Shown here: positions 1-64,000 of the stretch, one piece after another
Position numbering within the stretch: position 1 is the first letter of the stretch
How the letters are laid out: each line of letters starts with the position of its first letter
Source of the DNA: an uncultured Syntrophaceae bacterium
GTDB taxonomy: Bacteria; Desulfobacterota; Syntrophia; Syntrophales; PHBD01
Direction of reading: 5' to 3'
Assembly (NCBI GenBank): GCA_964396205.1
Contig: CAYNEJ010000002.1
Location: 2,631 to 66,630 of the forward strand
DNA: 64,000 bases
Notes under the pieces: model-generated
The model's database searches: none
What the model saw: only the letters and a program-made list of their open reading frames with translations
What the model was told of the DNA's origin: nothing
Program-made: the position numbers and the translations under genes

Positions 1-413
1 CCGCCGATCAGGGCGCCCAGAACCGCTCCGGCAATGGCCATGCGGATGGTCTCGAATCCGGGCGGGGGCAGCGGAACCACCTGGATCCGCTGTTCAATGG
101 GAATGGACGAGCGTCCCGGGTCGAACCCGGTCTGCTTCACTGCCCAGTTGTAGCACTCAAAGTGATCGCGGGACTGCTGCTCTTCCGTCTGGCCCTCCTT
201 CGGGTAGAAATAGATCTGGGTGAGGGGAGCCTGCTGACTCGCAGCCCTGTTTTCCGGCCCGGCCTGTGAGACCTCGCGATAGGGTGCCTGGTGATAGCAG
301 GCGGAGAGCGCGAAGACGGCCAGAAGCACCAGCAGCCCGAGACCGGTCCCGGAGAAGCGCCGCTTCGATTCCCGCCCGACAGACGATGATGAAAAAACCG
401 GCGTCATTTTCAT
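1..413 (-). CDS. lipoprotein, partial (runs off left edge), glycine-zipper-like tail
   Basis: Absent from the ORF track because it is open at the edge. The reverse frame from ATG 413 reads MKMTPVFSSSSVGRESKRRFSGTGLGLLVLLAVFALSACYHQ... with lipobox LSAC, no stop down to nt 1, and tail AIAGAVLGALIGG. Confidence 0.6.
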   Translation of the reverse strand, partial: MKMTPVFSSSSVGRESKRRFSGTGLGLLVLLAVFALSACYHQAPYREVSQAGPENRAASQQAPLTQIYFYPKEGQTEEQQSRDHFECYNWAVKQTGFDPGRSSIPIEQRIQVVPLPPPGFETIRMAIAGAVLGALIG

Positions 414-843
414 TTTCCTCCATCTCATGTTGCCGCCGTCATCGACATGACTCGACGGCGGATCCCGTCTCTGTGGGACGCTTCCTTTCATAAAGTCTGG
501 ACCTGTTTTATGAAAAAAGCAATCCGTATGCCGGAGCACGTTGCTGCATGACAAGATCATGATAACAATGAGTATTTTGCATATCGAGGACAGGCGGGGA
601 ACCGGACCGGGAGTGATGATCCGGGTAAAAAATACACAATCTGCATGCCGCACCCGTGCATAAAGTATACACCTGTGGAGGAGGAACCTCCCTTCCCGAA
701 AAAGATGATTGAGCGGCCTTCCATATTGACATATGATGCCCGCCACGGCGGGGAAACGCCGTCCTGGTCGGCGGCGTTTCCGGCACAGAACCGGCGGCAG
801 GGCCCGGAGTCGGGACTGCCGTGTTTCCCAGGAAGGAGGATGT

Positions 844-1650
844 ATGTCTTTTGACGATATTTTCAAGGTGGAGATGGACGGCCACATCGCCTGGCTGGTG
901 CTGAATCGTCCGGAGAAGAGAAACGCCATGGGGTTCGCCTTTTACCTCGGTCTGAAAGAGCTTTTCACCCGCTTCGATCAGGATCCGAACGTGCGGGTCG
1001 TCGTGATCCGTGCCGAGGGCAAGAGTTTCACCGCTGGGACCGATCTGGCGGAGCTGGGGGGTGCCTGTGCGGATTCCAGCACCGCCACGCGGGAAAAGTT
1101 CCGCGGGATGATTCTCGAGGCGCAGGAAGGCATCAACGCCGTCGAGCTGTGCCGGAAGCCGGTCATCGCCGCCATCCACGGACACTGCATCGGCGGCGGA
1201 GTCGATTTCGTCTGTGCCGCCGATGTTCGCTACGGGACCCGGGACGCCCTGTTCAGCATCCGGGAGACCCGCGTCGCCTTCATCGCCGATGTGGGGACGC
1301 TGCAGCGCATGCCACACATCATCGGACACGGCTGGTTCCGCGAGCTGGCCCTGTCGGGGCGCGACTTCGGCGCCGAGGAGGCCCTGAAGATGGGGTTCCT
1401 GACGCGGGTCTGCGAAGACAAGGACGCCCTGTACCGGGAAGCGGGGAAACTGGCCGCCGAGATTGCCGGTTGCGCCCCCCTGGCCGTGCAGGGCACCAAG
1501 GACGTGATCCTCTACAGCCGCGATCACGGGATCTATCCGGGACTCCGTTACGTGGCCCAGAAAAACGCCGCCGTCGTGCCGTCGGACGACCTCTTCGAGG
1601 CGGTCACCGCCTTCTTCGAAAAGCGGCCCCCGAACTTCAAGGGACGCTGA
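844..1650 (+). CDS. enoyl-CoA hydratase/isomerase (crotonase) family protein
   Basis: Internal ATG of ORF 733..1650 preceded by GGAAGGAGGA. Sequence MSFDDIFKVEMDGHIAWLVLNRPEKRNAM...FTAGTDL...AAIHGHCIGGGVD shows typical crotonase-fold motifs. Confidence 0.9.
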   Translation: MSFDDIFKVEMDGHIAWLVLNRPEKRNAMGFAFYLGLKELFTRFDQDPNVRVVVIRAEGKSFTAGTDLAELGGACADSSTATREKFRGMILEAQEGINAVELCRKPVIAAIHGHCIGGGVDFVCAADVRYGTRDALFSIRETRVAFIADVGTLQRMPHIIGHGWFRELALSGRDFGAEEALKMGFLTRVCEDKDALYREAGKLAAEIAGCAPLAVQGTKDVILYSRDHGIYPGLRYVAQKNAAVVPSDDLFEAVTAFFEKRPPNFKGR

Positions 1651-1759
1651 AGACGGAAAGAGGTTCATGCCCGGCAGCCCCGGCCTTTCATCACACGTGG
1701 CCACAAAGAAGGACCGGCGGACCGGCATTCGCCGTTTTCGGCCGAAACAGGGAGGGAGT

Positions 1760-2500
1760 ATGGGAAGAATCTCCATTTTTTGCGCGGGGGTGCTGCTGTC
1801 GATGGCCATGGTCGCGGGGGCAGCGGAAAAGCCATTTGAAACCGATGTGTTTCCCACTGCGGACGGCAACCTGACCATCACGTTCATCGGCCATGGAACC
1901 CTGATGATGTCCATCGGCGGCAAGGTGATTCACGTGGACCCGGTTGGCCAGTATGCCGATTATGCAAAGCTGCCCAAGGCGGACCTGATCCTGATCACCC
2001 ATGAGCACTCCGATCACCTGGATCTCCGGGCTGTTGAGCGCATCAGGACCGCCGCGACGGCCGTCGTGGCCAACGGGACGGCCGGCCGGCAGCTCAAGGG
2101 AAGCATCGTCATGAAAAACGGCGACACCCGGGAGGCAGCGGGATTCCGGATCGAGGCGGTTCCGGCCTACAACATCGTTCACATGCGCAGCTTCGGCGTG
2201 CCTTATCACCCGAAGGGTGTCGGGAACGGGTATGTCGTCACCTGCGGCGGCAAGCGGATCTATATCGCCGGTGATACGGAAAATACCCCCGAGATGAAGC
2301 AGCTCAAGGGCATCGACATCGCCTTCCTGCCGATGAATCTCCCCTACACGATGACGCCGGAAATGGTGGCGGATGCCGCGAAGGCCTTCCGGCCGCGCAT
2401 CCTCTATCCATACCATTTCGGCAGTGCGAAAACGTCCAGACTGGTGGAGCTGCTTCAAAGCGAAAAGGACATTGAGGTGCGGATCCGGAAGATGAGCTGA
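1760..2500 (+). CDS. secreted MBL-fold metallo-hydrolase
   Basis: ATG 1760 after GGGAGGGAG. Signal peptide MGRISIFCAGVLLSMAMVAGAAE and HEHSDHLD metal motif. Confidence 0.85.
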   Translation: MGRISIFCAGVLLSMAMVAGAAEKPFETDVFPTADGNLTITFIGHGTLMMSIGGKVIHVDPVGQYADYAKLPKADLILITHEHSDHLDLRAVERIRTAATAVVANGTAGRQLKGSIVMKNGDTREAAGFRIEAVPAYNIVHMRSFGVPYHPKGVGNGYVVTCGGKRIYIAGDTENTPEMKQLKGIDIAFLPMNLPYTMTPEMVADAAKAFRPRILYPYHFGSAKTSRLVELLQSEKDIEVRIRKMS

Positions 2501-2588
2501 AGCGTTGACGCAGGAAAGGGGCCTCCGGGCAGCGATGTCGGGGCGGATGCGGACCGGAGGCGTCCGGAATTTCGGAAAGGGGCGTGAC

Positions 2589-3128
2589 ATGACAAAGCGC
2601 TTATCGGTGGTTGTGGCGGGGATGCTGATTCTGGCCGTCCTGTCTGCCTGCTCCCGGGAGGAGGCCAAGGTTGCGCCGCCCGTCGCGCGCGAGAGTTCCT
2701 TCGATGCCGGCGTGCTGACGGTCAAGGAGGCGGACCTGAGGAAGGTGCGGGGCCAGGTTCTTTACGTTCCGATTTACTCGAACCTCCCCCGGGGCGAAAG
2801 GAAGATGTTCGACGTGAGCGCCTTCATCGCCATTCACAACACGGACCTGGATCACCGGATCCGGATCCTGAAAGTGCTCTATTTCGACAACGACGGCCGG
2901 CTCGTGAAGGACTTCACACCCACGAACCTCTCTCTCGCGCCTCTGGGAGCGACCAACTTCTTCATTCCCCAGAGCGACAAGAGCGGAACCGGGGCGAACT
3001 TCCTCGTGGAATGGGTGTCGGAAACGCCGGTTCGCGAGCCCCTGATCGAGTCTGTGATGATCAACCTGGAGACACACCTTTCCTTTGCATTCCAGAGCCG
3101 GGGGCACGTCATCCGGGAGCGGCAATAG
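2589..3128 (+). CDS. DUF3124-like lipoprotein
   Basis: MTKRLSVVVAGMLILAVLSAC lipobox. Also VLYVPIYSN...IAIHNTD...GANFLVEW...LIESVMI, a pattern I recognise as DUF3124. Confidence 0.75.
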   Translation: MTKRLSVVVAGMLILAVLSACSREEAKVAPPVARESSFDAGVLTVKEADLRKVRGQVLYVPIYSNLPRGERKMFDVSAFIAIHNTDLDHRIRILKVLYFDNDGRLVKDFTPTNLSLAPLGATNFFIPQSDKSGTGANFLVEWVSETPVREPLIESVMINLETHLSFAFQSRGHVIRERQ

Positions 3129-3139
3129 GCAACGCCTGT

Positions 3140-3163
3140 TTCCCTGATCCCGGGATCAGGGAA
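3140..3163. repeat. perfect 24-nt palindrome (12+12) in intergenic gap
   Basis: TTCCCTGATCCC/GGGATCAGGGAA read directly. Lies between the stop at 3128 and the start at 3219, with no U-tract after it. Confidence 0.8.
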
Positions 3164-3218
3164 GCGGAGCGGGCGGCCCGGGCATCGCAGTATCACATTT
3201 CATGACAAGGAGGTTGGC

Positions 3219-4004
3219 ATGGCAGACCAGAACATCAACGTGGCGGAGATTCCCCAGACGGCCCTCAAGGTCATCATGTCTCCCGCGGCTTTTTTCCGGG
3301 AGATGCCCAAGACAGGGGGGTACGTGGAGCCCCTGATTTTCATGGTGGCCATGGGCGTCATCAGCGGCCTTCTGCAGGCTGTTTTCAGTTTCCTGGGGCT
3401 GCAGTTCAAGGCGAGCATCGGCATGGCGCTCAGCTCCATCGTGATTTTCCCCATGGTGATCGCCGTCATGGGGTTCGTCGTTGCGGCCGTCATGTTCGCG
3501 ATCTGGAAACTCATGGGATCCGAAGAGTCCTACGAAACGTCCTACCGGTGCGTGGCGTACGTCTCCGCCCTGTCTCCCGTCATGACGATCCTGAATCTGA
3601 TCCCCTATGCGGGGTCCGTCGTCGCCCTGCTGATAGCCTGCTATTACTACGTGATGGCCAGCGTGGAGACCCACGGGATTCCGTCACGCAAGGCATGGAT
3701 GGTGTTCGGCGTCATCGCCGCCGTCCTGGCCGTGATGAGCCTCTCCGGGCAGTATGCCGCGAAGAAGGCGATCCGCGAGGGAGAGCGGATGCAGCAGGAA
3801 GCGGAGCTCATGAAGCAGAAGTACCTGGAACAGGCGGAAAAAATGCAGAAGCAGATGGAGGAGGCGGCCAAGGCGGCGCAGCAGTCCACCCGCGAACAGC
3901 AGGGAGGCCAGCCGGCAATGACGCCGGAACAGGCCAGGGAAATGGAGAAGGCCATGGAGGAGATGCGCAAGGCCATGGAAAAACAGAGGCAGGACTCCCG
4001 GTAG
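3219..4004 (+). CDS. Yip1-family membrane protein with C-terminal charged coiled-coil tail
   Basis: Several hydrophobic helices follow FFREMPKTGGYVEPLIF. The tail is rich in Q/E/K/M (EKMQKQMEEAAKAAQQ). Confidence 0.75.
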   Translation: MADQNINVAEIPQTALKVIMSPAAFFREMPKTGGYVEPLIFMVAMGVISGLLQAVFSFLGLQFKASIGMALSSIVIFPMVIAVMGFVVAAVMFAIWKLMGSEESYETSYRCVAYVSALSPVMTILNLIPYAGSVVALLIACYYYVMASVETHGIPSRKAWMVFGVIAAVLAVMSLSGQYAAKKAIREGERMQQEAELMKQKYLEQAEKMQKQMEEAAKAAQQSTREQQGGQPAMTPEQAREMEKAMEEMRKAMEKQRQDSR

Positions 4005-4085
4005 AACAGCGAAGAGGAGAACCGGCACAACCGAGGCGGGATGGTCTTTTGCCCGTCCCTGTTTCCGGTATCAGGCCTGCAAAAA

Positions 4086-4115
4086 GGGGACAGATTTCCA
4101 ATCTGTCCCCTTTTT
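4086..4115 (+). terminator. rho-independent terminator (bidirectional look)
   Basis: Stem GGGGACAGAT, loop TTCCA, stem ATCTGTCCCC, then TTTTT. An A-run on the 5' side. Confidence 0.8.
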
Positions 4116-4152
4116 GCGTTAGAAGGACATCCGCAACTACTCAAATACACAC

Positions 4153-4181
4153 TTGACATTATAGAATGGATATTCTAATAA
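4153..4181 (+). promoter_or_regulatory. sigma70-like promoter with embedded 6-4-6 inverted repeat (candidate TetR operator)
   Basis: TTGACA (4153-4158), a 17-nt spacer, then TAATAA (4176-4181). TAGAAT-ggat-ATTCTA at 4162-4177 sits in the spacer. The ATG at 4189 is only 7 nt after the -10. Confidence 0.5.
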
Positions 4182-4188
4182 AGCCTCC

Positions 4189-4770
4189 ATGGGACGCAAG
4201 CCGCACTTCACGAACGACCAGTTTGCCGATGCCGCCCTGGAGTTGATCTCCGAGGGGGGGCCGAAGGCGGTGACGATTTCCGCCATCGCGGCGCGGATCG
4301 GGGCCCCCGTCGGATCCGTGTACCATCGCTTCCAGTCCCGGGAGCGCATCCTGGCCGAGGCGTGGCTTCACCTGGCCGAGTCGTTCCAGCAGGGGTTCCT
4401 CGACCTGCTCGAGAAAGATGCGCCCGTGGAGGCGGCCCTCTACACCCCCCGCTGGGTCCGGCGCCATCCGAAGGAGGCGAAGGTGTTGCTCCTGTACCGG
4501 CGGGAGGAGTTGGTAGCGGGCCCGTGGCCTCAGGAAATGCGCAGGCGGGCCGAAATCCTGGAAAGAGAGCTCCGCTCGGCCCTTGCCGACTTTACCCTGC
4601 GTTTCTTCGGCTCACCGGAAAAGGCGTTTATCCGGCGTACCGTTTTCGCCCTCATCGACGTCCCCCTGGCGGCGGTGCGCCGTCCCCTGGAAGAGGGCTG
4701 CCTGCCGACGCCGGCGATTCACACCCTGATCCGGGAAAGCTGCGAATCCATCATGAGGAGGAAACCATGA
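4189..4770 (+). CDS. TetR/AcrR family transcriptional regulator
   Basis: N-terminal HTH region AALELISEGGPKAVTISAIAARIGAPVGSVYHRFQSRE. Confidence 0.9.
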   Translation: MGRKPHFTNDQFADAALELISEGGPKAVTISAIAARIGAPVGSVYHRFQSRERILAEAWLHLAESFQQGFLDLLEKDAPVEAALYTPRWVRRHPKEAKVLLLYRREELVAGPWPQEMRRRAEILERELRSALADFTLRFFGSPEKAFIRRTVFALIDVPLAAVRRPLEEGCLPTPAIHTLIRESCESIMRRKP

Positions 4771-5297
4771 AAGTCCTGAACATCCATGAGCGAAGCATGA
4801 AGGTAAAGCCGACGGATGCGGGAGGCGCCCTTGACGGCCTGTCCGGACAGGAAGATTTCCTTTGGCCTCGCCACCGCTGGCCGGCCATGCAGTTTGACGG
4901 TCCCCTGGCCGTGGGCGCCTCGGGCGGGCATGGCCCGATCCGGTATTCCGTCACGGAATACGTCCCGGGGAGGAGGGTCGAGTTCCGGTTCAGCGGGGAG
5001 GGACTGACGGCGGGCCTGGACGGCCGCCACTTCTTCGAGGTTATTCCCCGCAGCGGCCACGTGGTGCTCCGCCACGTGGTGGATGCCGAGTGCGACTTCA
5101 AAGGCTGGCTGAAATGGCAGCTTCTGGTCGGTCCGCTCCACGATGCCCTGTTGGAAGACGCCCTTGCGGGAGTGGATCGCAGGCTGGCAAACGGTGAGGC
5201 CAGGCTGCCGGGCTGGAGCCCCTGGGTCCGGTTCCTCCGCTGGATGCTCGAGAAGAAAAGGAAGAGGGCGGCGCCCCCTTCCGCTCCGACCCGCTGA
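4767..5297 (+). CDS. SRPBCC (START/polyketide-cyclase-like) family protein
   Basis: ATG 4767 overlaps the TetR stop (ATGA) after AGGAGGAAACC. MKVLNIHERSMKV...RYSVTEYVPGRRVEFRF... Size and pattern fit SRPBCC. Confidence 0.7.
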   Translation: MKVLNIHERSMKVKPTDAGGALDGLSGQEDFLWPRHRWPAMQFDGPLAVGASGGHGPIRYSVTEYVPGRRVEFRFSGEGLTAGLDGRHFFEVIPRSGHVVLRHVVDAECDFKGWLKWQLLVGPLHDALLEDALAGVDRRLANGEARLPGWSPWVRFLRWMLEKKRKRAAPPSAPTR

Positions 5298-5446
5298 CGC
5301 CCTTCCGGAAAGGAGTCAGGCTCCTTTTCCTCCCCGGATGAGGCGGAGCGGCAAAACACCGCATTGACGGCCCTGCCGGCCCGCGCTATGGTGGGCCTGC
5401 GAGCGGGGAATCCTTTCCCGGGAACGCTTTCCCTTCAGGGCCGATC

Positions 5447-5686
5447 ATGCAGAGTGTCGAGGAGCTGATCAGGATGCGCGAAGCCGCCGAGTATGTCTGC
5501 AACGGCCTCATGTGCGGCTGCATCCAGATGTCCTCCGAGGCGAACCGGGCCCACCGGGAGCTGGCGGACCGGTTCTTCTTCGAGCAGGCCGGCTGTGCGG
5601 ACAGGCATGAGTACGAGGAAGCGCGGCTGAACATCTTCCATCTCATCGACCTGATCGATCGGGCCATCGCATCCAGGAAAGAATAA
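5447..5686 (+). CDS. hypothetical small protein
   Basis: 79-aa ORF with ordinary amino-acid composition, unlike the antisense artefacts. No recognisable family and no clear SD. Confidence 0.45.
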   Translation: MQSVEELIRMREAAEYVCNGLMCGCIQMSSEANRAHRELADRFFFEQAGCADRHEYEEARLNIFHLIDLIDRAIASRKE

Positions 5687-5730
5687 CCCCCTGCATTTCC
5701 GATAGTTCCCTTCTCCCCGGCGGCGGAACG

Positions 5731-7314
5731 ATGAAAAAAAGCAATTCGGAACTGGCGGCGCATCTGTCCCGCGGGCCGGCACACAGGCTGGTGCCCGTGC
5801 CGGAGGGGGAGTTCGTCGTTGTCTTCAACCCGCGGGTCGAGTCCTGGCTTGCCCGGCGCTGGACCCGGGAGACGGTCCGCGAGATCCGGTCCGAGCTGGA
5901 ACCCTCCCTGCAAATTCACCTGACGAAGGAGGGCTTCGCCCGGGCCGCCGACCGGAAAACGGACGGAAAGCGCGACGAGCTGCATTACGACACCGTCTGG
6001 ATCCGCGATGCCATGTGGGTTTTCTTCGATCTCCGGGAGCGTCCCGAACGGCGTCCGGATGCCCGGCGGCTCCTCCTGGCGGTCTGGGATTACTATGCCG
6101 CGTCGGCCCAGCTCCGGCGGTTCGACGAGGTCATCGCCCATCCCCGCCTTGCCGTCGACATGATGCGGGTCCCCCGCATCCGCTTCGACATTCATCCCCA
6201 TGGACCCGACGACGTCCTGGACGCGGACGGACGGCCGCAGGTCTGGAACCATCGTCAGAACGACGCCCACGGCCTTTTCCTGATCGCCCTGGCGGAAGGG
6301 GTGCGGGAAGGCATGGTCGGACCCGGGGACCTGGGTGCAGGGCGATGGGAGGCCCTGCTTCGCTTTCCCGCATACTTCAGGCGGATCCGGTTTGCGTCCT
6401 CCGAGGACGCGGGGGCCTGGGAGGAGCTGGAGCGGCGGAACACGTCGAGCATCGGCCTGGTCACGCGGGCCATGGAGCTGTGGCGGGGGCTTCTGTATGC
6501 CGGGGAGGGAAGCGGTGCGAGCGACTCGTTCCACGGCTGCTTCCGCCGGCTTCTCGATGCCTCCGGGTACGCCTGGAAGGAGGCGTGGCGGCTGGAGGCC
6601 CTGGATCGTCTGATTGCGCGGGGGCTCAGAACCGTACGGCGTCAGATCGCGCTGGGCGGAGAATCGCCGGATTACGATCCCTGTGACATCCGGTTCCGGA
6701 GGGCCGATGCCGCGCTGCTTGCCCTGCTGGTCCCGTCGCCGCTGTCGGGTCTGCGGGAGCATGAGATCAGGCAGGTCGTCACCATCGTGGAGACCCTCCG
6801 GGGGCCCGCCGGGATCCTGCGCTACCGGAACGACAGCTACCAGTCCGGCAACTATTGGATCAGGCCGCCGGAGAAGAAAAAAGAGGGGCGACGGAAAGGC
6901 GGGACGGAGGAGACCTCTTCCCGGGAAGCCTACCTCAAGCGCGGTGAAAAACTGATTCCGGGCACCGAGGCCCAGTGGTTCTTCGACAGCATCCTGGCCT
7001 CGGCCCGTCTGCACCTGGCCTCCATGGGCAGGGACGCGAGACGCAGCGGGCATGATCGCTTCCTGGCGATCGTGCACCTGAAGCGGGCTCTCGGGCAATT
7101 GACCGGGTCCTTCGGCGGCGCTCCCATCCTGGCGGCCGACGGCGGGGTCCTGGAGCCGCTGCTTCCCCCGGAAAGCATCAACACCGTGATCATGGAAGGC
7201 CGGTCCCACTGGCTTCCCTCCCCGATTGCTCCGCTCAACTGGGCCCGGGCGGCACTGGGCATGGCCCTGCGCCGCTGCGAGCGGGAGGGGTTTCGGCAGG
7301 GATCCGAAGCATGA
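5731..7314 (+). CDS. glycoside hydrolase family 15-like (glucoamylase/phosphorylase-kinase-like) protein
   Basis: YDTVWIRDAMW, NHRQNDAHGLFL and EDAGAWEELERRNTSSIGL resemble GH15 catalytic-domain motifs. Confidence 0.75.
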   Translation: MKKSNSELAAHLSRGPAHRLVPVPEGEFVVVFNPRVESWLARRWTRETVREIRSELEPSLQIHLTKEGFARAADRKTDGKRDELHYDTVWIRDAMWVFFDLRERPERRPDARRLLLAVWDYYAASAQLRRFDEVIAHPRLAVDMMRVPRIRFDIHPHGPDDVLDADGRPQVWNHRQNDAHGLFLIALAEGVREGMVGPGDLGAGRWEALLRFPAYFRRIRFASSEDAGAWEELERRNTSSIGLVTRAMELWRGLLYAGEGSGASDSFHGCFRRLLDASGYAWKEAWRLEALDRLIARGLRTVRRQIALGGESPDYDPCDIRFRRADAALLALLVPSPLSGLREHEIRQVVTIVETLRGPAGILRYRNDSYQSGNYWIRPPEKKKEGRRKGGTEETSSREAYLKRGEKLIPGTEAQWFFDSILASARLHLASMGRDARRSGHDRFLAIVHLKRALGQLTGSFGGAPILAADGGVLEPLLPPESINTVIMEGRSHWLPSPIAPLNWARAALGMALRRCEREGFRQGSEA

Positions 7315-7373
7315 AAGGGGCAGGCATCCGATTCCCGGGCGGAAATGGCGGCATGTCCCCCTTTGTCTTGCGT

Positions 7374-8216
7374 TCAGTGGTCGGGACTGTCGGGGATCCG
7401 GATGATGTGGAGGCGGCTCTCCAGGCCGATCGCCCGGAATTTGTCGGTGATGATCGCCTCGAGGGTGCGGCTCGTGTCCGTGGCGGGCCGGGGGATCTTG
7501 CACATCAGGACGAGGCGCCCTCCATACCGGTAGAAGCTGGTCCCGACCGTGTCGTGGGCCAGGCGGACCACGGCGGACAGCGACAGATCCCGGTCATCGA
7601 GAACCAGGGCGCGGGTGCGGATCATCGACCGGACATACGGCGGCAGGCCGAAAAAAGCGGCCAGCCGCTCCCCCAGGTAGGGATGATAGGCGTCGATGAA
7701 GTCTTCGTCCAGGACGCCCTCTTCGTCCCCCTCTGTTTTCCGGTAGACGATCATTCCTTTTCTGCCCATCTCCAGGAGCATTCCTCCCAGCTCCGCCTTC
7801 CTCACCGCCTCTTCCCGGAAGCCCATCTGGATGGCCAGGACCTGTGCCATCACCGACGTGGCATAGGATCGCGCAAACAGCAGCTCCAGCTCCTCGTCGC
7901 CGCGACCGTGGTGAAGGATGGCCAGGGTCAGAATCAGGGCCTTCACCTGGTGGAGGCCGAGACGGTTCACGACCTCGAAGAACGTCTTGGCGTCGCCCCG
8001 GCGCAGTGTGCCGAGATAGACCGAGTTGGCGATGCTGAAAAGGGAGAGGGAGATTTCGTCGCCGATTTTTCCCCGCAGGGATTCGATCTCGTTCCGGTCG
8101 GCGTCCGGGTTGTCGAGGATCTGAAAGATCTCCGGCCTGAGGAATCGATCATGAATCGTTCCCGTCAGCGCTTTCTCGATCTTGTCAATCAGGGCGATTG
8201 CGTCGTCGGATACCAT
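7374..8216 (-). CDS. HDOD domain-containing signalling protein
   Basis: LSLFSIANSVYLG...VVNRLGLHQVKALILTLAI pattern. The + strand ORF 7311..8276 opposite it is Arg/Gly-rich and judged an artefact. Confidence 0.75.
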   Translation of the reverse strand: MVSDDAIALIDKIEKALTGTIHDRFLRPEIFQILDNPDADRNEIESLRGKIGDEISLSLFSIANSVYLGTLRRGDAKTFFEVVNRLGLHQVKALILTLAILHHGRGDEELELLFARSYATSVMAQVLAIQMGFREEAVRKAELGGMLLEMGRKGMIVYRKTEGDEEGVLDEDFIDAYHPYLGERLAAFFGLPPYVRSMIRTRALVLDDRDLSLSAVVRLAHDTVGTSFYRYGGRLVLMCKIPRPATDTSRTLEAIITDKFRAIGLESRLHIIRIPDSPDH

Positions 8217-8417
8217 GGAACGTTCCTTTCGCGGGAGACTTTTCAGGCCGGGATGGTCGGGAACGGTCTCTATTGAGTTATTTCGGCAAGTTTAGCACGA
8301 AACTTGACCGGCGGCCAAATCCTTTTGACCCGGCGGCCGGCTTCCAACGGGGAACTGCGCGGCCTGCGCCGCAAAACCGTGATTCCCGCAGGCCTTCGGT
8401 GGAGCGTACAAACGCAT

Positions 8418-8446
8418 TTGACAGATCCATTTCACCGACCTATCTT
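8418..8446 (+). promoter_or_regulatory. sigma70-like promoter
   Basis: TTGACA, 17 nt, TATCTT, lying 30 nt upstream of ATG 8476. Confidence 0.4.
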
Positions 8447-8475
8447 CATCTCTCCAATTCGCGGTTCGGAGCAGA

Positions 8476-9636
8476 ATGCGCAACATGAACAGAAAGCGTG
8501 CCTTATTCATCGCCCTCGTCGTCCTGGCGGGGATGCTCCTTCTCCAGGCGGGCCGGGGAGAGCCCGATGCCTCGGCAACAGGGTCCCGGCAGGTGTCCGA
8601 TCATTTCAACGGCGAAGTCTTTTTCAATCCCGCCGCAGTGGGAGATTCGCCGCCTCTCCAGGGGACGGAGCAGAGACGGGGCTTCTCGCGGTGGGTGTGG
8701 CGCTGGGTGTTCAGCGATGACTGGCCCCGCTGGCCGGAAGCGGCTCCCGTCCCCCCCGGCCCGCCGCCGGCGGCCCGCGTCGACCGGGGAGACGTCGTCG
8801 TGACCCCCGTGGGCCATGCGACGTTCCTCATCCAGATGGACGGGCTCAACATCCTCACCGATCCGATCTGGTCGGAGCGGTGCAGCCCCGTTTCCTGGGC
8901 GGGTCCCCGGCGCTACCAGCCGCCGGGCATCCGGTTCGAAGACCTGCCGCCCATCGATGCGGTCCTGGTATCGCACAATCACTATGATCATCTCGACCTG
9001 CCCACGCTGGAGCGCCTGGCCGGAAAGGGCGTGCCGCGGGCGGTGACGAGCCTCGGCAACCGGGAGCTCATCCGGGAAACGGGCATCCCCGCCGTGGAAG
9101 AGCTCGACTGGTGGCAGTCGGTCCGCCTTTCCGCCGACGTCACCGTGACGCTGGTGCCCGCCCGGCACTTCTCTTCCCGGACGCTCTGGGACCGCAACCG
9201 CACCCTCTGGGGAGGGTTTGTCGTGTCCGGACCGTCGGGCAAGGTCTACTTCGCCGGGGACACGGGGTACGGACCCCATTTCCGCGAAATCGCCCGCCGC
9301 TTCGGCCCCATCCGGATGGCGCTCCTGCCGATCGCGCCGTTCAATCCACAGCGGTCGAAAGAGCCGTCCCGCACCCGCTTCCCAAGCGTGCACATGGGGC
9401 CCGACGAGGCCGTCCAGGCACACCTGGACCTTGGGGCAGCCGTGAGCATGGCCGCCCATTTCCAGGTGTTTCAGCTGGGGTGGGATGGATTCGACGAGGC
9501 CCCGAAGGGGGTCGTTGCGGCGCTGCGGGAACGGAATCTTGCCCCCGTTTCGTTTGTTATTCCTTCGTTCGGGCGGGCCGTTTCCGCTCCCGCCGAGACA
9601 CAAAGCGCAAGAGCGGATTTCCGGGAGGCCTCCTGA
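8476..9636 (+). CDS. MBL-fold metallo-hydrolase (NAPE-PLD-like), secreted
   Basis: Signal-like N-terminus RKRALFIALVVLAGMLLL. Also GHATFLIQMDGLNILTDPIWSERCSP and VSHNHYDHLD. Confidence 0.85.
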   Translation: MRNMNRKRALFIALVVLAGMLLLQAGRGEPDASATGSRQVSDHFNGEVFFNPAAVGDSPPLQGTEQRRGFSRWVWRWVFSDDWPRWPEAAPVPPGPPPAARVDRGDVVVTPVGHATFLIQMDGLNILTDPIWSERCSPVSWAGPRRYQPPGIRFEDLPPIDAVLVSHNHYDHLDLPTLERLAGKGVPRAVTSLGNRELIRETGIPAVEELDWWQSVRLSADVTVTLVPARHFSSRTLWDRNRTLWGGFVVSGPSGKVYFAGDTGYGPHFREIARRFGPIRMALLPIAPFNPQRSKEPSRTRFPSVHMGPDEAVQAHLDLGAAVSMAAHFQVFQLGWDGFDEAPKGVVAALRERNLAPVSFVIPSFGRAVSAPAETQSARADFREAS

Positions 9637-9657
9637 TTCGGCCCGTTGTTCGCCCGC

Positions 9658-10377
9658 TCAGCCCCGACCCAGATACTTCTCCCGGTTCTCCAGGAAATTC
9701 CGGTAGAGCCGATAGTTCTCCGTGTCCTCGTATTTTACCGGTGCGATGGGAATGCGGTCGAAGCTGTAGATGACGGCCTCGGGGCAGGCCAGCAGGATCG
9801 GGGAATGGGTCGCCATGATGAACTGGGCATTCCCGGTGTGGCCCGCGGCGGCAAGAACCTCCAGCAACTCCAGCTGGGAGCGGGGCGAAAGGGCCGTTTC
9901 CGGCTCATCCATCAGATACAGGCCGCGGATGGCGTAGCGGGCGCGGAAGAAGGACAGCACCGACTGGCCGTGCGACTGGGTCAGAAAAGAGCGGCCCCCC
10001 AGGTAATCCAGCTGGCCCGGGTCCGCTGCCGCCCACTCCTCGATGATCCGTGCAAAGTCCCGAAACACGGAGGATCCGAAAAACGAACCCGGCACACGGC
10101 CGTCGGTCCATTCCACGGAGATATATTCGCAGAACCGCTTTTCATACGGATTGCGCCTGATCCGCCTTCCCTCGACGGCCTGCCAGATATGGATGCCGCA
10201 GCGCCGGGCGACGGCCTCCAGCAGGGTGGATTTGCCCGTACCGTTTTCCCCGGTGAAGAGCGTGACAGGGGCCTCGAAGCGGAGTTCCAGGGTCCGCTGG
10301 AAGGCGGGAAGGTGAAACGGATAGGTGTCCTTAACCGGGTAACGTTCCGGGTGGAATGAGACGCCCTTCAGGTGCAT
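9658..10377 (-). CDS. AAA/ABC-like ATPase (AAA_21-type), stand-alone
   Basis: Internal ATG 10377 of ORF 9658..11022. Walker A GENGTGKST, Walker B LYLMDEPETALSP, ATHSPILL. Confidence 0.8.
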   Translation of the reverse strand: MHLKGVSFHPERYPVKDTYPFHLPAFQRTLELRFEAPVTLFTGENGTGKSTLLEAVARRCGIHIWQAVEGRRIRRNPYEKRFCEYISVEWTDGRVPGSFFGSSVFRDFARIIEEWAAADPGQLDYLGGRSFLTQSHGQSVLSFFRARYAIRGLYLMDEPETALSPRSQLELLEVLAAAGHTGNAQFIMATHSPILLACPEAVIYSFDRIPIAPVKYEDTENYRLYRNFLENREKYLGRG

Positions 10378-11090
10378 GCCGGCTCCTTTCCTTTTCTGGC
10401 CTCCAGGATGATGTACGGACAGAGCGGGGAAGAGGAGGTGGCGATGTCCTCGAACCCGGCGTCGGCCGCAGCGGCGGCGAGATCCGGCCCGGAGCAGCCC
10501 CGGCCGAAGATGATGTTCCGGAGCCCCCAGAAGAGCAGGGGATCCAGCAGACGGTAGGGGCTCAACCGCTTCATGTAGATCCGGAGCTCTCTGTCCGTCG
10601 TCTCCCCGTCGGTCTCCGACAGGATGATCCACCCGCCGGGACGGAGGACGCGGCGGATTTCCGCCAGTCCCCGCCGCTTGTCCGGCCAGTGTTTGAAAGA
10701 CCCGACGGTCACGACGCCCGCGAAGGATGCATCCGCGAACGGGAGATCCATTGCATCCGCCTGTCGGAAACGGCAGTTCGTGACGCCCTTCTTCCGGCGC
10801 AGGCGCTCGGCAGAGCGGACCTGGGTGATGGAGTAATCGATGCCCGTGATCATCGCCTCCGGACGAAACGCCGCGAGGTTCAGGGCCACGTAGCCCCGGC
10901 CGGTGCCGACATCCAGGTATGCATCCGGGCGGCCGGAGGGCGCCCGCCTGGCGATGTCCTCGAACAGATCGAAGTTCGCCCCCTGGATGTGATGGTTGTA
11001 GACGGGGCCGAGGAGGTTCCACATCCAGCGGGCGTCCCGGGCCTTCGTGAGGATTCTTTTCAGCATGGCTTCGGCGGTGCCGCGGAACAA
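10368..11090 (-). CDS. class I SAM-dependent methyltransferase
   Basis: Motif I YLDVGTGRGYVA, plus RPGGWIILSE. Its 3' end overlaps the ATPase start by 10 nt. Confidence 0.85.
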   Translation of the reverse strand: MFRGTAEAMLKRILTKARDARWMWNLLGPVYNHHIQGANFDLFEDIARRAPSGRPDAYLDVGTGRGYVALNLAAFRPEAMITGIDYSITQVRSAERLRRKKGVTNCRFRQADAMDLPFADASFAGVVTVGSFKHWPDKRRGLAEIRRVLRPGGWIILSETDGETTDRELRIYMKRLSPYRLLDPLLFWGLRNIIFGRGCSGPDLAAAAADAGFEDIATSSSPLCPYIILEARKGKEPACT

Positions 11091-11101
11091 GGGGCGGGCC
11101 T

Positions 11102-13033
11102 TCAGATCTTCAGGCCGACGGTCAGGCCCTCCTCGACGGCCTCCCGGATCATGCGGGGCCGGACGCAGTCACCGATGGTGTAAACTTCCGGGGCCTTTCC
11201 CCGGAAGGCCTCGACAACCGCCGGGTCCAGGCGGAGACCCGCGGCCAGAACAACCGCGTCGCCCTCGATGAATTCGGGGGTTCCCTTCCGGTTCACCTTC
11301 ACGCCCTCCCCGGTGATCTCCTCGACGGTCGTCTGCGTCTCGAGGCGAACTCCCAGCATTTTCAGCATACCCAGGAAAAATGGCCGGTAGCTCGTGGAGA
11401 CGGTGGGCGCCAGGCGGTCCAGCATCTCCAGGACGGTGACGCTCGTGACGCCCCTGGACTTCGCAACCAGGAACTCCGCCGTCTCGCACCCCACCAGCCC
11501 GCCCCCGAGGATGATGACCCGGCCCTGGACGACTTTTTCCCCTGTCAGGACTTTTTCCGCCGGCACGACGTGGCCCGCCTCGACGCCGGGGATGTTCGGG
11601 ACGATGGGGGAGGCCCCCACGGCCAGGATCAGGGCCTCGGGCTGCTCCCGCTCCACGGTCCGCGGATCAAGCGCGGTTCCCAGGCGTATCTCGACGCCCG
11701 CCTTGCGGGCCCGCGCGACCAGGCTCCGGGTGAGGTTTGCGATTTCCTCCTTGTGGGGCGGCAGGCAGCCGATCCGCATCCATCCGCCCGGTTCCGGCTC
11801 CTTCTCGAAAAGCGTGACCCGGTGCCCCCGTTCCGCGGCCGTCAGGGCCGCCTGCAGGCCCGCGGGTCCGCCGCCGGCCACGAAGACCCGCTTTGCCTTG
11901 GCCGCGGGCGTGGAGACGTAGAGCAATTCCTTCCCCGTGCGCGGATTGACGGTGCACCCGGCGGACGCCCCGCAGTGGGGGTCCTTGTAGACGACCATGA
12001 TGTCGGAGAGGCAGTTCCCGCAGGCCAGGCAGGGCACGATCTCTTCGGCTCTCCCTTCCATTGCCTTGTTCGGAAGGTGCGGGTCGGCGATGAGAGCCCG
12101 TCCCATGCCCACGAAATCCGCCTGCCCCTCTGCAAGGATCCGCTCCGCCGTTTCCGGATCGTTGATCCGGTTGGAGGCGATGACGGGAATGCCGACGACG
12201 CTCCGGATCCGGCCGGCCAGGGGGGCGAAGGCCCCCTTCGGCACAATGGAGGCCACGGTGGGAACGCGCGATTCGTGCCATCCCGTGTAGGTGTTGATGA
12301 AGTTCAGGCCCGCCGCTTCCAGGGCCCGGGCCACGATGATCGACTCCTCGATGGTGTGTCCCCCGGGCATCTGCTCCTCCACGTTCAGGCGGACGCCCAG
12401 CGGGAAGTCGTCCCCCGCCTCCCGGCGGATGCTCGCGATGATTTCGAGGACGATGCGCATCCGGTTCTCCAGGCTTCCCCCGTACTTGTCTTCGCGCTGG
12501 TTCGTGATGGGAGACAGGAAGCGGTTCAGCAGGTAACCGGCTCCGACAATGAACTCCAGGGCGTCGAAGCCTCCCTGGCGGGCCCGCCCGGCGGCCTTTC
12601 CGTAATCCTCCACGAGCCCCTGGATTTCATCGATCGTGAGGGCCCGGGGGGTTCCCCGCATCATCTGGTTCGGAATCGCCGAGGGGCCGACAAGCTCGGG
12701 CATGTCGTCCCGGAAAACCATGTGGTAGGACGTGATGAGCTGGCAGGCGGCCTTTGCCCCGTGAGCCCGGATGGCCTCCGTGACCCGCCGGATTCCCGGG
12801 AGATAGCGGTCGTCGAAGACGCCCGGCGCCATGTGCGATCCGGCGTACATGGGGCTGAAGGGGATGATGATCATGCCGGCGCCGCCCCTTGCCCGCTCGG
12901 CGAAGTAGGCGATGAAGCGGTCCCCGACGGTCCCGTCGGGCTCCGAGTATCCCATGGTCATGGGAAGCATGACGATGCGGTTCCTGATTTCCAGGTTTCC
13001 GATGCGTCCGGGGGTGAACAGGTTCTGGAACAT
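11102..13033 (-). CDS. Old-Yellow-Enzyme-family NADH:flavin oxidoreductase fused to FAD/NAD(P) domain (2,4-dienoyl-CoA reductase-like)
   Basis: N-terminal TIM-barrel OYE pattern (LFTPGRIGNLEIRNRIVMLPM). A Cys cluster (CLACGNC...C) and the C-terminal Rossmann motif VFVAGGGPAGL. Confidence 0.9.
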   Translation of the reverse strand: MFQNLFTPGRIGNLEIRNRIVMLPMTMGYSEPDGTVGDRFIAYFAERARGGAGMIIIPFSPMYAGSHMAPGVFDDRYLPGIRRVTEAIRAHGAKAACQLITSYHMVFRDDMPELVGPSAIPNQMMRGTPRALTIDEIQGLVEDYGKAAGRARQGGFDALEFIVGAGYLLNRFLSPITNQREDKYGGSLENRMRIVLEIIASIRREAGDDFPLGVRLNVEEQMPGGHTIEESIIVARALEAAGLNFINTYTGWHESRVPTVASIVPKGAFAPLAGRIRSVVGIPVIASNRINDPETAERILAEGQADFVGMGRALIADPHLPNKAMEGRAEEIVPCLACGNCLSDIMVVYKDPHCGASAGCTVNPRTGKELLYVSTPAAKAKRVFVAGGGPAGLQAALTAAERGHRVTLFEKEPEPGGWMRIGCLPPHKEEIANLTRSLVARARKAGVEIRLGTALDPRTVEREQPEALILAVGASPIVPNIPGVEAGHVVPAEKVLTGEKVVQGRVIILGGGLVGCETAEFLVAKSRGVTSVTVLEMLDRLAPTVSTSYRPFFLGMLKMLGVRLETQTTVEEITGEGVKVNRKGTPEFIEGDAVVLAAGLRLDPAVVEAFRGKAPEVYTIGDCVRPRMIREAVEEGLTVGLKI

Positions 13034-13308
13034 TTCCTTCTCCTTTCGATTGGCTCCGAGACGGAATGAGCATCCGGTACGTGAATCGGCTGCTTTCGGG
13101 CGTTCGAGGAGCCGTCCGTCAGGATTCCATACCTGAATCCGGGTCGTGCTTCAATCCCTGATGACGTCGACCGGCATGATTTCCCCGGCCGACCCGGCCA
13201 TGCACACGGGCGACATGCCGTCTCCCCCGGCGCCCTCTCTTTTCTTCCCGCGTCCTCGCCACGGTATCCGTGAAGATGTTCAGGATTGTTTATAGAAAAG
13301 GATATGGA

Positions 13309-13324
13309 TGTGATCTTCATCACA
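13309..13324. promoter_or_regulatory. perfect CRP/HcpR-type palindrome TGTGA-N6-TCACA
   Basis: TGTGAtcttcaTCACA read directly. It sits in an AT-rich stretch, with TAATAT at 13344-13349 placing the site near -41.5. It is 97 nt upstream of GTG 13421. Confidence 0.55.
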
Positions 13325-13420
13325 GACATCAACTGCATTTTCATAATATTCGGCGTGGGAATTCGAAATGGCAGGGGGATTCAGAAGGTGGAGTCACCCG
13401 GACCGGAGGCGGAGGAGGCG

Positions 13421-13621
13421 GTGGGAGAAAAGCTGGTGCGCATCTATGAACTCGTGACCGAGAAGACCGGTCTCCATGGCAGGCTCGAACTTGCCGTGAA
13501 AACAGGGATATCCATGAGCAAGGCCGTCGAGGTGGAGGATACGGAAGAGCTCGTGCACAGGTTCAAAAATGCGGCAAGTGATGTCTACGAAGCGTTTTGC
13601 GGAAAAAAGCGTCATAACTGA
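13421..13621 (+). CDS. 66-aa protein, paralog 1 (HTH-like core ELAVKTGIS)
   Basis: GTG 13421 after GGAGGAGG. Colinear with the 66-aa ORF 15004..15204, with 29/66 identical ungapped by my count. Confidence 0.7.
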   Translation: MGEKLVRIYELVTEKTGLHGRLELAVKTGISMSKAVEVEDTEELVHRFKNAASDVYEAFCGKKRHN

Positions 13622-13632
13622 TCCGGCAGGAG

Positions 13633-14514
13633 ATGGGGCCCGTGGAAAGCGCGACCAGGAGAGATCTCAAGTTGATCGTGGACAACGAAGACTTCGCGGA
13701 AGGCCTGTCGCAAGCGGACAGGCCGGCCTCTAAAGAGGAAATGCACCGCTGGCCGATCTGCGGCCTGCCGGTGGGGAGCTTCCTGCAGGTGATCGCCATG
13801 GACCAGCAGACCTGCATCCTGGAAGTCTATCAGAGCGCCGATCGCCAGGGCCGCTTCTGCTTTGTTCAGGGATCCCTTTATGACGCTGTCTGCAACAGCC
13901 TGGAGGGAGAAGAGGCCGCGCTGGAGATGGTGTCCTGGGAGAGCGTCCGCCTCAACATCCGGCAGATTGTCGATGCCGGCGGCTTTGCGAAGAAGATCGA
14001 CAAGAGCCTCATGTCGATCCTGATGGAATCTTCAAGGCGCCGCGATGAGGCGGCGGACGCGCACGGCGGCACCGAGAAGGAGAAAACCGCGGCGGAGGAC
14101 CCTGGCGGCGGGGGGGAAGAATTCAAGAAATGCCTCCGCATTCTTCGGGAGGACATGGGGGATGCGCTCATCTCGGCAAGCGTTGCCGACCTTTCCACGG
14201 GGAACGTCCTGGCGTCGCATCACAACCGAAAAACGCTGGAAACCGCACAGCTTTTCATGAAGCTGACGGCTTCCCTCCGGATGGCCTTCGAAAGAGATCC
14301 CGAACAGAAGCGGCTCGGCGGCCATTACATCCTGAACCTCAGGGAAGGGCAGACGCTCATGGTCCTGCTCTTCGACGAGCATCAGCTGGGTCTCCTGTTC
14401 GACAACGCCAAATGCTCATTGGGCCTTGTCCTGAATGCCATTGTTCCAAAGGTTGCCAGGGCATTCCAGGAATGCGGCTGTTCAGCCGCCTCCCGGGATG
14501 CACGGTCCGGATGA
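13633..14514 (+). CDS. PATAN/DUF4388 domain protein fused to a Roadblock/LC7-like domain
   Basis: N-terminal half GLPVGSFLQVIAMDQQTCILEVY...GRFCFVQGSLYDA...GEEAALEMVSWESVRLNI fits DUF4388. The C-terminal half is colinear with the 124-aa downstream protein. Confidence 0.8.
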   Translation: MGPVESATRRDLKLIVDNEDFAEGLSQADRPASKEEMHRWPICGLPVGSFLQVIAMDQQTCILEVYQSADRQGRFCFVQGSLYDAVCNSLEGEEAALEMVSWESVRLNIRQIVDAGGFAKKIDKSLMSILMESSRRRDEAADAHGGTEKEKTAAEDPGGGGEEFKKCLRILREDMGDALISASVADLSTGNVLASHHNRKTLETAQLFMKLTASLRMAFERDPEQKRLGGHYILNLREGQTLMVLLFDEHQLGLLFDNAKCSLGLVLNAIVPKVARAFQECGCSAASRDARSG

Positions 14515-14610
14515 CCGACGGGCGAGGGGGCCGTGTCGAGGGGTCCCCCGGAAGATGGGTGTCGAGCGGCTGTTCAGTAAACAATTCAATATTTCTAAAG
14601 AGGAGGCGTG

Positions 14611-14982
14611 ATGAACATACAGAAATTGAATGGTTGTCTGGAAGGATTGAGGAAGGACCTGGGGGACGGTCTCCTGGCATCGAGCATCGTCTCCACGGAG
14701 GACGGACAGGTACTCGTGGCGACGGAAAGATCCAACACGGCCGGGGCCACCCTGCTGAATGAAATTACGGCCTCCATCCGTGATGGCCTGAAGACATACC
14801 CCGTGGAGCTGGGACAGTACTATTACATCGATGTCGCGGGGAACATGGGCATTCTCGCCATTCCCTTCGGGGACTACCAGTGGGCGATCGTCGTCAACAA
14901 GAAGCAGGTCAAGCTGGGACTGCTGTTGAATGTCGTGCTGCCCAGCATCATCAATGCATTCGAAGATGCAGTCGTGTCTTAG
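14611..14982 (+). CDS. Roadblock/LC7-like protein (divergent)
   Basis: ATG 14611 after AGGAGG. LGDGLLASSIVSTEDGQVLVA...LGLLLNVVLP, paralogous to the C-terminal half of 13633..14514. Confidence 0.75.
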   Translation: MNIQKLNGCLEGLRKDLGDGLLASSIVSTEDGQVLVATERSNTAGATLLNEITASIRDGLKTYPVELGQYYYIDVAGNMGILAIPFGDYQWAIVVNKKQVKLGLLLNVVLPSIINAFEDAVVS

Positions 14983-15003
14983 AAAAGGCGGAGGGGAGGG
15001 ACG

Positions 15004-15204
15004 ATGGGAGAAAAAATGGTTCGGATCTTTGAGATTGTCATGGAGCAGGCGGGTCTGAAAGGGCGCATGGAGCTGGCGACCCGGACGGGAATATCCCAGA
15101 CCATGGCGGCCCAGATGAAGGATACCGAGGAGTTGGTAAAAAAATTAAAGGAAAACGCCAACTTGATCCTTGATCGGAGCAACCTGAATACCATCGGCCA
15201 TTGA
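15004..15204 (+). CDS. 66-aa protein, paralog 2
   Basis: ATG after GGAGGGGAGGG. MGEKMVRIFEIVMEQAGLKGRMELATRTGISQ...DTEELV matches 13421..13621. Confidence 0.75.
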   Translation: MGEKMVRIFEIVMEQAGLKGRMELATRTGISQTMAAQMKDTEELVKKLKENANLILDRSNLNTIGH

Positions 15205-15338
15205 TGAACGACGCTTCGCGGAGGGCCCTTGCGAGGGTCACGCCGGGTCGCGCCGCCGGTCATGAAGCCGAGAGGAGATGAAATGAATGCCGAGCAATCC
15301 CTTCACAGGGGGACCTGCCGTCGGCGGGAGAGACAACC

Positions 15339-15728
15339 GTGAGTCTGATCCTGGGTCGGCAGCATCTTGATAAGATCCAGGACTCCCTGCAGAAGAACCT
15401 GATCGGGTCGGGTGTCCGGAATGCCATGCTGATCGATATGGCCGGCAACGTCATTGTGACGGTCGACAACGGCGGGGAGGCGCGCGACATGTATTCGCTG
15501 GCCGCGCTGGCGGCGGCCAATTTCGGGGCCATGTGCAGCATGGCCCGGATCGTCGGGGAGGATGAATTCTCCCTCCTGTTTCACAAGGGGCAAAAAGAAA
15601 ACATCTATTTCACCAGGGTGAACGACGAGTTTCTCCTGATCAACATCTTCAACAACGAAGTGACCCTGGGATTTCTCAGGCTGAAAATGGCCCAGGTCAT
15701 CGAAGAATTGTCCCGTGTTCTGGACTGA
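15339..15728 (+). CDS. mglB: MglB-type Roadblock/LC7 GTPase-activating protein
   Basis: LAALAAANFGAMCSMARIVGEDEFSLLFHKGQKENIYF...VTLGFLRLKM is colinear with the Myxococcus MglB core as I remember it. Confidence 0.85.
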   Translation: MSLILGRQHLDKIQDSLQKNLIGSGVRNAMLIDMAGNVIVTVDNGGEARDMYSLAALAAANFGAMCSMARIVGEDEFSLLFHKGQKENIYFTRVNDEFLLINIFNNEVTLGFLRLKMAQVIEELSRVLD

Positions 15729-15800
15729 GATCCTTTCATCCGGCCGCCGTCAGGCCGGATGAGCAAGGCATGTGAGGCATCAGGCGGGGAGGAAACGGAT

Positions 15801-16421
15801 TTGGCATTCATCAACCTGAAGGACCGGGTCATTCAAGCCAAGATTGTCTACTACGGTCCCGGGCGATGCGGGAAAACGACCAATCTGGAATTCATCTACA
15901 GCAAGTGCCGCGAGCAGATCAATTCCGAGATGGTGACGGTCAAGACGCAGGGTGACCGCACCCTGTTCTTCGATTTCTTCCCGTTCGATATCGGAAAAAT
16001 CGCCGGATACGATGTGAAAATCCAGCTGTACACCGTTCCCGGCCAGGTGAAGTACAATTCAACGAGACGGCTGGTGCTCAAAGGCGTGGACGGCGTCGTG
16101 TTCGTGGCGGATTCCGAGGCGGAGCGGCGAAGCAAGAATGTGGCCTCCCTGATGAATCTCCAGGAGAACCTTGCCCTTTACAACAAGAACATTTTCGAGA
16201 TGCCGCTGGTCATGCAGTACAACAAACGGGACCTTGAAAAGCAGGGGATCGAGACGCTGGATATCGAGACCCTGGAGAAAGATCTCAACGATGTGCTGAA
16301 GGCACCGTCATTCGGGGCCAGTGCGCTGGACGGAGACAATATCGTTGCGACCCTGAAGAAAATCATATCGCTGACCATGTACTCCCTGGAAAAGGAACTG
16401 GAGAACGGGGATTGGCAATGA
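15801..16421 (+). CDS. mglA: MglA-family Ras-like small GTPase
   Basis: P-loop YYGPGRCGKTT, switch I DRTLFFDF, switch II YTVPGQV, and NKRD. TTG 15801 (after GGGGAGGA) aligns with the Myxococcus MglA N-terminus (SFIN...). ATG 15759 is the track alternative. Confidence 0.9.
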   Translation: MAFINLKDRVIQAKIVYYGPGRCGKTTNLEFIYSKCREQINSEMVTVKTQGDRTLFFDFFPFDIGKIAGYDVKIQLYTVPGQVKYNSTRRLVLKGVDGVVFVADSEAERRSKNVASLMNLQENLALYNKNIFEMPLVMQYNKRDLEKQGIETLDIETLEKDLNDVLKAPSFGASALDGDNIVATLKKIISLTMYSLEKELENGDWQ

Positions 16422-17569
16422 AAGAGTCGTCATTCGTTCGGGAAGTGGAAGATCGTCTGGATGTCCTGTTCGGGATCGGCTTGGATTCCTCGGATCGCGG
16501 CGGGAAAGCGGGACCGGATCACGGGAATGCCAGGACCATTCTGGAAAGCATCACCGCCGAATCCGCCGGGGAGAACTTGGAAGCCACGGCGGTTCTGAAC
16601 ATGGACGATCCGTTGAACGGCAGGGAAGACTCCGTGCCGCCCGGTCAGGAGAAACGATATCACGTCCTTTTGGAGGAAGCCGGGGAGGAGGCGGATCCGG
16701 AACCCGGGGCCGTCGATCACCCCGTTCTCGAGGAAATCTCCGCCGTCACCGAGCCGCCCGAGCCGGACGCGGACGGGGGCCGGCGCTTCGAGCGCATTTT
16801 CGGTGATATCGGATCGTACACGCCGGCGCTGTTTTCCCCGCTTAAGAACCTGAAAGGCATTCTCCTGTCCCTGGAGTGGGAAATCAGCGATCCCCTGTTG
16901 AACAGGCTGGACGTGGAGCTGAACGGATTGCAGGAGCTGTATCGCCACGAGCGGACCATTCTCGGCTTCCTGCGGATTCTTCGCTTCCTGGAACGCTACA
17001 TCCGGGTCAAGCGGGGGGATTCCCATACCGAGTCCGTCAAACTGCTTTTTTCCGTCTACGACGACCTGGAGCGGGTCATTCTGTCCAAAACCATGGTGGA
17101 AGAAATAAAGCGGTCCATCCTGGTGGTCGATATCGGGAAATACAGGGATTGGGTGGAGAACATCGACCTCTCCTTCTGTACCGGGCCGGGCGCCGGGGAT
17201 AGCGGCGCCCCCGCGATTGCGGAAGAACCGGACGACGCGTCCGGGGTCCTGCCGTCTTTCGGCATGGAGGACGCCCTGCCTGCGATGGAGCCGTCCCTGC
17301 CTGCGATGGAGCCCCCGCTTGTGATGGAGCCCCCGCTGCCTGTGATGGAGCCCCCCCCGGGCCCCGCTCCCGGTGTGCTGCCGTCTGCCGAAGCCGGAGT
17401 CGAACGGTCCGCTGACGGAAGCGAAAGCGCCGGGACGGACCTCTCCGCCGTGCTGAAAACGATGGCACCGCACGAGGCCTTTGCCTTTGCCCTGGAGGAG
17501 ATGAAAAAAACGATCCATGACGAGTTCGAGGCGCTCCGGGCGGAGATTCGGATCCGGGGGGCGCGTTGA
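16418..17569 (+). CDS. acidic/proline-rich hypothetical protein with helical core and LPAMEP repeats
   Basis: ATG 16418 overlaps the mglA stop (ATGA). No family recognised. The central region LLSLEWEISDPLLNRLDVELNGLQELY... looks helical. Confidence 0.7.
   Translation: MKESSFVREVEDRLDVLFGIGLDSSDRGGKAGPDHGNARTILESITAESAGENLEATAVLNMDDPLNGREDSVPPGQEKRYHVLLEEAGEEADPEPGAVDHPVLEEISAVTEPPEPDADGGRRFERIFGDIGSYTPALFSPLKNLKGILLSLEWEISDPLLNRLDVELNGLQELYRHERTILGFLRILRFLERYIRVKRGDSHTESVKLLFSVYDDLERVILSKTMVEEIKRSILVVDIGKYRDWVENIDLSFCTGPGAGDSGAPAIAEEPDDASGVLPSFGMEDALPAMEPSLPAMEPPLVMEPPLPVMEPPPGPAPGVLPSAEAGVERSADGSESAGTDLSAVLKTMAPHEAFAFALEEMKKTIHDEFEALRAEIRIRGAR
17276..17356 (+). repeat. four tandem 18-21 nt coding repeats (LPAMEP-type)
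   Basis: ctgcctgcgatggagccgtcc / ctgcctgcgatggagcccccg / cttgtgatggagcccccg / ctgcctgtgatggagcccccc. Confidence 0.85.
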
Positions 17570-17587
17570 CGTGCACGGGTGACGGGG

Positions 17588-17752
17588 GCTGCCGAAAATG
17601 ATCGTGTTCTGCGAGGAGTGCGGGGAGAGAATCATCATTGAACCCGAGGAGATAAGGGAATCGGTGATGGTCATCATCTGCAGGGTCTGCAGGGACGTCA
17701 TCCGGATCACCGTTCCGAATGCGGCGAGGCAGGAGCAGCGGATTCAAAAACC
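17588..17752 (+). CDS. 54-aa MJ0042-type zinc-ribbon protein
   Basis: Below the ORF-track size cut-off. MIVFCEECGERIIIEPEEIRESVMVIICRVCRDVIRI... has two CxxC pairs. Confidence 0.6.
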
Positions 17753-17839
17753 TGAGAAATGAGCCGCGCATCGGATTCACTCCGGCGCTCGCCGGCGTGA
17801 TGACCGCATGCCGGGACGCAAAGGAGTCAAGGGGAAGAG

Positions 17840-18985
17840 ATGAATGTCCCGAATGAAACATTCGACTTGATTCGTGAAAAACAGGAACTGGATGCTTTTT
17901 TGTCGACATTCATGACCGTGAGTCCGCCTCTGCCCGTGGAAGAAGCAGGGGAATCCGGTCCTGTGCCGTGCATTGCGCCGTCTCCGGCGATATACGAGGA
18001 AAGCGACAAACCCGCTTCGGTCGGAAAAGAGACCTCCCCGGACGGTATGCCGGAGACACCGGTTTCGGTTGCACCGGCCGTTTCTCCGGCAGAGGTCGAA
18101 CCGGTTTCCATTGCGGAACCGGTTGGGGCCGCTGCCCCGGACAGCGGGCGGGAGGAATCGCTCTCCCCGGAAGAGGAGCCGGAACAGCGTCCGGAGCCTC
18201 CACAGAATCAGGCGCCCCCGGTCTTCGCGGAGCTTCTGCCGATCGACCGGCCCGCCGGGGCTCCGGAAAGCCGCAGCGACGTCCCGGAGATGGACCGGAC
18301 CTTGAGGCTTGAGCGAGGAAAGTTGGAGGCCGCCGCCTCCGCCGAAGCGGAGGGAGACGATAAAACGAACAGCGGGGAAGCGGCGAACGGCGTCTCCGTT
18401 TCCGGCAACCGGGCAAAACACCGGCGCCCGTTGCTTCTGTCGGCCCTGCTTCTGTGCCTGGCTCTGGCCCTTCTCCTGCTCGGCTACTCGTGGCTTCGGC
18501 CCTCCAGCGGGCAGGGGGCGGTTCAATGGCTGTCCCTGCATGTTCCTGTTGCCCGTCAATACCTGGAAGTCGGACAACCGCATCCGAATCCCGCGGGCAG
18601 GCAGGTCGGGATTGTCAACCTTCAGCAGCGGCTCGTCAGAAACGAGGTCCTCGGCCGGGAGATCCGGATCATCGAGGGAACGGCGTTCAACCGGGGACAG
18701 GAAAGCATCTCGGGAATCCGAATCAGGGGCGAGCTTTACGATGCCCAGGGCCGGCTTGCCGCCGCGCGGATGTCTTTCTGCGGAAGCATGATGGCCGACG
18801 ATCACCTGCAAACCCTGGGAGAGCAGGAACTCCGCCTGGCGCTTTTGGCTGCACAGGCACCCCCCCAGGCGTACAGCGCGGTTCCACCCGGGGGCCAGAC
18901 GCCGTTCATGATCGTGTTCATCCAGGAGCCGCCGGGGATCGTCCGGGCCATGGTGGAGCCCGTCGGCATGGAAACGGTCCGCTGA
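17840..18985 (+). CDS. single-pass membrane protein with C-terminal DUF3426-like domain
   Basis: Long acidic/Pro-rich N-terminal region and TM helix LLLSALLLCLALALLLLGY. The C-terminal beta-rich region IRIIEGTAFN...IRIRGELYDAQGR...FMIVFIQ is typical of DUF3426. Confidence 0.7.
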   Translation: MNVPNETFDLIREKQELDAFLSTFMTVSPPLPVEEAGESGPVPCIAPSPAIYEESDKPASVGKETSPDGMPETPVSVAPAVSPAEVEPVSIAEPVGAAAPDSGREESLSPEEEPEQRPEPPQNQAPPVFAELLPIDRPAGAPESRSDVPEMDRTLRLERGKLEAAASAEAEGDDKTNSGEAANGVSVSGNRAKHRRPLLLSALLLCLALALLLLGYSWLRPSSGQGAVQWLSLHVPVARQYLEVGQPHPNPAGRQVGIVNLQQRLVRNEVLGREIRIIEGTAFNRGQESISGIRIRGELYDAQGRLAAARMSFCGSMMADDHLQTLGEQELRLALLAAQAPPQAYSAVPPGGQTPFMIVFIQEPPGIVRAMVEPVGMETVR

Positions 18986-19116
18986 CCCTGCGGAGCGAAG
19001 GCGTTTCTGCGTGCCCGGTGGATGCGGCTCCGGTTTCCTGTTGTGCGGATCTATCGATGTTCGTCCCTCCCGCCCGAGACCATCTTCCTGCGGGTTTTCC
19101 GCTTCCGGTCCTGATC

Positions 19117-21429
19117 ATGCAAGAAGCAAATCATTCTGAAAAATCAAACCATTCCAGCGAAATCAACGAACTGGAAGAGATTCTCCGCCTCCAGAACGAG
19201 CTTCAGGACATCACCAACGAGATTTATGCCGCCCAGGGCCTGGCGCAGATATTCACCGACTGCAGCAGAAGGATCGTGAATCTTTTCCGGGTCGAAGCGG
19301 TGAATATCTATGCCGTCGACAAGCAGCGGAGGGAAATCTATACCATCATCAAGGCGGGACACCTGTTCCGGGAGCAGCGGATGGCCATCAACAACCGGTC
19401 GATTCCCGGTTATGTCGCCGATAACGGCTTTGCGATCAACATCGCCGACATTCACGACCAGGCCGAGATGAAAAGCCGCTGCAAGGGACTGGACCTCGCC
19501 GGCGACCGGGATGCCCGTTCAAACACCCGTCTCAGGCAGGTCATGGCCATGCCCATTATCCATGAGGGTGAGGTCATCGGCGTCATCGAGGTGATCAACA
19601 GGCCGGGACGGGAAGGAAGATTCGTCGAGGAAGAACCGGTTTTGCTGCAGGAGATCTCGGAAGTCCTCGCCATCGCGTTCTCCAATCACAACCGGTATGC
19701 CGGCCGGCGGAAAACGCGTTTCGATTCCCTCATCCGGAAAGGGTTCCTGAAGGAAGAGGACCTCGATCAAGCCCTGGAGGAGGCCCGGGAAAAGAAAGAG
19801 ACCATGGAAGACTTCCTGATGAGAAAATTCGGCATCTCGAAGGAAGATCTCGGCCAATCGCTGGAAGAGTTTTACCGGTGCAGATTCTTCCAGTTCAGCG
19901 ACAAAATCCCCATTCCCGCGGAACTCCTGGTCCGGCTCAACAAGGAATACCTGCATCGGGAGCTCTGGGTGCCCATCGAGAAATCCGACGGCCGGATTCA
20001 TATCCTGGTCAGCGATCCCGATAACATCATCAAGCGGGACATGATCGAAAATCTCCTGAAAACGAAGGATATCCGGTACGATGTCGCCCTTCCGGAGGAC
20101 ATCTCCAGGTTCATCGATTATTTCTACCAGTCCCATGGGGATGAAACGTCCATCTCGGACATCATCGGCAGGCTGGAAAACCCCGAGGAGGGCGAGGAGG
20201 AAGGCGAGGAAGAGGCCGTTACGGAATCGGACAGCGCGATCATGCTGCTCGTCAACAAGATCATCAACGATGCGGTCGGCAGGCGGGCGTCCGATATTCA
20301 CATCGAACCCAATATCGGCCGGAGGAACGTGGAGGTCCGCTTCCGCATCGACGGCGACTGCTCCGTATACCAGACCGTGCCCTTCAGCTATCGGGCCGCT
20401 CTTGTCTCGCGGATCAAGATCATGTCCAACCTGGACATCACCGTGAAGCGGATCCCCCAGGACGGGAAGATCAAGTTTCGCCGGAATGGAAGCGATGAGA
20501 TCGAGCTGCGCGTGGCGACGCTGCCGACCCAGGGGGGAGTCGAGGACGTCGTGATGCGGCTTCTCGCCAAGGGGGAAACGCTGCCCTTGGAAGCCATGGG
20601 CATGCTGGACCGGAATTATGAGGAACTCCTCAAGGTCTGCGAAAAGCCGTACGGCATGATCCTCGTGGTCGGGCCGACGGGCTCGGGGAAAACGACCACT
20701 CTCCACGCGGCCCTTCGTCATATCAACACCCCGGAGAAAAAGATCTGGACGGCGGAGGATCCCGTGGAAATCACCCAGTACGGACTCCGGCAGGTCCAGG
20801 TGCAGCCCAAGATCGGCTTCGACTTTGCAACGGCCATGCGGGCCTTTCTCCGAGCCGATCCGGACGTGATCATGGTGGGGGAAATGCGCGATTTCGAAAC
20901 GGCCAAGACCGGCGTGGAGGCCTCTCTGACGGGTCATCTCGTCTTCAGTACGCTGCACACGAACAGCGCCCCGGAAACCATCATTCGGCTCCTCGACATG
21001 GGCATCGATCCCCTGAACTTCGCCGACGCCCTCCTCGGCGTCCTCGCCCAGAGGCTGGTCCGGACGCTGTGCAAAAACTGCCGCGAACCCTATCATCCCA
21101 GCCGGAAGGAATACGACGAAATGGCGGAGAGTTACGGCAGGGAACGGTTTGAGGAGCTGGCCGTCTCCTACACGAACGACCTGACCCTGTACCGGCCCCG
21201 GGGCTGCGACCTCTGCGACCGGTCAGGATACAAGGGACGCGTGGGCATCCACGAGCTCCTCATCGCCAGCGACGGTGTGAAACGGCTCATCCAGAAAAAC
21301 GAAACCGTCGAGACGCTGCGGGAGAAGGCCATGTCCGAAGGGATGTCCACACTCCTCCAGGACGGCATTCAAAAAGCCCTTCGGGGCATTACCGACTTCC
21401 GGCAGGTCCGGAGGGTCTGCATCAAGTAG
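19117..21429 (+). CDS. GAF domain-containing GspE/PilB-family secretion ATPase
   Basis: ATG 19117 within ORF 18454..21429; the upstream part overlaps the previous gene. The GAF-like N-terminal region is followed by a T2SSE_N-like region. Walker A GPTGSGKTT, Walker B DPDVIMVGEMRD, tetracysteine CKNC...CDLC. Confidence 0.9.
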   Translation: MQEANHSEKSNHSSEINELEEILRLQNELQDITNEIYAAQGLAQIFTDCSRRIVNLFRVEAVNIYAVDKQRREIYTIIKAGHLFREQRMAINNRSIPGYVADNGFAINIADIHDQAEMKSRCKGLDLAGDRDARSNTRLRQVMAMPIIHEGEVIGVIEVINRPGREGRFVEEEPVLLQEISEVLAIAFSNHNRYAGRRKTRFDSLIRKGFLKEEDLDQALEEAREKKETMEDFLMRKFGISKEDLGQSLEEFYRCRFFQFSDKIPIPAELLVRLNKEYLHRELWVPIEKSDGRIHILVSDPDNIIKRDMIENLLKTKDIRYDVALPEDISRFIDYFYQSHGDETSISDIIGRLENPEEGEEEGEEEAVTESDSAIMLLVNKIINDAVGRRASDIHIEPNIGRRNVEVRFRIDGDCSVYQTVPFSYRAALVSRIKIMSNLDITVKRIPQDGKIKFRRNGSDEIELRVATLPTQGGVEDVVMRLLAKGETLPLEAMGMLDRNYEELLKVCEKPYGMILVVGPTGSGKTTTLHAALRHINTPEKKIWTAEDPVEITQYGLRQVQVQPKIGFDFATAMRAFLRADPDVIMVGEMRDFETAKTGVEASLTGHLVFSTLHTNSAPETIIRLLDMGIDPLNFADALLGVLAQRLVRTLCKNCREPYHPSRKEYDEMAESYGRERFEELAVSYTNDLTLYRPRGCDLCDRSGYKGRVGIHELLIASDGVKRLIQKNETVETLREKAMSEGMSTLLQDGIQKALRGITDFRQVRRVCIK

Positions 21430-21627
21430 GGCGCCCGCCGTCCGGCCCGGATCCGCCTTTTCCCACAATTCCCGCTCGCCGCGGGAAATCGGCACCCCCC
21501 TTCTTCCAAAACATTTCCGCTCCCTGTGACCTCACCCCTCCGGCCGCCGCCGGTTCCTTCAACCCGGGTCGTCCCGGCCCCGATCCCGCATCCCCGGTCC
21601 TTTCCGGACCCGGTACCGCTTTTTGCG

Positions 21628-21656
21628 TTGACAAGGCCCCATGGTTCTTTTAATTG
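21628..21656 (+). promoter_or_regulatory. sigma70-like promoter
   Basis: TTGACA, 17 nt, TAATTG, about 80 nt upstream of TTG 21738. Confidence 0.35.
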
Positions 21657-21737
21657 CTAGGCACAGGCCCTCCGCGAGCATCGCCGAAGGAAACTGTCCG
21701 TATGGAACGTCTGCGCTGAGAAAAATGAGGGACCGGC

Positions 21738-22508
21738 TTGCAAAAGAGTGAAATCCGTGCCTCCGACCTGTTTGAGGCCTGTCATATCCTTTTCGGGGAC
21801 CAGACCGACGTCTCCGTTCAATTCCTGAACAATTACCTTCAGTTGTCAGGTTTGAAGGCGGCTTACCGGAAGAGGGCCCGGGAGACCCACCCGGATCGCG
21901 CCCTCTCGCTCGCCGTCGAATCCAGCATTCTCGAGGAGCAGTTCAAGCAGGTCCAGTCCGCCTTCGAGCGGCTTCGCCTCTATCTGGAGAATCCGTCCCG
22001 GTTTCGGCTGATCGAGGGAAATGGGCGCCGTGCAGCTCCCTCCGCGTCGAGGGAAGATGTGCCGCTCAAAAAGAGGGCGGCGCGGATGCAGGACCATGTC
22101 CATACGGGGCCGATCCCCGCGGGCAGGCTTCTCTTCGGGCGATATCTCTATTACTCGGGCCTGATCAGCCACCGGATCCTGATTGACGCGGTGGTATGGC
22201 AGAAGCGGCAGAGACCCCTGCTCGGGATGATCGCCTGCCGGTGGGGCTGGCTCTCCCGGGGAGATGTCCTGGATATCCTGAAGCAATGCCGGGCCAGAGA
22301 GCGTTTCGGTGAATGCGCCGTCCGCCTCGGGTATATGGACGTCAGGCAGCTGCATCGCCTGACGACGTGGCAGAAGATGCTGCAGCCCCGATTCGGGGAT
22401 TTCTTCGTCTCCAGGGGGATCTTGACGGCCGGGCAGATTGACTGCCTGGCAAAGGATCACCGGCTGCACAACTGGACCGGTCGAAGAACCCCGAGAAAGC
22501 GTTCGTGA
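21738..22508 (+). CDS. J-domain (DnaJ-like) protein with two tandem MshEN-like repeat pairs
   Basis: J-domain YRKRARETHPDRA (HPD motif). The C-terminal half has four 24-residue xLGxxhhxxGhhxxxxLxxxhxxQ-like units spaced 5/4/5 residues apart. Confidence 0.8.
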   Translation: MQKSEIRASDLFEACHILFGDQTDVSVQFLNNYLQLSGLKAAYRKRARETHPDRALSLAVESSILEEQFKQVQSAFERLRLYLENPSRFRLIEGNGRRAAPSASREDVPLKKRAARMQDHVHTGPIPAGRLLFGRYLYYSGLISHRILIDAVVWQKRQRPLLGMIACRWGWLSRGDVLDILKQCRARERFGECAVRLGYMDVRQLHRLTTWQKMLQPRFGDFFVSRGILTAGQIDCLAKDHRLHNWTGRRTPRKRS

Positions 22509-22520
22509 GGCCCCTCTGCG

Positions 22521-23231
22521 ATGGCAACCATGAAACAGCCGGCCATGCCGATTCGTTCTGACTCCCTTCTCCAGGAGCTTCCCATTTTCCGGGGCCTCCC
22601 GGGAGGGGACGTCGCCGAGATCCGGATGATGATGGGCGAGCGGCATTTCCAGCGGAACGAGGTGATCCTTTTCGAAGAGGACACTCCGCGCTTCCTCTAC
22701 GTGATCTACGAGGGGAGAGTGAAGGTGGCGCAGGTCGACGAGGAGGGGCGGGAACACATCCTGGCCGTCCACAAGCGCGGAGATTTCTTCGGTGAGATGG
22801 CCCTCCTGGACGGCAAGACCTCCCCGGCGAGGGTTGTGGCCCTGGAAGAGACGCGTGTGGGCTTCCTCGGACGGACGGATTTCGAGGCCCGTTTTCTGAA
22901 AAATCCCATCGCCGTCCGGCAGATCATCTCCCTGCTCTGCGAGCGGCTCCGTGATTCCTGGTTCATGCTCAAGGTCCTGAATCTGCAGCGGGCGGAAGAC
23001 AGGGTCCGGGCGGTCCTGGGCCACATGGCGAGCCGCTTCGGGTCGAGGGACGCCCGGGGGACGGCGATCCGGCTCCGGATGACCCACAGCGAGCTCGCGG
23101 ATTACGCCTCCCTTTCCCGCGAAACCGTCAGCCGGATCCTCAAGCGTCTGGAGCAGGCCGGGGAGATCTCCTTTCTCGAAAAAAGAAGAATCCTGATCAC
23201 GCCGAGTTTTCAAAAAATCGATTTTGTGTGA
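22521..23231 (+). CDS. Crp/Fnr family transcriptional regulator (CRP-like recognition helix)
   Basis: cNMP-binding fold (FFGEMALLDG) and C-terminal HTH SLSRETVSRILKRL with the R-E-x-x-x-R pattern of E. coli CRP. No FNR-type N-terminal Cys cluster. Confidence 0.9.
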   Translation: MATMKQPAMPIRSDSLLQELPIFRGLPGGDVAEIRMMMGERHFQRNEVILFEEDTPRFLYVIYEGRVKVAQVDEEGREHILAVHKRGDFFGEMALLDGKTSPARVVALEETRVGFLGRTDFEARFLKNPIAVRQIISLLCERLRDSWFMLKVLNLQRAEDRVRAVLGHMASRFGSRDARGTAIRLRMTHSELADYASLSRETVSRILKRLEQAGEISFLEKRRILITPSFQKIDFV

Positions 23232-23242
23232 CCCCCGTCACA
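23227..23242. promoter_or_regulatory. second perfect TGTGA-N6-TCACA palindrome
   Basis: TGTGAcccccgTCACA. It overlaps the stop codon of the Crp/Fnr gene and lies 103 nt upstream of ATG 23345. Confidence 0.5.
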
Positions 23243-23344
23243 TTTATCCCCCGCCACATCTGGCACTCTTCTTCCCGACTTCTCCCGCCGGCCCGCGAAT
23301 CTTCCTCCTGGGCCGGCCTCCTTTCGAACATACGGAGGTGGAAC

Positions 23345-23614
23345 ATGGAATCGATCTGGTCGATAGACGTCGTCGTTCCCTTTTCCAGCGTCCTTGCCGT
23401 CGTGCTGATCAGCACGGCCGGCCTGATCTTCGGCCGTCTGAAGCTGGTCCTGATCGTCCAGTACGGCTTTCTCGTGTACTGGGGGAGACTGTGGGACATC
23501 ACCATCTTCTCGGATTCAGCCTCGTGGCTGAGCGGACCGACGCTGCTGATCACCGGCGTGTTATTCGTCCTGCTGTTCTTTGCCGTCCTCGGGCTGACCG
23601 TTCACCGGGAATGA
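23345..23614 (+). CDS. small membrane protein (3 predicted helices)
   Basis: ATG 23345 after GGAGGTGG. Hydrophobic stretches VVVPFSSVLAVVLISTAGLIF, LVLIVQYGFLVYW and LLITGVLFVLLFFAVLGL. Confidence 0.6.
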   Translation: MESIWSIDVVVPFSSVLAVVLISTAGLIFGRLKLVLIVQYGFLVYWGRLWDITIFSDSASWLSGPTLLITGVLFVLLFFAVLGLTVHRE

Positions 23615-23811
23615 CATCCTGACCTCCTGAACCCGGCCGGCCGGAGCCTCCTTCCTCCCGCCAGGGAACCGGCCGGCCGGTGACCCTCCCTCCCCCTTGC
23701 CGGACCGTCCCTCTGATTCCCCGGAGAAGACCCGAAGGCCGCTCGGGCAAGTTTATCTTGCCCGATCTCCCCGGAAAGGATATCAGGGGAAAACTTTTTC
23801 GGGGGGAGCGC

Positions 23812-24003
23812 ATGAAATACCGCGTTATCCAGTGGGCGACCGGCTTCATGGGCAAAACCTGCCTGCGGGCCGTCATCGATCACCCCGACCTGGAACCGGC
23901 GGGATCGGTCGTCAACGCCATTCCCGAGGTCTGCGCCGCCCCGGCCGGCATCTTTCATTTCCCTCTCTTTGCGCCGTACAGGAAGCGCTTTTCCCGGGCG
24001 TGA
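23812..24003 (+). pseudogene. 5' remnant of a DapB-like/NAD(P)H amine-dehydrogenase-family gene
   Basis: MKYRVIQWATGFMGKTCLRAVIDHPDLE matches the N-terminal Rossmann start of that family. After about 30 codons the ORF becomes unrelated, and it stops at 64 codons instead of about 350. Confidence 0.5.
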
Positions 24004-24071
24004 ACCCCCGCAGCCGCGCGGCAGGCGGGGGAGGGACAGCAGCAGACAAACAAGGATCGAGGAGGTTGGCT

Positions 24072-25157
24072 TTGACGGACGATGTGTATGCCCAATTGGC
24101 AAAAGTGCTCGACACGCTGCCCAACGGTTTTCCCAGGACCGACAGCGGCGTGGAGCTCAGGCTCCTGAAGAGAATCTTCACCCCCGCCCAGGCGGAGCTG
24201 TTCGGCAGGCTGCGCCTGACCTTCGAGACGGTGGAGGAGATCGCAGCCCGGACCGGAATGCCCCTCGAAGGCCTGAAGCAGGCCCTCATGGACATGGCGA
24301 GTCGTGGGCAGATTTTCACGATCAAGCCCGGGGGAATCCGGTACTTCCGGATGCTGCCCTGGGTCTTCGGGATCTACGAGTTTCAGCTCGACAGCATGGA
24401 TAGCGAGTTTGCGGAGCTGAACGAGGCGTATTGGCCCTACCTTACGAAACAGTTTTTTTCCGAGACGCCGCAGCTCATGCAGACCCTCGCCGTGGAGGAG
24501 ACGGTCCCCTCGCCCCAGGAGGCGCTTCCCTATGAGAAGGTGTCGGCGATCATCGAAAAGGGATGCTCGTTCATGGTCAACGAGTGCATCTGCAAGAAGG
24601 AGAAGGGCCTTCTGGGTACCCCGTGCGACAGGCCTCTGCATGTCTGCATGGGCATCGCCCTTGTGCCCGGAGTCTTCGACAAGACCCCCTCAAGCCGCAC
24701 GCTGACGAAGGAAGAAGCCTACGCCCTCCTGAAAATGACGGAGGATGCGGGCCTCGTGCACTTGATCAGCAATGTGCAGCATGGGCATTACTTTATCTGC
24801 AACTGCTGCAAATGCTGCTGCGGGGTGCTCCGCGCCATCAACCAGTTCGGGGTGCCTGCCTCCCAGGTCGTCAATTCCCATTACTACGCCGAAATTGACG
24901 GGGAGCTCTGCACCGGCTGCGGAATCTGCGCGGACAGCCGCTGCCAGGTGGGAGCCGTTGTGGAAGACGGGGACATATACAGGGTGCTCAAGGAGGGGTG
25001 CATCGGCTGCGGGCTCTGTGTCACCGCCTGCCCGGTGGAGGCCGTCCGCCTTGTCCGCAAGGACCCGGACGAGATCGAGACTCCGCCCCTGATCGAGGAG
25101 GCATGGTTCGACGAGCGCGGGCGGCGCCGGGGAGTGGATTTTTCCGCCTACAGGTAG
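24072..25157 (+). CDS. 4Fe-4S dicluster protein with winged-helix-like N-terminus and CNCCxCCC motif
   Basis: TTG 24072 after GGAGG. ICNCCKCCCG, CTGCGICADSRC and CIGCGLCVTACP. Paralog of 55730..57043. Confidence 0.8.
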   Translation: MTDDVYAQLAKVLDTLPNGFPRTDSGVELRLLKRIFTPAQAELFGRLRLTFETVEEIAARTGMPLEGLKQALMDMASRGQIFTIKPGGIRYFRMLPWVFGIYEFQLDSMDSEFAELNEAYWPYLTKQFFSETPQLMQTLAVEETVPSPQEALPYEKVSAIIEKGCSFMVNECICKKEKGLLGTPCDRPLHVCMGIALVPGVFDKTPSSRTLTKEEAYALLKMTEDAGLVHLISNVQHGHYFICNCCKCCCGVLRAINQFGVPASQVVNSHYYAEIDGELCTGCGICADSRCQVGAVVEDGDIYRVLKEGCIGCGLCVTACPVEAVRLVRKDPDEIETPPLIEEAWFDERGRRRGVDFSAYR

Positions 25158-25299
25158 CGGCGCTTCCGGAAAAGGCTCCGCCGGCTGATCCGAGCGGCAG
25201 GGAAGAGGCAATCGGTCAGGCGAACGTTGCATCAGGAAACGAAGGGGGTCACCGGGTGCCCCTTTCGCGGGAACCGATCCCCCGGTGGGAGGTGCAGGA

Positions 25300-25950
25300 A
25301 TGTCCACCGCCGCGATCCTCCTCTTGTCCGTCCTGCTCCTGGCGGGACTTCTCCATGCCAGGAAACGGCAATCCCTGCCGGGGATCGTCCTGACCAAGCC
25401 CTCGCTGTCGGCGCTTTTCGTCCTGGCCGCCCTGACGGGCCCACACGGGCACCCGCAGTATTTCCAGTTCATCTTTGCGGGCCTGCTGTTCTGCATGGCC
25501 GGCGACGTCTTCCTCATTTCCGCCGCGCGAAGGCTTTTTCTGGCGGGACTGTTCGCATTCCTCGTCGGACACATTCTCTACAGCATCGCGTTCTTCACGA
25601 TGGCGGCGCCGGGCTTTCCTGCCGGATTCGCCGCGGCGGCGTGCTGCCTGATGGGGGGCGGTTTTCTGTTCCGGGTCAGGCCTTACCTGGGAAGGATGGC
25701 GCTCCCGGTGATCGTTTACGTCGTGATCATCTCGATCATGGTCGTCGGCGCCGCGACCCTCATGGGGGAAAGCAGGCTGCCGTTGGGAGGCCGCGTTCTG
25801 GCTCTGGCCGGCGCCGTCCTCTTCTATCTCTCGGACCTGTTTGTCGCCCGCGAACGGTTCGTCAAGAGTGAATTCCGGAACCGCCTGATCGGCCTTCCCC
25901 TGTATTACGCGGGCCAGTTCATGATCGCCTTCTCCACCCATTTTCTGTAA
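25300..25950 (+). CDS. YhhN-family lysoplasmalogenase
   Basis: Multi-TM. LFCMAGDVFL, FLVGHILYSIAFF and LFYLSDLFVARERF. Confidence 0.8.
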   Translation: MSTAAILLLSVLLLAGLLHARKRQSLPGIVLTKPSLSALFVLAALTGPHGHPQYFQFIFAGLLFCMAGDVFLISAARRLFLAGLFAFLVGHILYSIAFFTMAAPGFPAGFAAAACCLMGGGFLFRVRPYLGRMALPVIVYVVIISIMVVGAATLMGESRLPLGGRVLALAGAVLFYLSDLFVARERFVKSEFRNRLIGLPLYYAGQFMIAFSTHFL

Positions 25951-26034
25951 AGGCCGCTCCCCGGGGGGCCGGCCCGGCTGCCTTCGGCGACTCCGCCGCG
26001 CCTCTCCGGATCGCTCCGTTCCGCCGGCCCGATC

Positions 26035-26051
26035 CCCCGCCGCGGGCGGGG
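26035..26051 (+). terminator. GC hairpin after YhhN gene (weak terminator candidate)
   Basis: CCCCGCC-gcg-GGCGGGG followed by a T-containing stretch (agattcatttcgatt). Confidence 0.25.
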
Positions 26052-26064
26052 AGATTCATTTCGA

Positions 26065-26093
26065 TTGACAGGGCGGGAATCGTTTTTTATCTT
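26065..26093 (+). promoter_or_regulatory. sigma70-like promoter
   Basis: TTGACA, 17 nt, TATCTT, the same hexamers as at 8418. This implies the track start TTG 26065 is not the real start. Confidence 0.35.
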
Positions 26094-26130
26094 CAGGGCG
26101 CGCGGAGCCGCTGGATCGCCCCCGCTGTTC

Positions 26131-27255
26131 ATGGATCTCCCGGAGGCGCTCCCGGCAGGGTGCGGCAGGGGAAAGAGCGATGCTCTCCTGCTCCCCGCGG
26201 GCGTTTCCTTCATACTCGAAACCGGAAAGGACCTTCCCGTGAGCGTGAAACATTTTCCCCAGGCCCTTCTCCATTACGGCCTTTCCCTCACCGCCCAGGT
26301 GATCAGCCTGTGCATGGCCGTCATCCTGATCTCCACCGCATATTCGCTGACCGTTCCCCGCCTGGCTCCATACGGCATATCGATGGGGAAAGACCACCGA
26401 TATGCCAGGGCCGCCATCACCCTTGAACAGACGATCACCAAACCGGTCCGCGCGGTGGTTCCCATCCGGATCGGCGGCCATGACATGACGCCATGGATCG
26501 TCCTGGTCCTGTCGTTCGTTTTCACCTTCTGGTTCAACACCCTGAGCTACCGCTATTTCTACGAGGGGCAGTACCATCGCTACCGGAACAAGGTCGATGA
26601 GATGAAGAGCCGGCTGCGCATCTCCGATCATGCGATGCGCGCCATGCCGATCGGCCGGAATCTGGATCAGCTCAAAACGGCGAACAGGAAGGAGCGCGAG
26701 CAGATCATCCGGGAGTTTGCCGAGGCGAAGCGAAAGCTCGACCAGCTGGGCCGGGATCTGGCCTTTCTGTCCATCGACATCGTCGATTCCACGGGCATGA
26801 AGCAGGGCGAGGACAAGGCCGTCGTTCAGAACGATTTCACCCGGTACCGCCAGTTCGTCGGCGGGATCCTCGGCGATCACGGGTGCCTGAAGTCCACATG
26901 GACGCCCGACGGGGTCATGGCCTGCTTTTCCAGCGTCACGGATGCCGTCAGCGCCGCCCGGGGCGTCATCCATGGCCTGGAAGGCTTCAACCGGGATCTC
27001 AAGCAGCTCCGGAGGGATTTCACGGTCCGCTGCGGGGTGAACTCGGGATTCGTCATCTTCGACGAGGCGACGCCCCTCGAGGAGATCAGCGATCCCGCCA
27101 TCGACATCGCGGGCCACATGCAGAAACATGCCGTGCCGAACTCCATCGGCATCCCGAAACCCGTCATCGAGGCGCTTTCCGGGGACAGCGGCTTCGTACC
27201 GTCGGGCAGGACAATCGACGGCTATGAGGTGTACGAGTGGAAGAAAGGCGGATGA
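26131..27255 (+). CDS. membrane-anchored class III adenylate/guanylate cyclase
   Basis: Two hydrophobic segments and a coiled-coil precede the cyclase domain FLSIDIVDSTGM...TPDGVMACF...RCGVNSG. The start is uncertain (26065/26131/later). Confidence 0.8.
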   Translation: MDLPEALPAGCGRGKSDALLLPAGVSFILETGKDLPVSVKHFPQALLHYGLSLTAQVISLCMAVILISTAYSLTVPRLAPYGISMGKDHRYARAAITLEQTITKPVRAVVPIRIGGHDMTPWIVLVLSFVFTFWFNTLSYRYFYEGQYHRYRNKVDEMKSRLRISDHAMRAMPIGRNLDQLKTANRKEREQIIREFAEAKRKLDQLGRDLAFLSIDIVDSTGMKQGEDKAVVQNDFTRYRQFVGGILGDHGCLKSTWTPDGVMACFSSVTDAVSAARGVIHGLEGFNRDLKQLRRDFTVRCGVNSGFVIFDEATPLEEISDPAIDIAGHMQKHAVPNSIGIPKPVIEALSGDSGFVPSGRTIDGYEVYEWKKGG

Positions 27256-27614
27256 GGAGAAGAGCGGCCATCCCGGAAATCCGATCCATGCCGCGCGCAA
27301 TCCGCTCCTGACGGCCACCCGTCCGAGATGTCATTCCCTGGATCCCGCTCCTGTCATCATGGTCCGCGGTCTTCAGCATGTCCTTGCCTTTCGGCTCCAG
27401 GATCGGCATTTCCAGGTCCCGGGACAGGGAAAGAGCCGGTTGCCGGTTCGAATCCCCCCTTCGGAGGCAGCGGGTCTTCCCTGCTCCCGTCGATGACGGT
27501 GCGGACCGTGGGATGGCCGGACGGCCCGGCGTTCTCGACCCTCCCCCGGATTTGCCTGCAGGCGGACGGCCACGGTTTTCATGAAAACGGTGTGCCGGAA
27601 TTCCGCGTCCGCTT

Positions 27615-28238
27615 TCAGGGGAGGAGAAACCCGATCAGAGCCAGGATCACTGTCTGGAAGAAGCGGATGACGGGGTCCAGGACACCGAGAAACAAAAGGC
27701 CGATGATGATGAAAAATCCAAAGGGCTCGATCCGGGCCATGATGTTATGGACCTTCACGGACGTGAAGCCCATGAGGATTTTTGACCCGTCCAGCGGCGG
27801 AATGGGAATGAGGTTGAAAGCGGCGAGGATGATGTTGATCTTCGCCAGGTAATAGAGAAAGGTGGCGACGGTCCCCGACGGCTGCGGCTCCAGGATCCGG
27901 AACAGAAGGAAGGCGAGAAAGGCCAGGATCGTGTTGGCGACGATTCCCGCCGAGGAGACCAGGATCAGCCCCTTGCGGGTGTCGCGGATATAGGCGAGAT
28001 TGAAGGGCACCGGTTTTGCCCAGCCGAAGCCGACGAGGAACAGCATCAGCGTCCCGATCGGGTCGAGGTGACGGACCGGATTGAGGGTCAGCCTGCCCAT
28101 CGCCTTCGCGGTGGGATCCCCCATCTTCCAGGCGACCCAGCCGTGGGCCAGCTCGTGGATGATAATGGAGTACAGGAGCGGTATGGATAAAAGGACGAAC
28201 GTGACCGGATCTTTAACCAGCAGGTTCAGGAGGCCCAT
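27615..28238 (-). CDS. site-2 protease (M50) family membrane metalloprotease
   Basis: HELAHGW zinc motif. GRLTLNPVRHLDPIGTLM. Polytopic. Confidence 0.9.
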   Translation of the reverse strand: MGLLNLLVKDPVTFVLLSIPLLYSIIIHELAHGWVAWKMGDPTAKAMGRLTLNPVRHLDPIGTLMLFLVGFGWAKPVPFNLAYIRDTRKGLILVSSAGIVANTILAFLAFLLFRILEPQPSGTVATFLYYLAKINIILAAFNLIPIPPLDGSKILMGFTSVKVHNIMARIEPFGFFIIIGLLFLGVLDPVIRFFQTVILALIGFLLP

Positions 28239-28393
28239 GCTCTTACTCTCCCCGTCAGCGAATCATGCAAAACGGCCGCATCGTACACGAAAAAGCGGCT
28301 GCAATACCAGATTGATTTTGTGCGGCTGCTGTCGTATGCCACCGTCTGCGGGCCTTCTTTCCGTTCGGATGGCCCGGACAACACCCTGATCCG

Positions 28394-30022
28394 TTGAAAA
28401 ACCCACCGGCAGGCGGAGACATGACGGCAAGCACCCTGGAGTTTCAGACCATCCTCGAAAACATGATCGATGTGGTCGTGATTCTCGATATGGACGGTGT
28501 CTTCCGGACCGTCAGCCCCTCCGTCCGGTGGATGCTCGGCTACGAGCCGGCCGATATGACCGGGACGGTCTGCTTCGATTACCTCTTCCCGGACGATCGG
28601 GACCGGGTCGTCCGGACCTTCCGGAGAACGCTGGAAACCGACCGGCAGACGGAATCATTCCGGTTCCGCCATGCCGACGGACGCTTTGTCTGGCTCGAGA
28701 CGGCCGCGCGGGCGGTCTGGAAGGGAATCGATCTCCAGGGGATTGTCGTCTCCGCCCGCGACATCACGGATCGCAAGGCCGCCGAGGCGAAGCTCCGCCG
28801 GAGTGAACAGCAGTATCGGCTGCTGGTCGAAAACACGATGGACTATGTCGCCCGCATTCATCTGGACGGCACCGTCCTGTTTGTCTCCGACGCCGTCGAA
28901 TCGATTCTCGGTCATCTTCCGACGGAGATCGTCGGCGGCCACTTTCTGGATTTCGTCCACCCGGAGGACCGGGCTTCCGCCGACCAAATCTTTCAGCAGG
29001 CGCTTGCGGAAGGAAAACAGGGAAGTGTGGAGTGCCGCCTTCGCGGAAAGGACGGCCTCTACCGGTGGATGGAAGTCCGGGGCAAGGTCTTCCGGAATGA
29101 CCTTACGGGCCGTCTGGAAATCATCTCCGTATCCCGCGACGTCACGGCAAGGGTGGAGATGGAGCAGGCACTGCGCCGGGCGGAGAAGGAATACCGGGAC
29201 ATCTTCAACAACGCCCTGGCCGCGATCTACCGGAGTGTGCCCGAGGGGCGCCTGGTCATGGCCAACGAGACGGCCGCCCGGATTCTGGGATACTCCTCTG
29301 CCGTGGAGCTGATCCAATCCGTCACGAGCATTGGGGACCAGATCTATCAGGACGGAAGAGAACGCGAGCGGGTCATCGGTCTGCTTGAAAAGCAGGATAG
29401 CTGTGTCGTGGAGATTCCCTACCGGCATGCGAACGGATCCATTACCTGGTCCGTTCATCACATCCGTGCCGTCCGGGATGAGTCCGGCAGAATTCTCCAT
29501 TTCGACGGGGTCGCCCAGGACATCACGGAACAGAAGAAGGCGGAGGAGAATCTCCGGATGACGCTCAACAGCCTGGAGGACCTCGTCCGGGAGCGCACGG
29601 TCGAACTCCATGATGTCAACACGGCCCTCCGGGTTCTCCTGGACCGGAGCAAGGAGGACCAGAGGATCCTCGAGGAGAGGCTGCGGCAAAACGTGAACGA
29701 GCTGCTCATGCCGATCCTGGACGAACTCAGGTCCTGCGGTCTGAATGAGAAAGGGATTCTTTTCCTGGATCTGCTGCAATCGAACCTGCGGGAAATCACG
29801 TCTCCGTTTCTGTCCAGGTTGACCTCCTCCTGCAAAAGCCTGACACCCCGGGAAATCGAAGTGGCCGGCATGATCCGGGAGGGAAAGAAAACGAAGCAAA
29901 TCGCGGAGTTGCTTGGTATAAGCGCGGTCACGGTGGATACGCACCGGATCAATATCCGCACCAAGCTTGGGTTGAGCGGCGAAAAAGTGAACCTCCGGTC
30001 GCATCTTCTCTCCATGGCCTGA
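28394..30022 (+). CDS. multi-PAS LuxR-family transcriptional regulator
   Basis: Three PAS-like repeats (each with a ...RDITDRK/RDVTAR/QDITEQKKAEE end), a coiled coil, and the C-terminal LuxR HTH LTPREIEVAGMIREGKKTKQIAELLGISAVTVDTHR. Confidence 0.9.
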   Translation: MKNPPAGGDMTASTLEFQTILENMIDVVVILDMDGVFRTVSPSVRWMLGYEPADMTGTVCFDYLFPDDRDRVVRTFRRTLETDRQTESFRFRHADGRFVWLETAARAVWKGIDLQGIVVSARDITDRKAAEAKLRRSEQQYRLLVENTMDYVARIHLDGTVLFVSDAVESILGHLPTEIVGGHFLDFVHPEDRASADQIFQQALAEGKQGSVECRLRGKDGLYRWMEVRGKVFRNDLTGRLEIISVSRDVTARVEMEQALRRAEKEYRDIFNNALAAIYRSVPEGRLVMANETAARILGYSSAVELIQSVTSIGDQIYQDGRERERVIGLLEKQDSCVVEIPYRHANGSITWSVHHIRAVRDESGRILHFDGVAQDITEQKKAEENLRMTLNSLEDLVRERTVELHDVNTALRVLLDRSKEDQRILEERLRQNVNELLMPILDELRSCGLNEKGILFLDLLQSNLREITSPFLSRLTSSCKSLTPREIEVAGMIREGKKTKQIAELLGISAVTVDTHRINIRTKLGLSGEKVNLRSHLLSMA

Positions 30023-30090
30023 GGGTTGATTCCGTCCCCCGGCGTCCATGCCGCGGGGGAGGCCTGCGATTCCGGGAGAAAGGCGGAGCC

Positions 30091-31431
30091 GTGAACCGCA
30101 TCGAGGCAGAGGAAAGGAATCGCTTCCTGGCCCGCCTTGCCGGCGACTTTTCCATCCCCGTCCCCGCTTTGCGGAGCATCCGCGGCGCGTTCCACGAGGA
30201 AATGGCACACGGTCTGGCCGGGAAGCCGAGTTCCCTGCGGATGATTCCCTCCTTCGTGACGCGCCCGACGGGCGGGGAGAAGGGGCGGTTTCTCGCCCTC
30301 GACCTGGGTGGGACGAACTGCCGGGTCCTGGGGGTGGAGCTCGACGGGAGGGGAGGGGCCTCCATCACGGCGGCGAGCCGCTTCGTCGTTCCTGCCGCGC
30401 TCATGAACGGCCCCGGCGGGGTGCTCTTTGATTTCCTGGCCGGGTCCGTCCACTCCTTTTTCCGGGAACACCGCCGGGAAAAGCCGCCGGAGCGGATCCT
30501 GGCCTTTACCTTTTCGTTTCCCGTGGAGCAGCGTTCCGTCTCCTCGGGAACACTGCTCGGCTGGACGAAGGCGTTTACGGCCTCCGGCGTGGAGGGCGAG
30601 GATGTCGCCGCGCTGCTCTCGGCGGCCCTGGAGCGCCGGGGTATCGGCTTCGTCCGCGTGGCGGCCCTTACGAACGATACCGTCGGGACGCTGCTGGCGG
30701 GGGGGTACGCCGATCCTTCCTGCGACATGGGCGTGATCCTGGGGACCGGGACGAACGCCTGCTACCCCGAGCGGCCCGGCCGGATCCGGAAACTCCCAGG
30801 CTCCCGCGGGGGCAGCGAGATGATCGTCAACATGGAGTGGGGAAATTTCAACCGTCTGGAGGCGAACCGGTTTGATGATCTCCTGGACGCCGCCTCTCCC
30901 AACCCGGGGCGGCAGCGGCTGGAGAAGATGGTCTCGGGGATGTACCTGGGGGAGATCGCGCGGCTGGCGGTCCGGGAGATGATGGAGAAGGGCCTGCTGT
31001 TCCCGGGAACGGACGGATCCGCCTTTTCCGAGCCTTACAGCCTGGCGACGGAGAGCCTGACGCTCCCGGCCCGGGGCGATGCGGCGGGCCTCGATTCCCT
31101 CGGTCCCGGCAGCATTTCTGCTGAAGATCGGGCGGCGGTCCGCGAGATCGGCCGCCTCGTCGCCGGCCGGTCCGCGCGGCTCGCCGGCTCGGCGATTGCC
31201 GCCGTCCTCACCTGGATGGATCCTGGCCTGGAGAAGGACCATGCCGTGGCGATCGACGGCGCGCTGTTTGAGCACAACCCGGGATACCGGGCGGACATCA
31301 TGGAGACCCTGGGCAGTCTCCTCGGCGATCGGGCGGCGGCGGTCCGGCTCGTTCTCACGAAGGACGGATCGGGAATCGGGGCCGCCATCGCCGGAGCCGT
31401 GGCGGTCCAGGCCGCGCCGGAGGCGGGGTAG
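30091..31431 (+). CDS. eukaryote-type hexokinase family protein
   Basis: LALDLGGTNCRVL and LAFTFSFPVEQ...GTLLGWTKAF hexokinase signatures. GTG start. Confidence 0.85.
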   Translation: MNRIEAEERNRFLARLAGDFSIPVPALRSIRGAFHEEMAHGLAGKPSSLRMIPSFVTRPTGGEKGRFLALDLGGTNCRVLGVELDGRGGASITAASRFVVPAALMNGPGGVLFDFLAGSVHSFFREHRREKPPERILAFTFSFPVEQRSVSSGTLLGWTKAFTASGVEGEDVAALLSAALERRGIGFVRVAALTNDTVGTLLAGGYADPSCDMGVILGTGTNACYPERPGRIRKLPGSRGGSEMIVNMEWGNFNRLEANRFDDLLDAASPNPGRQRLEKMVSGMYLGEIARLAVREMMEKGLLFPGTDGSAFSEPYSLATESLTLPARGDAAGLDSLGPGSISAEDRAAVREIGRLVAGRSARLAGSAIAAVLTWMDPGLEKDHAVAIDGALFEHNPGYRADIMETLGSLLGDRAAAVRLVLTKDGSGIGAAIAGAVAVQAAPEAG

Positions 31432-31434
31432 CGG

Positions 31435-31454
31435 GAGGCGCCTTCGGGCGCCTC
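31435..31454 (+). terminator. 8-bp GC hairpin with UUCG tetraloop right after hexokinase stop
   Basis: GAGGCGCC-ttcg-GGCGCCTC. There is no U-tract, so the terminator function is uncertain. Confidence 0.3.
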
Positions 31455-31583
31455 GCGGCGGGAGCGGGGCCGGAGCGGCCTTCGCCATGATCGGCGATGT
31501 CCTGGACTTGGCCCTGATCGGGACACTGCCGAACAACATCCAGCTCGGGGCCGTCATTCTCCGGTTCCCGGCCATGAGGAATC

Positions 31584-32840
31584 ATGAAATTTTCAAAATA
31601 CCGCGTCTCCGGGGAGATCAAGGAAAACCTGGAAAGACTGGGTTTCCGGAGGCCCACGGACATCCAGTTCAAGGCCATTCCCTCCATCATGAACGGGGAG
31701 GACGTCCTGGCCATCGCCCAGACGGGAACGGGGAAGACCGCGGCCTTCGCCATTCCCGTGGTCGACCGGATCCACCGTGCCAAAACCAGCCGCCGTGCCG
31801 CCGGCATCCGGTGCATCGTCATGGTCCCGACCCGCGAGCTGGCCCTGCAGATCGGGGAGGTCTTTGCAAGCCTCGCCAGGCATACGAACGTGAAGGCGTT
31901 TGCGCTCCACGGCGGCGTGGAGCAGGATTCGCAGGTCAGGAGGCTCCAGGACGGCATCGACATCCTGATCACAACCCCGGGCCGGATGTTCGACCTCATC
32001 CACCAGGGACACCTTCGCCTCGACCGCATCGACACGCTCATCCTCGACGAGGCCGACCGCATGCTGGACCTGGGGTTTATCGGGGACATCCAGTCCGTGA
32101 AGAGAAAGCTCACCCGGCCGCACCAGACCCTGTTCTTTTCGGCGACCATCAATCCCGAGATCAAGAAGCTGGCGTTTTCCCAGGTGAAAAGCACGGCCAT
32201 CCGGATCCAGATCTCCCCGGAGGACCCTGTCTCAAGAAATGTCTCCCACGCCGTCATGTTCGTGGAGATGGATGACAAGCGGTTTTTCCTGGAGCGGTTC
32301 ATCCGGGAGCATCCCGACAGCAGGCTCATCGTTTTTGTCAGGACCCGGGTCCGCGCCGAGCGGGTCGGGAAAGCGATGGAGAGGGCCGGGATTCCCGCGC
32401 TTTCCATTCACGGCGCCAAGGACCAGGACGAAAGAACGGCCGTCATGAAGCAGTTCAAGGACGGAGACGGCAACGTCCTCATCGCCACGGACGTCAGCGC
32501 GCGCGGGATCGATATCCCGGACGTCCACTATGTGATAAACTATGATCTGCCCGAGAAGTCCGAGAATTACGTCCACCGGGTGGGACGGACCGGCAGGGGC
32601 GTCAACAAGGGGGTCGCCCTCTCGTTCTGCAGCGAGGACGAGAAGCCGCGCCTGGAAGAGATCCAGCGTTTTTTGAACAAAGAGATCGAAGTGCTGAAAA
32701 TCAGCAAGAGGGATTACGCCCGGACCCTCGACATCCCCGCGAAGGAAACCAGCCTGCCGGCGATGATCGAGGAGCACGAGGCATGGCTGAAGGCAAAGAG
32801 GAAGAGGAAAAAGCGTTCCCGGGACAAGGCCGGATCGTGA
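31584..32840 (+). CDS. DEAD-box ATP-dependent RNA helicase (RhlE-like)
   Basis: AQTGTGKT, DEAD, SAT and HRVGRTGR motifs. Basic C-terminal tail. Confidence 0.95.
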   Translation: MKFSKYRVSGEIKENLERLGFRRPTDIQFKAIPSIMNGEDVLAIAQTGTGKTAAFAIPVVDRIHRAKTSRRAAGIRCIVMVPTRELALQIGEVFASLARHTNVKAFALHGGVEQDSQVRRLQDGIDILITTPGRMFDLIHQGHLRLDRIDTLILDEADRMLDLGFIGDIQSVKRKLTRPHQTLFFSATINPEIKKLAFSQVKSTAIRIQISPEDPVSRNVSHAVMFVEMDDKRFFLERFIREHPDSRLIVFVRTRVRAERVGKAMERAGIPALSIHGAKDQDERTAVMKQFKDGDGNVLIATDVSARGIDIPDVHYVINYDLPEKSENYVHRVGRTGRGVNKGVALSFCSEDEKPRLEEIQRFLNKEIEVLKISKRDYARTLDIPAKETSLPAMIEEHEAWLKAKRKRKKRSRDKAGS

Positions 32841-32928
32841 ACAGGGCGGCAACCCTCCCGATTCAGCCGCAAGCCGGGCACGAAGATCCGGCGCGGCCCC
32901 ACAAGCTTCCTGATTTCCATGGCGTAAT

Positions 32929-33693
32929 TCATGGACCATCGGTCCTTTTTCGCGGAGTCCCCGGCGTTTTCGTCTTCAGCATGGTCAGCCGGCGGGTTCC
33001 CTTGATCTGCCGGAAATTCGCGCCCTGGCTGATGCAGCGCATGGCCGTCGCCGGATCAATCACCTTCGTGCCGGAGAGGGCGTCCACGCCGTAGTCGAAG
33101 AGAACCGGACTCAGGGGCGTCGAGTCGCCCAGTATGATCACGAAGGCCCCGGGACGGCAGCGTTCGAGCAGGGCAGGCAGGGTGTGGTTGGTCAGGGCCG
33201 TCCCCGTGATGGCCACCACGTCCGCCCGGGGGATCAGGTCGTCCGCCCGGCCCTCCGGGAAATCCCCCTCCTGCGGGTTCTTCTCGATGACCCACAGCTC
33301 CTTCGCTTTCTCCCGCACCCGCTGCAGGAAGGGGAAATGCCCGACGATCGCGACGTTCCGGCCCTCTCCCTTTTCCAGGATCACCTCGGCGGCATTCCGC
33401 TCCAGGCAGGACGCCTCGTCGATCTCCAGAAGTGAATTGATGGCGGCCATTCCGATGGCCGCTTCGAGGATGCTGTCCGAACAGGCCATCCGGGCCAGCT
33501 CCAGCGGAGTCCTGTCCAGCAGGAGCCCCGGCTCCCGGACCAGCGGCGGGGCCTGGCGCAGGGCGTCCCGGGGCAGGGTGGCGGCCAGGCCGCAGTTTCG
33601 GGTCAGGACGGCGGTGTGGAACACGCCCTGGCGGATGTCCTGGACCGGGGTGTCCATGTCGAGGGTGGAAATCAGATGCTCCAGGATTTTCAT
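32929..33693 (-). CDS. DUF364/DUF4213 (Rossmann-like, putative chelation) protein
   Basis: VAIVGHFPFLQRV...VVAITGTALTNHTL...IILGDSTPLSP pattern. Confidence 0.8.
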   Translation of the reverse strand: MKILEHLISTLDMDTPVQDIRQGVFHTAVLTRNCGLAATLPRDALRQAPPLVREPGLLLDRTPLELARMACSDSILEAAIGMAAINSLLEIDEASCLERNAAEVILEKGEGRNVAIVGHFPFLQRVREKAKELWVIEKNPQEGDFPEGRADDLIPRADVVAITGTALTNHTLPALLERCRPGAFVIILGDSTPLSPVLFDYGVDALSGTKVIDPATAMRCISQGANFRQIKGTRRLTMLKTKTPGTPRKRTDGP

Positions 33694-34082
33694 TGATTCT
33701 TTGTCCTCCGTGGATGTTTTCTCTGCGCCGCCGTTCCGGGAAGCCTCTTCCTCATGGGTGATGTAAGGGGTTACGCAATTGCGCCGTGCCTGTCAACGCG
33801 TTCTTGACCGCTCCCGCCCGTCGGGGGGCGGGCGATCCTTCCAGCGGGCGCGGGTGCCTTCGGGGATGCCGCCTCTTCTCCCGTCTGAAGGAAAGAAGAT
33901 GGAGTCCTCCGGGGGTGGAACAAGGCAGCGGGAACCCGCCGTGACCTCGCCCCGCGGGTCGCATCGAAACCTTGACAGGACGGTCCCGGTCGGGGATAAC
34001 CAGTGACAGGCCGCATGAACCGGGTAACAGGACGAATCACAGACAGGAATCGGGCGCACTGCCGCGCCGGGAGGTGTGAATC

Positions 34083-35027
34083 ATGAAAAGGAACCTCACC
34101 CTGCTTGTCGCACTGATTATGGTGATGACCGTCGCCTGCGCCCCCACGAGCAGTTCGCGCCATCGCGAGGGAAGCAACGTGGGGCAGGAAACCAGCCTGA
34201 CCGTGGAAGACGAGCGGCGACTGACGCAGGAAGCCCTTCCCAAGATGCTCAAAGACTATCCGCCGGCGAAAAACGACGAGCTCCAGCGGTATGTATCCGG
34301 TCTGGGAGCGAAAATCGTCCGGGCGAACAACCTGGAGGGCAATCCCTACCACTATACCTTCACCGTCGTCGATGTTGTCGACGTCAACGCCTTCGCAATG
34401 CCGGCGGGGACGATCTTCGTGACGGCGCCCCTGATCGCCATGGCGTCCAATGAGGCGGAGCTGGCCGGGGTCATCTCCCATGAGGTCGGACATGTCGTTG
34501 CCAGGCACTCGGCGGAGCGGATGTACGCGATGGAGAAGGCCCAGAAGAAAACCTGGCTGTACGCGACGGGCGGGGCCGTGGTGGGCGCAGCGGCGGGCCT
34601 CGGCCTGGGCGTCCTGCTTTGTGATAAGGGTGACACGGCCTGCCTCGCCAAGGCAGCGGCGGTAGGCGGCGTGGTCGGCGCCGGGGGTGGCATGCTCGCG
34701 CAGAAATACACCTTCCTGGTCAATTCGCGGGAAGACGAGATGGAGGCGGATCGTCTCGGATTCCGGTATGCCGTGGGCAGTGGATACGACAAGGACCAGG
34801 TGGGGAAATTCTATGAAAAGCTCCTCACCATGGAAAAGAAGTCACAGCAGGGTGGCGGAGCCGTGTTGAAGAGTCTTTCCGATGCGATGAGCACACACCC
34901 CCCCAGCGAGGAGAGGGTGCGGCAGATGAACGAACTGGCCGCGAAAAGTCCCGACCGGAAAGCCGTCACGAATACCCCGGCGTTCAACAGGGCGAAACAG
35001 ATCGCAGCGGGGATGAAGAAAAAATAA
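34083..35027 (+). CDS. M48-family zinc metalloprotease lipoprotein
   Basis: Lipobox LVALIMVMTVAC, HEVGHVVARH, and downstream EMEAD. Confidence 0.9.
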   Translation: MKRNLTLLVALIMVMTVACAPTSSSRHREGSNVGQETSLTVEDERRLTQEALPKMLKDYPPAKNDELQRYVSGLGAKIVRANNLEGNPYHYTFTVVDVVDVNAFAMPAGTIFVTAPLIAMASNEAELAGVISHEVGHVVARHSAERMYAMEKAQKKTWLYATGGAVVGAAAGLGLGVLLCDKGDTACLAKAAAVGGVVGAGGGMLAQKYTFLVNSREDEMEADRLGFRYAVGSGYDKDQVGKFYEKLLTMEKKSQQGGGAVLKSLSDAMSTHPPSEERVRQMNELAAKSPDRKAVTNTPAFNRAKQIAAGMKKK

Positions 35028-35079
35028 CGATTGCCGGGAAGCCCCCGTTCACAGGGGAATCTTTCGTGTCATCCGGGCC

Positions 35080-35679
35080 GTGACCATGAGAAACCGCCTT
35101 CACCACCTCTTCGTCGTGATCGTCATCGTCCTGTTCGGCGCCTCTCTTTTCTTCACGGTCCAGGTGACCGCTTTCAAGAAAGGCCTGGGGGCCGGCGCCG
35201 CCGCTCCGGGCCTCCGGAGCGGCCAGACCGGGGTCGTCACGAACATCATCGACGGCGACGAGGTGACCGTCCGGATGGGGGAAGATTCCGTCAGGGTCCG
35301 GCTTCTCGGGGTTTACTCCTACGACACGACCGCCGACGATCCCCTGGTCAAGCCCGCGGCCCGGCAGGCCTTTCTCCACCTGGACCGGACCGTGCGCAAC
35401 CGGGAGGTCGGGATCGTCTTCGACGAGTTGAAGCATGACTCCCGGAAGCGGCTGCTCGCTTACCTGCACAGGGACGGCGCCGATGTCGGAATGGAGATGA
35501 TTGCCCGCGGACTGTCCCTGGCCTACACGAAATACCCCTTCTCCAGGATGAGCCCCTATCTGCTGGCGCAGGAAAAAGCCAGGCAGGACAAGGAGGGGCT
35601 CTGGGCGGACCGGCAGCTGGCCCTCCGGTCCGGCCAATTGAAGAGCCTCTGGGACGCGGAACGGACGAAAGGAGACTGA
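35080..35679 (+). CDS. thermonuclease (SNase-like) family protein, membrane-anchored
   Basis: N-terminal TM. DGDEVTVRMG...VRLLGV...RLLAYL...GLSLAYTKYPF...EGLWA. Confidence 0.8.
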   Translation: MTMRNRLHHLFVVIVIVLFGASLFFTVQVTAFKKGLGAGAAAPGLRSGQTGVVTNIIDGDEVTVRMGEDSVRVRLLGVYSYDTTADDPLVKPAARQAFLHLDRTVRNREVGIVFDELKHDSRKRLLAYLHRDGADVGMEMIARGLSLAYTKYPFSRMSPYLLAQEKARQDKEGLWADRQLALRSGQLKSLWDAERTKGD

Positions 35680-35681
35680 CG

Positions 35682-36737
35682 GTGTATCAGATCCTCCTGC
35701 GATTCTGGAGAAAAGGCCAGACCCTGGCTGCGCTCAACATGAAGGTCAAGGCCGCCGCCGTCTTCGTCCTGCTCCTCTGGTACACCTCCTCGGGGTTCCT
35801 GTATTTCGAGCTTCCGGGAAAACCCGATCTGAACTGGCTGGACGCCCTTTGGTGGTCCGTGGTGACCATGGCGACCGTCGGCTACGGGGACGTCTTTCCC
35901 GTGACGCCGGGAGGGCGATATCTCGTCGGCGTGCCGGCGATGGTCTTCGGCATCGGTTTCCTGGGATACCTGATCTCCGAGATCGCCGGCACCATTCTAG
36001 AAACCAGATCCAGGAGGCTGAAAGGGATGATCGACATCGCTGCGAAGAACCACGTCCTGATCGTCAATTACAACCAGATCGACAAGGTGCTGAAACTCGT
36101 CGGGGAGCTGAAGGCGGATCCGTCGACGCGGGACCGGGCCGTCTGCCTCGTTGACGACACCCTGGACGAGCTGCCGGCGGAGCTTCACGCCCGGGACGTC
36201 CTGTTTCTCAGGGGCGATCCGACCCGGCAGGAGGTCCTGCGGCGGGCGAATATAGCCGGGGCGAGTCACGTGATTGTCCTGGCGAAGGATCCCGCCGACG
36301 TCCATTCCGATGACCGGAACCTGGCCGTCACCCTCGTCATCGAGAGCCTGAATCCCCGGGTCTTCTCCGTGGTGGAGGCGGTCAGCGCGGAGAAAATCGA
36401 GCAGCTGCGTCTGGCCGGGGCCGACAGTGTCATCTGCGCCTCGGAGCTGGCCACCGGTTTGATCGTTCAGGAACTTCAGGACCCCGGCATCCAGGAGGTC
36501 ATCAAGGACCTGGTCAGCGACCTCGGGGGACAGCAGATATACTTCATTCCCATCCGGAAAATGACGCGGTGGGACTATGGGGAGCTCGTCGGCTGGGGAC
36601 TTGCCAATGGCCACACGGTCATTGGGGTCGTCCGCGGTGGGCGTCCGATGCTCAACTGCCCGGCGGCAGAGTCCGTCCGGGACACCGACCGGGCCATCGT
36701 CATCAGCGGTGCCCGGGCGGCCGGGGTCGTCGTTTAG
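35682..36737 (+). CDS. potassium channel protein with RCK/TrkA-N domain
   Basis: Selectivity filter TVGYGD, with a Rossmann-like RCK domain following (HVLIVNYN...). Confidence 0.9.
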   Translation: MYQILLRFWRKGQTLAALNMKVKAAAVFVLLLWYTSSGFLYFELPGKPDLNWLDALWWSVVTMATVGYGDVFPVTPGGRYLVGVPAMVFGIGFLGYLISEIAGTILETRSRRLKGMIDIAAKNHVLIVNYNQIDKVLKLVGELKADPSTRDRAVCLVDDTLDELPAELHARDVLFLRGDPTRQEVLRRANIAGASHVIVLAKDPADVHSDDRNLAVTLVIESLNPRVFSVVEAVSAEKIEQLRLAGADSVICASELATGLIVQELQDPGIQEVIKDLVSDLGGQQIYFIPIRKMTRWDYGELVGWGLANGHTVIGVVRGGRPMLNCPAAESVRDTDRAIVISGARAAGVVV

Positions 36738-36854
36738 GATCAATCCCGTCCGGCCCGGCACCGGCCCCGCGATTGCCGGTGGAACGGTCCGCCTGCCCGC
36801 CCGTGTTTCTTCCCGCGGTGTGGCAGACAAGCAAAACGAGGAGAAAGAAATCCG

Positions 36855-37595
36855 ATGAACATCTGCATACGACTGGCCGTCATGGCCGGACTGGCCGTTT
36901 TTCTGGCAAGCGGCTGCAGCAGCCCGGTCCTGAAACAGGACATCCCCGTGTCCACGAACCCGATGGGCGCCAGAATCTACGCCAATGGGCAGCTCGTGGG
37001 GGAGACGCCCTCAAGCGTCGCCCTGGAGCGGAACCGCAGCCACATCCTGACCCTGGTCAAGGAGAACTACCGGCAGGAGGACGTGGTGATCGAGAGGCTG
37101 TACCAGCAAGACAAGGCCTATCTGAAAGCGATCCAGACGGGCGTCCATTCGGGCCTCTTTTTCAAGGACGCCGCCATGGGAGTCGGCAGCAGCATGACTT
37201 CGCTCTCCTCACAGGAGGAGACGGGGGAGGCCTATATTCTTTACCCGCCGGCCGTCAAGGTGACCCTGACGCCGGTGGGTGGAGCCGGCAGGAACGATCC
37301 GGCGGTACCGCCCGCACCGCCGTCGCCGGGTGCCGTTTCAGCGGACCGGCCGGCAGGAACCGGTGAGGCCCCGCGAATGGACAAGAAGGACTTTGCCCGC
37401 GAGGTTTTCAAAATGGGTGCCGGCGCGGCGCTGACCCGGGTGAAGCCCATCGGGAAGAAGGTGGAGACCTCGTCCTCGTCCAGGAGCTATGTCACCCCGG
37501 GCGGGGCCATGGTTACGGAAAAATCGAGCACGTCGGTCGGCGTCGGCATCAATCCCGCGGGGCTGGTCGACGTCATCGATACGCTGTTCAAGTAG
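36855..37595 (+). CDS. PEGA domain lipoprotein
   Basis: Lipobox LASGCS. PEGA-like GARIYANGQLVGETPSSVAL. Confidence 0.8.
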   Translation: MNICIRLAVMAGLAVFLASGCSSPVLKQDIPVSTNPMGARIYANGQLVGETPSSVALERNRSHILTLVKENYRQEDVVIERLYQQDKAYLKAIQTGVHSGLFFKDAAMGVGSSMTSLSSQEETGEAYILYPPAVKVTLTPVGGAGRNDPAVPPAPPSPGAVSADRPAGTGEAPRMDKKDFAREVFKMGAGAALTRVKPIGKKVETSSSSRSYVTPGGAMVTEKSSTSVGVGINPAGLVDVIDTLFK

Positions 37596-37651
37596 GTTTC
37601 TTAACGGCGCCGTGCACATGCGCACAGTGCCGGAGGGAAAAGGAGTAACGC

Positions 37652-38125
37652 ATGAGCAAGAGAGTGCTGATGATCCTGTGGGTTATCCTGGTCGTTGTCC
37701 CGGCGGCGACGGCCTGCGCGGTGGATCTCGCCGCCCTTGACCGGGTGAGCGTCCTCATGCCCAAGGCCCGGGTGATCTCCATCCTGGGTGCGCCCGCTGA
37801 AGTAACGTCGATGGGCCCCCTGAAAGTCGATCTGTACCGGGTCACCGGCGCGAGTCCGCTGGTGAGCGCGGGATGCATTTACGAGAAGGAAGCGACGCTG
37901 GCCGGGATCGCCTTCATCTTCCGGGGAGATCTCGCGATCGAGACGGCGAAGAGGCTGCAGGAGAACGGATTCGCCCTTTCGGAAGGAAGAGGGACCGCCG
38001 TCCGCCTGTCTGGAAAGGACGACGACACCGGCCTCCCGGTGGTCGTCACGATTGACGTGAACAGCGAGCTGATGACGGTCATCGCCTTCGAGAAGGGATT
38101 TTTTGAGCGGAATGTGCAACGCTGA
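37652..38125 (+). CDS. secreted hypothetical protein
   Basis: Signal peptide MSKRVLMILWVILVVVPAATACA. No family recognised. Confidence 0.6.
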   Translation: MSKRVLMILWVILVVVPAATACAVDLAALDRVSVLMPKARVISILGAPAEVTSMGPLKVDLYRVTGASPLVSAGCIYEKEATLAGIAFIFRGDLAIETAKRLQENGFALSEGRGTAVRLSGKDDDTGLPVVVTIDVNSELMTVIAFEKGFFERNVQR

Positions 38126-38281
38126 TCGGGCGGCCGCATGCCGGCACACACGGACCGGTCACCCGTTTCAGGAGTTTTTCGCCCGGGTGTCCAGGGAAAA
38201 ATAACGGGAACATTCCATCCGGGCGCTGCATTGCCGGCTCGTGCCCGGAGGAGGACGCAGGCCGGCGTGATCACATTCGAC

Positions 38282-38884
38282 ATGGAAAACTGGATGAGGG
38301 TGCGCGAAGCGACGCCGGACGACTTCAACGGCTGGCTCGATCTGGCGAGGGAGGTCGAGCCGCTGTTCGGCCCCATGGTGGATGATGCGGCCTTCCGGGA
38401 GGGCCTGAAGCGGGCGATCGAAGAGAAGATCGCCTGGTGTGTCGAGGAGCCGGATGAACAGGGATGCACCGTGTTTCGCGGCGGCATCGTCGTTTCGAGG
38501 GAGGCAAACGAGATCCTCTGGCTTGCCGTTTCCGGGAGGAAGCGGGGGCATGGGATGGGGGCTGCCCTGCTGTCCGAGGCGATCGAACGCCTGGATCGAA
38601 GCCGGCCGATAGCGGTGACGACGTTCGATGACACGATCCCGGAGGGGCTTCCCGCCAGGAGGCTGTACCGGCGATTCGGGTTCGCGGATTCCGCGGCGGC
38701 AGGCCTGAATCCCGCTGGAATCCCCACGGTCACGATGACCCTGGGGGAAAGGGGAGCCCGGGAGAGGGAGGAATGCCCCGCTTTCTCCCGTGCGGAAAAG
38801 CAGCAGGAGGGAAGGGGAACGTCTCTCTTGCGGGACCGGACAGGGCCCGGAACCGAACGGACGATCAAGGAGGAGCCGCTATGA
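38282..38884 (+). CDS. GNAT family N-acetyltransferase
   Basis: Internal ATG 38282. LWLAVSGRKRGHGMGAALL (acetyl-CoA motif A) and RRLYRRFGF. Confidence 0.8.
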   Translation: MENWMRVREATPDDFNGWLDLAREVEPLFGPMVDDAAFREGLKRAIEEKIAWCVEEPDEQGCTVFRGGIVVSREANEILWLAVSGRKRGHGMGAALLSEAIERLDRSRPIAVTTFDDTIPEGLPARRLYRRFGFADSAAAGLNPAGIPTVTMTLGERGAREREECPAFSRAEKQQEGRGTSLLRDRTGPGTERTIKEEPL

Positions 38885-39420
38885 ACAGCGTCGTCGATCG
38901 CATGGCGAAGGACGAGATCATCGAATTTTTGAACCGCTCCTGGATGACCCATGACGGGATGTGGTTCTACAACTGCTTCCGGGAATGCGGCATAGAAACG
39001 GCCAACCGGGTCAACAAGGCGGCGATCCGGTCCATGGCGCCCCTGGAGATGGCCAGGATGAAAAAGGTCCTGGGCATGGCCGCGGAGAAAATGGAGACCT
39101 TCGAGGAATTCAAAAAATTCTTCTCCGGTGCCGCCAGGATGTGCGTCCCGCCGTTCATGAACGGCCGGTTCGACACCGACCGCGAGAACACCCTGCACTG
39201 GGAATTCGCCCCGAAGAACTGCTTTGCGTACAAGGGAATGGTTCGGATCGGGGCGATCGATCAATACGAGTGCGGGGTCATCTACCGGCTGGCCTGCTGG
39301 TTCGACGCCCTGGGCCTGAAGTACAGAGCGACACCGGAGATCACCGGCTGTCGGATGCGGTCGGGCGACACTTGCGAGGGGGACTTCGTCTTCGACTTTG
39401 GCACGCCCGCCGTGTCCTGA
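38881..39420 (+). CDS. hypothetical cytosolic protein (possibly DUF6125/ATC-hydrolase-like)
   Basis: ATG overlaps the GNAT stop (ATGA). WMTHDGMWFYNCFRECGIETANRVNKAA. The family assignment is tentative. Confidence 0.6.
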   Translation: MNSVVDRMAKDEIIEFLNRSWMTHDGMWFYNCFRECGIETANRVNKAAIRSMAPLEMARMKKVLGMAAEKMETFEEFKKFFSGAARMCVPPFMNGRFDTDRENTLHWEFAPKNCFAYKGMVRIGAIDQYECGVIYRLACWFDALGLKYRATPEITGCRMRSGDTCEGDFVFDFGTPAVS

Positions 39421-39521
39421 TCGCCGCTCCGGGAAAAAGAGGGCCTGTCGCCGAAGATCCGGCTGGTGTTCATGGAGAAAAACAACGATGGCCGCCCGCG
39501 GGCGGAATGAGGAACAGGAGA

Positions 39522-40463
39522 ATGATCGTACACGACACCGCAATGACGGCGGAAGGCCGCCGTCGATCGACCCCGAAACATATCATGTACCCGGCAGTCT
39601 GCCTGGTGTTCCTGGTCATGGCGATCGGGACGGCGTCTGCCGCACCGGCGGATTGGCCCCATGTCGCCCTGTCCGGGGACGGCACACCGATTTCCTATGA
39701 GGTCTATGGCGCGGGGGAGCCGGCCCTGGTGTTCGTTCATGGCTGGAACTGCGACGCCCGCTACTGGCGCGAGCAGGTGCCGTTCTTTTCGAGGACGAAC
39801 CGCGTGGTGGTTCTCGACCTGGCGGGGCACGGCCACTCGGGAATGGGCCGAACGAAGTACACCATGGGGGCTTTTGGGGAGGACGTGAGGGCCGTGGTGG
39901 AGGCGACGGACAGCCGCAGCATGATCCTGATCGGCCACTCCATGGGCGGCTCGGTGATCGCCGAGGCCGCCCGCCTGATGCCCGGCCGCGTCACCGGCCT
40001 GATCGGTGTCGACACGCTCGAAAATGTCGAGTACCCCATGACCCGCGAAGTGCTTGAAAAGATGACCGCTCCCCTGAAAAAGGATTTCCGGGCCGGGAGC
40101 CGGCAGTTCGTCGGGCAGATGATCTCGCCCCGGACCGATCAGCGGCTTCGCGAGTGGATTATCGCAGACATGTCGGCGGCGCCGCCGGCCGTGGCCCTGA
40201 GCGCCATGGACGAGTTGATGATGCAGTATGTCACGGGGGAGGCGGCCAGGGTCTTCGATCAGGTCCGGGTACCCGTCGTCAGCGTAAACGGGGACCTCTG
40301 GCCCGTCAACTACGAGGCGAACCGGCGGCACATGCTGTCCTATGACGCCATCGTCATCCCGAAGGCGGATCATTTCCTGATGATGAACCGCCCGGAGGAG
40401 TTCAACCGCGCCCTGGTAAAGGCGATCCAAATAGTCCTGGACAAGACGGACAAGGGAAAATGA
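39522..40463 (+). CDS. alpha/beta hydrolase, secreted
   Basis: Signal/TM segment YPAVCLVFLVMAIGTASA, HGWNCD, and nucleophile elbow GHSMGG. Confidence 0.85.
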   Translation: MIVHDTAMTAEGRRRSTPKHIMYPAVCLVFLVMAIGTASAAPADWPHVALSGDGTPISYEVYGAGEPALVFVHGWNCDARYWREQVPFFSRTNRVVVLDLAGHGHSGMGRTKYTMGAFGEDVRAVVEATDSRSMILIGHSMGGSVIAEAARLMPGRVTGLIGVDTLENVEYPMTREVLEKMTAPLKKDFRAGSRQFVGQMISPRTDQRLREWIIADMSAAPPAVALSAMDELMMQYVTGEAARVFDQVRVPVVSVNGDLWPVNYEANRRHMLSYDAIVIPKADHFLMMNRPEEFNRALVKAIQIVLDKTDKGK

Positions 40464-40702
40464 CCGGGAAGAGTGAACAAACCCCGGACAGGCGCAGACG
40501 GCGCAAGGCGTGCCAGCACGCACGGGGAACGACCGACTTATACATGCGTGAATGCGCGAACGCCATATAGCGGCGAGTATCTTTATCTAGAACTATTGAT
40601 ATAAAAAGTTGCGGCACGGAACAGGATTCGGACCCCTTTTCTCTCCTCCGGAAATGCTATATGAAATAATTGGACGTGTTCTCTTTTCCGAAAGGAGGCT
40701 TT

Positions 40703-41044
40703 ATGAAACGGACGGAACGGATTGCATGGCCGGCGCTGCTGGCCGTAATTCTGCTGGCGGCCGTGTCGGCCGGGTTCCCGGCGGAGGTACAGGCCCGGAA
40801 GGCGGTTGCCGTGGAAGGGGCGACGTTCGAGACGGCCCACTCGATCAGGGACAACCTGAAAGTCTATGCCGGCAGGGATGTCGTGATCCATCTCCGCTCG
40901 GGGAAGACCTTCCAGGGATACGTGAAGACCGTCGGCGAGCACTTGGTTCACCTGGAAAAGCTCTCCGGCCGGGATTTTTATGATGCCCTGATCCGCATCG
41001 AAGACATTACAGCCGTCGAGGCCCGGTTCAGGGAGTTGAAGTAA
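40703..41044 (+). CDS. small secreted hypothetical protein
   Basis: ATG 40703 after AGGAGG. Signal peptide IAWPALLAVILLAAVSAGFPAEVQA. Confidence 0.6.
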   Translation: MKRTERIAWPALLAVILLAAVSAGFPAEVQARKAVAVEGATFETAHSIRDNLKVYAGRDVVIHLRSGKTFQGYVKTVGEHLVHLEKLSGRDFYDALIRIEDITAVEARFRELK

Positions 41045-41244
41045 GGATCCATCGTCTGCCGGTTGATGCTGCGCACAATTCCGTTTGACATGAAAACGGG
41101 ATTCATGTTCGTTGAACAACCGATAAGGCACCGCCCGGTCGTGTCATGGGGAGGCATGGCCGGGATGCGCATCGTTCCCGTCCCCTCAATATCCGGGTGT
41201 GAGAAACATTGCAGACACTCACGCCGCTTCTCCGGAAGGAAACC

Positions 41245-42090
41245 ATGCTTCGCTGCACTCGCATCTTGCCGGGCCTGTCTTGTCTCCTGTTCATGGCGTT
41301 CCTGTTTTGCGAGGGTGCGCCGGACGCGCTGGCGGGAGATACGCTTCGAATCAACGGATCCGGAGCCGCTCTGGAGATGATGAAGCCCCTCATGATGGCC
41401 TACGGCAAAACGGAGAGGGGCGTCTCGTTCGCCATGGACAAACCGCTGGGCAGCTCGGGCGCGATCAAGGCGCTTCTTGCCGGGGCGATCGATATCGCCG
41501 TCGTCAGCCGTCGTCTGAAGCCGGAGGAGATTAACCGGGGCGGAAGAGAAAGGCCTTTTGGCAAAACCCCCCTGGTCATTGTGGTGGAGAAATCGAACCG
41601 GCTGAAAACCATTTCAACGACCGGGCTGGAAGACATCTATGCCGGCCGGGTAAAGAAATGGCCGGATGGGGAAACGATCCGGATCATCCTTCGTCCCAGG
41701 GCGGATACCGATACGAAGATCTTGAGGGGTCTTTCTCCGCGCATGAACGAGGCCGTCGCCGTGGCGCACCGTCGGAAGGGAATGAGGATTGCCTTGACCG
41801 ATCCGGAGTCGAACGAGGCCGTTTCCAGAACGGCCGGAGGGATCGGAACCGCCGCGCTTGCCGGTGTGCTGGTCGCCGGGCTGCCGCTGAATGTTGTCGC
41901 GCTGAACGGCGTCAAGCCGGACCGAAAAACCCTTGCCGATGGAACCTACCCGCTTGCCAAGGAGATCGGCTTCGTAACGGCCGGTACACTTTCCGCTGCC
42001 GCCGCACAATTCCTGGAATTCGTCTACTCGGAGAAAGGACGCGCCATTGCCGAGAAATACGGAGTCCTTGTTCCCGTTGCCGGAAAATGA
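41245..42090 (+). CDS. PstS-family (PBP-like_2) periplasmic substrate-binding protein
   Basis: LRINGSGAALEMM...GSSGAIKALLAGAIDIAVVSR. Confidence 0.8.
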   Translation: MLRCTRILPGLSCLLFMAFLFCEGAPDALAGDTLRINGSGAALEMMKPLMMAYGKTERGVSFAMDKPLGSSGAIKALLAGAIDIAVVSRRLKPEEINRGGRERPFGKTPLVIVVEKSNRLKTISTTGLEDIYAGRVKKWPDGETIRIILRPRADTDTKILRGLSPRMNEAVAVAHRRKGMRIALTDPESNEAVSRTAGGIGTAALAGVLVAGLPLNVVALNGVKPDRKTLADGTYPLAKEIGFVTAGTLSAAAAQFLEFVYSEKGRAIAEKYGVLVPVAGK

Positions 42091-43727
42091 AGCTGCATAA
42101 CCGATCCGTAACCCGCGTCTCATCCCTCCTGGTTGTCATCATCAGCCTTGTTGTGGCCGTTTGCTTACCCGTCGGTTACTTCGTCGTTTCATACGGATAC
42201 ATGGAGGGCGGCGTCCACGCCGAACTCGCATTCTCCGCCCGGACCGTCGAAGGACTGGTCGTCAGAAATCCCAAAACCTGGCAGTTCGAGGAAGTCCGTC
42301 TCCAGGAGATATTGGAATACAGGCTTAATTACGGAGTTCACGAGAAGCGGGCCGTCCGGGATATGAAGGGGCGGGTCATCGCCCGGACGCCGGAGTCCCT
42401 GACGGGGCCCCTGGTAACCTTCCGTGCACCCGTTCATGATGCCGACAAAAAGGTCGCGGAAGTCGAGATCACCCGCTCCATCTTCCCTCTCATGCTGCAG
42501 ACGGTCATCGTCGGGGCCGGTTCCTTCATGACGGGAATCCTGTTGTTCCTTTTCTTTCAGTCCTACCCGCTGCGGGCGGTGCGGGAAGCCCATCAAAAGC
42601 TGGCGGAGAACGAGAAACGCCTCACACTTGCCCTGAGGGCGGGCGATTTCGGCGTCTGGGATTGGGACATCAAAAAGAACATCGTCACCTGCAATGACAG
42701 GATGTACGAGATATTCGCCGTTTCCAGGGAGTCCTGCGTCACCCGGGACGACTGGCTGAACTGCGTTCATCCGGAAGACCGCGACAGGGCCCTGAGAGAT
42801 TACATCCCCCGAATGATCGGGGACAAGGGATTCAACACCGAGTACCGCATCATTCATTCCGACGGGGCGGTCCGGCATATCCAGGCCAACGGCATCGTGT
42901 TGCTGGATGAGGGAGGCAAACCCGCGAGGCTGATCATCCTGAACCGGGATGTCACCGAGCGCAAACGGGCGGAGGAAGAGCAGCTGAGAGTTCAGAAGCT
43001 GGAGTCCGTCGGAACGCTGGCAGGGGGAATTGCCCACGATTTCAATAATCTCCTGGCGGTCATCCATGGGTACATCGAGCTTCTGATGGCGGATGCACCA
43101 CCGGGGGAGAAGGTCCGCGGCCGACTCGAGGCCGCCAAAAAAGCGGTCGGCCAGGCGATGGAGCTGACCAGCCTTTTGATCACGTTTTCCAGGGGAGGGG
43201 AACCGGTCCGGGAGGTTGTGGACATCGGCGAAATGCTGAAGGATGCCGTCTCGAAGAACATTGGTGAATGGCCCGTGGAACGGAAATTCCAACTGGCCGC
43301 CGATCTCTGGGTCCTGGAAGTTGATGAGCGGCAGATACGCCAGGTAATCAGGAGCCTGGCGATCAATGCCGTCGAGGCAATGCCCGAAGGGGGGAGTCTC
43401 ACGGTCCGGGCGGAGAATACAAGGGTTACGGCACAGGACGGCCTGCCGATCGCAGAGGGGCCCTATGTCAGGATATCCATGGAAGATACGGGAACGGGCA
43501 TCCCGAGAGAGGAGCTGCCGCTGATCTTCGATCCCTATTTTTCCACCAAGCAGAGAGGGCCGGAAAAGGGGATGGGGCTCGGCCTGTCGGTCTGTCACTC
43601 CGTGGTCGGCAGGCACAACGGCTGCATCACCGTGGAGTCGGAGCAGGGGAAAGGGACCACGTTCCACGTGTACCTCCCGGCGGGCGTCAGTCTCAGCACC
43701 TCCGCTCAGCGAACCGCCGCCGGATGA
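42087..43727 (+). CDS. sensor histidine kinase (TM, PAS, HisKA, HATPase)
   Basis: ATG overlaps the upstream stop (ATGA). PAS region, H-box GGIAHDFNNLL, and G-box GMGLGLS. Confidence 0.9.
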   Translation: MKLHNRSVTRVSSLLVVIISLVVAVCLPVGYFVVSYGYMEGGVHAELAFSARTVEGLVVRNPKTWQFEEVRLQEILEYRLNYGVHEKRAVRDMKGRVIARTPESLTGPLVTFRAPVHDADKKVAEVEITRSIFPLMLQTVIVGAGSFMTGILLFLFFQSYPLRAVREAHQKLAENEKRLTLALRAGDFGVWDWDIKKNIVTCNDRMYEIFAVSRESCVTRDDWLNCVHPEDRDRALRDYIPRMIGDKGFNTEYRIIHSDGAVRHIQANGIVLLDEGGKPARLIILNRDVTERKRAEEEQLRVQKLESVGTLAGGIAHDFNNLLAVIHGYIELLMADAPPGEKVRGRLEAAKKAVGQAMELTSLLITFSRGGEPVREVVDIGEMLKDAVSKNIGEWPVERKFQLAADLWVLEVDERQIRQVIRSLAINAVEAMPEGGSLTVRAENTRVTAQDGLPIAEGPYVRISMEDTGTGIPREELPLIFDPYFSTKQRGPEKGMGLGLSVCHSVVGRHNGCITVESEQGKGTTFHVYLPAGVSLSTSAQRTAAG

Positions 43728-43944
43728 AACCGGAGGCAGGGAAAGCCGCATTCCGGCGGCGGACGACGGGACCGCGATCCGCGGCACGGCGAAGGAGAAG
43801 AAACGCCGGGCCCTGAAACCATGCCATCAGGGACCTGGGGCCGGGCCGGCGCACCCGCCGGCCGGGGCTTCGTCAGTGTCACTCCGATGGCGAAGGAGTA
43901 CCGGGAGAACCACACCGCCCGATTCAATTTCTCAGGAGGGAAGG

Positions 43945-45183
43945 ATGATCGAAGAAAGAATGAATAGCAAAATTGCATTCCTGCTGGTTTTTCTATTCCT
44001 GACGGTGCTTTTTGCGTTTTGCCCCGCGGACGTCCCGGCGTCGCCCCGGGCTCCGCAAATGACCTGCCTGACGGAGCAGTACCCGCCCTTCAACTATGCC
44101 GAGAAGGGGCGCCTGGAGGGTATCGCGGTCTATCTGCTCGAAGAAATGATGAAAAAGGCGAACATCGGATTCAGCCGGGACCGAATCCGGCTGACAAGCT
44201 GGACGGCGGCATACCGGACGGCCCTGAAAACGAAAAATGCGATCCTGTTCTCCACGACCAGAACACCGGAGCGGGAAACGCTCTTCCAGTGGGTCGGTCC
44301 CATCGCCCCGACCAGGGTCGTCCTGATCGCCCGGAAAGACCGGGCGTTAAAGATCAAGGCTATCGACGATTTGAAAGGCTTGAAGATTGCCGCGCTGCGG
44401 GACGACATCGGGGAACAGCTTCTGGCCCGGGGAGGGATCAAAGGCAAGTCCGTCACGGTCAGGAAAAATGCGGAAGACGCGATCCGCCTGCTCGAGGCGG
44501 GAACCGTCGATGCCTGGGCCTACGAGGAGACAGCGGGACTCTGGCTGATCAAGCATGTGGCGGCCGATCCGGGAAATTACGAAAGCGTTTATCTCCTCCA
44601 CCAGGGCGAGCTCTACTATGCCGTGAACCGTCGCACCCCGAAGGAAACGGTTCAGGCGTTGCAGCAGGCGCTGGACAATCTCAAGCGGGAAAAAACCAGG
44701 GAGGGCTTCAGCGTTTATGAGGAAATCTTCGACCACTACCTGAAGCCCCGCTACACGAAAGACCGGATCACCGCCGAGCAGGTGATGCAGCTGGTCGACC
44801 GCACGGCAAAAGACCTGGCCGGGGACGCCGCAGCAACGATCCGCAGGATCAACAACGGCGACCATCCTTACCGGGACAGGGACAACGCGGCTCTGTACGT
44901 CTTCATGTACGATCCGGCGGTGATGATGATCGCCCATGCCGAAAACGCCAAAACGGTGGGCAGGAGCTTCAAGGGGAAAACAGACGTGGAGGGGAAGGCC
45001 TTCCGGGACGAAATGGTCGCCAGGGCGTTGAAGGACGGGAGCGGCTGGGAGGAGTACGTCTATACCAATCCGGGTGAAAGCGGGCTCTACGTGAAGGCGA
45101 CCTACTTCAAGGCGGCGAAGGGCAGCGACGGCAAAACGTACATCGTCTGTTCGGGAAAATTCAAGGATAAGCCGGGACCGTAG
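43945..45183 (+). CDS. secreted fusion of SBP_bac_3-type binding domain and single-Cache_2-like domain
   Basis: Signal peptide. N-terminal half EQYPPFNY...LFSTTRTPERETLFQWVGP. C-terminal half YVFMYD...IAHAEN...GKTDVEGKAF...GWEEYVYTNP...YVKATYFK. Confidence 0.8.
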   Translation: MIEERMNSKIAFLLVFLFLTVLFAFCPADVPASPRAPQMTCLTEQYPPFNYAEKGRLEGIAVYLLEEMMKKANIGFSRDRIRLTSWTAAYRTALKTKNAILFSTTRTPERETLFQWVGPIAPTRVVLIARKDRALKIKAIDDLKGLKIAALRDDIGEQLLARGGIKGKSVTVRKNAEDAIRLLEAGTVDAWAYEETAGLWLIKHVAADPGNYESVYLLHQGELYYAVNRRTPKETVQALQQALDNLKREKTREGFSVYEEIFDHYLKPRYTKDRITAEQVMQLVDRTAKDLAGDAAATIRRINNGDHPYRDRDNAALYVFMYDPAVMMIAHAENAKTVGRSFKGKTDVEGKAFRDEMVARALKDGSGWEEYVYTNPGESGLYVKATYFKAAKGSDGKTYIVCSGKFKDKPGP

Positions 45184-45279
45184 ATTGAAGGCGGCATGTC
45201 CCTCATCGTTCGGAAACGGATCGATCCCGCTGCCGCCATTCCAAGTTCCGGCCATCCCATTTCGAGGAAAGGATTATTG

Positions 45280-46065
45280 ATGAAAAAATACGGTTGGTTC
45301 TGTTTGCTGCTGAGCTTGCTGGTTCTTCTCGGGTGTACATGTCCGTTTCAGAAGAACGTGAAAGGCGCTTCCGACCTTCAGATGCTGACGGAGGAATACC
45401 CGCCCGTGACATTCATGAAGGACGGGAAGGTCGCCGGTTTCGTCACGGACGTGGTGCGGGAGATCGCTGCCCGCCAGGGAATCCGGGACAACATCCGGCT
45501 GACCTCCTGGGACGAGGCCTACAAAACGGCCCTGAGCAGGCCGAACGTCGTGCTTTTCAGCACGGAGCGGACGGAAAAAAGGGAGCAGCTCTTTCACTGG
45601 GTGGGACCGGTCGGAAAAAACAGCGCCATCCTTTACGCGAAGAAAGGCTCCGGCATCCGGATCAACAGCCTGGATGACGCCAGAAAGGTTGCCGCCATCG
45701 CCACGACGACCGACTGGTTCACGGAACAGAACCTGAAGAGCAAAGGATTCACGAATCTCGTCAGCTCGCCCCTTCCCGTCACCAATGTCACGCAGCTCAT
45801 GAAGGGCGAGGTTCAGCTTGCCGTCTTCACCGACGTTACCGTCCCGCAGATTGTGAAAAATGCGGGATACAGCATGAACGACCTGGAGCCGGTCTATCCC
45901 GTGAGCAGCACGTACTTTTACATTGCCATATCGCGTGGCACGCCGGAAGAGACGGTCAGGAAATGGCAGTCCACTCTGGACGGCCTGAAAGCGGACGGGA
46001 ACTTCGAAACGATATACCGGCGGTATCTGCCCAACGCGGATCTCGCCGATCTGCTGAGAAAATAG
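45280..46065 (+). CDS. SBP_bac_3-type substrate-binding lipoprotein
   Basis: Lipobox LLVLLGCT. EEYPPVTF...LFSTERTEKREQLFHWVGP, paralogous to the N-terminal half of the previous gene. Confidence 0.85.
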   Translation: MKKYGWFCLLLSLLVLLGCTCPFQKNVKGASDLQMLTEEYPPVTFMKDGKVAGFVTDVVREIAARQGIRDNIRLTSWDEAYKTALSRPNVVLFSTERTEKREQLFHWVGPVGKNSAILYAKKGSGIRINSLDDARKVAAIATTTDWFTEQNLKSKGFTNLVSSPLPVTNVTQLMKGEVQLAVFTDVTVPQIVKNAGYSMNDLEPVYPVSSTYFYIAISRGTPEETVRKWQSTLDGLKADGNFETIYRRYLPNADLADLLRK

Positions 46066-46426
46066 GGAATCAATTTTTACCGGCGGCACGCCGTTTCCAT
46101 GTTTTCCATCAAGATCAGGCGGGAGTCATGGCCGTCCGTCCTGCCGGGAGATGCGATACAGGTCTCCCGACAGGACCGCCGGCATGGTCCGCCTCATGGA
46201 CATCGATGATCCGAGCCTCTCGACACCATGAAACCTCCTTCATCAATTTCTCCAAAAAATTAAAAATATTCGGCTTTGTATCAAAATCTGGTATAAAAAT
46301 ACCGGCCGTACCCGGGGCAAAGAAGCGGAGGCTGGAAAATCAGCCGCAATTTCCATCGTCCGCCTGACGCATCGTGGAGCTGGCCGGTTGTGAATGTTTT
46401 TTTCTCCTTTCAGGCCGGTGAGAGAC

Positions 46427-49036
<2,610 letters not shown>

Positions 49037-49313
49037 TGGTGCAAAGTGCCTTGTCACCCTGGACGCGGCGGCGCCTTCAGAAGAGCGGATCCGGGGCGGG
49101 GTGCCGGGCCGGGTGAAAAGCGGCGGGAAATAAACCGGCGAAGAATTCAGCATGGACGCGGAGAAAAATTGCAGATAGATTAACCGTGCCTTTGCCGCCC
49201 GGGGCAGGGGCGGGAAGCGGGATCGGACGGGTGGAAGAGGAACGGTGTATCGACGCCGGGATGCCCCCCCCGGTCGCGGATGGCGTCGGGAAGAAGGAGG
49301 CAGGAGCCGATTC

Positions 49314-49610
49314 ATGACGAAAGTTCCCGTGTCAAAACTCGAGCCTGGCATGAAACTGGCCAAGCCGGTGACCGCCGGAAGCGGCATGGTCTTGCTTGGC
49401 GAGGGCACGGAACTCACTGCCGCGCGGATCGAACGAATCCAGGATATGAACATTGCCAGTGTCTTTGTGGAGGGTCCGCCGGTTCAGGCCGTCGGGAAGG
49501 AGGAAGCCCTGGACAACCTTGACGCGAGATTTTCCCGTGTGGAAGGCAAGCCTGCTATGGATCGAATCAAAAGAATCGTGAAAGAGCATATTGAAGGCCT
49601 GTATGAGTAA
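49314..49610 (+). CDS. small protein resembling the N-terminal (DUF3391-like) module of HD-GYP proteins
   Basis: ATG after GAAGGAGG. VSKLEPGMKLAKPVT...GMVLLGEGTELT. The family call is tentative. Confidence 0.6.
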   Translation: MTKVPVSKLEPGMKLAKPVTAGSGMVLLGEGTELTAARIERIQDMNIASVFVEGPPVQAVGKEEALDNLDARFSRVEGKPAMDRIKRIVKEHIEGLYE

Positions 49611-50436
49611 CGTGGATCCCAGAGTCCTGCGGCACAAGGTGGAAAACATCCATGCACTTCCAACCGTGCCCGCCGTGCTGAAGCGGCTTTCGGTCGTCAT
49701 TGAAAAACCGCGTGTCACCATTACGGAAATCAGCGCTTTTATCTCCAACGATCCGGCCTTGACCACCAGGGTCCTGAAGATGGTCAATTCAAGCGTTTAC
49801 GGATTCCCCGGCAGGATTGCCTCCGTCTCTCACGCAACGATGCTTCTCGGGCTGAATGTCATCAAGGGACTGCTGCTCGGAGTTTCCGTCTTTGACTTGA
49901 TGGAGAAGACGATGAAAGGGCTCTGCACGCACTCGCTTGCCTGTGCCGTTGCTTCCCGCGTCATCGCCCGGAAGAAGGGAATCAAGGAGCCGGAGGAAGT
50001 GTCCGTTGCGGGACTGTTGCACGACATCGGCAAGGTGATCCTGATCCTTGAATTCCCCGCGGAATATGAATCGGTGATGGCTGAAGCCCAGGGGAAGGGA
50101 CTCTCGATCTTCGACGCAGAAAAAAAGCAGTTCCAGGCAACACACGCCGACGCAGGCGGCTGGCTTGCCGAAAAATGGCGCTTCCCGCGCCACCTGATCG
50201 AGGTGATCGAACATCATCACAGGCCGGCGCTGGCCAGGAACGCCCGACTGGAAACAGCCATTGTGCACATGGCGGATATTCTTGTCCGCGCCCGCGGGTT
50301 CGGCTTTGCCGGGGAAATCTTCGTTCCGGAAGTCTACGCCGGCGCCTGTGACCTTCTCAGACTCTCCGACGACGATATCAAAGACGTGCTGAGAGAGATG
50401 GAAGACAATATGGAATCGGCGGATGATATCTACTGA
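49603..50436 (+). CDS. HDOD domain-containing protein
   Basis: LPTVPAVLKRL...ISNDPALTTRVLKMVNSSVYG...LLHDIGK. It overlaps the upstream gene by 8 nt. Confidence 0.9.
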   Translation: MSNVDPRVLRHKVENIHALPTVPAVLKRLSVVIEKPRVTITEISAFISNDPALTTRVLKMVNSSVYGFPGRIASVSHATMLLGLNVIKGLLLGVSVFDLMEKTMKGLCTHSLACAVASRVIARKKGIKEPEEVSVAGLLHDIGKVILILEFPAEYESVMAEAQGKGLSIFDAEKKQFQATHADAGGWLAEKWRFPRHLIEVIEHHHRPALARNARLETAIVHMADILVRARGFGFAGEIFVPEVYAGACDLLRLSDDDIKDVLREMEDNMESADDIY

Positions 50437-50440
50437 TCGC

Positions 50441-51454
50441 ATGAAAACCATCGTGATCGTATCCCGGGATGTCGTTCTGAACGGTTCCGTCGAACGCAGC
50501 ACAACAGGTCTCTACCGGAGCGTTGTCTTCCGCAGCATGTCCTCCGCGATCGATTATATCTATCATTCCACTACCAACCTGATTGTTGTCGGCATGACGA
50601 ATGATGATCGGGCGGCCTTTCAGATCATCAACGATATCAAGACGGACCCTCTTTTTCATCACCTGCCCGTGCTGGCCATCCTTCCCGGAGAATTCGACAT
50701 CGACCGGCTCGGCGAGCTGATGGTGGAGGATTACATCTGGAGGGATGATTTCGATCGCGATTTCCTGCCGCGGGTCCACCTGTCCATCTCCCGCTCTGAA
50801 AAAATCGTGGAGATGAATCCGCTCACGCGCCTGCCGGGGAACATTTCCATCAGCCGGGAGATTCAACAGCGGCTGGAAAAGAATCAGGATTTCGCTCTCG
50901 GCTATGCGGACCTCGATTGTTTCAAGCCGTACAATGACCGGTACGGTTTCAGCCGCGGCGATGAAGTGATCAAAATGACCGGCCGGCTGATTCTGGGCAT
51001 TGTGCAAGCCAGGCAGCCGCAAGGCGGTTTCGTCGGCCACATCGGCGGGGATGACTTCGTTTTCATCATCGACGTCGACCTGGCCGAGGAAACGGCGAAG
51101 GAAATCATCAAGGCTTTTGACAGCCTGATTCCCGGCTGTTACGACAGGGAAGATTCGAGCCGCGGCTTCATCCGGTCGTTTGACCGCAAGGGAAAGGCGC
51201 TGCGTTTCCCCGTCATGAGCATCTCCATCGGCATCACCGGGACGCGCTTTCGCCGTTTTTCCCATTATGGAGAAGTCACCGAATCGGCGACGGAAATGAA
51301 GCAATTCGCCAAGCAGTTCAAAGGAAGCTGCTATTACCTGGACCGAAGACAGGCCCCTCAAAACGAACCGGTACCGGCTGCACGGAGCGGTCAACCCGGG
51401 AAGCCCCGTAAAAAAAGTGGAGCCGGTAGATCGACCGGAGAACCCCGACCATGA
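50441..51454 (+). CDS. GGDEF-family protein with degenerate receiver-like N-terminus and GGDDF motif
   Basis: LTRLPGN...[21 protein letters not shown]...[11 protein letters not shown]. The N-terminal REC-like fold lacks the acidic pocket (IVIVSRD; [10 protein letters not shown]). Confidence 0.85.
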
Positions 51455-51870
51455 AATCCTACCGTGAAGAGCTCTGGTTCAACATCCCCGCCCGGCGGGG
51501 CCTCGTCAACATCACCCCCGCGGTGGAGGAGTGCCTGCGGAAAAGCGGCGTCCGGGAGGGGATGGTCCTGGTCAACGCCATGCACATCACCGCGTCGGTC
51601 TTCATCAACGACGACGAGCCGGGACTGCACCAGGACTATGAGGACTGGCTGGAGAAGCTGGCCCCCCACGAGCCCGTGTCCCGCTACCGCCACAACCGGA
51701 CGGGGGAGGACAACGGGGACGCCCACCTGAAGCGGCAGGTCATGGGCCGGGAAGTCGTTGTGGCCGTCACCGCCGGGAGGCTGGACTTCGGCCCCTGGGA
51801 GCAGATCTTCTACGGAGAGTTCGACGGCCGCAGGAGAAAGCGGGTGCTCGTCAAGATCATCGGCGAGTGA
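51451..51870 (+). CDS. YjbQ-family (secondary thiamine-phosphate synthase-like) protein
   Basis: ATGA overlap with the upstream gene. [15 protein letters not shown]...GDAHLK...[18 protein letters not shown]. Confidence 0.9.
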
Positions 51871-51907
51871 ATGAAGACAGGAAATCAATCATTTTCAGGA
51901 GGAAGCC

Positions 51908-52465
51908 ATGTTCATGTTCGTTGTCTTCGCCGGGGCGGTTGCGATCGTCGTCATCGGCATTGTCCTTTACAATGCGCTGGTCCGGGGCCGGAATACCGTG
52001 GAATCCACCTGGGCGGACGTCGACGTCCTCCTGAAAAAGCGCTACGACCTGGTGCCGAACCTGGCCGAGGCGGTCCGCGCCTATGCGGCCCATGAGCGGG
52101 GCCTCTTCGACAAGCTGTCGGAGGCCCGGTTCGCCGCCGCCGGAGCGCCGACCCCGGCGGCGAAGACAAAGGCCGAGAACGCCCTGACCGAGGCCGTCCG
52201 CGGCCTCTTCGCCGTCGCCGAGGCCTACCCGGACCTGAAGGCCAGCGAGGAGTTCATGCAGCTGCAGCAGCAGCTCCGGGAGCTGGAGGACGCCATCGAG
52301 GCAGCCCGGAGGACCTACAATGCCGTCGTCCGGGAGTTCAACATCCGGATCGAGTCCTTCCCCTCCAACGTTGTCGCCACCTGGTTCGAGTTCAAGAAGG
52401 CGGACTTCTTCGAGCTCGAGGAGCCCGATGTCGAGAAAAAGCCGGTGAAAGTCAGCTTTTCATGA
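51908..52465 (+). CDS. lemA: LemA family protein
   Basis: N-terminal TM. YNALV...WADVDVLLKRYDLVPNL...AYPDLKASEEFMQLQ. Confidence 0.9.
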   Translation: MFMFVVFAGAVAIVVIGIVLYNALVRGRNTVESTWADVDVLLKKRYDLVPNLAEAVRAYAAHERGLFDKLSEARFAAAGAPTPAAKTKAENALTEAVRGLFAVAEAYPDLKASEEFMQLQQQLRELEDAIEAARRTYNAVVREFNIRIESFPSNVVATWFEFKKADFFELEEPDVEKKPVKVSFS

Positions 52466-53748
52466 GACCGGCCGGCCGCCGTCCGGGAAGCCTGCCGCAC
52501 TGGGCCTGGCTTATCCTCGGCGCCGGTTTCCTGGATCTCTTCGTCAACTACTCCGTCCGCCTCGGCTACGGCGTGGTCCTCCCCGAGATGATCCGGGACC
52601 TGGACCTCAGCCGCGCCGCCGGCGGAACCATCTACAATGCCTACCTGTTCACGTACATCGCCCTGACGCCCCTGACGGGCTGGCTCACCGACCGGATCGG
52701 CGCCCGGCGGGTCATCCCGGCCTGCCTCGCCGTCCTGGGCCTCGGCGTTCTCCTGATGGCGAGGGTATCGAGCCTCGAGGGTGCCTGCCTGGCCTACGCG
52801 GTCGTGGGCGTGGGGGCCACGGGGATCTGGACGCCCGTCCTGGCGGTCGTCCAGCGCTGGTTTGTCCCGCAGCGGCGCGGCCTCGCCCTCGGCATCCTCT
52901 CCACGGGATACGGCCTCGGCTTTGCGGCCGTCGGCGCCTTCTTTCCCCTGGTGGCGGGTCAGTTCGGCTGGCGCCACACCTGGACCATCCTGGGCGCGGC
53001 CGCTCTGGTCCTCGTGGCGGTCAACGGCCTGCTCCTCCGCAACGACCCGGAATCCTGCGGCGTTGATCCCTGGGGCGGGGAGGGAATGGAAGGCGGCTCG
53101 GCGGGCATTGCGGAGGAGGAGCCGTCGGTCAGCCTGCGGGAGGAGATCTTCCGGAATCCGACGTTCTGGTGGATCGGTCTTTCCTATCTCTGCATCTCCT
53201 ATTCCCTCTACGGGATCACCACGTTCATGGTGGACTACGCCCGGGACCAGGCGGGGTTTTCCCTCGGGGCGGCAAGCTTCCTGGCGACGATTCACGGCTC
53301 GTTTCAGGTCCTGGGCGTCCTGACGCTGCTGCCCCTGTCGGACCGGCTGGGGCGGAGGCGGACCATCCTGCTGTCGAACCTGTGCATCGCCCTGGCCGTC
53401 CTGGGGATCGTCGCGGCCGGCTCAGGGCAGGCGGCCCTGTACGCGGTGGTAGGCGTCTTCGCCGTCTTCTACGGTGTTACGTTTCCCATCTACGGCGCCT
53501 GCGCCGGCGATTACTTCCCCCGGCGGATCATCGGGACCGTCATCGGGGCCTGGACGCCCCTGTACGGCGGCGGGGCAATCCTCTCCCACTGGGTGGGGGG
53601 AATGCTGCGGGACGCCCTGGGAACCTACAAGGCCGCCTTCCTGCTGGACGCGGGAATGGCCGTCGCCGCCGCGGCGCTGTTTCTGGCCGTTCGGAAACCG
53701 TCTCCCCCGGGGAGCCGCGCTTCCCTCCCGTCCTCTTCAGAAGGGTGA
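52462..53748 (+). CDS. MFS transporter
   Basis: About 12 hydrophobic segments. GWLTDRIGARR loop motif. ATGA overlap with lemA. Confidence 0.9.
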   Translation: MRPAGRRPGSLPHWAWLILGAGFLDLFVNYSVRLGYGVVLPEMIRDLDLSRAAGGTIYNAYLFTYIALTPLTGWLTDRIGARRVIPACLAVLGLGVLLMARVSSLEGACLAYAVVGVGATGIWTPVLAVVQRWFVPQRRGLALGILSTGYGLGFAAVGAFFPLVAGQFGWRHTWTILGAAALVLVAVNGLLLRNDPESCGVDPWGGEGMEGGSAGIAEEEPSVSLREEIFRNPTFWWIGLSYLCISYSLYGITTFMVDYARDQAGFSLGAASFLATIHGSFQVLGVLTLLPLSDRLGRRRTILLSNLCIALAVLGIVAAGSGQAALYAVVGVFAVFYGVTFPIYGACAGDYFPRRIIGTVIGAWTPLYGGGAILSHWVGGMLRDALGTYKAAFLLDAGMAVAAAALFLAVRKPSPPGSRASLPSSSEG

Positions 53749-53886
53749 GCCGCCGGGTCCCCTTCATCTTCCGGAAAGTCGCCCTCCTGCCGGTTCTTCT
53801 CGATGACCCACCGCTCCTTCACTTTCTCCCGTACCCGCAGCGGGAAGGGGAAATGCCCGACGATTGCGACGTTCCGGCCCTTTCCC
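53735..53886 (-). pseudogene. internally deleted remnant of a DUF364 paralog
   Basis: 53783-53886 matches 33267-33370 at 96/104 positions by hand alignment. 53735-53783 matches 32974-33022 at about 40/49. Roughly 240 nt of the intact gene is missing between them. There is no intact ORF. Confidence 0.7.
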
Positions 53887-54089
53887 CATGCCGCCTTTTT
53901 GCCCGCGGCATCCTTACGGGCTGGACGACTGCTCCGTGTTGGGGTAGGTAAGACACATCCGGGCTTCACCCGTTCACCAATGCGCCGGGAAGGTTCTCTG
54001 CGGCGCGGGGGAGTTCCGGGCAGGGGAAGGGGCATCAGCCCGGCCGCATGATGAGGATGTCGGCCGGTTACGATTTGAAAGGAGCGGGA

Positions 54090-54557
54090 ATGGATACGAA
54101 AACGCGCATAGGAATCATTATCTGCGACCGCTATCGCCGCTGTGCGGGCGGGAAATGTCTCCGGTCGATGAGAAACCGGGAAGGGGCGTTCAGCATCTAC
54201 GCGGGCAGAGAGATCGAGCTGGTCGGCTTCACCACGTGCGACGGCTGCCCCGGGGGGAACATCGAATATGCGGGCGAGGAAATGGTGAAAAACGGAGCGG
54301 ACGTGATTCACCTGGCCACGGGCCTCGTGGTGGGCTATCCTCCCTGTCCTCACATCGAAACGTTTATGGCGTTTCTTGAAAAGCGCTATCCGGTGCGGGT
54401 GGTTGCCGGAACGCATCCCATCCCGACCAAGTATCTCGATATGCACACGGCCCTCGGAACATGGGAAGGTTCCGCCTGGAAACGGCTCATTGACCCGACC
54501 GTGAGCGATGAAGCGACGCGTGCGCGTTATGATTCGTCAGTGGGCCCGGGTTCCTGA
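54090..54557 (+). CDS. CGGC domain-containing protein
   Basis: ATG 54090 after AAAGGAG. GIIICDRYRRCAGGKC...TCDGCPGG. Confidence 0.8.
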   Translation: MDTKTRIGIIICDRYRRCAGGKCLRSMRNREGAFSIYAGREIELVGFTTCDGCPGGNIEYAGEEMVKNGADVIHLATGLVVGYPPCPHIETFMAFLEKRYPVRVVAGTHPIPTKYLDMHTALGTWEGSAWKRLIDPTVSDEATRARYDSSVGPGS

Positions 54558-54786
54558 AGAATACGAGCAGATGCGCCTGGGCATCGGCGAGACCCTCATT
54601 CCGCCCGGCGCGCTCAGGAAGCGCCTGGGCGAGCTCACCCGGGACAAGGATCGGGAGATCACCTGCTCCTGCAAGATCTCCCTCAGGGGCTGCGAGTCGG
54701 CCCTGATCCTGCAGGCGAACGGCTGGAGGAACGTCAAGGTCATGGAGGGCGGCATCATGGCGTGGCCCTATTTGAGGGAGAAATGA
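54508..54786 (+). CDS. short rhodanese-like domain protein
   Basis: VPEEYE...IPPGALRKRLGELTRDKDREI..SCKISLRG(C-x4-R loop)...LQANGWRNVKVMEGGIMAW. The start is uncertain (54508 overlaps the CGGC gene by 50 nt; ATG 54571 is the alternative). Confidence 0.6.
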   Translation: MKRRVRVMIRQWARVPEEYEQMRLGIGETLIPPGALRKRLGELTRDKDREITCSCKISLRGCESALILQANGWRNVKVMEGGIMAWPYLREK

Positions 54787-55733
54787 AGACTTCCCTGGAT
54801 TGCCTTCCCTGCCTGTTGCGGACGGCCCTGGAGGCTGCCCGGATGGCCTCGGGGGATTCCCTTGTCCGGGAGAGGGTCGTTCGGGACCTGCTTCGGTGGT
54901 TCAGCGAAATGGACATGGGCGGGTCGCCGCCCCTCCTGGCGCAGCGCATCCACCGGCGGCTCCGGGAGCTCACCGGCGTGAAGGACCCGTACCGCGAGGC
55001 CAAGGACCAGCAGAACCGGATGGCCCTGCACTTTTTAAAGGAGCACAAAACCTGGATCGACGACGCGCCGGACCCGCTGGACCTGGCCGTGCGATTGGCC
55101 GTCGCGGCCAACATCATCGACTTGGGGGCCAAGACCTCGCTGCCGGAGGAGGAGATCCGGCCGGTGCTGGCCCAAGCCGTCCGGGAGCCGGTCACGGGGG
55201 ACCTGGAGAGCTTCCGCGGGGCCGCCGCACGGGCCCGGCGGATCCTGTACCTGGCCGACAACGCCGGGGAGATCGTCTTCGACCGCCTGCTCATCGAGCG
55301 GCTTTCGCCGGACCGGGTCACCCTGGCCGTTCGCGGGAAGCCCGTCATCAACGACGCAACCCTGGAGGATGCGCGGGCCGCGGGTCTTCACGAGCTTGTC
55401 GAGGTCGTCGACAACGGCTCGGACGCGCCGGGAACGGTCCTGGCGGATTGCAGCCCGGACTTCGTGCGCCGCTTCGCCGAAGCCGATCTGATCCTCGCCA
55501 AGGGGCAGGGCAACTACGAGACCCTGAGCGGCGAACCGGGCAACATCTTTTTCCTGTTCAAGGTGAAGTGCCCCGTGGTGGCGGGACACGTCGGCCTGCC
55601 CGTGGGAGCCCACGTCCTGGCAAAAGGAAGTGCCTTGCGGGGGGATCCGGCGCCTGGGGAGGCCGGCCGGGTCGCCGGCGAGCCGGATAAACCGGGTCTC
55701 GACCGGGGCATTGCAGGGAAGGGGAGGTCATGA
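54783..55733 (+). CDS. DUF89/ARMT1-like damage-control phosphatase family protein
   Basis: ATGA overlap with the rhodanese ORF. SLDCLPCLLRTALEAAR...KDPYREAK...YLADNAGEIVFD...VINDAT. Confidence 0.85.
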   Translation: MKTSLDCLPCLLRTALEAARMASGDSLVRERVVRDLLRWFSEMDMGGSPPLLAQRIHRRLRELTGVKDPYREAKDQQNRMALHFLKEHKTWIDDAPDPLDLAVRLAVAANIIDLGAKTSLPEEEIRPVLAQAVREPVTGDLESFRGAAARARRILYLADNAGEIVFDRLLIERLSPDRVTLAVRGKPVINDATLEDARAAGLHELVEVVDNGSDAPGTVLADCSPDFVRRFAEADLILAKGQGNYETLSGEPGNIFFLFKVKCPVVAGHVGLPVGAHVLAKGSALRGDPAPGEAGRVAGEPDKPGLDRGIAGKGRS

Positions 55734-57043
55734 GTCATCACCTGCAGAAAACGGGATACACGGCCCTGGTGGACCGGCTGAACCGGTTCCCCCAGGGGGC
55801 GCCGCCGTCGGAGCTGCTCTACAAGATCCTCAGCATCCTGTTCCGGGAGAAGGAGGCGGCCCTGGTCTCACTCCTCCCGATCCGCCCCTTCACGGCGGAG
55901 CAGGCGGCCCGCCGCTGGAAGATGAGCGTAGCGGAGACGAGAAAGATCCTGGACGAGCTGGCGGGGCGGGCGATCCTTCTCGACACGGAGAACGAGGAGG
56001 GCGTGCAGACCTGGGTGCTCCCGCCGCCCATGGCCGGCTTCTTCGAGTTCTCCCTCATGCGGACCCGCGGGGACATCGATCAGAAGGTGCTCAGCGAACT
56101 GTTCTACCAGTACCTCAACGTGGAGGAGGACTTCGTCCGGGAGCTCTTTGCGGACGCGGAGACGCGGCTCGGCCGGGCCTTCGTCCACGAGCCGGCCCTG
56201 CCGGACGAGCCGGGCCTCCTGATCCTCGACTACGAGCGGGCCACGGAGGTCATCCGGACCGCCTCGGTCCGGGGCGTCAGCACCTGCTACTGCCGCCACA
56301 AGATGGGGCACCTGGGCCTTGCCTGCGACGCGCCCCTTGAGATCTGCATGACCTTCAACGGCTCGGCGGAGTCCCTGGTGAAGCACGGCCACGCCCGGGC
56401 CGTGGAGGTGGCGGAGGGGCTGGACCTCCTCCGGGAGGCCTGGGAGCGGAGCCTCGTCCAGTTCGGCTCCAACGTCCGGGAGCAGGTCAACTTCATCTGC
56501 AACTGCTGCGGCTGCTGCTGCGAGGCTATGATCGCGGCGCGCCGCTTCTCCCTCCTTCACCCGGTCCAAACAACGAACTTCCTGCCGGAAGTCTCGGAGG
56601 AGGACTGCACCGGCTGCGGGCGGTGCGCCGACGTCTGCCCTGTGGAGGCCATGACCCTGGTCTCGGCGAACGAACCCGCTAAGCCGAAGAAGCGGATGGC
56701 GCGGCTCCGGGAGGAGATCTGCCTGGGCTGCGGCGTCTGCGTCCGCGCCTGCCGGGAGGGCCTGATCCGGCTTGTGAGCCGGCCCGAACGGGTCATCACC
56801 CCCCTCAACACGGCGCACCTGGCCGTCGTCATGGCCGTCGAGCGGGGAAAGCTGCAGAACCTGATCTTCGACAACCGGGCGCTCTTCAGCCACCGGGCCA
56901 TGGCGGCGATCCTGGGGGCGATCCTCCGGCTTCCGCCGGTGAAGCAGGCCATGGCGTCCCGGCAGATGAAGTCCCGCTACCTGGAGGCCTTGATCCGGAG
57001 AATGAAGGATAACGGGGGGATCGCCCCAGCCTCCCGCGAGTGA
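55730..57043 (+). CDS. 4Fe-4S dicluster protein with CNCCxCCC motif (paralog of 24072..25157)
   Basis: ATGA overlap with DUF89. ICNCCGCCCE, CTGCGRCADVCP and CLGCGVCVRAC. Confidence 0.85.
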   Translation: MSHHLQKTGYTALVDRLNRFPQGAPPSELLYKILSILFREKEAALVSLLPIRPFTAEQAARRWKMSVAETRKILDELAGRAILLDTENEEGVQTWVLPPPMAGFFEFSLMRTRGDIDQKVLSELFYQYLNVEEDFVRELFADAETRLGRAFVHEPALPDEPGLLILDYERATEVIRTASVRGVSTCYCRHKMGHLGLACDAPLEICMTFNGSAESLVKHGHARAVEVAEGLDLLREAWERSLVQFGSNVREQVNFICNCCGCCCEAMIAARRFSLLHPVQTTNFLPEVSEEDCTGCGRCADVCPVEAMTLVSANEPAKPKKRMARLREEICLGCGVCVRACREGLIRLVSRPERVITPLNTAHLAVVMAVERGKLQNLIFDNRALFSHRAMAAILGAILRLPPVKQAMASRQMKSRYLEALIRRMKDNGGIAPASRE

Positions 57044-57194
57044 TTCGCCCGCCCCCGCATTTTCCTCGCCGCCGGCCCCTTCTGTTTCCTTCCATTTCCC
57101 GCCGAAATAGGGTATCTCGTGTCGGCGATCCGGTACAATAATGTGCCGCGTCGAGATCGGAACGGCTCTATTCGAAAACGAGTCAGGCCTGTTT

Positions 57195-57223
57195 GCGGAT
57201 TGAAAAATCCGCCCTGCTTTTTT
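57195..57223 (+). terminator. hairpin plus T-run between Fe-S gene and DUF1846 gene
   Basis: GCGGATT-gaaa-AATCCGC, then cctgcTTTTTT. It is nested inside a CCTGTT...AACAGG outer pairing. Confidence 0.3.
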
Positions 57224-57252
57224 CAACAGGCGATGATCCGGAGGAGGAAGGG

Positions 57253-58776
57253 ATGACAGGGTGGGCAAGAAAAGGCTTCGACAACGAGCAGTACATCCGC
57301 GAGCAGACGGAGGAAATCCTCGGACGCGTCAAGAGGTTCGACAACAAGCTTTACCTGGAGTTCGGCGGCAAGCTGCTGTACGACTACCACGCCGCCCGGG
57401 TCCTGCCGGGGTACGACCCCAACGTCAAGATGCGCCTCATCCGCGAGCTGAAGCACAGCGCCGACATCCTGCTGTGCATCTATGCCGGTGATATCGAGCG
57501 GAAGAAGATCCGGGCCGATTTCGGCATTACCTACGACTCGGACGCCCTGAAGCTGATCGACGACTTGCGGGGCTGGGACATCGACGTTCTGGGTGTGGTC
57601 ATCACCCGCTACGACAATCAGCCGGCGGCGGAACTCTTCAAGAACAAGCTGGAACGGCGCGGTGTCCGGGTCTTCACCCACAAATTCACGAAGGGGTACC
57701 CGACGGACGTCGATTCCATCGTGAGCGACGAGGGGTACGGGGCCAATGAATACATCCCGGCGGAGAAGCCCCTGGTGATCGTCACGGGTCCCGGGCCGGG
57801 GAGCGGCAAGCTCGCCACCTGCCTTTCCCAGCTTTACCACGAGTACCGCCGGGGAGTGAAAGCCGGGTACGCGAAGTTCGAGACCTTCCCCATCTGGAGC
57901 ATTCCCCTGAAACACCCGGTCAACGTGGCCTACGAGGCGGCCACGGCCGACATCCGGGACTTCAACCTCATCGACCCCTTCCACCTGGACGCCTACGGCA
58001 AGAGCTCCGTCAACTACAACCGCGACGTCGAGGTCTTTCCCGTCCTGAAGCGGATCCTGGAGAAGATCACCGGGATGGAATCGTTCTACCGGTCTCCCAC
58101 GGACATGGGCGTGAACCGGGCCGGATTTGCCATCATCGACGACGAGGTGACCCGGGAGGCGTCTCTGCAGGAGATCATCCGGCGATACTTCCGCTACCGC
58201 TGCGAATATGTCATGGGCTTCACCGACCGGGGGACCGTGCAGCGGGTGGAGCTGTTCATGAAGGATTTCCACCTGGAGGCGAAGAACCGCCGGGTGGTCG
58301 AGCCGGCCTGGGATGCCGCCCGGGAGGCCCGGGACCAGGAAAAGGGGAACGATGGGATCTACTGCGGGGCGGCGATCGAGCTGATGGACGGGACGATTGT
58401 GACGGGGAACAACTCGCCCCTGATGCACGCCGCCTCCAGCCTGATCCTTCACGCGGTCAAGCGCCTGGCGGATATTCCTGCCAGGATCAAGCTGCTGCCC
58501 GCCTATATCACCGACGCGGTGTGCAATCTGAAAACGGAGGCTCTGGGGGAGAAATCCGTCAGCATGGACCTGGAGGAGACGCTGGTGGCCCTGGGAATCA
58601 GCGCCGCCACCAACCCGGCGGCCCAGCTTGCCGTGGAGAAGCTGCAGGAGCTCAAGGGCTGCGAGGTCCACATGACCCACATGCCCACGCCGGGCGACGA
58701 GGCGGGTCTGCGGCGCCTCGGCGTCAACCTGACAAGCGAGCCCAACTTCGCCACGAAAAACCTCTTCCTCTCCTGA
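57253..58776 (+). CDS. DUF1846 (UPF0371) family protein
   Basis: ATG after GGAGGAGGAAGGG. GFDNEQYIREQTEEILGRV...KLYLEFGGKLLYDYHAARVLPGYDPN. Confidence 0.85.
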   Translation: MTGWARKGFDNEQYIREQTEEILGRVKRFDNKLYLEFGGKLLYDYHAARVLPGYDPNVKMRLIRELKHSADILLCIYAGDIERKKIRADFGITYDSDALKLIDDLRGWDIDVLGVVITRYDNQPAAELFKNKLERRGVRVFTHKFTKGYPTDVDSIVSDEGYGANEYIPAEKPLVIVTGPGPGSGKLATCLSQLYHEYRRGVKAGYAKFETFPIWSIPLKHPVNVAYEAATADIRDFNLIDPFHLDAYGKSSVNYNRDVEVFPVLKRILEKITGMESFYRSPTDMGVNRAGFAIIDDEVTREASLQEIIRRYFRYRCEYVMGFTDRGTVQRVELFMKDFHLEAKNRRVVEPAWDAAREARDQEKGNDGIYCGAAIELMDGTIVTGNNSPLMHAASSLILHAVKRLADIPARIKLLPAYITDAVCNLKTEALGEKSVSMDLEETLVALGISAATNPAAQLAVEKLQELKGCEVHMTHMPTPGDEAGLRRLGVNLTSEPNFATKNLFLS

Positions 58777-58821
58777 AGGAGCAGGCCGGGTTTCCTTTGG
58801 CAGTGCACAAATACTTCCGTT

Positions 58822-59991
58822 CTATTTTTCGTCGGTGATGATCCGGATGCGGACGGCGATGGTTCCGCTGTCCGCATCGGCGGTCGATCCGGGCTGCAGC
58901 AGGTCGCCCAGGGTACGGAGGCGTTCGATCAGACCGGTCAGGGCGATCTCCGGGAGATCCGCCGTGATCAGGGTTCCGCCCTGCTGTGCCCGGCGGTGGA
59001 TGTTTCCCGCCCCGGAGGCCCGCAGTTGCCGTTCGACGCCTGCCGCGGCCGTGGAGGTGTCTGTCGCCCGCAGCACGATGTCTGCAATGGGCGCCGGGGC
59101 GGCTGATTTCCTCTGCGGCGCGCCGGCGGCAGGCCTCTCCCCTTTGGCCGCCAGGGCGGAGGCTCCCGGGCGATCCTTCCGTTTGAATCCGTTGGCCGCT
59201 TTCTGCCGGACTGTCGCCGCTTCACGCGGCCCCCCCCCGCCGGCTTCACGGAGGACTTCCGCCGCCGGGCCCTGCACCTGGCTCTTGCCGCCGGGCGCGC
59301 TCTGTCCACTCGCATCTGCATCCAGCTTCCGAACTGCTGCCGGAGGGGATCGATCGAGCCCGGCATGTCCCGGCTCGGCACCGTGTCCCGGCGGGGGCGC
59401 GAAGCCGAGCCCTTTTTCCTCCACCGCCTGCGGGCGCGACCGGAACGGTTCCGCCTGAGGCCGGCCTGTCGCCGGCTCCGCCGTGGACGGGGCCGTGCCC
59501 CTCATTGGACGCTCCGCTTTTGCCCCCTCCCGCCTGCTCTCCTGGACCGGGGCGGGTTCCGCGATGCCCGGGGCCGCGCCGGGAGCGGCCGCCTTCTGCT
59601 CGACCCGGGCGGGAGGCAGCGGCAGATCCAGGGCCTGACGCTCCGGCTCGCCGGTGCGGTAAACCTGGAAGGCCAGGACGGCGATGAGGACCATGGCAAA
59701 GGCCTGAATGGGAACCTTGATGTGGAGGGGGAAGAACAGGGTCTTGAGGATCCCCTTCTTCTTCGGTGCCGCGTCCTCGCGGACCCGGGTCATGATCTTT
59801 TGCTTCAACCAGGGCGGAGGCTCGACTTCCCCGAGTCCCCGGACGAGGCCGACGGTCTTCCGCAGGTCCGCCAGGACGCGAGCGCACGACGGGCACGATG
59901 CGAGGTGCTCCTCGACCTTTCGCCGCTCCTCCGCCGGGAGGGCGTCGTCCAGATATGCCGAAAGGCGTTCTTCGATTTCCCTGCACGTCAT
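58822..59991 (-). CDS. zf-HC2 anti-sigma factor, single-pass
   Basis: MTCREIEERLSAYLDDAL...HLASCPSCA and a TM helix. Its start overlaps the sigma-factor stop. Confidence 0.85.
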   Translation of the reverse strand: MTCREIEERLSAYLDDALPAEERRKVEEHLASCPSCARVLADLRKTVGLVRGLGEVEPPPWLKQKIMTRVREDAAPKKKGILKTLFFPLHIKVPIQAFAMVLIAVLAFQVYRTGEPERQALDLPLPPARVEQKAAAPGAAPGIAEPAPVQESRREGAKAERPMRGTAPSTAEPATGRPQAEPFRSRPQAVEEKGLGFAPPPGHGAEPGHAGLDRSPPAAVRKLDADASGQSAPGGKSQVQGPAAEVLREAGGGGPREAATVRQKAANGFKRKDRPGASALAAKGERPAAGAPQRKSAAPAPIADIVLRATDTSTAAAGVERQLRASGAGNIHRRAQQGGTLITADLPEIALTGLIERLRTLGDLLQPGSTADADSGTIAVRIRIITDEK

Positions 59992-60614
59992 CGTTCTTCA
60001 CCCAACAGCCGGGAGAGGCATTCTTTCATGGCGCTTCGCGCCCGGAAGAGGCGCGAGCGGACCGTGCCGCCGGGAAGCTTGAGCAGGCCACCGATCTCCT
60101 CGTAGGAAAAGCCCTGGATGTCCCGCAGAACCAGGACCTCCCGGTATTCTGCCTCCAGCGTGCCGATGCATTCCTGGACCTTTTCCTCCCGCTCTTTCCG
60201 CTCCAGCCGCTCGCTCGGGATTTCCAGAGGCGAGACAGCCCGGCAGGGGAGGCATTCTCCGTCCTCTCCGCGAGGTGCGTCCTCCGCGGGCGCCTCGTGC
60301 CGGGACCGGGCCTGCACCTGCTTCAGGCGGTTCCTCGTCACGTTCAGGACGATCTCGTGCAGCCAGGTGGAAAACCGCGCCTCCCGCCGGAATTTCGGCA
60401 GCCCCCGCCACGCCGACAGGAACGACTCCTGGACGACGTCGCAGGCCTCGTCATAGTCGCCGAGCATCCGGTACGCCAGGTTCAGCATCCGCTTCTGGTG
60501 CCGCTCCACGAGCGCCTCGAAGGCGTCCGTGCGGCCGCCCCGGCAGCGGGCAACGGCCTCGGCGTCCGGATCGTCGACCGGTCGGTTTGTAGGGACATCC
60601 GCAGAATCAGCCAT
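59988..60614 (-). CDS. ECF (sigma-70 family group 4) RNA polymerase sigma factor
   Basis: Region 2 DVVQESFLSAWR and region 4 LVLRDIQGFSYEEIGGLLKLPGGTVRSRLFRAR. Confidence 0.9.
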   Translation of the reverse strand: MADSADVPTNRPVDDPDAEAVARCRGGRTDAFEALVERHQKRMLNLAYRMLGDYDEACDVVQESFLSAWRGLPKFRREARFSTWLHEIVLNVTRNRLKQVQARSRHEAPAEDAPRGEDGECLPCRAVSPLEIPSERLERKEREEKVQECIGTLEAEYREVLVLRDIQGFSYEEIGGLLKLPGGTVRSRLFRARSAMKECLSRLLGEER

Positions 60615-60703
60615 TTGGGTCGGAAATCATCGCTCCTTTGAAAATGCGATCCCATGGCAGCGGATGAACCGTTTCTTGTCAAGCCTTTTCAGGCCGCTAC
60701 CCG

Positions 60704-60732
60704 TGAGACAATCGGCAGCTTCAAAAAGTTCC
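60704..60732 (-). promoter_or_regulatory. ECF-type promoter candidate upstream of sigma/anti-sigma operon
   Basis: On the minus strand, GGAACTT, 17 nt, TCTCA, about 90 nt upstream of the sigma start. Confidence 0.4.
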
Positions 60733-60753
60733 ACCCGGACAACAGATCCGATC

Positions 60754-62058
60754 TTAAAGCAGGAGATACCATGCCGCCGACAGGGCTGCCGCCGTCGCCA
60801 GCATGACGGTCGCTGGCCCCAGGAGGTAGCGATAGGCACCGTAGATGGGCGTATGGAAGTACTCCGCCGTGACAACAAAGCAGGCATGCATCGGGGAGAG
60901 CATCATGCCCATGTAGCCGAACGTGTAAGCGAAGCTCGTGGTCGCCGCCGCCTCCGCCAGGGAGGGATCGGGCCCCAGGAGGGCGAAGACGATGGGGAAG
61001 CTGGCCCCGACGAATCCGAAGGCCACCCCCGTGACCGCCCCGGAAATGAAGGGGATGACCATGATGATCGTGACAAGGGGGATGCCCGTCCGGACCAGTT
61101 CGTCCCGCATCCCCGTGACGAGTGTTCCCCCCCCGGAGTCCAGCGGGCAGAGGAGTGCCGCCGAGAAGGCCTGGATTCCCAGGACGAGGACGAACATGAG
61201 CCACGTCTGCTTGTTCCCGAAGAGGGAGAGAGCCGGCCGGAAGGCGGATCCATGACCGGCGAAGGACACCGCCAGGGCCAGGAGCAGCCCTGCCAGCATG
61301 GCCACGAGGTTTGCCAGCGTTCCCTTGACTCCGGCAAGCGGCAGGAGGGCCGATCCCAGGATGGAAACCAGCACCAGGACCCCGATGGGAAGAATGGCCG
61401 AGAACACGGCGTGCGCATCCCAGGTACCGTTTTCTCGTTCCTGTTCCCTCCCTTTTCCGATGCCGCGGAGGATGAAAAGATAGCCCCCCAGGATCGCCGC
61501 GGCGGTGAAGGGCACCTGGATGAGAAAATACGTGAGGACCGGCAGGCCCGCGTACTGCATGGCCAGGATGACGCCGGGATACAGGGGCCACCAGTATTCC
61601 CAGATGTGGCGGAACCAGTAGTTGATCGCCACCTTGCGGGGCGGCACCAGCTCCTTCTCCTCGTCCATGGCGGCCACGAAGGGGGCCGAGAAAAGGGCCC
61701 CCGCCGGCATGGGCAGCAGCCCCACCAGCGCCGGCAGTCCCGCGATGATGATGTGCTTTTTCCGGAGCCAGTCCTTGAGGCCGGCGATGGTCCTGTCCAT
61801 TCGCCCCGTCCGCTTGAGGGAGTCGCTGAAGAAAAGGAGGAGCAGGATGATCGGGGGCAGAAGGGAGTTATGGGGCTGGACGAACGTCTCGGCCTGGAAG
61901 AGGAACCCCTTCCATCCCGTTCCCGTCCAGGCCGTGAGCAGGAGTGCAAAGGACAGGATCGCCACGCCGAGTGGCGCCCCGAAACGGTTCAGAAGCAGGA
62001 TCCCCAGGAAGGAGACGAGGATCTTGGCGTAGGCGGGCAGGGCGAAGAGTCCGTCCAT
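60754..62058 (-). CDS. DUF401 family membrane protein (ion-transporter superfamily-like)
   Basis: Internal ATG 62058. Polytopic. MDGLFALPAYAKILVSFLGILLL...LPMPAGALFSAPFV. Confidence 0.8.
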   Translation of the reverse strand: MDGLFALPAYAKILVSFLGILLLNRFGAPLGVAILSFALLLTAWTGTGWKGFLFQAETFVQPHNSLLPPIILLLLFFSDSLKRTGRMDRTIAGLKDWLRKKHIIIAGLPALVGLLPMPAGALFSAPFVAAMDEEKELVPPRKVAINYWFRHIWEYWWPLYPGVILAMQYAGLPVLTYFLIQVPFTAAAILGGYLFILRGIGKGREQERENGTWDAHAVFSAILPIGVLVLVSILGSALLPLAGVKGTLANLVAMLAGLLLALAVSFAGHGSAFRPALSLFGNKQTWLMFVLVLGIQAFSAALLCPLDSGGGTLVTGMRDELVRTGIPLVTIIMVIPFISGAVTGVAFGFVGASFPIVFALLGPDPSLAEAAATTSFAYTFGYMGMMLSPMHACFVVTAEYFHTPIYGAYRYLLGPATVMLATAAALSAAWYLLL

Positions 62059-62066
62059 GGTGCCCG

Positions 62067-62507
62067 TCACGCCTCTTCTTCCAGGAAGGGGAGCGGTGTT
62101 CCCTTGCGGTAGACCAGGGACTGGCAGGTGGCGAGGAGGCGCCCTCCGTCGTCGGTGACCCTGATTTCGTAGACGGCCGTCCGGTTGGTCCGGTTGATCT
62201 CCCGGGCCTCGGCGGTCATCGACGATCCCGGGGCGGGGGTGGCCAGGAAGCTGACGCACATGTTGAGGGCCACGGCCATTGTCCCGTGCGAGTTGGAGGC
62301 CGTTTCGAAGGCCTCGTCCATGAGCGCGAAGATCGCGCCGCCGTGGGCCATGCCGAAGATGTTCTCCATGTCCGGGGTGAACGTCATCCCGACTTTGGAG
62401 TGGCCCTCCGCCAGTTCCAGGAGCTTCAGGTCGAACTTCCGGGCGAAGGGCTCGTTTTCAACCCGCCGGATAATCGCTTCTCTCACCTTTTCATTCATTT
62501 GCCGCAC
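62067..62507 (-). CDS. PaaI-family hotdog thioesterase
   Basis: GMAHGGAIFALMDEAF...ALNMCVSFL pattern. Confidence 0.85.
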   Translation of the reverse strand: MRQMNEKVREAIIRRVENEPFARKFDLKLLELAEGHSKVGMTFTPDMENIFGMAHGGAIFALMDEAFETASNSHGTMAVALNMCVSFLATPAPGSSMTAEAREINRTNRTAVYEIRVTDDGGRLLATCQSLVYRKGTPLPFLEEEA

Positions 62508-62758
62508 CTCGGGCCGGATGGCGCGGATCGTATCATGAAAGAAAAAAGGAGGTCAGATATTTTTGCACTGCAATGAAAAGCCCAAGCATGATGAACGTGC
62601 CGCAATCGCGGGGCAATGCTTTGTAAGCAGCCGATATCAAGAATGAATCATGGGTTGAAAGGGTGTTCGGAACAGCGGGGTTGGAGACAACGCGTTTGCG
62701 GCGATCGGGTTTGTCGCTGATGATCCGGGATCCCGTGCGCATGGTACCTGCCGAGCAC

Positions 62759-63871
62759 TCAAACCGGACGCCTGTTCCCGGCCAGATCGAGGTAGAGCGC
62801 TTCCATCTGGTCGGTCACGCGGTCCCAGGAGTAATGCTTCCGGACATGGGCCCGGGCCGCCGCTTTCTTCTCCTCCACTTTCTCCGGGTGAGCCAGGAGG
62901 TCTGCAAGAACCCGGTACAGGTCCTCCGGGCTTCGGCTGCGGAAGGCATGGCCATGCTCCTCCATGGCCTCCAGGTTCTCCGGGATGTCGCTGCACACGC
63001 AGCAGTTTCCATAATTCATCGCGTCGAGGAGGGCGACGGGAAGCCCCTCAAGCGTCGATGGCAGGCAGAACAGGCAGGCGTTGCTGAACAGCTCCTCCAT
63101 CGGTTCGCCGGTGACAAAGCCGGGGAAGAGAATGCGCGGATCGCTCCCGGCCAGCCTCCGGAGCTCATCCTTGTACTTCTCCATGTGGGCGGCGTCTCCC
63201 GCGATGACGAGCTTCTTGTCCGTCTCCAGCCTGCGATAGGCCTCGATCAGGAAATGAGCGCCCTTTTCCTCCACGAGCCGGGCGGCAAAGAGAATATAGC
63301 GGTTGGGTTCGAGTCCCTGTTCCAGGATCCATTTCGGTTGCCGTTTCTCCACGGGGGCGACGCCGTTGGGGATGTAAACGACTTCACGGCTGAACCGGTC
63401 TTCATAGTACTTTTTCTGCACCATCGAGACCGATGTCACCCTGTCCGGGAAGAACACGGCGGAATAGTCCGAAAGCCTGAAGAAGGCCTTGCCGAAGATC
63501 CCCCACTTGTCGCGCTTCCACTCCAGGCCGTGGACCTGCACGACCGTCGGGATGCCTTTCATCCGGGGGAAGATCGAGAATATCGACGGCCCGACGGCGT
63601 GGATATGGACGATGTCGGCATTCCCGCGGCGCAGGACGTCGCGTGTCGCATGGTAGCAGATGGAAAGCTTGTGCAGTGCCCTGGTGTTGAACGAAGGGAC
63701 CGTCACGATCCTCATGCCCTGATGAAAGCCGTCAACCGTTCCGTAATCCCGGCTGGAATAGACGGTTACCTCGTGTCCCTTCTTCACCAGCCGCTTGCCG
63801 ATCTCTTCCGTCACCTTTTCGATGCCGCCGCCGACGGGCATCCCCTTGACGGCAACGTAGGCGATGTTCAT
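62759..63871 (-). CDS. GT4-family glycosyltransferase
   Basis: MNIAYVAVKGMPVGGGIEKV...; C-terminal E-x7-E-like region LPSTLEGLPVALLDAM. Confidence 0.9.
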   Translation of the reverse strand: MNIAYVAVKGMPVGGGIEKVTEEIGKRLVKKGHEVTVYSSRDYGTVDGFHQGMRIVTVPSFNTRALHKLSICYHATRDVLRRGNADIVHIHAVGPSIFSIFPRMKGIPTVVQVHGLEWKRDKWGIFGKAFFRLSDYSAVFFPDRVTSVSMVQKKYYEDRFSREVVYIPNGVAPVEKRQPKWILEQGLEPNRYILFAARLVEEKGAHFLIEAYRRLETDKKLVIAGDAAHMEKYKDELRRLAGSDPRILFPGFVTGEPMEELFSNACLFCLPSTLEGLPVALLDAMNYGNCCVCSDIPENLEAMEEHGHAFRSRSPEDLYRVLADLLAHPEKVEEKKAAARAHVRKHYSWDRVTDQMEALYLDLAGNRRPV

Positions 63872-64000
63872 TGGGTCCCTTGCCCCTTCCTCACATTCTC
63901 ATATATTTCCATGAGGTTCCGGTAATGCGATTCTGCGCCGTACTCCCGTTTCGCCTTCTCTCGCGCCGCCCTGCCCATGGTTTCGATCTCCGCTGCATCC
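63868..64000 (-). CDS. C-terminal end of another (probably glycosyltransferase) gene, partial at right edge
   Basis: The reverse frame reads ...DAAEIETMGRAAREKAKREYGAESHYRNLMEIYENVRKGQGTQ*, with its TGA overlapping the GT4 ATG. Confidence 0.5.
   Translation of the reverse strand, partial: DAAEIETMGRAAREKAKREYGAESHYRNLMEIYENVRKGQGTQ

Follow-up and report, generated by a model that had tools for sequence, protein, structure and literature searches.

In Myxococcus xanthus, the small GTPase MglA is encoded downstream of its Roadblock GTPase-activating protein (GAP), MglB, and MglA-GTP recruits the type IV pilus extension ATPase PilB via the TPR adaptor protein SgmX (PMC11580455); pilB itself lies in the pil cluster. 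In cyanobacteria, PatA-type proteins (PATAN-REC) receive their input from a chemosensory kinase, are encoded with a PilB-family ATPase, and bind through the PATAN domain to the N-terminal domain of PilB1, i.e., its N-terminal half, and to PilC (bioRxiv 10.1101/2021.06.11.447907). Zinc ribbon (ZnR) proteins provide a third precedent: Caulobacter ZitP, a single ZnR-TM-DUF3426 polypeptide, organises polar pilus biogenesis and is required for it (Cpa pili; PMC5182063), while the zinc ribbon of M. xanthus GltJ binds MglB and accelerates MglA inactivation (PMC11135422). A literature search returned no paper describing a linkage of MglA with a PilB/GspE-family ATPase gene, in agreement with the original prediction, which had not recognised the combination as a described system, and a 2014 survey of prokaryotic small GTPases found PATAN neighbours to be just occasional for such MglA groups (PMC4316618).

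Here, we describe a string of ten genes (13421-21429) in a 64-kb window, the whole stretch of DNA that was analysed, from a Syntrophales genome of 4.07 Mb. The string most likely encodes a module for polarity and signalling, which would gate a PilB-family ATPase that serves a machine encoded elsewhere. In the order of transcription, the genes are:

g1: 13421 to 13621, plus strand, small helical protein of 66 aa, unnamed family, paralog of g4
g2: 13633 to 14514, plus strand, fusion of a PATAN domain (DUF4388, residues 45-140) with a C-terminal Roadblock-fold domain
g3: 14608 to 14982, plus strand, stand-alone Roadblock/LC7-fold protein, MglC-like paralog by AF2 and Foldseek
g4: 15004 to 15204, plus strand, small helical protein, second copy (paralog of g1)
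mglB: 15339 to 15728, plus strand, Roadblock GAP of 129 aa
mglA: 15759 to 16421, plus strand, Ras-like GTPase
g7: 16418 to 17569, plus strand, uncharacterised helical-bundle protein
g8: 17598 to 17762, plus strand, CxxC-X19-CxxC zinc ribbon of the ZitP/GltJ ZnR type, 54 aa
g9: 17840 to 18985, plus strand, bitopic membrane protein with a periplasmic DUF3426 domain
ATPase gene: 19117 to 21429, plus strand, PilB/GspE-family ATPase of 770 aa with GAF, MshEN and T2SSE domains

The tight layout with every ORF on the plus strand had been proposed before and agrees with the ORF list, the gaps (11, 93, 21, 134, 30, -4, 28, 77 and 131 nt, from 5' to 3') and the depositor's gene calls (GCA_053578375.1). 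One spacing had to be corrected: the 18-nt gap reported between 17569 and 17588 would place the start of g8 at 17588, which is impossible because an in-frame TGA (17580-17582) intervenes, and since the first start codon is the ATG at 17598, the gap is 28 nt. The gene identities given earlier are supported by matches to Pfam, by phmmer and by structure.

MglA resembles its M. xanthus counterpart (6h17; phmmer E = 2e-53, about 60% identity), with an alignment to 6h17 and 5ymx that spans residues 16-212; the depositor's start at 15801 gives a protein of 206 aa. The motifs from which MglA had been recognised, GPGRCGKTT, DRTLFFDF, YTVPGQV and NKRD, all align with those of M. xanthus MglA and comprise the P-loop, the intrinsic Arg (in DRTLFFDF), TVPGQ in place of DxxG, and NKxD, within a similarity to solved MglA that extends over the full length. 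The assignment of MglB holds as well: a Roadblock/LC7 domain (PF03259, Robl_LC7) scores 45.1 bits (cut-off 23), the gene lies directly upstream of mglA (gap of 30 nt), and PDB MglB is matched with E = 1e-16 (query residues 23-128 on chain residues 26-130). Against the NCBIfam equivalog for Thermus-type MglB, the protein scores 63.6, below the cut-off of 200. Compared to the M. xanthus MglB chain (160 aa), it stops at about residue 130 and therefore has no counterpart to the C-terminal extension, including the helix that is contacted by the GltJ zinc ribbon in M. xanthus. Further differences from M. xanthus concern the partners, as no homologs of RomR/RomX, SgmX, FrzS or SopA were identified in the string, which instead adds Roadblock paralogs, PATAN, g7, small helical proteins and a ZitP-like pair, and as the ATPase gene is here linked to mglA.

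The extra Roadblock paralogs of the original prediction are confirmed by structure and homology rather than by sequence profiles. They go undetected by Pfam, and hhalign of g3 against MglB yields only Prob 0.3. However, the AF2 model of g3 (pLDDT 92.7) has its best Foldseek matches in M. xanthus MglB (TM 0.73-0.81, E ~1e-6), and the C-terminal 125 aa of g2 are homologous to the g3 family (hhalign Prob 100, E = 2.7e-42); both regions belong to the Roadblock/LC7 superfamily by their alpha-beta-beta-alpha-beta-beta-beta-alpha sandwich, the sequence-profile test being negative. The PATAN domain of g2 (PF14332, 38.4 bits; gathering score 25) is fused to Roadblock and not to REC, and its input would be a small GTPase rather than the chemosensory kinase of the cyanobacterial systems, although relatives of the locus have REC-PATAN or REC-REC-PATAN proteins beside the ATPase, as in cyanobacteria. 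The small protein g1 likely starts at GTG 13421, upstream of which lies GGAGGAGG, while the depositor's call begins at 13304; it is about 50% identical to g4 over 53 aa, belongs to a family found in 21 related loci and has no match in Pfam, NCBIfam or the PDB.

The 4-nt ATGA overlap of g7 with mglA (16418-16421) suggests translational coupling. The protein comprises an N-terminus with a repeated F..E.RLD..FGED motif, a five-helix bundle (141-252 in the AF2 model), a Pro-rich linker that is disordered, and a helix at the C-terminus in which a PHEAF motif is invariant; there is no Pfam or NCBIfam match and, using the AF2 model, no significant Foldseek match, and the family comprises 1028 clusters at 50% identity. 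In g8, the four cysteines (C5, C8, C28 and C31) have the CxxC-X19-CxxC spacing, although PF13717 (22.9 bits) stays under its cut-off. The match of g8 to PDB entry 2nb9, which is listed as “Uncharacterized protein” and which we take to be the ZitP ZnR, is not significant (E = 1). The same spacing has been reported in ZitP and GltJ (PMC5182063, PMC11135422). The product of g9 has an acidic, Pro-rich cytoplasmic N-terminus, a single TM segment (about 196-220, hydropathy 2.68) and the DUF3426 domain (PF11906, 34.4 bits). From their sequences, g8 and g9 appear to be a split ZitP-like pair: ZnR, TM and DUF3426 are all present, but on two genes in different frames, unlike the single polypeptide of Caulobacter, and relatives keep them split as well. 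Also unlike in Caulobacter, neither PopZ nor CpaM is evident here.

The ATPase belongs to the PilB/GspE-type T2SSE family (PF00437, 400 bits) and consists of GAF (45-190), MshEN/N1 (204-343) and the ATPase core, in which all extension-motor motifs and the tetracysteine motif are intact (Walker A at 519, Asp box at 547, Walker B at 585, His box at 606, CxxC at 652 and 697). It reaches neither the PilB equivalog (TIGR02538, 502.7 bits, cut-off 675.65; 492-507 for the linked ATPases of other tested loci) nor the GspE equivalog (TIGR02533, 485.3 bits, cut-off 630.25), and it differs from M. xanthus PilB in carrying a GAF domain. The MshEN domain had not been noted before. It precedes the core as in the c-di-GMP-binding ATPases of the MshE/PilB type (T2SSE_N), but its motif is degenerate: a relaxed regular expression for the two tandem 24-residue motifs RLGxx(L/V/I)(L/V/I)xxG... 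(after Wang et al., 2016) found no match in this ATPase or in 43 MglA-linked relatives, and the NCBIfam model of the c-di-GMP motif scores 26.5 against a cut-off of 38. The GAF sensor ascribed to the ATPase is present here, but is not a constant feature, since the linked ATPases of Desulfobacterales and Desulfatiglandales bear a non-homologous, TPR-like helical N-terminus, so that a TPR-like element sits on the ATPase itself, compared to the separate TPR adaptor of M. xanthus.

A gene-neighbourhood search outside this genome, which had been set beforehand as a test, was positive. Among 80 GTDB species-representative loci of this MglA clade, 42 encode an ATPase of the same subfamily within 10 kb of MglA, as do 27 of the 43 loci with full flanks; the loci are phylogenetically related and the counts thus non-independent. 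In the 42 linked loci, the ATPase gene directly follows mglA (10), follows g7/Zn (7) or DUF3426 (6), is convergent (6), or lies about 8 kb upstream (13). At least five arrangements with varying flanking genes occur in Syntrophales, Desulfobacterales and Desulfatiglandales lineages, and the flanks of the window (OYE, DnaJ-like, Crp) are kept only among the closest relatives. Because Desulfobacterota share it in several different rearrangements, the linkage looks like a real, undescribed variant of a known mode of pilus-motor control. In the reverse direction, ATPase-anchored metagenome loci contain MglA in 6 of 79 cases and REC-PATAN in two more, and many members of the ATPase family lie amid housekeeping genes without MglA. 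In a neighbour-joining tree, unlinked GAF-ATPases nest within the MglA-linked clade. MglA clades below 57% identity have different neighbours, e.g., a histidine kinase or a Ser/Thr kinase.

Direct results are the identities of the domains, the intactness of the catalytic motifs and the linkage in evolution, whereas each step of the mechanism is drawn by analogy. On balance, we think it probable that the string represents a module conserved in Desulfobacterota, whose MglA/MglB switch determines the place and time of activity of a dedicated hexameric ATPase of the PilB/GspE family. MglB and the two additional Roadblock-fold proteins, one of them fused to PATAN, might determine where MglA is located and in which GTP state it is, while the zinc ribbon and its TM-DUF3426 partner could provide a membrane or polar anchor. 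PATAN and g7 might serve as adaptors that recruit or license the ATPase via its N-terminal half; g7 is proposed as a bridge because it follows mglA in 39 loci and, in one type of locus without MglA, a full-length homolog comes after PilT, PilT and a subfamily ATPase. The GAF domain, or the TPR-like domain in other orders, would supply a second input. The ATPase itself would most likely power the extension of a type IV filament, with platform, pilins and secretin encoded elsewhere, and the PATAN-PilB, MglA-SgmX-PilB and ZitP-pilus precedents point to such filament control.

No platform protein (T2SSF; GspF/PilC), secretin or prepilin peptidase (peptidase_A24) was found by Pfam in the larger ORFs of the window and the precomputed matches for 9-31 kb, a six-frame scan of the window yielded no class III (prepilin) signal motif of (pseudo)pilins, and pilus or T2SS structural genes are missing from the window, which thus holds no complete T2SS/T4P locus, and from every sampled related locus. 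This absence had been predicted correctly. The accompanying claim, by which the ATPase is an output and does not belong to a classical T4P, is not established, given its extension-motor motifs, its PilT-adjacent relative and the pilus precedents. It is unlikely that the ATPase functions autonomously as the output of the GTPase module, as a GTPase-gated, GAF-sensing mechano-enzyme or within a new minimal machine that perhaps includes g7 and the DUF3426 protein, and drives no type IV filament or T2SS. Such a role would fit the missing structural genes, the scores below both equivalog cut-offs, the degenerate MshEN motif and the typical distance of the subfamily from pilus genes. However, the known ATPases of this family work via a platform protein that is polytopic, while g9 is just bitopic; T4aP motor genes are frequently unlinked from structural genes; all partner domains have pilus-related precedents; and in one case a subfamily member, 71% identical to the ATPase of the window, adjoins two bona fide PilT genes together with the g7 homolog mentioned above.

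The description of the ATPase as an orphan is accurate for the machine genes within 64 kb, but not for the genome, where another signalling operon (CHASE2-Ser/Thr kinase/PP2C/FHA) encodes a paralog with 69% identity. It seems rather unlikely that the subfamily of about 770 aa (sensor, degenerate MshEN, T2SSE core) is a stand-alone, signal-gated hexameric effector of different signalling modules, instead of a pilus or T2SS motor, and forms, together with g7 and the ZitP-like pair, a previously unrecognised polar Desulfobacterota machine; the subfamily would then serve MglA/PATAN here and the CHASE2-Ser/Thr kinase/PP2C/FHA module in the case of the paralog.

A role of the ATPase mainly as a signalling protein, through which the MglA module tunes surface polysaccharide, is quite improbable. 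M. xanthus PilB reportedly regulates EPS as a signalling protein (PMC5544727), the ATPase gene runs in the same direction as three NAD-dependent epimerase/dehydratase genes in tandem in at least six loci, and one locus has glycosyltransferase and PIG-L deacetylase genes upstream of mglB (L052). Yet, sugar-nucleotide genes are missing from the window and most arrangements, and the fully conserved catalytic motifs argue for a working motor.

Finally, the adjacency is very unlikely to be meaningless synteny inherited in related lineages, with an ATPase unrelated to the MglA module: although the closest relatives also share flanking genes, the Smithellaceae copy lies 8 kb off, past two opposite-strand genes, and on a complete Syntrophales chromosome (L044) no ATPase is linked to the module, the subfamily copy appearing about 65 kb away if two records of equal length are taken as the same sequence, the proximity outlasts at least five rearrangements and a strand change. 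It also persists where MglB is lost, where the N-terminal domain is replaced and through transfer across three orders, with flanks that turn over.

The ten genes stand consecutively on the + strand from 13421 to 21429, on which the ORF list, a simple codon-model gene call and the depositor's calls agree. They follow in the order g1 (small helical protein), g2 (PATAN-Roadblock), g3 (Roadblock-fold), g4 (paralog of g1), mglB, mglA, g7 (helical bundle), g8 (zinc ribbon), g9 (TM-DUF3426) and the ATPase gene, with intergenic gaps of 11, 93, 21, 134, 30, -4, 28, 77 and 131 nt; the negative value is an ATGA overlap of g7 with mglA. The coordinates originally assigned hold throughout the string except at the start of g8: since there is an in-frame TGA at 17580, the first possible start is ATG 17598, and the gap before g8 is therefore 28 nt, not 18. 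The following features define the string and its gene starts:

13319-13347, + strand: single promoter-like site upstream of g1, from a sigma-70 scan whose total was not above shuffled expectation
13304-13621, + strand: g1; the deposited call from 13304 (105 aa) looks off, homologs begin MGEK, and GTG 13421 is preceded by a GGAGGAGG Shine-Dalgarno sequence
15801, + strand: deposited start of mglA, versus the 220-aa MglA ORF of the window
17840-18985, + strand: g9; the deposited call from 18047 (312 aa) looks off, relatives being 420-443 aa, consistent with ATG 17840
19117-21429, + strand: ATPase, 770 aa

No terminator-like site was found inside the gaps (again in a scan not above shuffled expectation). 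The string is not preceded by a sigma-54 promoter, and an Rfam scan of the window gave no riboswitch or other RNA. Co-transcription of the ten genes is plausible on this layout. The window is contained in a 4.07 Mb contig of the Syntrophales MAG GCA_053578375.1, and its ATPase is identical to the protein P0001 from that assembly.

The ATPase has a GAF-MshEN-T2SSE architecture with intact Walker A and B, Asp box, His box and tetracysteine motifs. Its similarity to PilB/PilF structures is about the same as to GspE structures, and it falls below both NCBIfam equivalog cut-offs (PilB, 503 vs 676; GspE, 485 vs 630). The relaxed c-di-GMP motif of MshEN had no match in the window ATPase or in 43 relatives, and c-di-GMP control via MshEN was set aside on the basis of the motif. 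A second GAF-MshEN-T2SSE ATPase of the same genome, P0027, is 69% identical to the window ATPase (locus L001 10001-17222; contig positions 3294352-3316649). Its gene belongs to a tight string on one strand that follows glyQ/glyS and also encodes a CHASE2-Ser/Thr kinase, a PP2C phosphatase, an FHA protein and an OmpA-like protein; the same block is found on another Syntrophales chromosome (L178 10001-17102). The P0027 string suggests coupling of the subfamily to alternative signalling modules.

MglA shares about 60% identity with M. xanthus MglA (E = 2e-53); the P-loop, the intrinsic arginine, TVPGQ and NKRD all align. MglB is a Roadblock protein of 129 aa whose best PDB match is MglB, and it ends where, in the M. 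xanthus protein, the C-terminal extension starts. The extra Roadblock paralogs of the original prediction were not recovered by sequence but did emerge from structure: g3 has no Pfam match, and hhalign detected no relation between its family and that of MglB (Prob 0.3), while the confident AlphaFold model (pLDDT 92.7) matches MglB chains best (TM 0.73-0.81), with other Roadblock proteins next. As sequence profiles fail, the assignment is made from the structure model only, by which g3 is a predicted Roadblock-fold protein. The C-terminal 125 residues of g2, which also contains PATAN, are a clear homolog of g3 (hhalign Prob 100), and the cluster thus encodes three Roadblock-fold modules.

The paralogs g1 and g4 (66 aa each) belong to a family with no meaningful match in Pfam, NCBIfam or PDB-profile searches; that it looks HTH-like is only an impression. 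The g7 protein, likewise without a Pfam or NCBIfam match, is modelled as a confident five-helix bundle and a C-terminal helix, with a disordered Pro-rich stretch between them. Foldseek returned nothing for this model at E ≤ 0.001; the best match was a CheA P1/HPt domain (E = 0.1), and an HPt identity was dropped because the bundle has no conserved His. A full HMMER scan places the family at 1028 clusters at 50% identity. Its long members (P0268, P0270, P0292, P0288; 787-1353 aa) contain two or three bundle copies separated by very acidic repeat regions (…GVDVExEADDDxDEEPLP…); the JGI label 'pilus assembly protein FimV' on one long member is unsupported, with no PDB sequence match. The zinc ribbon of g8 (CxxC-X19-CxxC; C5, C8, C28, C31) has its cysteines at the same positions as GltJ (PMC11135422) and with the spacing reported for ZitP (PMC5182063). 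Together with g9, which has one TM segment and DUF3426, it reproduces the architecture of ZitP, here split over two genes, and the split is kept in relatives.

Linkage of the ATPase to MglA recurs outside this genome. Homologs of the ATPase at 86-89% identity have the whole string, but are uninformative on linkage because they have the flanks in common with the window as well. A scan of GTDB species representatives anchored on MglA gave 80 loci (MglA identity 91% down to 53%), which were compared by tblastn and ORF clustering. An ATPase of the same subfamily lies within 10 kb of MglA in 42 of the 80, and in 27 of the 43 with full flanks; among loci with MglA below 57% identity there is none (0/11). 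The window's flanking OYE, DnaJ-like and Crp genes are confined to the closest relatives. Gene arrangement varies from group to group:

Window clade: ATPase after DUF3426
Smithellaceae: ATPase about 8 kb upstream, two opposite-strand genes (periplasmic binding protein, 4HB_MCP-like protein), then REC, PATAN-Roadblock, Roadblock, small protein, MglB, MglA, g7, Zn, DUF3426
Other Syntrophales: ATPase convergent and preceded by three epimerase genes
Desulfobacterales-labelled MAGs: MglB-MglA-g7-(Zn)-ATPase
Desulfatiglans/Desulfatiglandales-labelled MAGs: PAS kinase, REC-HDOD, REC-REC-PATAN, ParA/MinD-like ATPase, MglA, ATPase; without MglB
Further type: kinase, MglB, MglA, g7, DUF8082, Zn-ribbon-HAMP, PAS, REC-PATAN, ATPase, MCP

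In the last three types the ATPase N-terminus is all-helical and TPR-like, not GAF, and not homologous to GAF. In the convergent loci (L015, L021, L023, L035, L037, L097; e.g., L097 13181-18615, minus strand), three tandem NAD-dependent epimerase/dehydratase genes are co-directional with the ATPase; the Desulforapulum loci L061, L064 and L066 also have a gene of this epimerase family near mglA. In the Desulfatiglandales loci L062 (14819-19478) and L063, the MglA-ATPase pair has MotA/ExbB, two ExbD and a large FHA protein a few kb downstream.

The reverse scan, anchored on the ATPase in metagenomes, gave 79 loci, with MglA in six, REC-PATAN in two more, and PilT or PilC in none. The wider family of about 770 aa is here usually found among housekeeping genes (e.g., proS/rseP, mutS, queH, asd). 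Eight soil and sediment metagenome contigs (L138, L141, L143, L145, L146, L150, L168, L172) have an ATPase of this size, 45-46% identical, after rseP and proS, with a PilZ-domain gene just downstream on the opposite strand. In a neighbour-joining tree, which is only a rough distance-based one and was sampled with bias, the unlinked GAF-ATPases (among them that of S. aciditrophicus and P0027) fall inside the MglA-linked clade as sister to the window clade. From the MglA-anchored counts, the varied arrangements and the reverse scan, it follows that MglA linkage is strong and recurrent within one part of the ATPase family, and not universal.

The ATPase had been proposed as the output of the module and not as a component of a classical T2SS/T4P. 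The absence of machine genes on which this was built is real within the 64-kb window: Pfam scans of the larger ORFs, with precomputed matches for 9-31 kb, revealed no T2SSF, secretin or prepilin peptidase, a six-frame search found no class III signal, and the genes around the string are metabolic and signalling. This absence favours an autonomous output. However, two lines of evidence argue for caution. A Syntrophus-like MAG has an ATPase without GAF, 71% identical to the window ATPase's core, that directly follows two PilT/PilU-family genes, both passing the family cut-off, and is itself followed by a full-length g7 homolog, with no MglA nearby. Judged by sequence and gene order, this locus ties the ATPase subfamily and g7 to T4aP motor ATPases. 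Moreover, PATAN binds the N-terminal half of PilB1 and PilC (bioRxiv 10.1101/2021.06.11.447907), MglA-GTP recruits PilB via the TPR protein SgmX (PMC11580455), polar pilus biogenesis requires the DUF3426 of ZitP (PMC5182063), and MglB is recruited by the GltJ ZnR (PMC11135422). Given the PilT-adjacent member and the published pilus links of every partner type, we favour, with moderate confidence, a module that would gate an extension ATPase of the PilB family, with the machine it drives encoded elsewhere; an autonomous output is unlikely. A role of the ATPase in polysaccharide signalling is more doubtful still, and synteny without functional meaning slightly less probable again.

The components and their logic are already known: a 2014 survey of prokaryotic small GTPases noted variable neighbourhoods and occasional PATAN for such MglA groups (PMC4316618), and a Synechocystis PATAN study speculated, from domain fusions, on a conserved PATAN-T2SS-ATPase association (bioRxiv 10.1101/2021.06.11.447907). 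In full-text literature on MglA with GspE, MshEN, PATAN, PilB or Desulfo*, no description of the MglA-ATPase linkage was found. What is new is the combination of a conserved genetic coupling with a sensor-bearing ATPase subfamily, the g7 family, a PATAN-Roadblock fusion and a split ZitP-like pair. When MglA-GTP places the extension ATPase at the pilus base in M. xanthus, SgmX acts "by an unknown mechanism" (PMC11580455). The string puts GTPase, PATAN domain, ZitP-like anchor and ATPase side by side, and the ATPase of sister orders has a TPR-like domain fused to it, which yields a short list of candidate contacts: the ATPase N-terminus with MglA or g7, the MshEN/N1 domain with PATAN, and a Roadblock protein with the zinc ribbon. 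Three protein families without a Pfam model are defined as well, namely those of g7 (some 1000 clusters at 50% identity), of the small helical protein and of the divergent Roadblock. The module suggests that type IV filaments are spatially controlled in syntrophic anaerobes that are largely non-motile. Type IV pili in syntrophic anaerobes are discussed with regard to aggregation and electron transfer.

Elsewhere in the window, a same-strand run of sensory genes (41658-51454) encodes a PAS histidine kinase, two SBP_bac_3 proteins, of which one has a Cache domain, a MASE11-PAS hybrid kinase, an HDOD protein and a GGDEF protein. The minus strand has another HDOD gene (7374-8216), and a 527-aa ORF at 5731-7314 has good coding statistics and no Pfam match.

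Follow-up and report, generated by a model that had tools for sequence, protein, structure and literature searches.

Two conserved TGTGA-N6-TCACA palindromes are putative operators of a Crp/Fnr-family regulator encoded near an mgl-like gene string in an uncultured Syntrophaceae bacterium

Introduction

Two copies of the palindrome TGTGA-N6-TCACA are present near each other in the genome of an uncultured bacterium belonging to a Syntrophales/Syntrophaceae genus, one in front of a string of genes that includes MglA- and MglB-like members, and the other across the stop codon of a gene coding for a Crp/Fnr-family regulator. The question they raise is whether they are operators, and if so, of which protein and with what effect on transcription. 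A reading of the sequence alone had proposed control of the mgl-like string by the local regulator, and the comparative genomics described here – conservation of the sites, their co-occurrence with the regulator gene, and a recognition helix unique to its product – supports that proposal. We put at roughly 0.7 the probability that the two palindromes are operators of this regulator, with the regulator acting as a class II activator of both the string and the gene at 23345. The DNA analyzed, referred to throughout as the window, is a 64-kb stretch (positions 2631-66630 of contig C2) of a 3.41-Mb assembly in 227 contigs with a GC content of 61.6%.

Residues R180, E181, and R185 of CRP form the R-E-x-x-x-R of its recognition helix, and class II CRP-dependent promoters have their site centered near -41.5, where it covers the -35 position and leaves about 21 nt to the -10 hexamer; their -35 box is weak or missing. 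FNR carries an N-terminal cysteine cluster for its [4Fe-4S] centre, and its helix, of the E--SR type, recognizes TTGAT. Other members of the family are CRP-like without canonical cAMP dependence, such as Xanthomonas Clp, Burkholderia Bcam1349 (c-di-GMP), and Thermus SdrP; both Clp and Bcam1349 are connected to surface or biofilm behavior. Vfr of Pseudomonas aeruginosa is a CRP homologue with canonical cAMP binding and a large regulon that controls type IV pilus and surface-behavior genes. The Crp homologue of P. gingivalis is a further CRP-like regulator that is cAMP-independent or otherwise liganded (PMC12040651). Arg180 has been tied to the G at position 3 of TGTGA, as opposed to the T of TTGAC-type boxes (Rodionov et al. 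2004, PMC545781), and HcpR of Desulfovibrio, which has Arg at the position of CRP-180, has the predicted operator TTGTGA-N6-TCACAA and is often encoded beside its target (PMC545781).

Results

Two perfect palindromes in the window

The two sites are as follows:

13309-13324, no strand: site 1, a perfect TGTGAT-N4-ATCACA, TGTGATCTTCATCACA, predicted operator 5' of the mgl-like string
23227-23242, no strand: site 2, a perfect TGTGAC-N4-GTCACA, TGTGACCCCCGTCACA, predicted operator containing the TGA stop codon of the regulator gene at 22521-23231

Both are exactly where the sequence-only reading had placed them, and they are the only perfect matches to TGTGA-N6-TCACA in the 64-kb window. Site 1 lies within a 387-bp intergenic region, whereas at site 2 the junction with the regulator gene reads ...GTG TGA and is followed by 103 nt to the ATG at 23345. 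That two copies are unlikely to be accidental is borne out, as 100 dinucleotide-preserving shuffles of the window contain no perfect match and the half-sites are invariant in six genomes (see below). Matches with two mismatches number 12 in the window versus 12.5 expected, which is chance level, and the information is thus carried by the exact sites only.

An exhaustive search of the 3.41-Mb genome returned three perfect sites, where mononucleotide composition predicts approximately 1.5, and 21 sites with one mismatch. None of the three perfect sites is within real coding sequence; all are either outside it or at a gene edge. Site 1 was labeled as coding by our crude ORF caller because of an over-long ORF with a TTG start (13286-13621); this caller mis-calls strands in a GC-rich genome and was applied solely to label sites as coding or intergenic. 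Seven of the 21 one-mismatch sites fall between genes, and with about 14% of the genome non-coding this is only a modest enrichment. If perfect and one-mismatch sites are taken together, their density is about one per 140 kb. The extended consensus TGTGAY-N4-RTCACA fits all of the functional-looking sites, and several isolated perfect matches elsewhere depart from it.

Gene content of the locus

The genes and the promoter candidate that concern us here are:

11102-13033, minus strand: OYE-type flavin oxidoreductase, upstream of the string
13421-13621, plus strand: 66-aa protein that opens the string; its GTG start comes after GGAGGAGG, and it has a paralogue at 15004-15204
13633-14514, plus strand: DUF4388 (PATAN/DUF4388) protein (PF14332, E 1.5e-9)
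14608-14982, plus strand: 124-aa paralogue of the C-terminal half of the DUF4388 protein, 95-98% identical across congeners
15339-15728, plus strand: MglB-like Roadblock/LC7 protein (PF03259, 8.6e-12; NCBIfam MglB model 2e-17, below cut-off)
15759-16421, plus strand: MglA-like small Ras-type GTPase (Arf/Ras family matches), 76-82% identical in other Syntrophales genera
16412-17569, plus strand: uncharacterized protein, overlapping the mglA stop codon
17840-18985, plus strand: DUF3426 protein (PF11906, 2.8e-8)
18454-21429, plus strand: GAF + MshEN + T2SSE (GspE/PilB-class) ATPase (PF00437, 1.7e-119; PF05157; PF01590)
21628-21656, plus strand: predicted sigma-70-type promoter, TTGACA-17-TAATTG, candidate for the J-domain and regulator genes
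21738-22508, plus strand: J-domain protein with an MshE-related c-di-GMP-binding motif (NF053729 above cut-off; DnaJ just below the Pfam cut-off)
22521-23231, plus strand: Crp/Fnr-family regulator, 236 aa (PF00027, 1.8e-24; PF13545, 1.5e-13; PF00325, 4e-10), helix RETVSR
23345-23614, plus strand: 89-aa small membrane protein with no Pfam family, homologues of which follow the orthologous site in G001-G005, G007, and G008

The resemblance of the C-terminal half of the DUF4388 protein to the 14608-14982 product is evident by BLASTP (7e-19). The coordinates given for the ATPase are those of the longest ORF; its domain matches begin at residue 262, and translation probably starts further downstream than this ORF suggests. 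The string is interrupted by gaps of 356, 270, and 308 nt, the last of them preceding the J-domain gene, which makes any assignment of the operon's extent tentative. The J-domain and regulator genes are separated by 12 nt. Within the promoter candidate in front of this pair TTTTGCGTTGACAAG is invariant in six genomes and the -10 region is conserved as TAAT(T/G)G, so that the regulator need not depend on site 1 for its own expression.

A gene for an Fe-S protein also lies downstream of site 2. It is doubtful as a target of the site, being approximately 457 nt from the small membrane-protein gene (more than 1 kb in four congeners) and absent after the site in G007 and G008. The first 125 residues of its 486-aa ORF look like a translation of non-coding sequence, and the real start is probably near 24072.

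The regulator has a CRP-type recognition helix but an atypical ligand pocket

The 22521-23231 product has the architecture of the Crp/Fnr superfamily, with an N-terminal cNMP-binding-type beta-barrel and a C-terminal Crp-type helix-turn-helix, and its best solved relatives are the Crp-family regulators 7pza and 4ev0. Its recognition helix had been read as RETVSR and the product sequence indeed contains SRETVSR, with the R-E-x-x-x-R of TGTGA readers. A tblastn search with the regulator shows three Crp/Fnr proteins with a helix-turn-helix in the genome, and the other two have the helices PEALSR and PETLSR, which are of the E--SR type without Arg at the CRP-180 position; the 22521-23231 product is therefore the only one of these paralogues with R-E-x-x-x-R. 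The signature RET-x-[ST]-R is kept in 13 of the 13 orthologues examined.

The earlier description of the system as CRP-type holds for DNA recognition, in both the RETVSR helix and the TGTGA sites, but not for the ligand pocket. Alignment to 7pza (PRSA) and 4ev0 (ERSA) places a Ser where the Arg that contacts the cAMP phosphate is found, although the GE of the cassette is present, and in the orthologues this position is S, A, L, T, or E within a clade motif LDGK[ST]xPA[TR]V. The phosphate-binding cassette G-E...R-[ST]-A of cAMP-dependent CRPs (E. coli CRP, Vfr, GlxR, Clr) is thus incomplete, which suggests that the regulator is not a canonical cAMP receptor, and canonically bound cAMP is probably not the activating signal. 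The genome encodes six class III cyclase domains (PF00211), so cyclic nucleotides are presumably available. A nearby ORF considered as a cyclase (26065-27255) has no Pfam cyclase match, and none of the six PF00211 matches is on this contig.

Two other identities for the regulator were considered and rejected. It is not an FNR, as its N-terminal region has no Cys, its helix has the leading Arg of the CRP type, and its sites are TGTGA and not TTGAT. The sequence-only reading had also drawn a comparison with HcpR, and although HcpR of Desulfovibrio is likewise a Crp/Fnr regulator of anaerobic delta-proteobacteria with Arg at CRP-180, the comparison does not hold up, since neither hcp nor frdX is at this locus. 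The hcp gene is instead on contig C133, where the TTGATTTAAGTCAA box approximately 75 nt upstream is of the TTGAT/GTCAA type, the alternative HcpR/FNR-type box, and the approximately 950 nt upstream of hcp contain no TGTGA-N6-TCACA site with fewer than two mismatches. The PETLSR paralogue fits better, and with a ferredoxin-like gene adjoining it is the likelier HcpR.

Conservation of both sites within the genus

This genome and five congeners (G001-G005) provide a footprinting set of six genomes. The congeners encode regulators with 89-91% identity, and their strings are syntenic from the 66-aa gene through the Fe-S gene. One of them is 'Deltaproteobacteria bacterium HGW-Deltaproteobacteria-19'. 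In each of the five congeners the two palindromes occur without mismatch at orthologous positions, and across the six genomes all ten half-site columns are invariant at each site, as compared with three of the six spacer columns and, among the remaining intergenic columns near site 1, only 13%; sequences 5' of site 1 are practically unalignable. Spacers among the congeners are TCTTCA, TTTTCA, TCTTTA, and TTTTCG at site 1, and CCCCCG, CGTCCG, CGCCCG, and CGTTCG at site 2. Each congener genome contains two to four perfect palindromes. A further genome of the same genus, G006, is 99% complete, and a search of it revealed no regulator, no MglA gene or string, and no perfect palindrome; it contains seven sites with at most one mismatch, versus 27-34 in the congeners. 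At the level of sequence comparison, the palindromes are thus confirmed as real and evolutionarily conserved sites.

Promoter geometry

Candidate -10 elements follow both sites:

13344-13349, plus strand: candidate -10-like hexamer TAATAT, 19 nt after site 1, with no proper -35 box
23261-23269, plus strand: candidate extended -10, TGG + CACTCT, with the hexamer 21 nt after site 2

The hexamers that align with TAATAT in the congeners are TAATAT, TACAAT, and TAAAGT, and a promoter scan at site 1 returns ATCACA-17-CATAAT, in which the right half-site sits in the -35 position. The -10 region at site 2 is CTGGCAATCT in the congeners and TGGTATAAA in G007. A gap of 19-22 nt between site and hexamer is seen at nearly every site, including those of other lineages described below: it is 21 nt at the third perfect site of the genome, and TATAAT is 21 nt after the site in a Nitrospirota locus and 22 nt after it in a Geobacter locus. 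The -10-like hexamer of G040 is GATATT. Some of the -10 candidates are poor (CACTCT or CAATCT at site 2, GCATGA at the third site), and none of the sites examined has an independent -35 box.

It had been proposed that the center of site 1 lies about 41 nt from a transcription start. The TAATAT hexamer on which this was based is present, but with a start 7 nt after it the center of the site (13316.5) would be nearer -39.5; on the same assumption the predicted center is at about -41.5 for both site 2 and the third site. The 19-22 nt gap to the -10 hexamer together with the lack of a -35 box resembles the class II layout, which points to activation. Reading the conserved CTGGCA after site 2 as part of a sigma-54 promoter was rejected, because the GG-N10-GC pattern is not present and there is a CC at the -12 position.

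The motif travels with the regulator gene

Orthologues of the regulator are accompanied by the palindrome well beyond this genus. Several genomes have a perfect copy right at the stop codon of the orthologue itself (G021, G028, and G049; Geobacter, Thermodesulfobacteriota, and Nitrospirota MAGs), and in G007 and G008 a perfect copy lies approximately 75-150 nt 3' of the orthologue and is followed by a homologue of the small membrane protein. Palindromes with one mismatch are found 3' of the orthologous gene in G040 and G043, and approximately 35-40 nt before the aligned start of the orthologue in G042, G046, G048, and G050. The unit of regulator, operator, and small gene is presumably the older core of the regulon. 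In the Geobacter MAG the promoter with the orthologous operator precedes a c-di-GMP-I-GGC riboswitch (RF03167, 66.7 bits), after which comes a 592-aa ORF.

The link to the mgl-like string is lineage-specific

We sampled 80 loci encoding an MglA-like GTPase, 0.98 Mb in total, a set that includes two of the congeners. There are five perfect palindromes in these loci, and all five are either at the 5' end of the string or at the 3' end of the crp gene. Two other Syntrophales lineages, 'Syntrophales bacterium SBS.BIN.13' (G040/L170) and 'STB_114' (L174), have a perfect site 110-120 nt 5' of the first string gene, and two further loci (L163 and L165) have AGTGAC-N4-RTCACA at the equivalent place; all four encode an orthologue of the regulator at another locus. 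Four sampled genomes that are not from Syntrophales (Desulfatibacillum, Desulfobacterales, Desulfatiglandales, and Syntrophobacter) contain an mglA-like locus with no palindrome there and encode no orthologue at E ≤ 1e-35.

The presence of the regulator does not guarantee a site at the string. G007 and G008, which belong to the same family and encode the regulator, have no palindrome at the string, and their string promoters are TTGACA-17-TATATT and TTGACT-17-TATTAT with long leaders; approximately 40 Smithella-type loci also have no palindrome at the string. Because the site is missing in these genomes, the string does not appear to be a core member of the regulon. Sequence comparison indicates that the link is real but lineage-specific, with most Syntrophales strings, including those of two genera in the same family, having no site. 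The regulator would be necessary but not sufficient for a site at the string, which is presumably a lineage-specific recruit to the regulon.

A third site and possible further members

The third perfect site in this genome, TGTGATATCCATCACA on the strand of the gene, is at 1326-1341 of contig C84, between a CDP-glucose 4,6-dehydratase-like gene and a glucose-1-phosphate cytidylyltransferase-like (rfbF-like) gene, and G001 and G002 retain it, flanked by the same pair of sugar genes. A perfect TGTGAAATCCGTCACA on contig C4 of G005 has neither rfbF nor rfbG beside it and was taken as unrelated to the third site. A one-mismatch TGTGAAATAATTCAAA on contig C55 is 25 nt before an acyl-CoA dehydrogenase gene, with a near-identical TGTGAAAAAATTCAAA in G001 and G002, but is too close to the start codon for a class II site.

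Discussion

We propose the following model. What is inferred in it is that the regulator binds, in which direction it acts, where transcription starts, and how far the operon reaches. A sigma-70-type promoter of its own, at about 21628, would drive expression of the regulator and of the J-domain/c-di-GMP-motif gene that precedes it. When active it would bind as a dimer, its R-E-x-x-x-R helix reading TGTGA, and since each site is in the place of a -35 box, 19-21 nt before a weak -10 hexamer, the bound regulator would recruit RNA polymerase in class II fashion. The predicted targets are the string from 13421 (PATAN/DUF4388, Roadblock paralogues, MglB, and MglA, plus the GAF-MshEN-GspE-type ATPase if it is co-transcribed), the small membrane-protein gene at 23345, and the rfbF-like glucose-1-phosphate cytidylyltransferase gene on the other contig, where the geometry is the same. 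With two palindromes and a third site, the regulon would be tiny, at two or three promoters.

The most serious competitor keeps the regulator on its sites but makes it a repressor or a dual regulator, in which case site 2 might, for instance, act by roadblock or feedback where the regulator gene ends, and site 1 might occlude the -35 region of the string promoter. The right half of site 1 is the best -35-like hexamer available, and exclusion of sigma-70 is therefore conceivable; moreover, Crp/Fnr proteins can activate or repress, and both modes have been predicted for HcpR (PMC545781). The sites ahead of some Smithellaceae orthologues are also in a typical position for autorepression. We nonetheless regard repression as improbable, because the recurrence of the 19-22 nt gap across phyla with no independent -35 box would be a signature of class II activation, and because strings without a palindrome have a full consensus -35 in its stead, suggesting that the palindrome is a functional replacement for the -35 box. 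Less probable still is that the palindromes are functional operators of some other DNA-binding protein. The many genomes that have the regulator and a string without a site would be accommodated by this, but the regulator is the sole Crp/Fnr paralogue with a TGTGA-reading helix, the orthologous gene and the site are physically joined in many lineages of several phyla, the regulator and the sites have been lost together in G006, and genomes with a string but no orthologue lack the palindrome there.

It is very unlikely that the palindromes act in RNA, for example as a terminator or a 3'-end stabilizer of the regulator mRNA, even though the RNA of site 2 would fold into a 7-bp stem (-7.9 kcal/mol, z = -6) with UUUAU after it. 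This is not a U-tract, the hairpin of site 1 is no better than shuffled sequences (z = -1.4) and lies upstream of the predicted start, and no Rfam family reaches the gathering threshold anywhere in the window. The stem shows no covariation in approximately 30 sites, the ten letters being fixed at unlinked loci in several phyla, and invariance without covariation fits base-specific protein contacts rather than pairing. As for functionless chance occurrences, the genome-wide expectation is such that any one site could have arisen by chance, but not two within 10 kb, both non-coding or at a gene edge and both conserved in five genomes against a diverged background, while a reversed control pattern has no match in any congener; chance is effectively refuted. 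Activation by the 22521-23231 product thus stands as the preferred reading.

Among the closest characterized systems is E. coli CRP at class II promoters such as galP1. The two proteins share the cNMP-binding fold and the Crp-type helix-turn-helix, with RETVGR in CRP versus RETVSR here, and their sites share the 16-bp core TGTGA-N6-TCACA with a preference for T:A or C:G at positions 6 and 11; the predicted placement of the site over the -35 position, some 20 nt before a candidate -10 hexamer, would also be common to both. As a mechanism, class II binding by a CRP-like dimer is textbook. The differences are that R82 of CRP, which contacts the cAMP phosphate, is replaced by a Ser that is not conserved in the clade, that overall similarity to CRP is low (E 1e-12; 68 bits with the NCBIfam CRP model versus a cut-off of 266), and that the predicted regulon comprises two or three promoters with no link to carbon catabolism, as compared with hundreds for CRP. 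Vfr, structures of which are among the solved sequence matches to the regulator, is likewise a CRP-family protein tied to polarity, pilus, and surface genes, but neither pilin nor platform genes occur in the present string, whose ATPase is an orphan. Clp, Bcam1349, SdrP, and the P. gingivalis Crp share the CRP fold and CRP-like operators with the system described here, to which they are related by analogy only.

Although this regulon prediction is probably solid it is fairly ordinary, and its value is in offering a testable set of three promoters for an uncharacterized Crp/Fnr clade that is widespread in uncultured Syntrophales and also found in Geobacter, Thermodesulfobacteriota, and Nitrospirota MAGs. 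Our literature search turned up neither a paper that connects Crp-type regulators with MglA/MglB-type strings nor, outside the myxobacteria, a published transcriptional regulator of such a polarity string, and this may be the first to be predicted; the 'mglBA' of E. coli that appears in the literature is an unrelated galactose transporter. The locus would also be an example of regulon rewiring, with the string on a consensus sigma-70 promoter in sister genera and on an activator site here.

The more interesting point is perhaps the ligand, given the missing cAMP Arg and the c-di-GMP-binding neighbors. The absence of this Arg, the partnership with a tandem-MshEN c-di-GMP receptor, and the riboswitch in the Geobacter MAG raise the possibility of a non-cAMP sensor, and by analogy it could be speculated, as a tentative and rather doubtful proposition, that this Crp clade senses a cyclic dinucleotide or another non-cAMP signal and controls an MglA/MglB module, a small membrane protein, and a surface-sugar gene in some Syntrophales, with an operator in its own stop codon as its hallmark. 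Hints of c-di-GMP at this locus are that the regulator gene is apparently co-transcribed with that of the c-di-GMP-motif J-domain protein, and that it lies 3' of the gene for the MshEN-domain ATPase.

Joint absence of the regulator, the MglA gene and the palindrome

The congeneric genome G006, which is 99% complete, contains neither the Crp/Fnr-family regulator nor the MglA gene, and has no perfect TGTGA-N6-TCACA palindrome anywhere in the genome. This joint absence suggests that regulator, MglA and palindrome were gained or lost as a single unit. The region of the mgl-like string (13-17 kb of the window) has a GC content of 0.56-0.58, versus 0.66-0.69 in the genes just upstream.

Candidate promoter and putative autoregulation of the regulator gene

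One promoter candidate lies upstream of the gene pair encoding the J-domain protein and the regulator (crp):

21628-21656, candidate sigma-70-type promoter, TTGACA-17-TAATTG

Its -35 block, TTTTGCGTTGACAAG, is identical across six genomes. In orthologues from Smithellaceae and other Syntrophales (L222 and L223-L225) a palindrome with one mismatch is located approximately 35-40 nt 5' of the point where the regulator gene begins in the alignment, and not at the stop of that gene; this upstream site suggests autoregulation within that sub-clade.

Gene models downstream of the regulator

The 486-aa ORF at 23697-25157 is probably over-extended, and residues 1 to ~125 are rich in Arg, Pro and Gly and non-coding in appearance. 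The true start of the Fe-S protein is likely near 24072, which would leave a gap of ~457 nt (23615-24071) behind the small membrane-protein gene. A reading of the ORF at 26065-27255 as a membrane class III cyclase was rejected, as Pfam returned no cyclase match and the best match was to an unrelated family (E 0.098). None of the six PF00211 matches of genome G000, from which the window derives, is on the contig bearing the window.

Sites elsewhere in the genome

Three sites of note in G000 lie outside the window:

C84:1326-1341, third perfect palindrome of G000, between rfbG-like and rfbF-like CDP-sugar genes
C55:18063-18078, TGTGAAATAATTCAAA, 25 nt 5' of an acyl-CoA dehydrogenase-like gene
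C133:7667-7680, TTGATTTAAGTCAA, an FNR/HcpR-type box preceding hcp, the hybrid-cluster protein gene

The C84 palindrome is kept in the congeners G001 and G002, and approximately 22 nt downstream of it is a conserved block, CATGAAAC(A/G)G(G/A)CGCCG, that could correspond to a short uORF or to a leader. By sequence match, G001 and G002 also hold TGTGAAAAAATTCAAA, nearly identical to the C55 site, which may be a weak or repressive member of the regulon. A Crp/Fnr paralogue on contig C29, with the helix PETLSR and adjoining ferredoxin-like and hemerythrin-like genes, is a likely HcpR.

Leader elements

Downstream of the -10 box and ahead of the GTG start codon, the predicted 5' leader of the mgl-like string contains two conserved GGAATTC-like elements at 13375-13397, which could form a leader hairpin or a site for a second regulator. 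The pair reads GGGATTC-N7-GGAGTCAC in G000 and GGAATTCC-N6-GGAATTCC in G002, and in G040, of another Syntrophales lineage, GTGGAATTCC is immediately 5' of the RBS.

A riboswitch is present at the locus of the Geobacter orthologue (L002):

10752-10826 of L002, Geobacter sp. MAG JACOUQ010000004.1, c-di-GMP-I-GGC riboswitch (RF03167, 66.7 bits)

A similar-looking leader at another locus, L004, falls below the gathering score. The L002 riboswitch lies directly 3' of the palindrome-plus-TATAAT promoter of the orthologous regulator, and is followed by a 592-aa ORF.

Follow-up and report, generated by a model that had tools for sequence, protein, structure and literature searches.

A J-domain protein with tandem MshEN_N-like modules from Syntrophales, a putative c-di-GMP-responsive Hsp70 co-chaperone

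The J gene in the window, by which we mean the whole analysed stretch of 64 kb, codes for a protein that joins an N-terminal J domain to two consecutive MshEN_N-like modules, and thus represents a new domain combination made of known parts. We propose that it acts as a c-di-GMP-responsive, class-III-type Hsp70 co-chaperone, with a probability of roughly 0.6. The combination of a J domain with MshEN_N is listed neither in the published architecture table (Wang et al. 2016, Suppl. Table 4) nor in the literature that could be searched. An earlier note on this DNA had called the architecture unusual, which agrees with the published record but not with its frequency in the Syntrophales: members of the family were traced in at least 278 species genomes, of which nearly all belong to this order, and they carry no annotation other than "J domain-containing protein". 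The features concerned are compiled in Table 1.

Table 1. Coordinates of the J gene, the parts of its protein and the adjacent genes
Feature	Position (nt)	Strand	Basis or remark
GAF-MshEN-T2SSE (GspE/PilB-type) ATPase, 770 aa	19117..21429	+	Start ~19117; listed as context, membership in the same system is not claimed
Degenerate MshEN_N motifs of the ATPase	19714-19872		Read TRF...A and TME...F
J-domain-(MshEN_N)x2 gene, 256 aa	21738..22508	+	ORF present; translation identical to that quoted in the earlier note
J domain, residues ~8-84	21759..21989	+	Pfam DnaJ, HPD, Foldseek, AF2
Disordered basic linker, residues ~93-126	22014..22115	+	AF2 pLDDT <50 for residues 95-116
MshEN_N-like module A	22131..22289	+	NF053729 26.3 bits; four-helix unit, pLDDT >93
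Parts of module A: unit 1 LFG...WQ (132-155), spacer KRQRP, unit 2 LLG...QC (161-184)			
MshEN_N-like module B	22302..22460	+	NF053729 21.4 bits; single-sequence PDB search; hhalign vs module A
Parts of module B: unit 3 RFG...WQ (189-212), spacer KMLQP, unit 4 RFG...DH (218-241)			
Conserved H244-N245	22467..22472	+	Family-specific, where the last helix ends
Crp/Fnr-type cNMP-binding transcription factor	22521..23231	+	12 bp downstream of the J gene

Domain composition and fold

The J gene starts with a TTG codon, 5 nt downstream of a Shine-Dalgarno sequence (GAGGGA), and a 98% identical homologue (P0001) is annotated with the same start and the same length. The N-terminus had been read as a J domain in the earlier note, which is borne out by an invariant HPD motif, the family profile and the fold. 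The motif (H51-P52-D53; nt 21888-21896) is unchanged in 83 homologues, P52 and D53 are conserved to at least 90% among 147 family representatives, and helix II is basic (KAAYRKRARE). Pfam DnaJ (PF00226) reaches 26.7 bits on the J protein, 1.1 under the gathering score of 27.8, and matches 128 of the 147 representatives (E up to 0.01); in a profile search of the PDB, the family profile found solved J domains at E ~3e-6. The AF2 model places helices at residues 8-19, 27-33, 36-49, 52-58 and 62-84 with pLDDT >90, and Foldseek related them to 2qsa with a probability of 0.99 and to several J domains with TM-scores, normalised to the target, of 0.48-0.61. The linker that follows differs in length among the homologues, and the polypeptide ends 15 residues past the last repeat unit.

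Four units of 24 residues had been described in the C-terminal half (nt 22131-22460), and their boundaries as well as all three spacers are confirmed in the translation. The five-residue spacers KRQRP and KMLQP lie inside the modules, and the four-residue RARE forms the joint between modules A and B. As a chance test, a relaxed core pattern (hG..hh..[GAS]hh....h...h, motif positions 2-21) was applied to the six-frame translation of the window and gave five matches, three of them within the 110-residue repeat stretch; unit 3 escapes the pattern because T209 stands where the family has a leucine. Shuffling residues 122-250 for 20,000 times produced 0.0075 matches on average and never three. Alignment of units 1+2 with units 3+4 by hhalign (probability 93.2%, E 2.9e-7, 51 columns in register), taken together with the predicted structure, identifies modules A and B as two homologous four-helix bundles. 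A module made of units 2+3 was also considered, as these are the units that the family profile aligns to MshE residues 6-62, and as NF053729 takes unit 3 for a second motif, its alignment falling into two fragments. We favour the pairing (1+2)(3+4) in view of the five-residue spacers, of residues 183-189 forming a longer non-helical stretch, and of the hhalign register.

The c-di-GMP receptor module MshEN_N, which is 53 residues long, was originally defined in MshE of Vibrio cholerae (Wang et al. 2016). The corresponding NCBIfam model NF053729 ('c-di-GMP_motif', curated cutoff 38 bits) scores 39.4 bits on the whole J protein, a value above the cutoff because the contributions of both modules add up; neither module A (profile positions 2-52) nor module B suffices alone, both lying under 38 bits, and a control fragment of VcMshE reaches 77 bits. 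All 147 family representatives are matched by the model, the best at E 3.1e-24. When the single sequence was searched against the PDB, the sole matches other than J domains were MshE (E 0.39-1.2) and PilF (E 1.3), with module B in register with VcMshE residues 5-54. These matches are suggestive but not significant alone, and a family-profile search was therefore needed. With the profile of the C-terminal half, PilF was found at E 8e-8 and MshE at E 1.2e-3, and N-domains of c-di-GMP-type ATPases make up most of the 16 matches obtained with E up to 10.

The AF2 model of the C-terminal half (pLDDT 95.5, pTM 0.79) is all-helical, and the alpha/beta subdomain MshEN_C/T2SSE_N1 is absent after the bundle. 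Over the two AF2 models, Foldseek superimposed the bundle onto V. cholerae MshE (5HTL, 5htl_A) with a probability of 0.99-1.00 and an rmsd of 1.3-1.6 A over 57-58 columns, and onto PilF GSPII-B with a probability of 0.8-0.97 and an rmsd of 1.9-2.3 A. Of the 21 PDB matches of the C-terminal-half model, 13 are MshE or PilF GSPII-B, almost all carrying c-di-GMP, with 1.6-2.3 A over 56-58 columns, 24-30% identity and probabilities mostly of 0.8-0.99 (one apo PilF chain at 0.57). Every Foldseek E-value is above 0.1 in both AF2 models, and those of the MshE and PilF superpositions exceed 1, because the domain is short; the fold assignment is based on the probabilities, on the rmsd and on how exclusive the matches are. 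Profile scores, profile matches and fold thus bear out the earlier description of the C-terminal half as two MshEN-like double repeats. The HMM search that had been suggested as its check turned out less helpful: run with Pfam MshEN (PF05157), it returned no match to the J protein at E up to 1, which we judge to be a false negative. In the neighbouring ATPase, what the same model recognises is residues 484-562, a part that follows the motif region, and it was rejected as a test of the repeats for this reason; it does not detect the ligand-binding subdomain.

Ligand-site residues and proposed function

At motif positions 1-3, units 1 to 4 read LFG, LLG, RFG and RFG, in line with the extended (R/K/L)LG consensus (PMC11731258). 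Position 1 is hydrophobic or K/R, and in PilF a hydrophobic residue at this position gave the highest affinity (PMC11731258). Gly3 (G134, G163, G191 and G220) is conserved to 89, 100, 92 and 99% in units 1 to 4 of the family alignment, and Gln24 to 99% in units 1 and 3 (Q155, Q212). Position 24 of the second motifs deviates: unit 2 has R/K in 87% of the family and Cys184 here, unit 4 has Q in just 27% and His241 here, so that the second-motif Gln is missing in both modules and neither carries Gln at position 24 of both motifs. The guanine-clamp positions 17 and 21 are hydrophobic in units 1, 2 and 4; unit 3 combines L205 at position 17 with T209 at position 21, where more than 90% of the family has L/I/V. 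Outside the canonical site, W154, R159-P160, R196 and H244-N245 are conserved in a family-specific manner. In VcMshE, the exchanges G11L and G40I abolish c-di-GMP binding, and a double Q-to-E mutant of PilF has lost it (PMC11731258), whereas the non-binder XpsE has kept the fold despite V and L at its Gly3 positions. As Gly3 and Gln24 are kept in the J family although the fold tolerates their loss, selection for a ligand site and not for the fold alone is suggested.

In the proposed mechanism, the tandem of two MshEN_N bundles would constitute the C-terminal targeting/regulatory part of the co-chaperone, each bundle accommodating one c-di-GMP. The guanines would be placed between the residues at positions 1/2 and the hydrophobic residues at positions 17/21, with hydrogen bonds supplied at the conserved Gly3 by backbone amides, and in addition by the conserved Gln24 of the first motif. 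Ligand occupancy might alter the conformation or the partner binding of the C-terminal half, and this change might gate where and when the HPD-containing J domain stimulates DnaK (Hsp70). A wider reading is put forward more hesitantly, as a tentative possibility: the syntrophic Thermodesulfobacteriota may possess a large family of c-di-GMP effectors that has so far escaped annotation. Its J domain would be gated by tandem MshEN_N modules with a variant motif (Q, R/K, Q and a variable residue at position 24, plus WQ, QRP and HN), so that the c-di-GMP level of the cell would directly control the recruitment of DnaK/Hsp70 to particular clients.

The repeats might instead be degenerate and ligand-free, as helical hairpins derived from MshEN_N that have ceased to bind nucleotide, serving only as a client-binding, dimerisation or localisation module comparable to the GspE/XpsE N-domain. 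MshEN domains without binding are common, and the individual modules of the J protein stay under the NF053729 cutoff, have lost the second-motif Gln and contain the outliers C184 and T209; the conserved residues outside the canonical site suggest an additional or different interface. Nevertheless, we consider such a role unlikely: the fold can do without Gly3 and Gln24, yet the former hardly varies in any of the four units and the latter hardly in units 1 and 3, and the ATPase (F, E) and XpsE (V, L) deviate at Gly3, unlike the J family. In addition, the published motif admits R/K at position 24, if only in its relaxed form ([QNKRYWST]), and with some members of the family the c-di-GMP motif model reaches E 3e-24. 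If another cyclic dinucleotide (e.g. 3'3'-cGAMP) or a related nucleotide were bound in place of c-di-GMP, this would account for R/K systematically taking the place of the second-motif Gln; the pattern at position 24 is systematically non-canonical in the family, and a section title of the MshEN paper states that cGAMP, too, is bound by VcMshEN. We regard this ligand as most improbable, since the solved relatives among the Foldseek matches are almost all c-di-GMP complexes and conservation falls on the guanine-reading residues, namely the Gly3 backbone and the hydrophobic clamp.

Genomic context and the neighbouring ATPase

The ATPase encoded upstream of the J gene lacks R1, G3 and Q24 in both motifs, F and E occupying its Gly3 positions, as the earlier note had recognised for its N-domain. 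From this the note had supposed that c-di-GMP sensing may have been moved to the J protein, and one may accordingly imagine that the ATPase no longer has a c-di-GMP site and that the J protein is a trans-acting sensor which recruits DnaK to the ATPase or its machinery. In the window, as in five related loci (L002, L005, L007-L009), both genes lie side by side on one strand, and all five loci encode J proteins of at least 73% identity. Beyond this narrow clade the adjacency is lost: in 77 of the 80 GTDB species loci, namely the more distant ones fetched, there is no ATPase within 8 kb except for one edge fragment 7.5 kb away, and it is likewise absent at the loci of P0005 (65%), P0027 and P0036, so that adjacency is not conserved across the family. 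The genes are moreover separated by 308 bp. A manual match located a TTGACA-17-TAATTG element in this gap, a -35/-10-like sequence, and a strict sigma-70 and terminator scan of the gap found neither a promoter nor a terminator. The ATPase itself belongs with the upstream PatA_N/Roadblock/Ras-like GTPase/DUF3426 cluster, and NF053729 scores 31.2 bits on its motif region, more than on either J module, all three values being under 38 bits. Ranking by profile score alone can thus put probable binders behind an ATPase domain that has no Gly3 and probably does not bind. Owing to the narrow distribution of the adjacency, the 308-bp gap and the tight coupling of the J gene to the Crp/Fnr gene instead, the idea of outsourced sensing is unsupported, and a trans-acting sensor for the ATPase appears very unlikely. 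The J protein is best read as a free-standing family member and not as a dedicated partner of a GspE-type ATPase.

Downstream, the Crp/Fnr gene is probably co-transcribed with the J gene, and this linkage, too, is conserved solely in the same narrow clade (J identity at least 73%). The neighbourhoods of the J gene vary: among 82 loci, each neighbour family is present in 30 at most and none is conserved across them, which also speaks against a trans-acting sensor. Conserved neighbours were considered as a clue to the client and dismissed, the largest neighbour cluster consisting of generic sensor kinases. A signature search detected no DnaK in the 64 kb window, and neither a DnaK gene nor a client is identifiable from the J-gene context in the 82 loci and the window.

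As to other genes of the window, the two HDOD proteins mentioned in the earlier note were located at 49591-50436 (+) and 7374-8216 (-). Its GGDEF-family protein could not be substantiated: the sole GGEEF string (nt 14110) lies inside a PatA_N/DUF4388 protein and is judged incidental, and the ORF at 26065-27255, inspected in the GGDEF search, has no Pfam match and no significant PDB match.

Significance and comparison with known systems

In c-di-GMP networks, cyclases and phosphodiesterases usually far outnumber the known receptors, notably in anaerobes known from uncultured members, among them Smithella and the Syntrophaceae, on which methanogenic degradation relies as key partners. Should the J proteins bind c-di-GMP, at least 278 species genomes would gain an assigned receptor, and the naturally occurring variants of the family would help to refine the MshEN motif and to broaden the rules by which MshEN-type receptors are predicted. 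It would also constitute a second independent wiring of c-di-GMP to Hsp70, after the PilZ-DnaK chaperones of Myxococcus.

Myxococcus xanthus possesses the PilZ-DnaK chaperones CsdK1/CsdK2 and PilZ-DnaJ fusions (PMC10313047, PMC8316039), in which a c-di-GMP receptor is also fused to a part of the Hsp70 system. They follow the same logic from second messenger to chaperone and therefore provide a precedent for wiring c-di-GMP receptors to Hsp70. The receptor of CsdK1/CsdK2 is the PilZ beta-barrel in Myxococcota, in contrast to the predicted helical MshEN_N bundle in Syntrophales, and outside the J domain the PilZ-DnaK/DnaJ proteins share no homology with the J protein. DjlA, CbpA and HscB are likewise short proteins with one HPD J domain and a dedicated C-terminal targeting/regulatory domain. 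The NCBIfam matches of the J protein to models of this type are weak and confined to the J domain, its C-terminal domain is unrelated to theirs, and a Gly/Phe region, a zinc finger and DnaJ_C are absent.

With V. cholerae MshE (5HTL) and Thermus thermophilus PilF GSPII-B (8PDK and others), the predicted model shares the same four-helix bundle within 1.3-2.3 A, and the motifs are in register; the hydrophobic position 1 of unit 1 resembles L196 and the K167L variant of PilF. Unlike these proteins, the J protein has neither the MshEN_C subdomain nor a T2SSE ATPase, retains one of the two Gln residues per module and obtains profile scores of 21-26 bits per module versus 77 for VcMshE. Comparable architectures are those of (MshEN_N)2 of Cyanothece (cce_1044), (MshEN_N)2-CheX (Glov_2742) and (MshEN_N)2-REC-ACyc (MXAN_7396) (Wang et al. 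2016, Suppl. Table 4), which likewise contain two consecutive modules with 24-residue motifs and a 5-residue spacer, lack the MshEN_C/T2SSE_N1 subdomain and carry a non-ATPase output domain or none. The J protein differs from these three in that its output is an N-terminal J domain placed before a disordered linker, and its family differs in the systematic replacement of the second-motif Gln24 and in the extra invariant WQ, QRP and HN.

Domain architecture of the J protein

The open reading frame of the J protein and its four 24-residue units at residues 132–241 (nucleotides 22131–22460), separated by spacers of 5, 4 and 5 residues, are present as described in the earlier note, and the translation is identical to the 256-residue protein quoted there. 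Start and length are shared by a 98%-identical annotated protein of a Syntrophales MAG. The repeat periodicity is far above chance: three of the five matches to a relaxed core pattern (motif positions 2–21) in the six-frame translation of the window fall into these repeats, unit 3 missing the pattern at the single position T209, and none of 20,000 shuffled versions of residues 122–250 contained three matches (mean 0.0075). Profile-profile comparison, based on a 121-sequence family alignment, aligned units 1+2 with units 3+4 over 51 in-register columns (probability 93%, E = 2.9e-7); the region has therefore arisen by internal duplication of a module of two units.

The N-terminal J domain is confirmed by the HPD motif, the family profile and the AF2 model. 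HPD (residues 51–53) is invariant in 83 homologues, and helix II has a basic character. With Pfam DnaJ, the J protein reaches 26.7 bits, 1.1 below the gathering score, and 128 of 147 family representatives match; the family profile detects solved J domains with E of about 3e-6. The AF2 model resembles known J-domain structures and predicts disorder for the linker (residues about 95–116).

The MshEN-like character of the repeats was likewise borne out, the C-terminal half belonging to the MshEN_N class. NCBIfam NF053729 ('cyclic di-GMP-binding domain-containing protein, MshE-related') scores the whole J protein with 39.4 bits (cutoff 38) and matches all 147 family representatives at E up to 0.01 (best E = 3.1e-24). 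When all PDB sequences were searched with a C-terminal-half profile, the hits included PilF of T. thermophilus (E = 8e-8) and MshE of V. cholerae (E = 1.2e-3); of the 16 hits with E no higher than 10, most are PilF, MshE or PilB chains. The AF2 model of this half contains eight helices (pLDDT 95.5, pTM 0.79). Among its 21 Foldseek PDB matches, 13 are MshE or PilF GSPII-B structures, c-di-GMP-bound almost throughout, with rmsd values of 1.6–2.3 Å over 56–58 columns and probabilities mostly of 0.8–0.99 (0.57 for one apo PilF chain); since all Foldseek E-values exceed 0.1 for a module of only about 55 residues, this evidence is corroborative and not stand-alone. The full-length model superimposes on 5HTL with an rmsd of 1.3 Å. 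The Pfam MshEN profile (PF05157), proposed earlier as a check, did not match the J protein. In the ATPase it covers residues 484–562, past the motif region, and therefore mostly represents the MshEN_C/T2SSE_N1 subdomain, which is absent from the J protein. The assignment of a J domain plus MshEN_N modules is sound.

Features of the J-protein locus and of other genes in the window
Feature	Position	Strand	Description
PatA_N/DUF4388	13633-14514	+	ATPase cluster
Roadblock/LC7	about 15339-15728	+	ATPase cluster
Ras/Arf-like small GTPase	about 15801-16421	+	ATPase cluster
Pro/Glu-rich protein	16412-17569	+	385 aa; ATPase cluster; no Pfam match
DUF3426	17840-18985	+	ATPase cluster
GAF-MshEN-T2SSE ATPase	about 19117-21429	+	770 aa; upstream of J gene
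J protein	21738..22508	+	256 residues; start TTG, Shine-Dalgarno GAGGGA 5 nt upstream
Unit 1			positions 1-3 LFG; position 24 Q155
Unit 2			positions 1-3 LLG; position 24 C184
Unit 3			positions 1-3 RFG; position 24 Q212
Unit 4			positions 1-3 RFG; position 24 H241
Crp/Fnr-family cNMP-binding transcription factor	22521-23231	+	
ORF	26065-27255	+	396 aa; hydrophobic segments at N-terminus
PAS/HTH protein	28394-30022	+	three PAS domains, LuxR/GerE-type HTH; may be another signalling component close to the locus
HDOD protein	49591-50436	+	E = 5e-60; also HD domain match, HDIGK motif
HDOD protein	7374-8216	-	E = 1.4e-10

The predicted ligand site

In characterized MshEN domains, the critical elements are position 1, where R, K or a large hydrophobic side chain stacks on guanine, and the hydrophobic clamp formed by position 2 together with 17 and 21; Gly10 forms a turn, and Gln24 makes hydrogen bonds with ribose and phosphate (PMC5013675, PMC11731258). 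Gly3 is critical as its backbone amide hydrogen-bonds guanine; G11L or G40I abolishes binding, and in the non-binder XpsE V and L stand in place of Gly3 (PMC5013675). The PilF exchange Q190E reduces binding about 80-fold, and no binding is left in Q190E+Q218E (PMC11731258).

Over 146 family representatives clustered at 50% identity, Gly3 is conserved in 89, 100, 92 and 99% of units 1 to 4 and Gln24 in 99% of units 1 and 3; position 24 is R/K in 87% of units 2 and Q in only 27% of units 4. The near-invariance of Gly3 and Gln24, although the fold requires neither and Gly3 is replaced in XpsE and the ATPase, argues for selection on the ligand site of the family. The hydrophobic position 1 of unit 1 recurs in a high-affinity variant of PilF. 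Against binding count the retention of only one Gln24 of two per module and the two outlier residues C184 and T209; the single modules score 26.3 and 21.4 bits with NF053729, under the cutoff, compared with 77 for a truncated VcMshE control. Altogether, we rate c-di-GMP binding by the J protein at a probability of roughly 60–65%.

Several near-invariant family residues lie outside the published motif (window 22197–22472), namely W154 preceding Q155, R159-P160 in the spacer, R184, R196 and H244-N245, and could build an extra phosphate- or partner-binding surface.

The neighbouring ATPase and the genomic context

As noted earlier, the ATPase motifs TRF...A and TME...F both lack R1, G3 and Q24, with F and E at the Gly3 positions. 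Nevertheless, NF053729 gives this region (window 19714–19872, +) 31.2 bits, more than each of the J-protein modules; it is thus the key residues and not the profile score that set the two proteins apart, and the score alone predicts binding competence poorly for this motif. The ATPase, whose architecture Wang et al. had recorded before, ends a same-strand cluster with five genes upstream (window about 13642–21429, +), which is neither a pilus nor a T2SS operon and resembles an MglA/MglB-like polarity module, here with an orphan secretion-type ATPase. The cluster is kept in an 81%-identical relative (locus L002).

The proposal that c-di-GMP sensing was moved from the ATPase to the J protein finds no backing in the genomic context, as adjacency is restricted to a narrow clade: the J gene has a T2SSE ATPase and a Crp gene on its flanks solely where J-protein identity is at least 73% (L002, L005, L007–L009). 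Among the best 80 loci, all 77 from other GTDB species (38–48% identity) lack a T2SSE ATPase within 8 kb, except for a locus-edge fragment 7.5 kb away; the locus of a 65%-identical homologue is also without it, and among the neighbour clusters built de novo none exceeds 30 of 82 loci. ATPase and J gene are moreover separated by 308 bp containing a TTGACA-17-TAATTG element. A division of labour between the two proteins is thus not supported. A distance of 12 bp separates the J stop codon from the start of the Crp/Fnr gene, and the two genes probably share a transcript, a pairing confined, as is the ATPase adjacency, to the narrow clade (L002, L005–L009).

Both HDOD proteins named in the earlier note were recovered in the window. 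Its GGDEF-family protein may correspond to the 396-aa ORF, for which Pfam gave no match at E up to 0.01 and a PDB sequence search no significant one; by eye, its C-terminal region recalls a class III nucleotidyl-cyclase/GGDEF-like fold (FLSIDIVDSTG...).

In a Smithella subclade (11–17 of 82 loci, Smithella/Smithellaceae; L001 1–16750), the J-(MshEN_N)2 gene follows a Glycos_transf_2 gene at a distance of about 120 bp and has a large MMPL/methyltransferase gene on its other side, with aromatic ammonia-lyase, 4HBT thioesterase and Dak2/DegV genes further upstream. This neighbourhood is reminiscent of a gene cluster for envelope biosynthesis of the lipid or polyketide type, a possible clue to a client pathway.

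Distribution and relation to known c-di-GMP receptors

Searches with the C-terminal-half profile retrieved 478 clusters (50% identity) under an E-value limit of 1e-30 and 1,411 under one of 1e-10; nearly all of the top 150 comprise 230–330 aa, with the module C-terminal. A relative is present in at least 278 GTDB species genomes, and the best 80 loci listed belong almost throughout to Syntrophales (Smithella, Smithellaceae, Syntrophaceae), apart from a few Desulfatiglandales, Desulfobacterales or Syntrophorhabdaceae. Database names in use are 'J domain-containing protein', 'DnaJ domain-containing protein', 'CbpA' and 'hypothetical'.

The best reading of the J protein is a putative J-domain co-chaperone that responds to c-di-GMP and belongs to a large Syntrophales family so far lacking annotation. 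The MshEN architecture table of Wang et al. contains (MshEN_N)2 alone, (MshEN_N)2-CheX and (MshEN_N)2-REC-ACyc and no J-domain fusion; 'DnaJ', 'J domain' and 'chaperone' do not occur in its supplement, and full-text literature searches covering MshEN_N as well as MshEN together with DnaJ or J-domain turned up no description. The domain combination is new, both modules are well known and the motif is a variant. A functional precedent is provided by M. xanthus with the PilZ-DnaK chaperones CsdK1/2 and PilZ-DnaJ fusions (PMC10313047, PMC8316039), but their receptor fold differs from that of the J protein.
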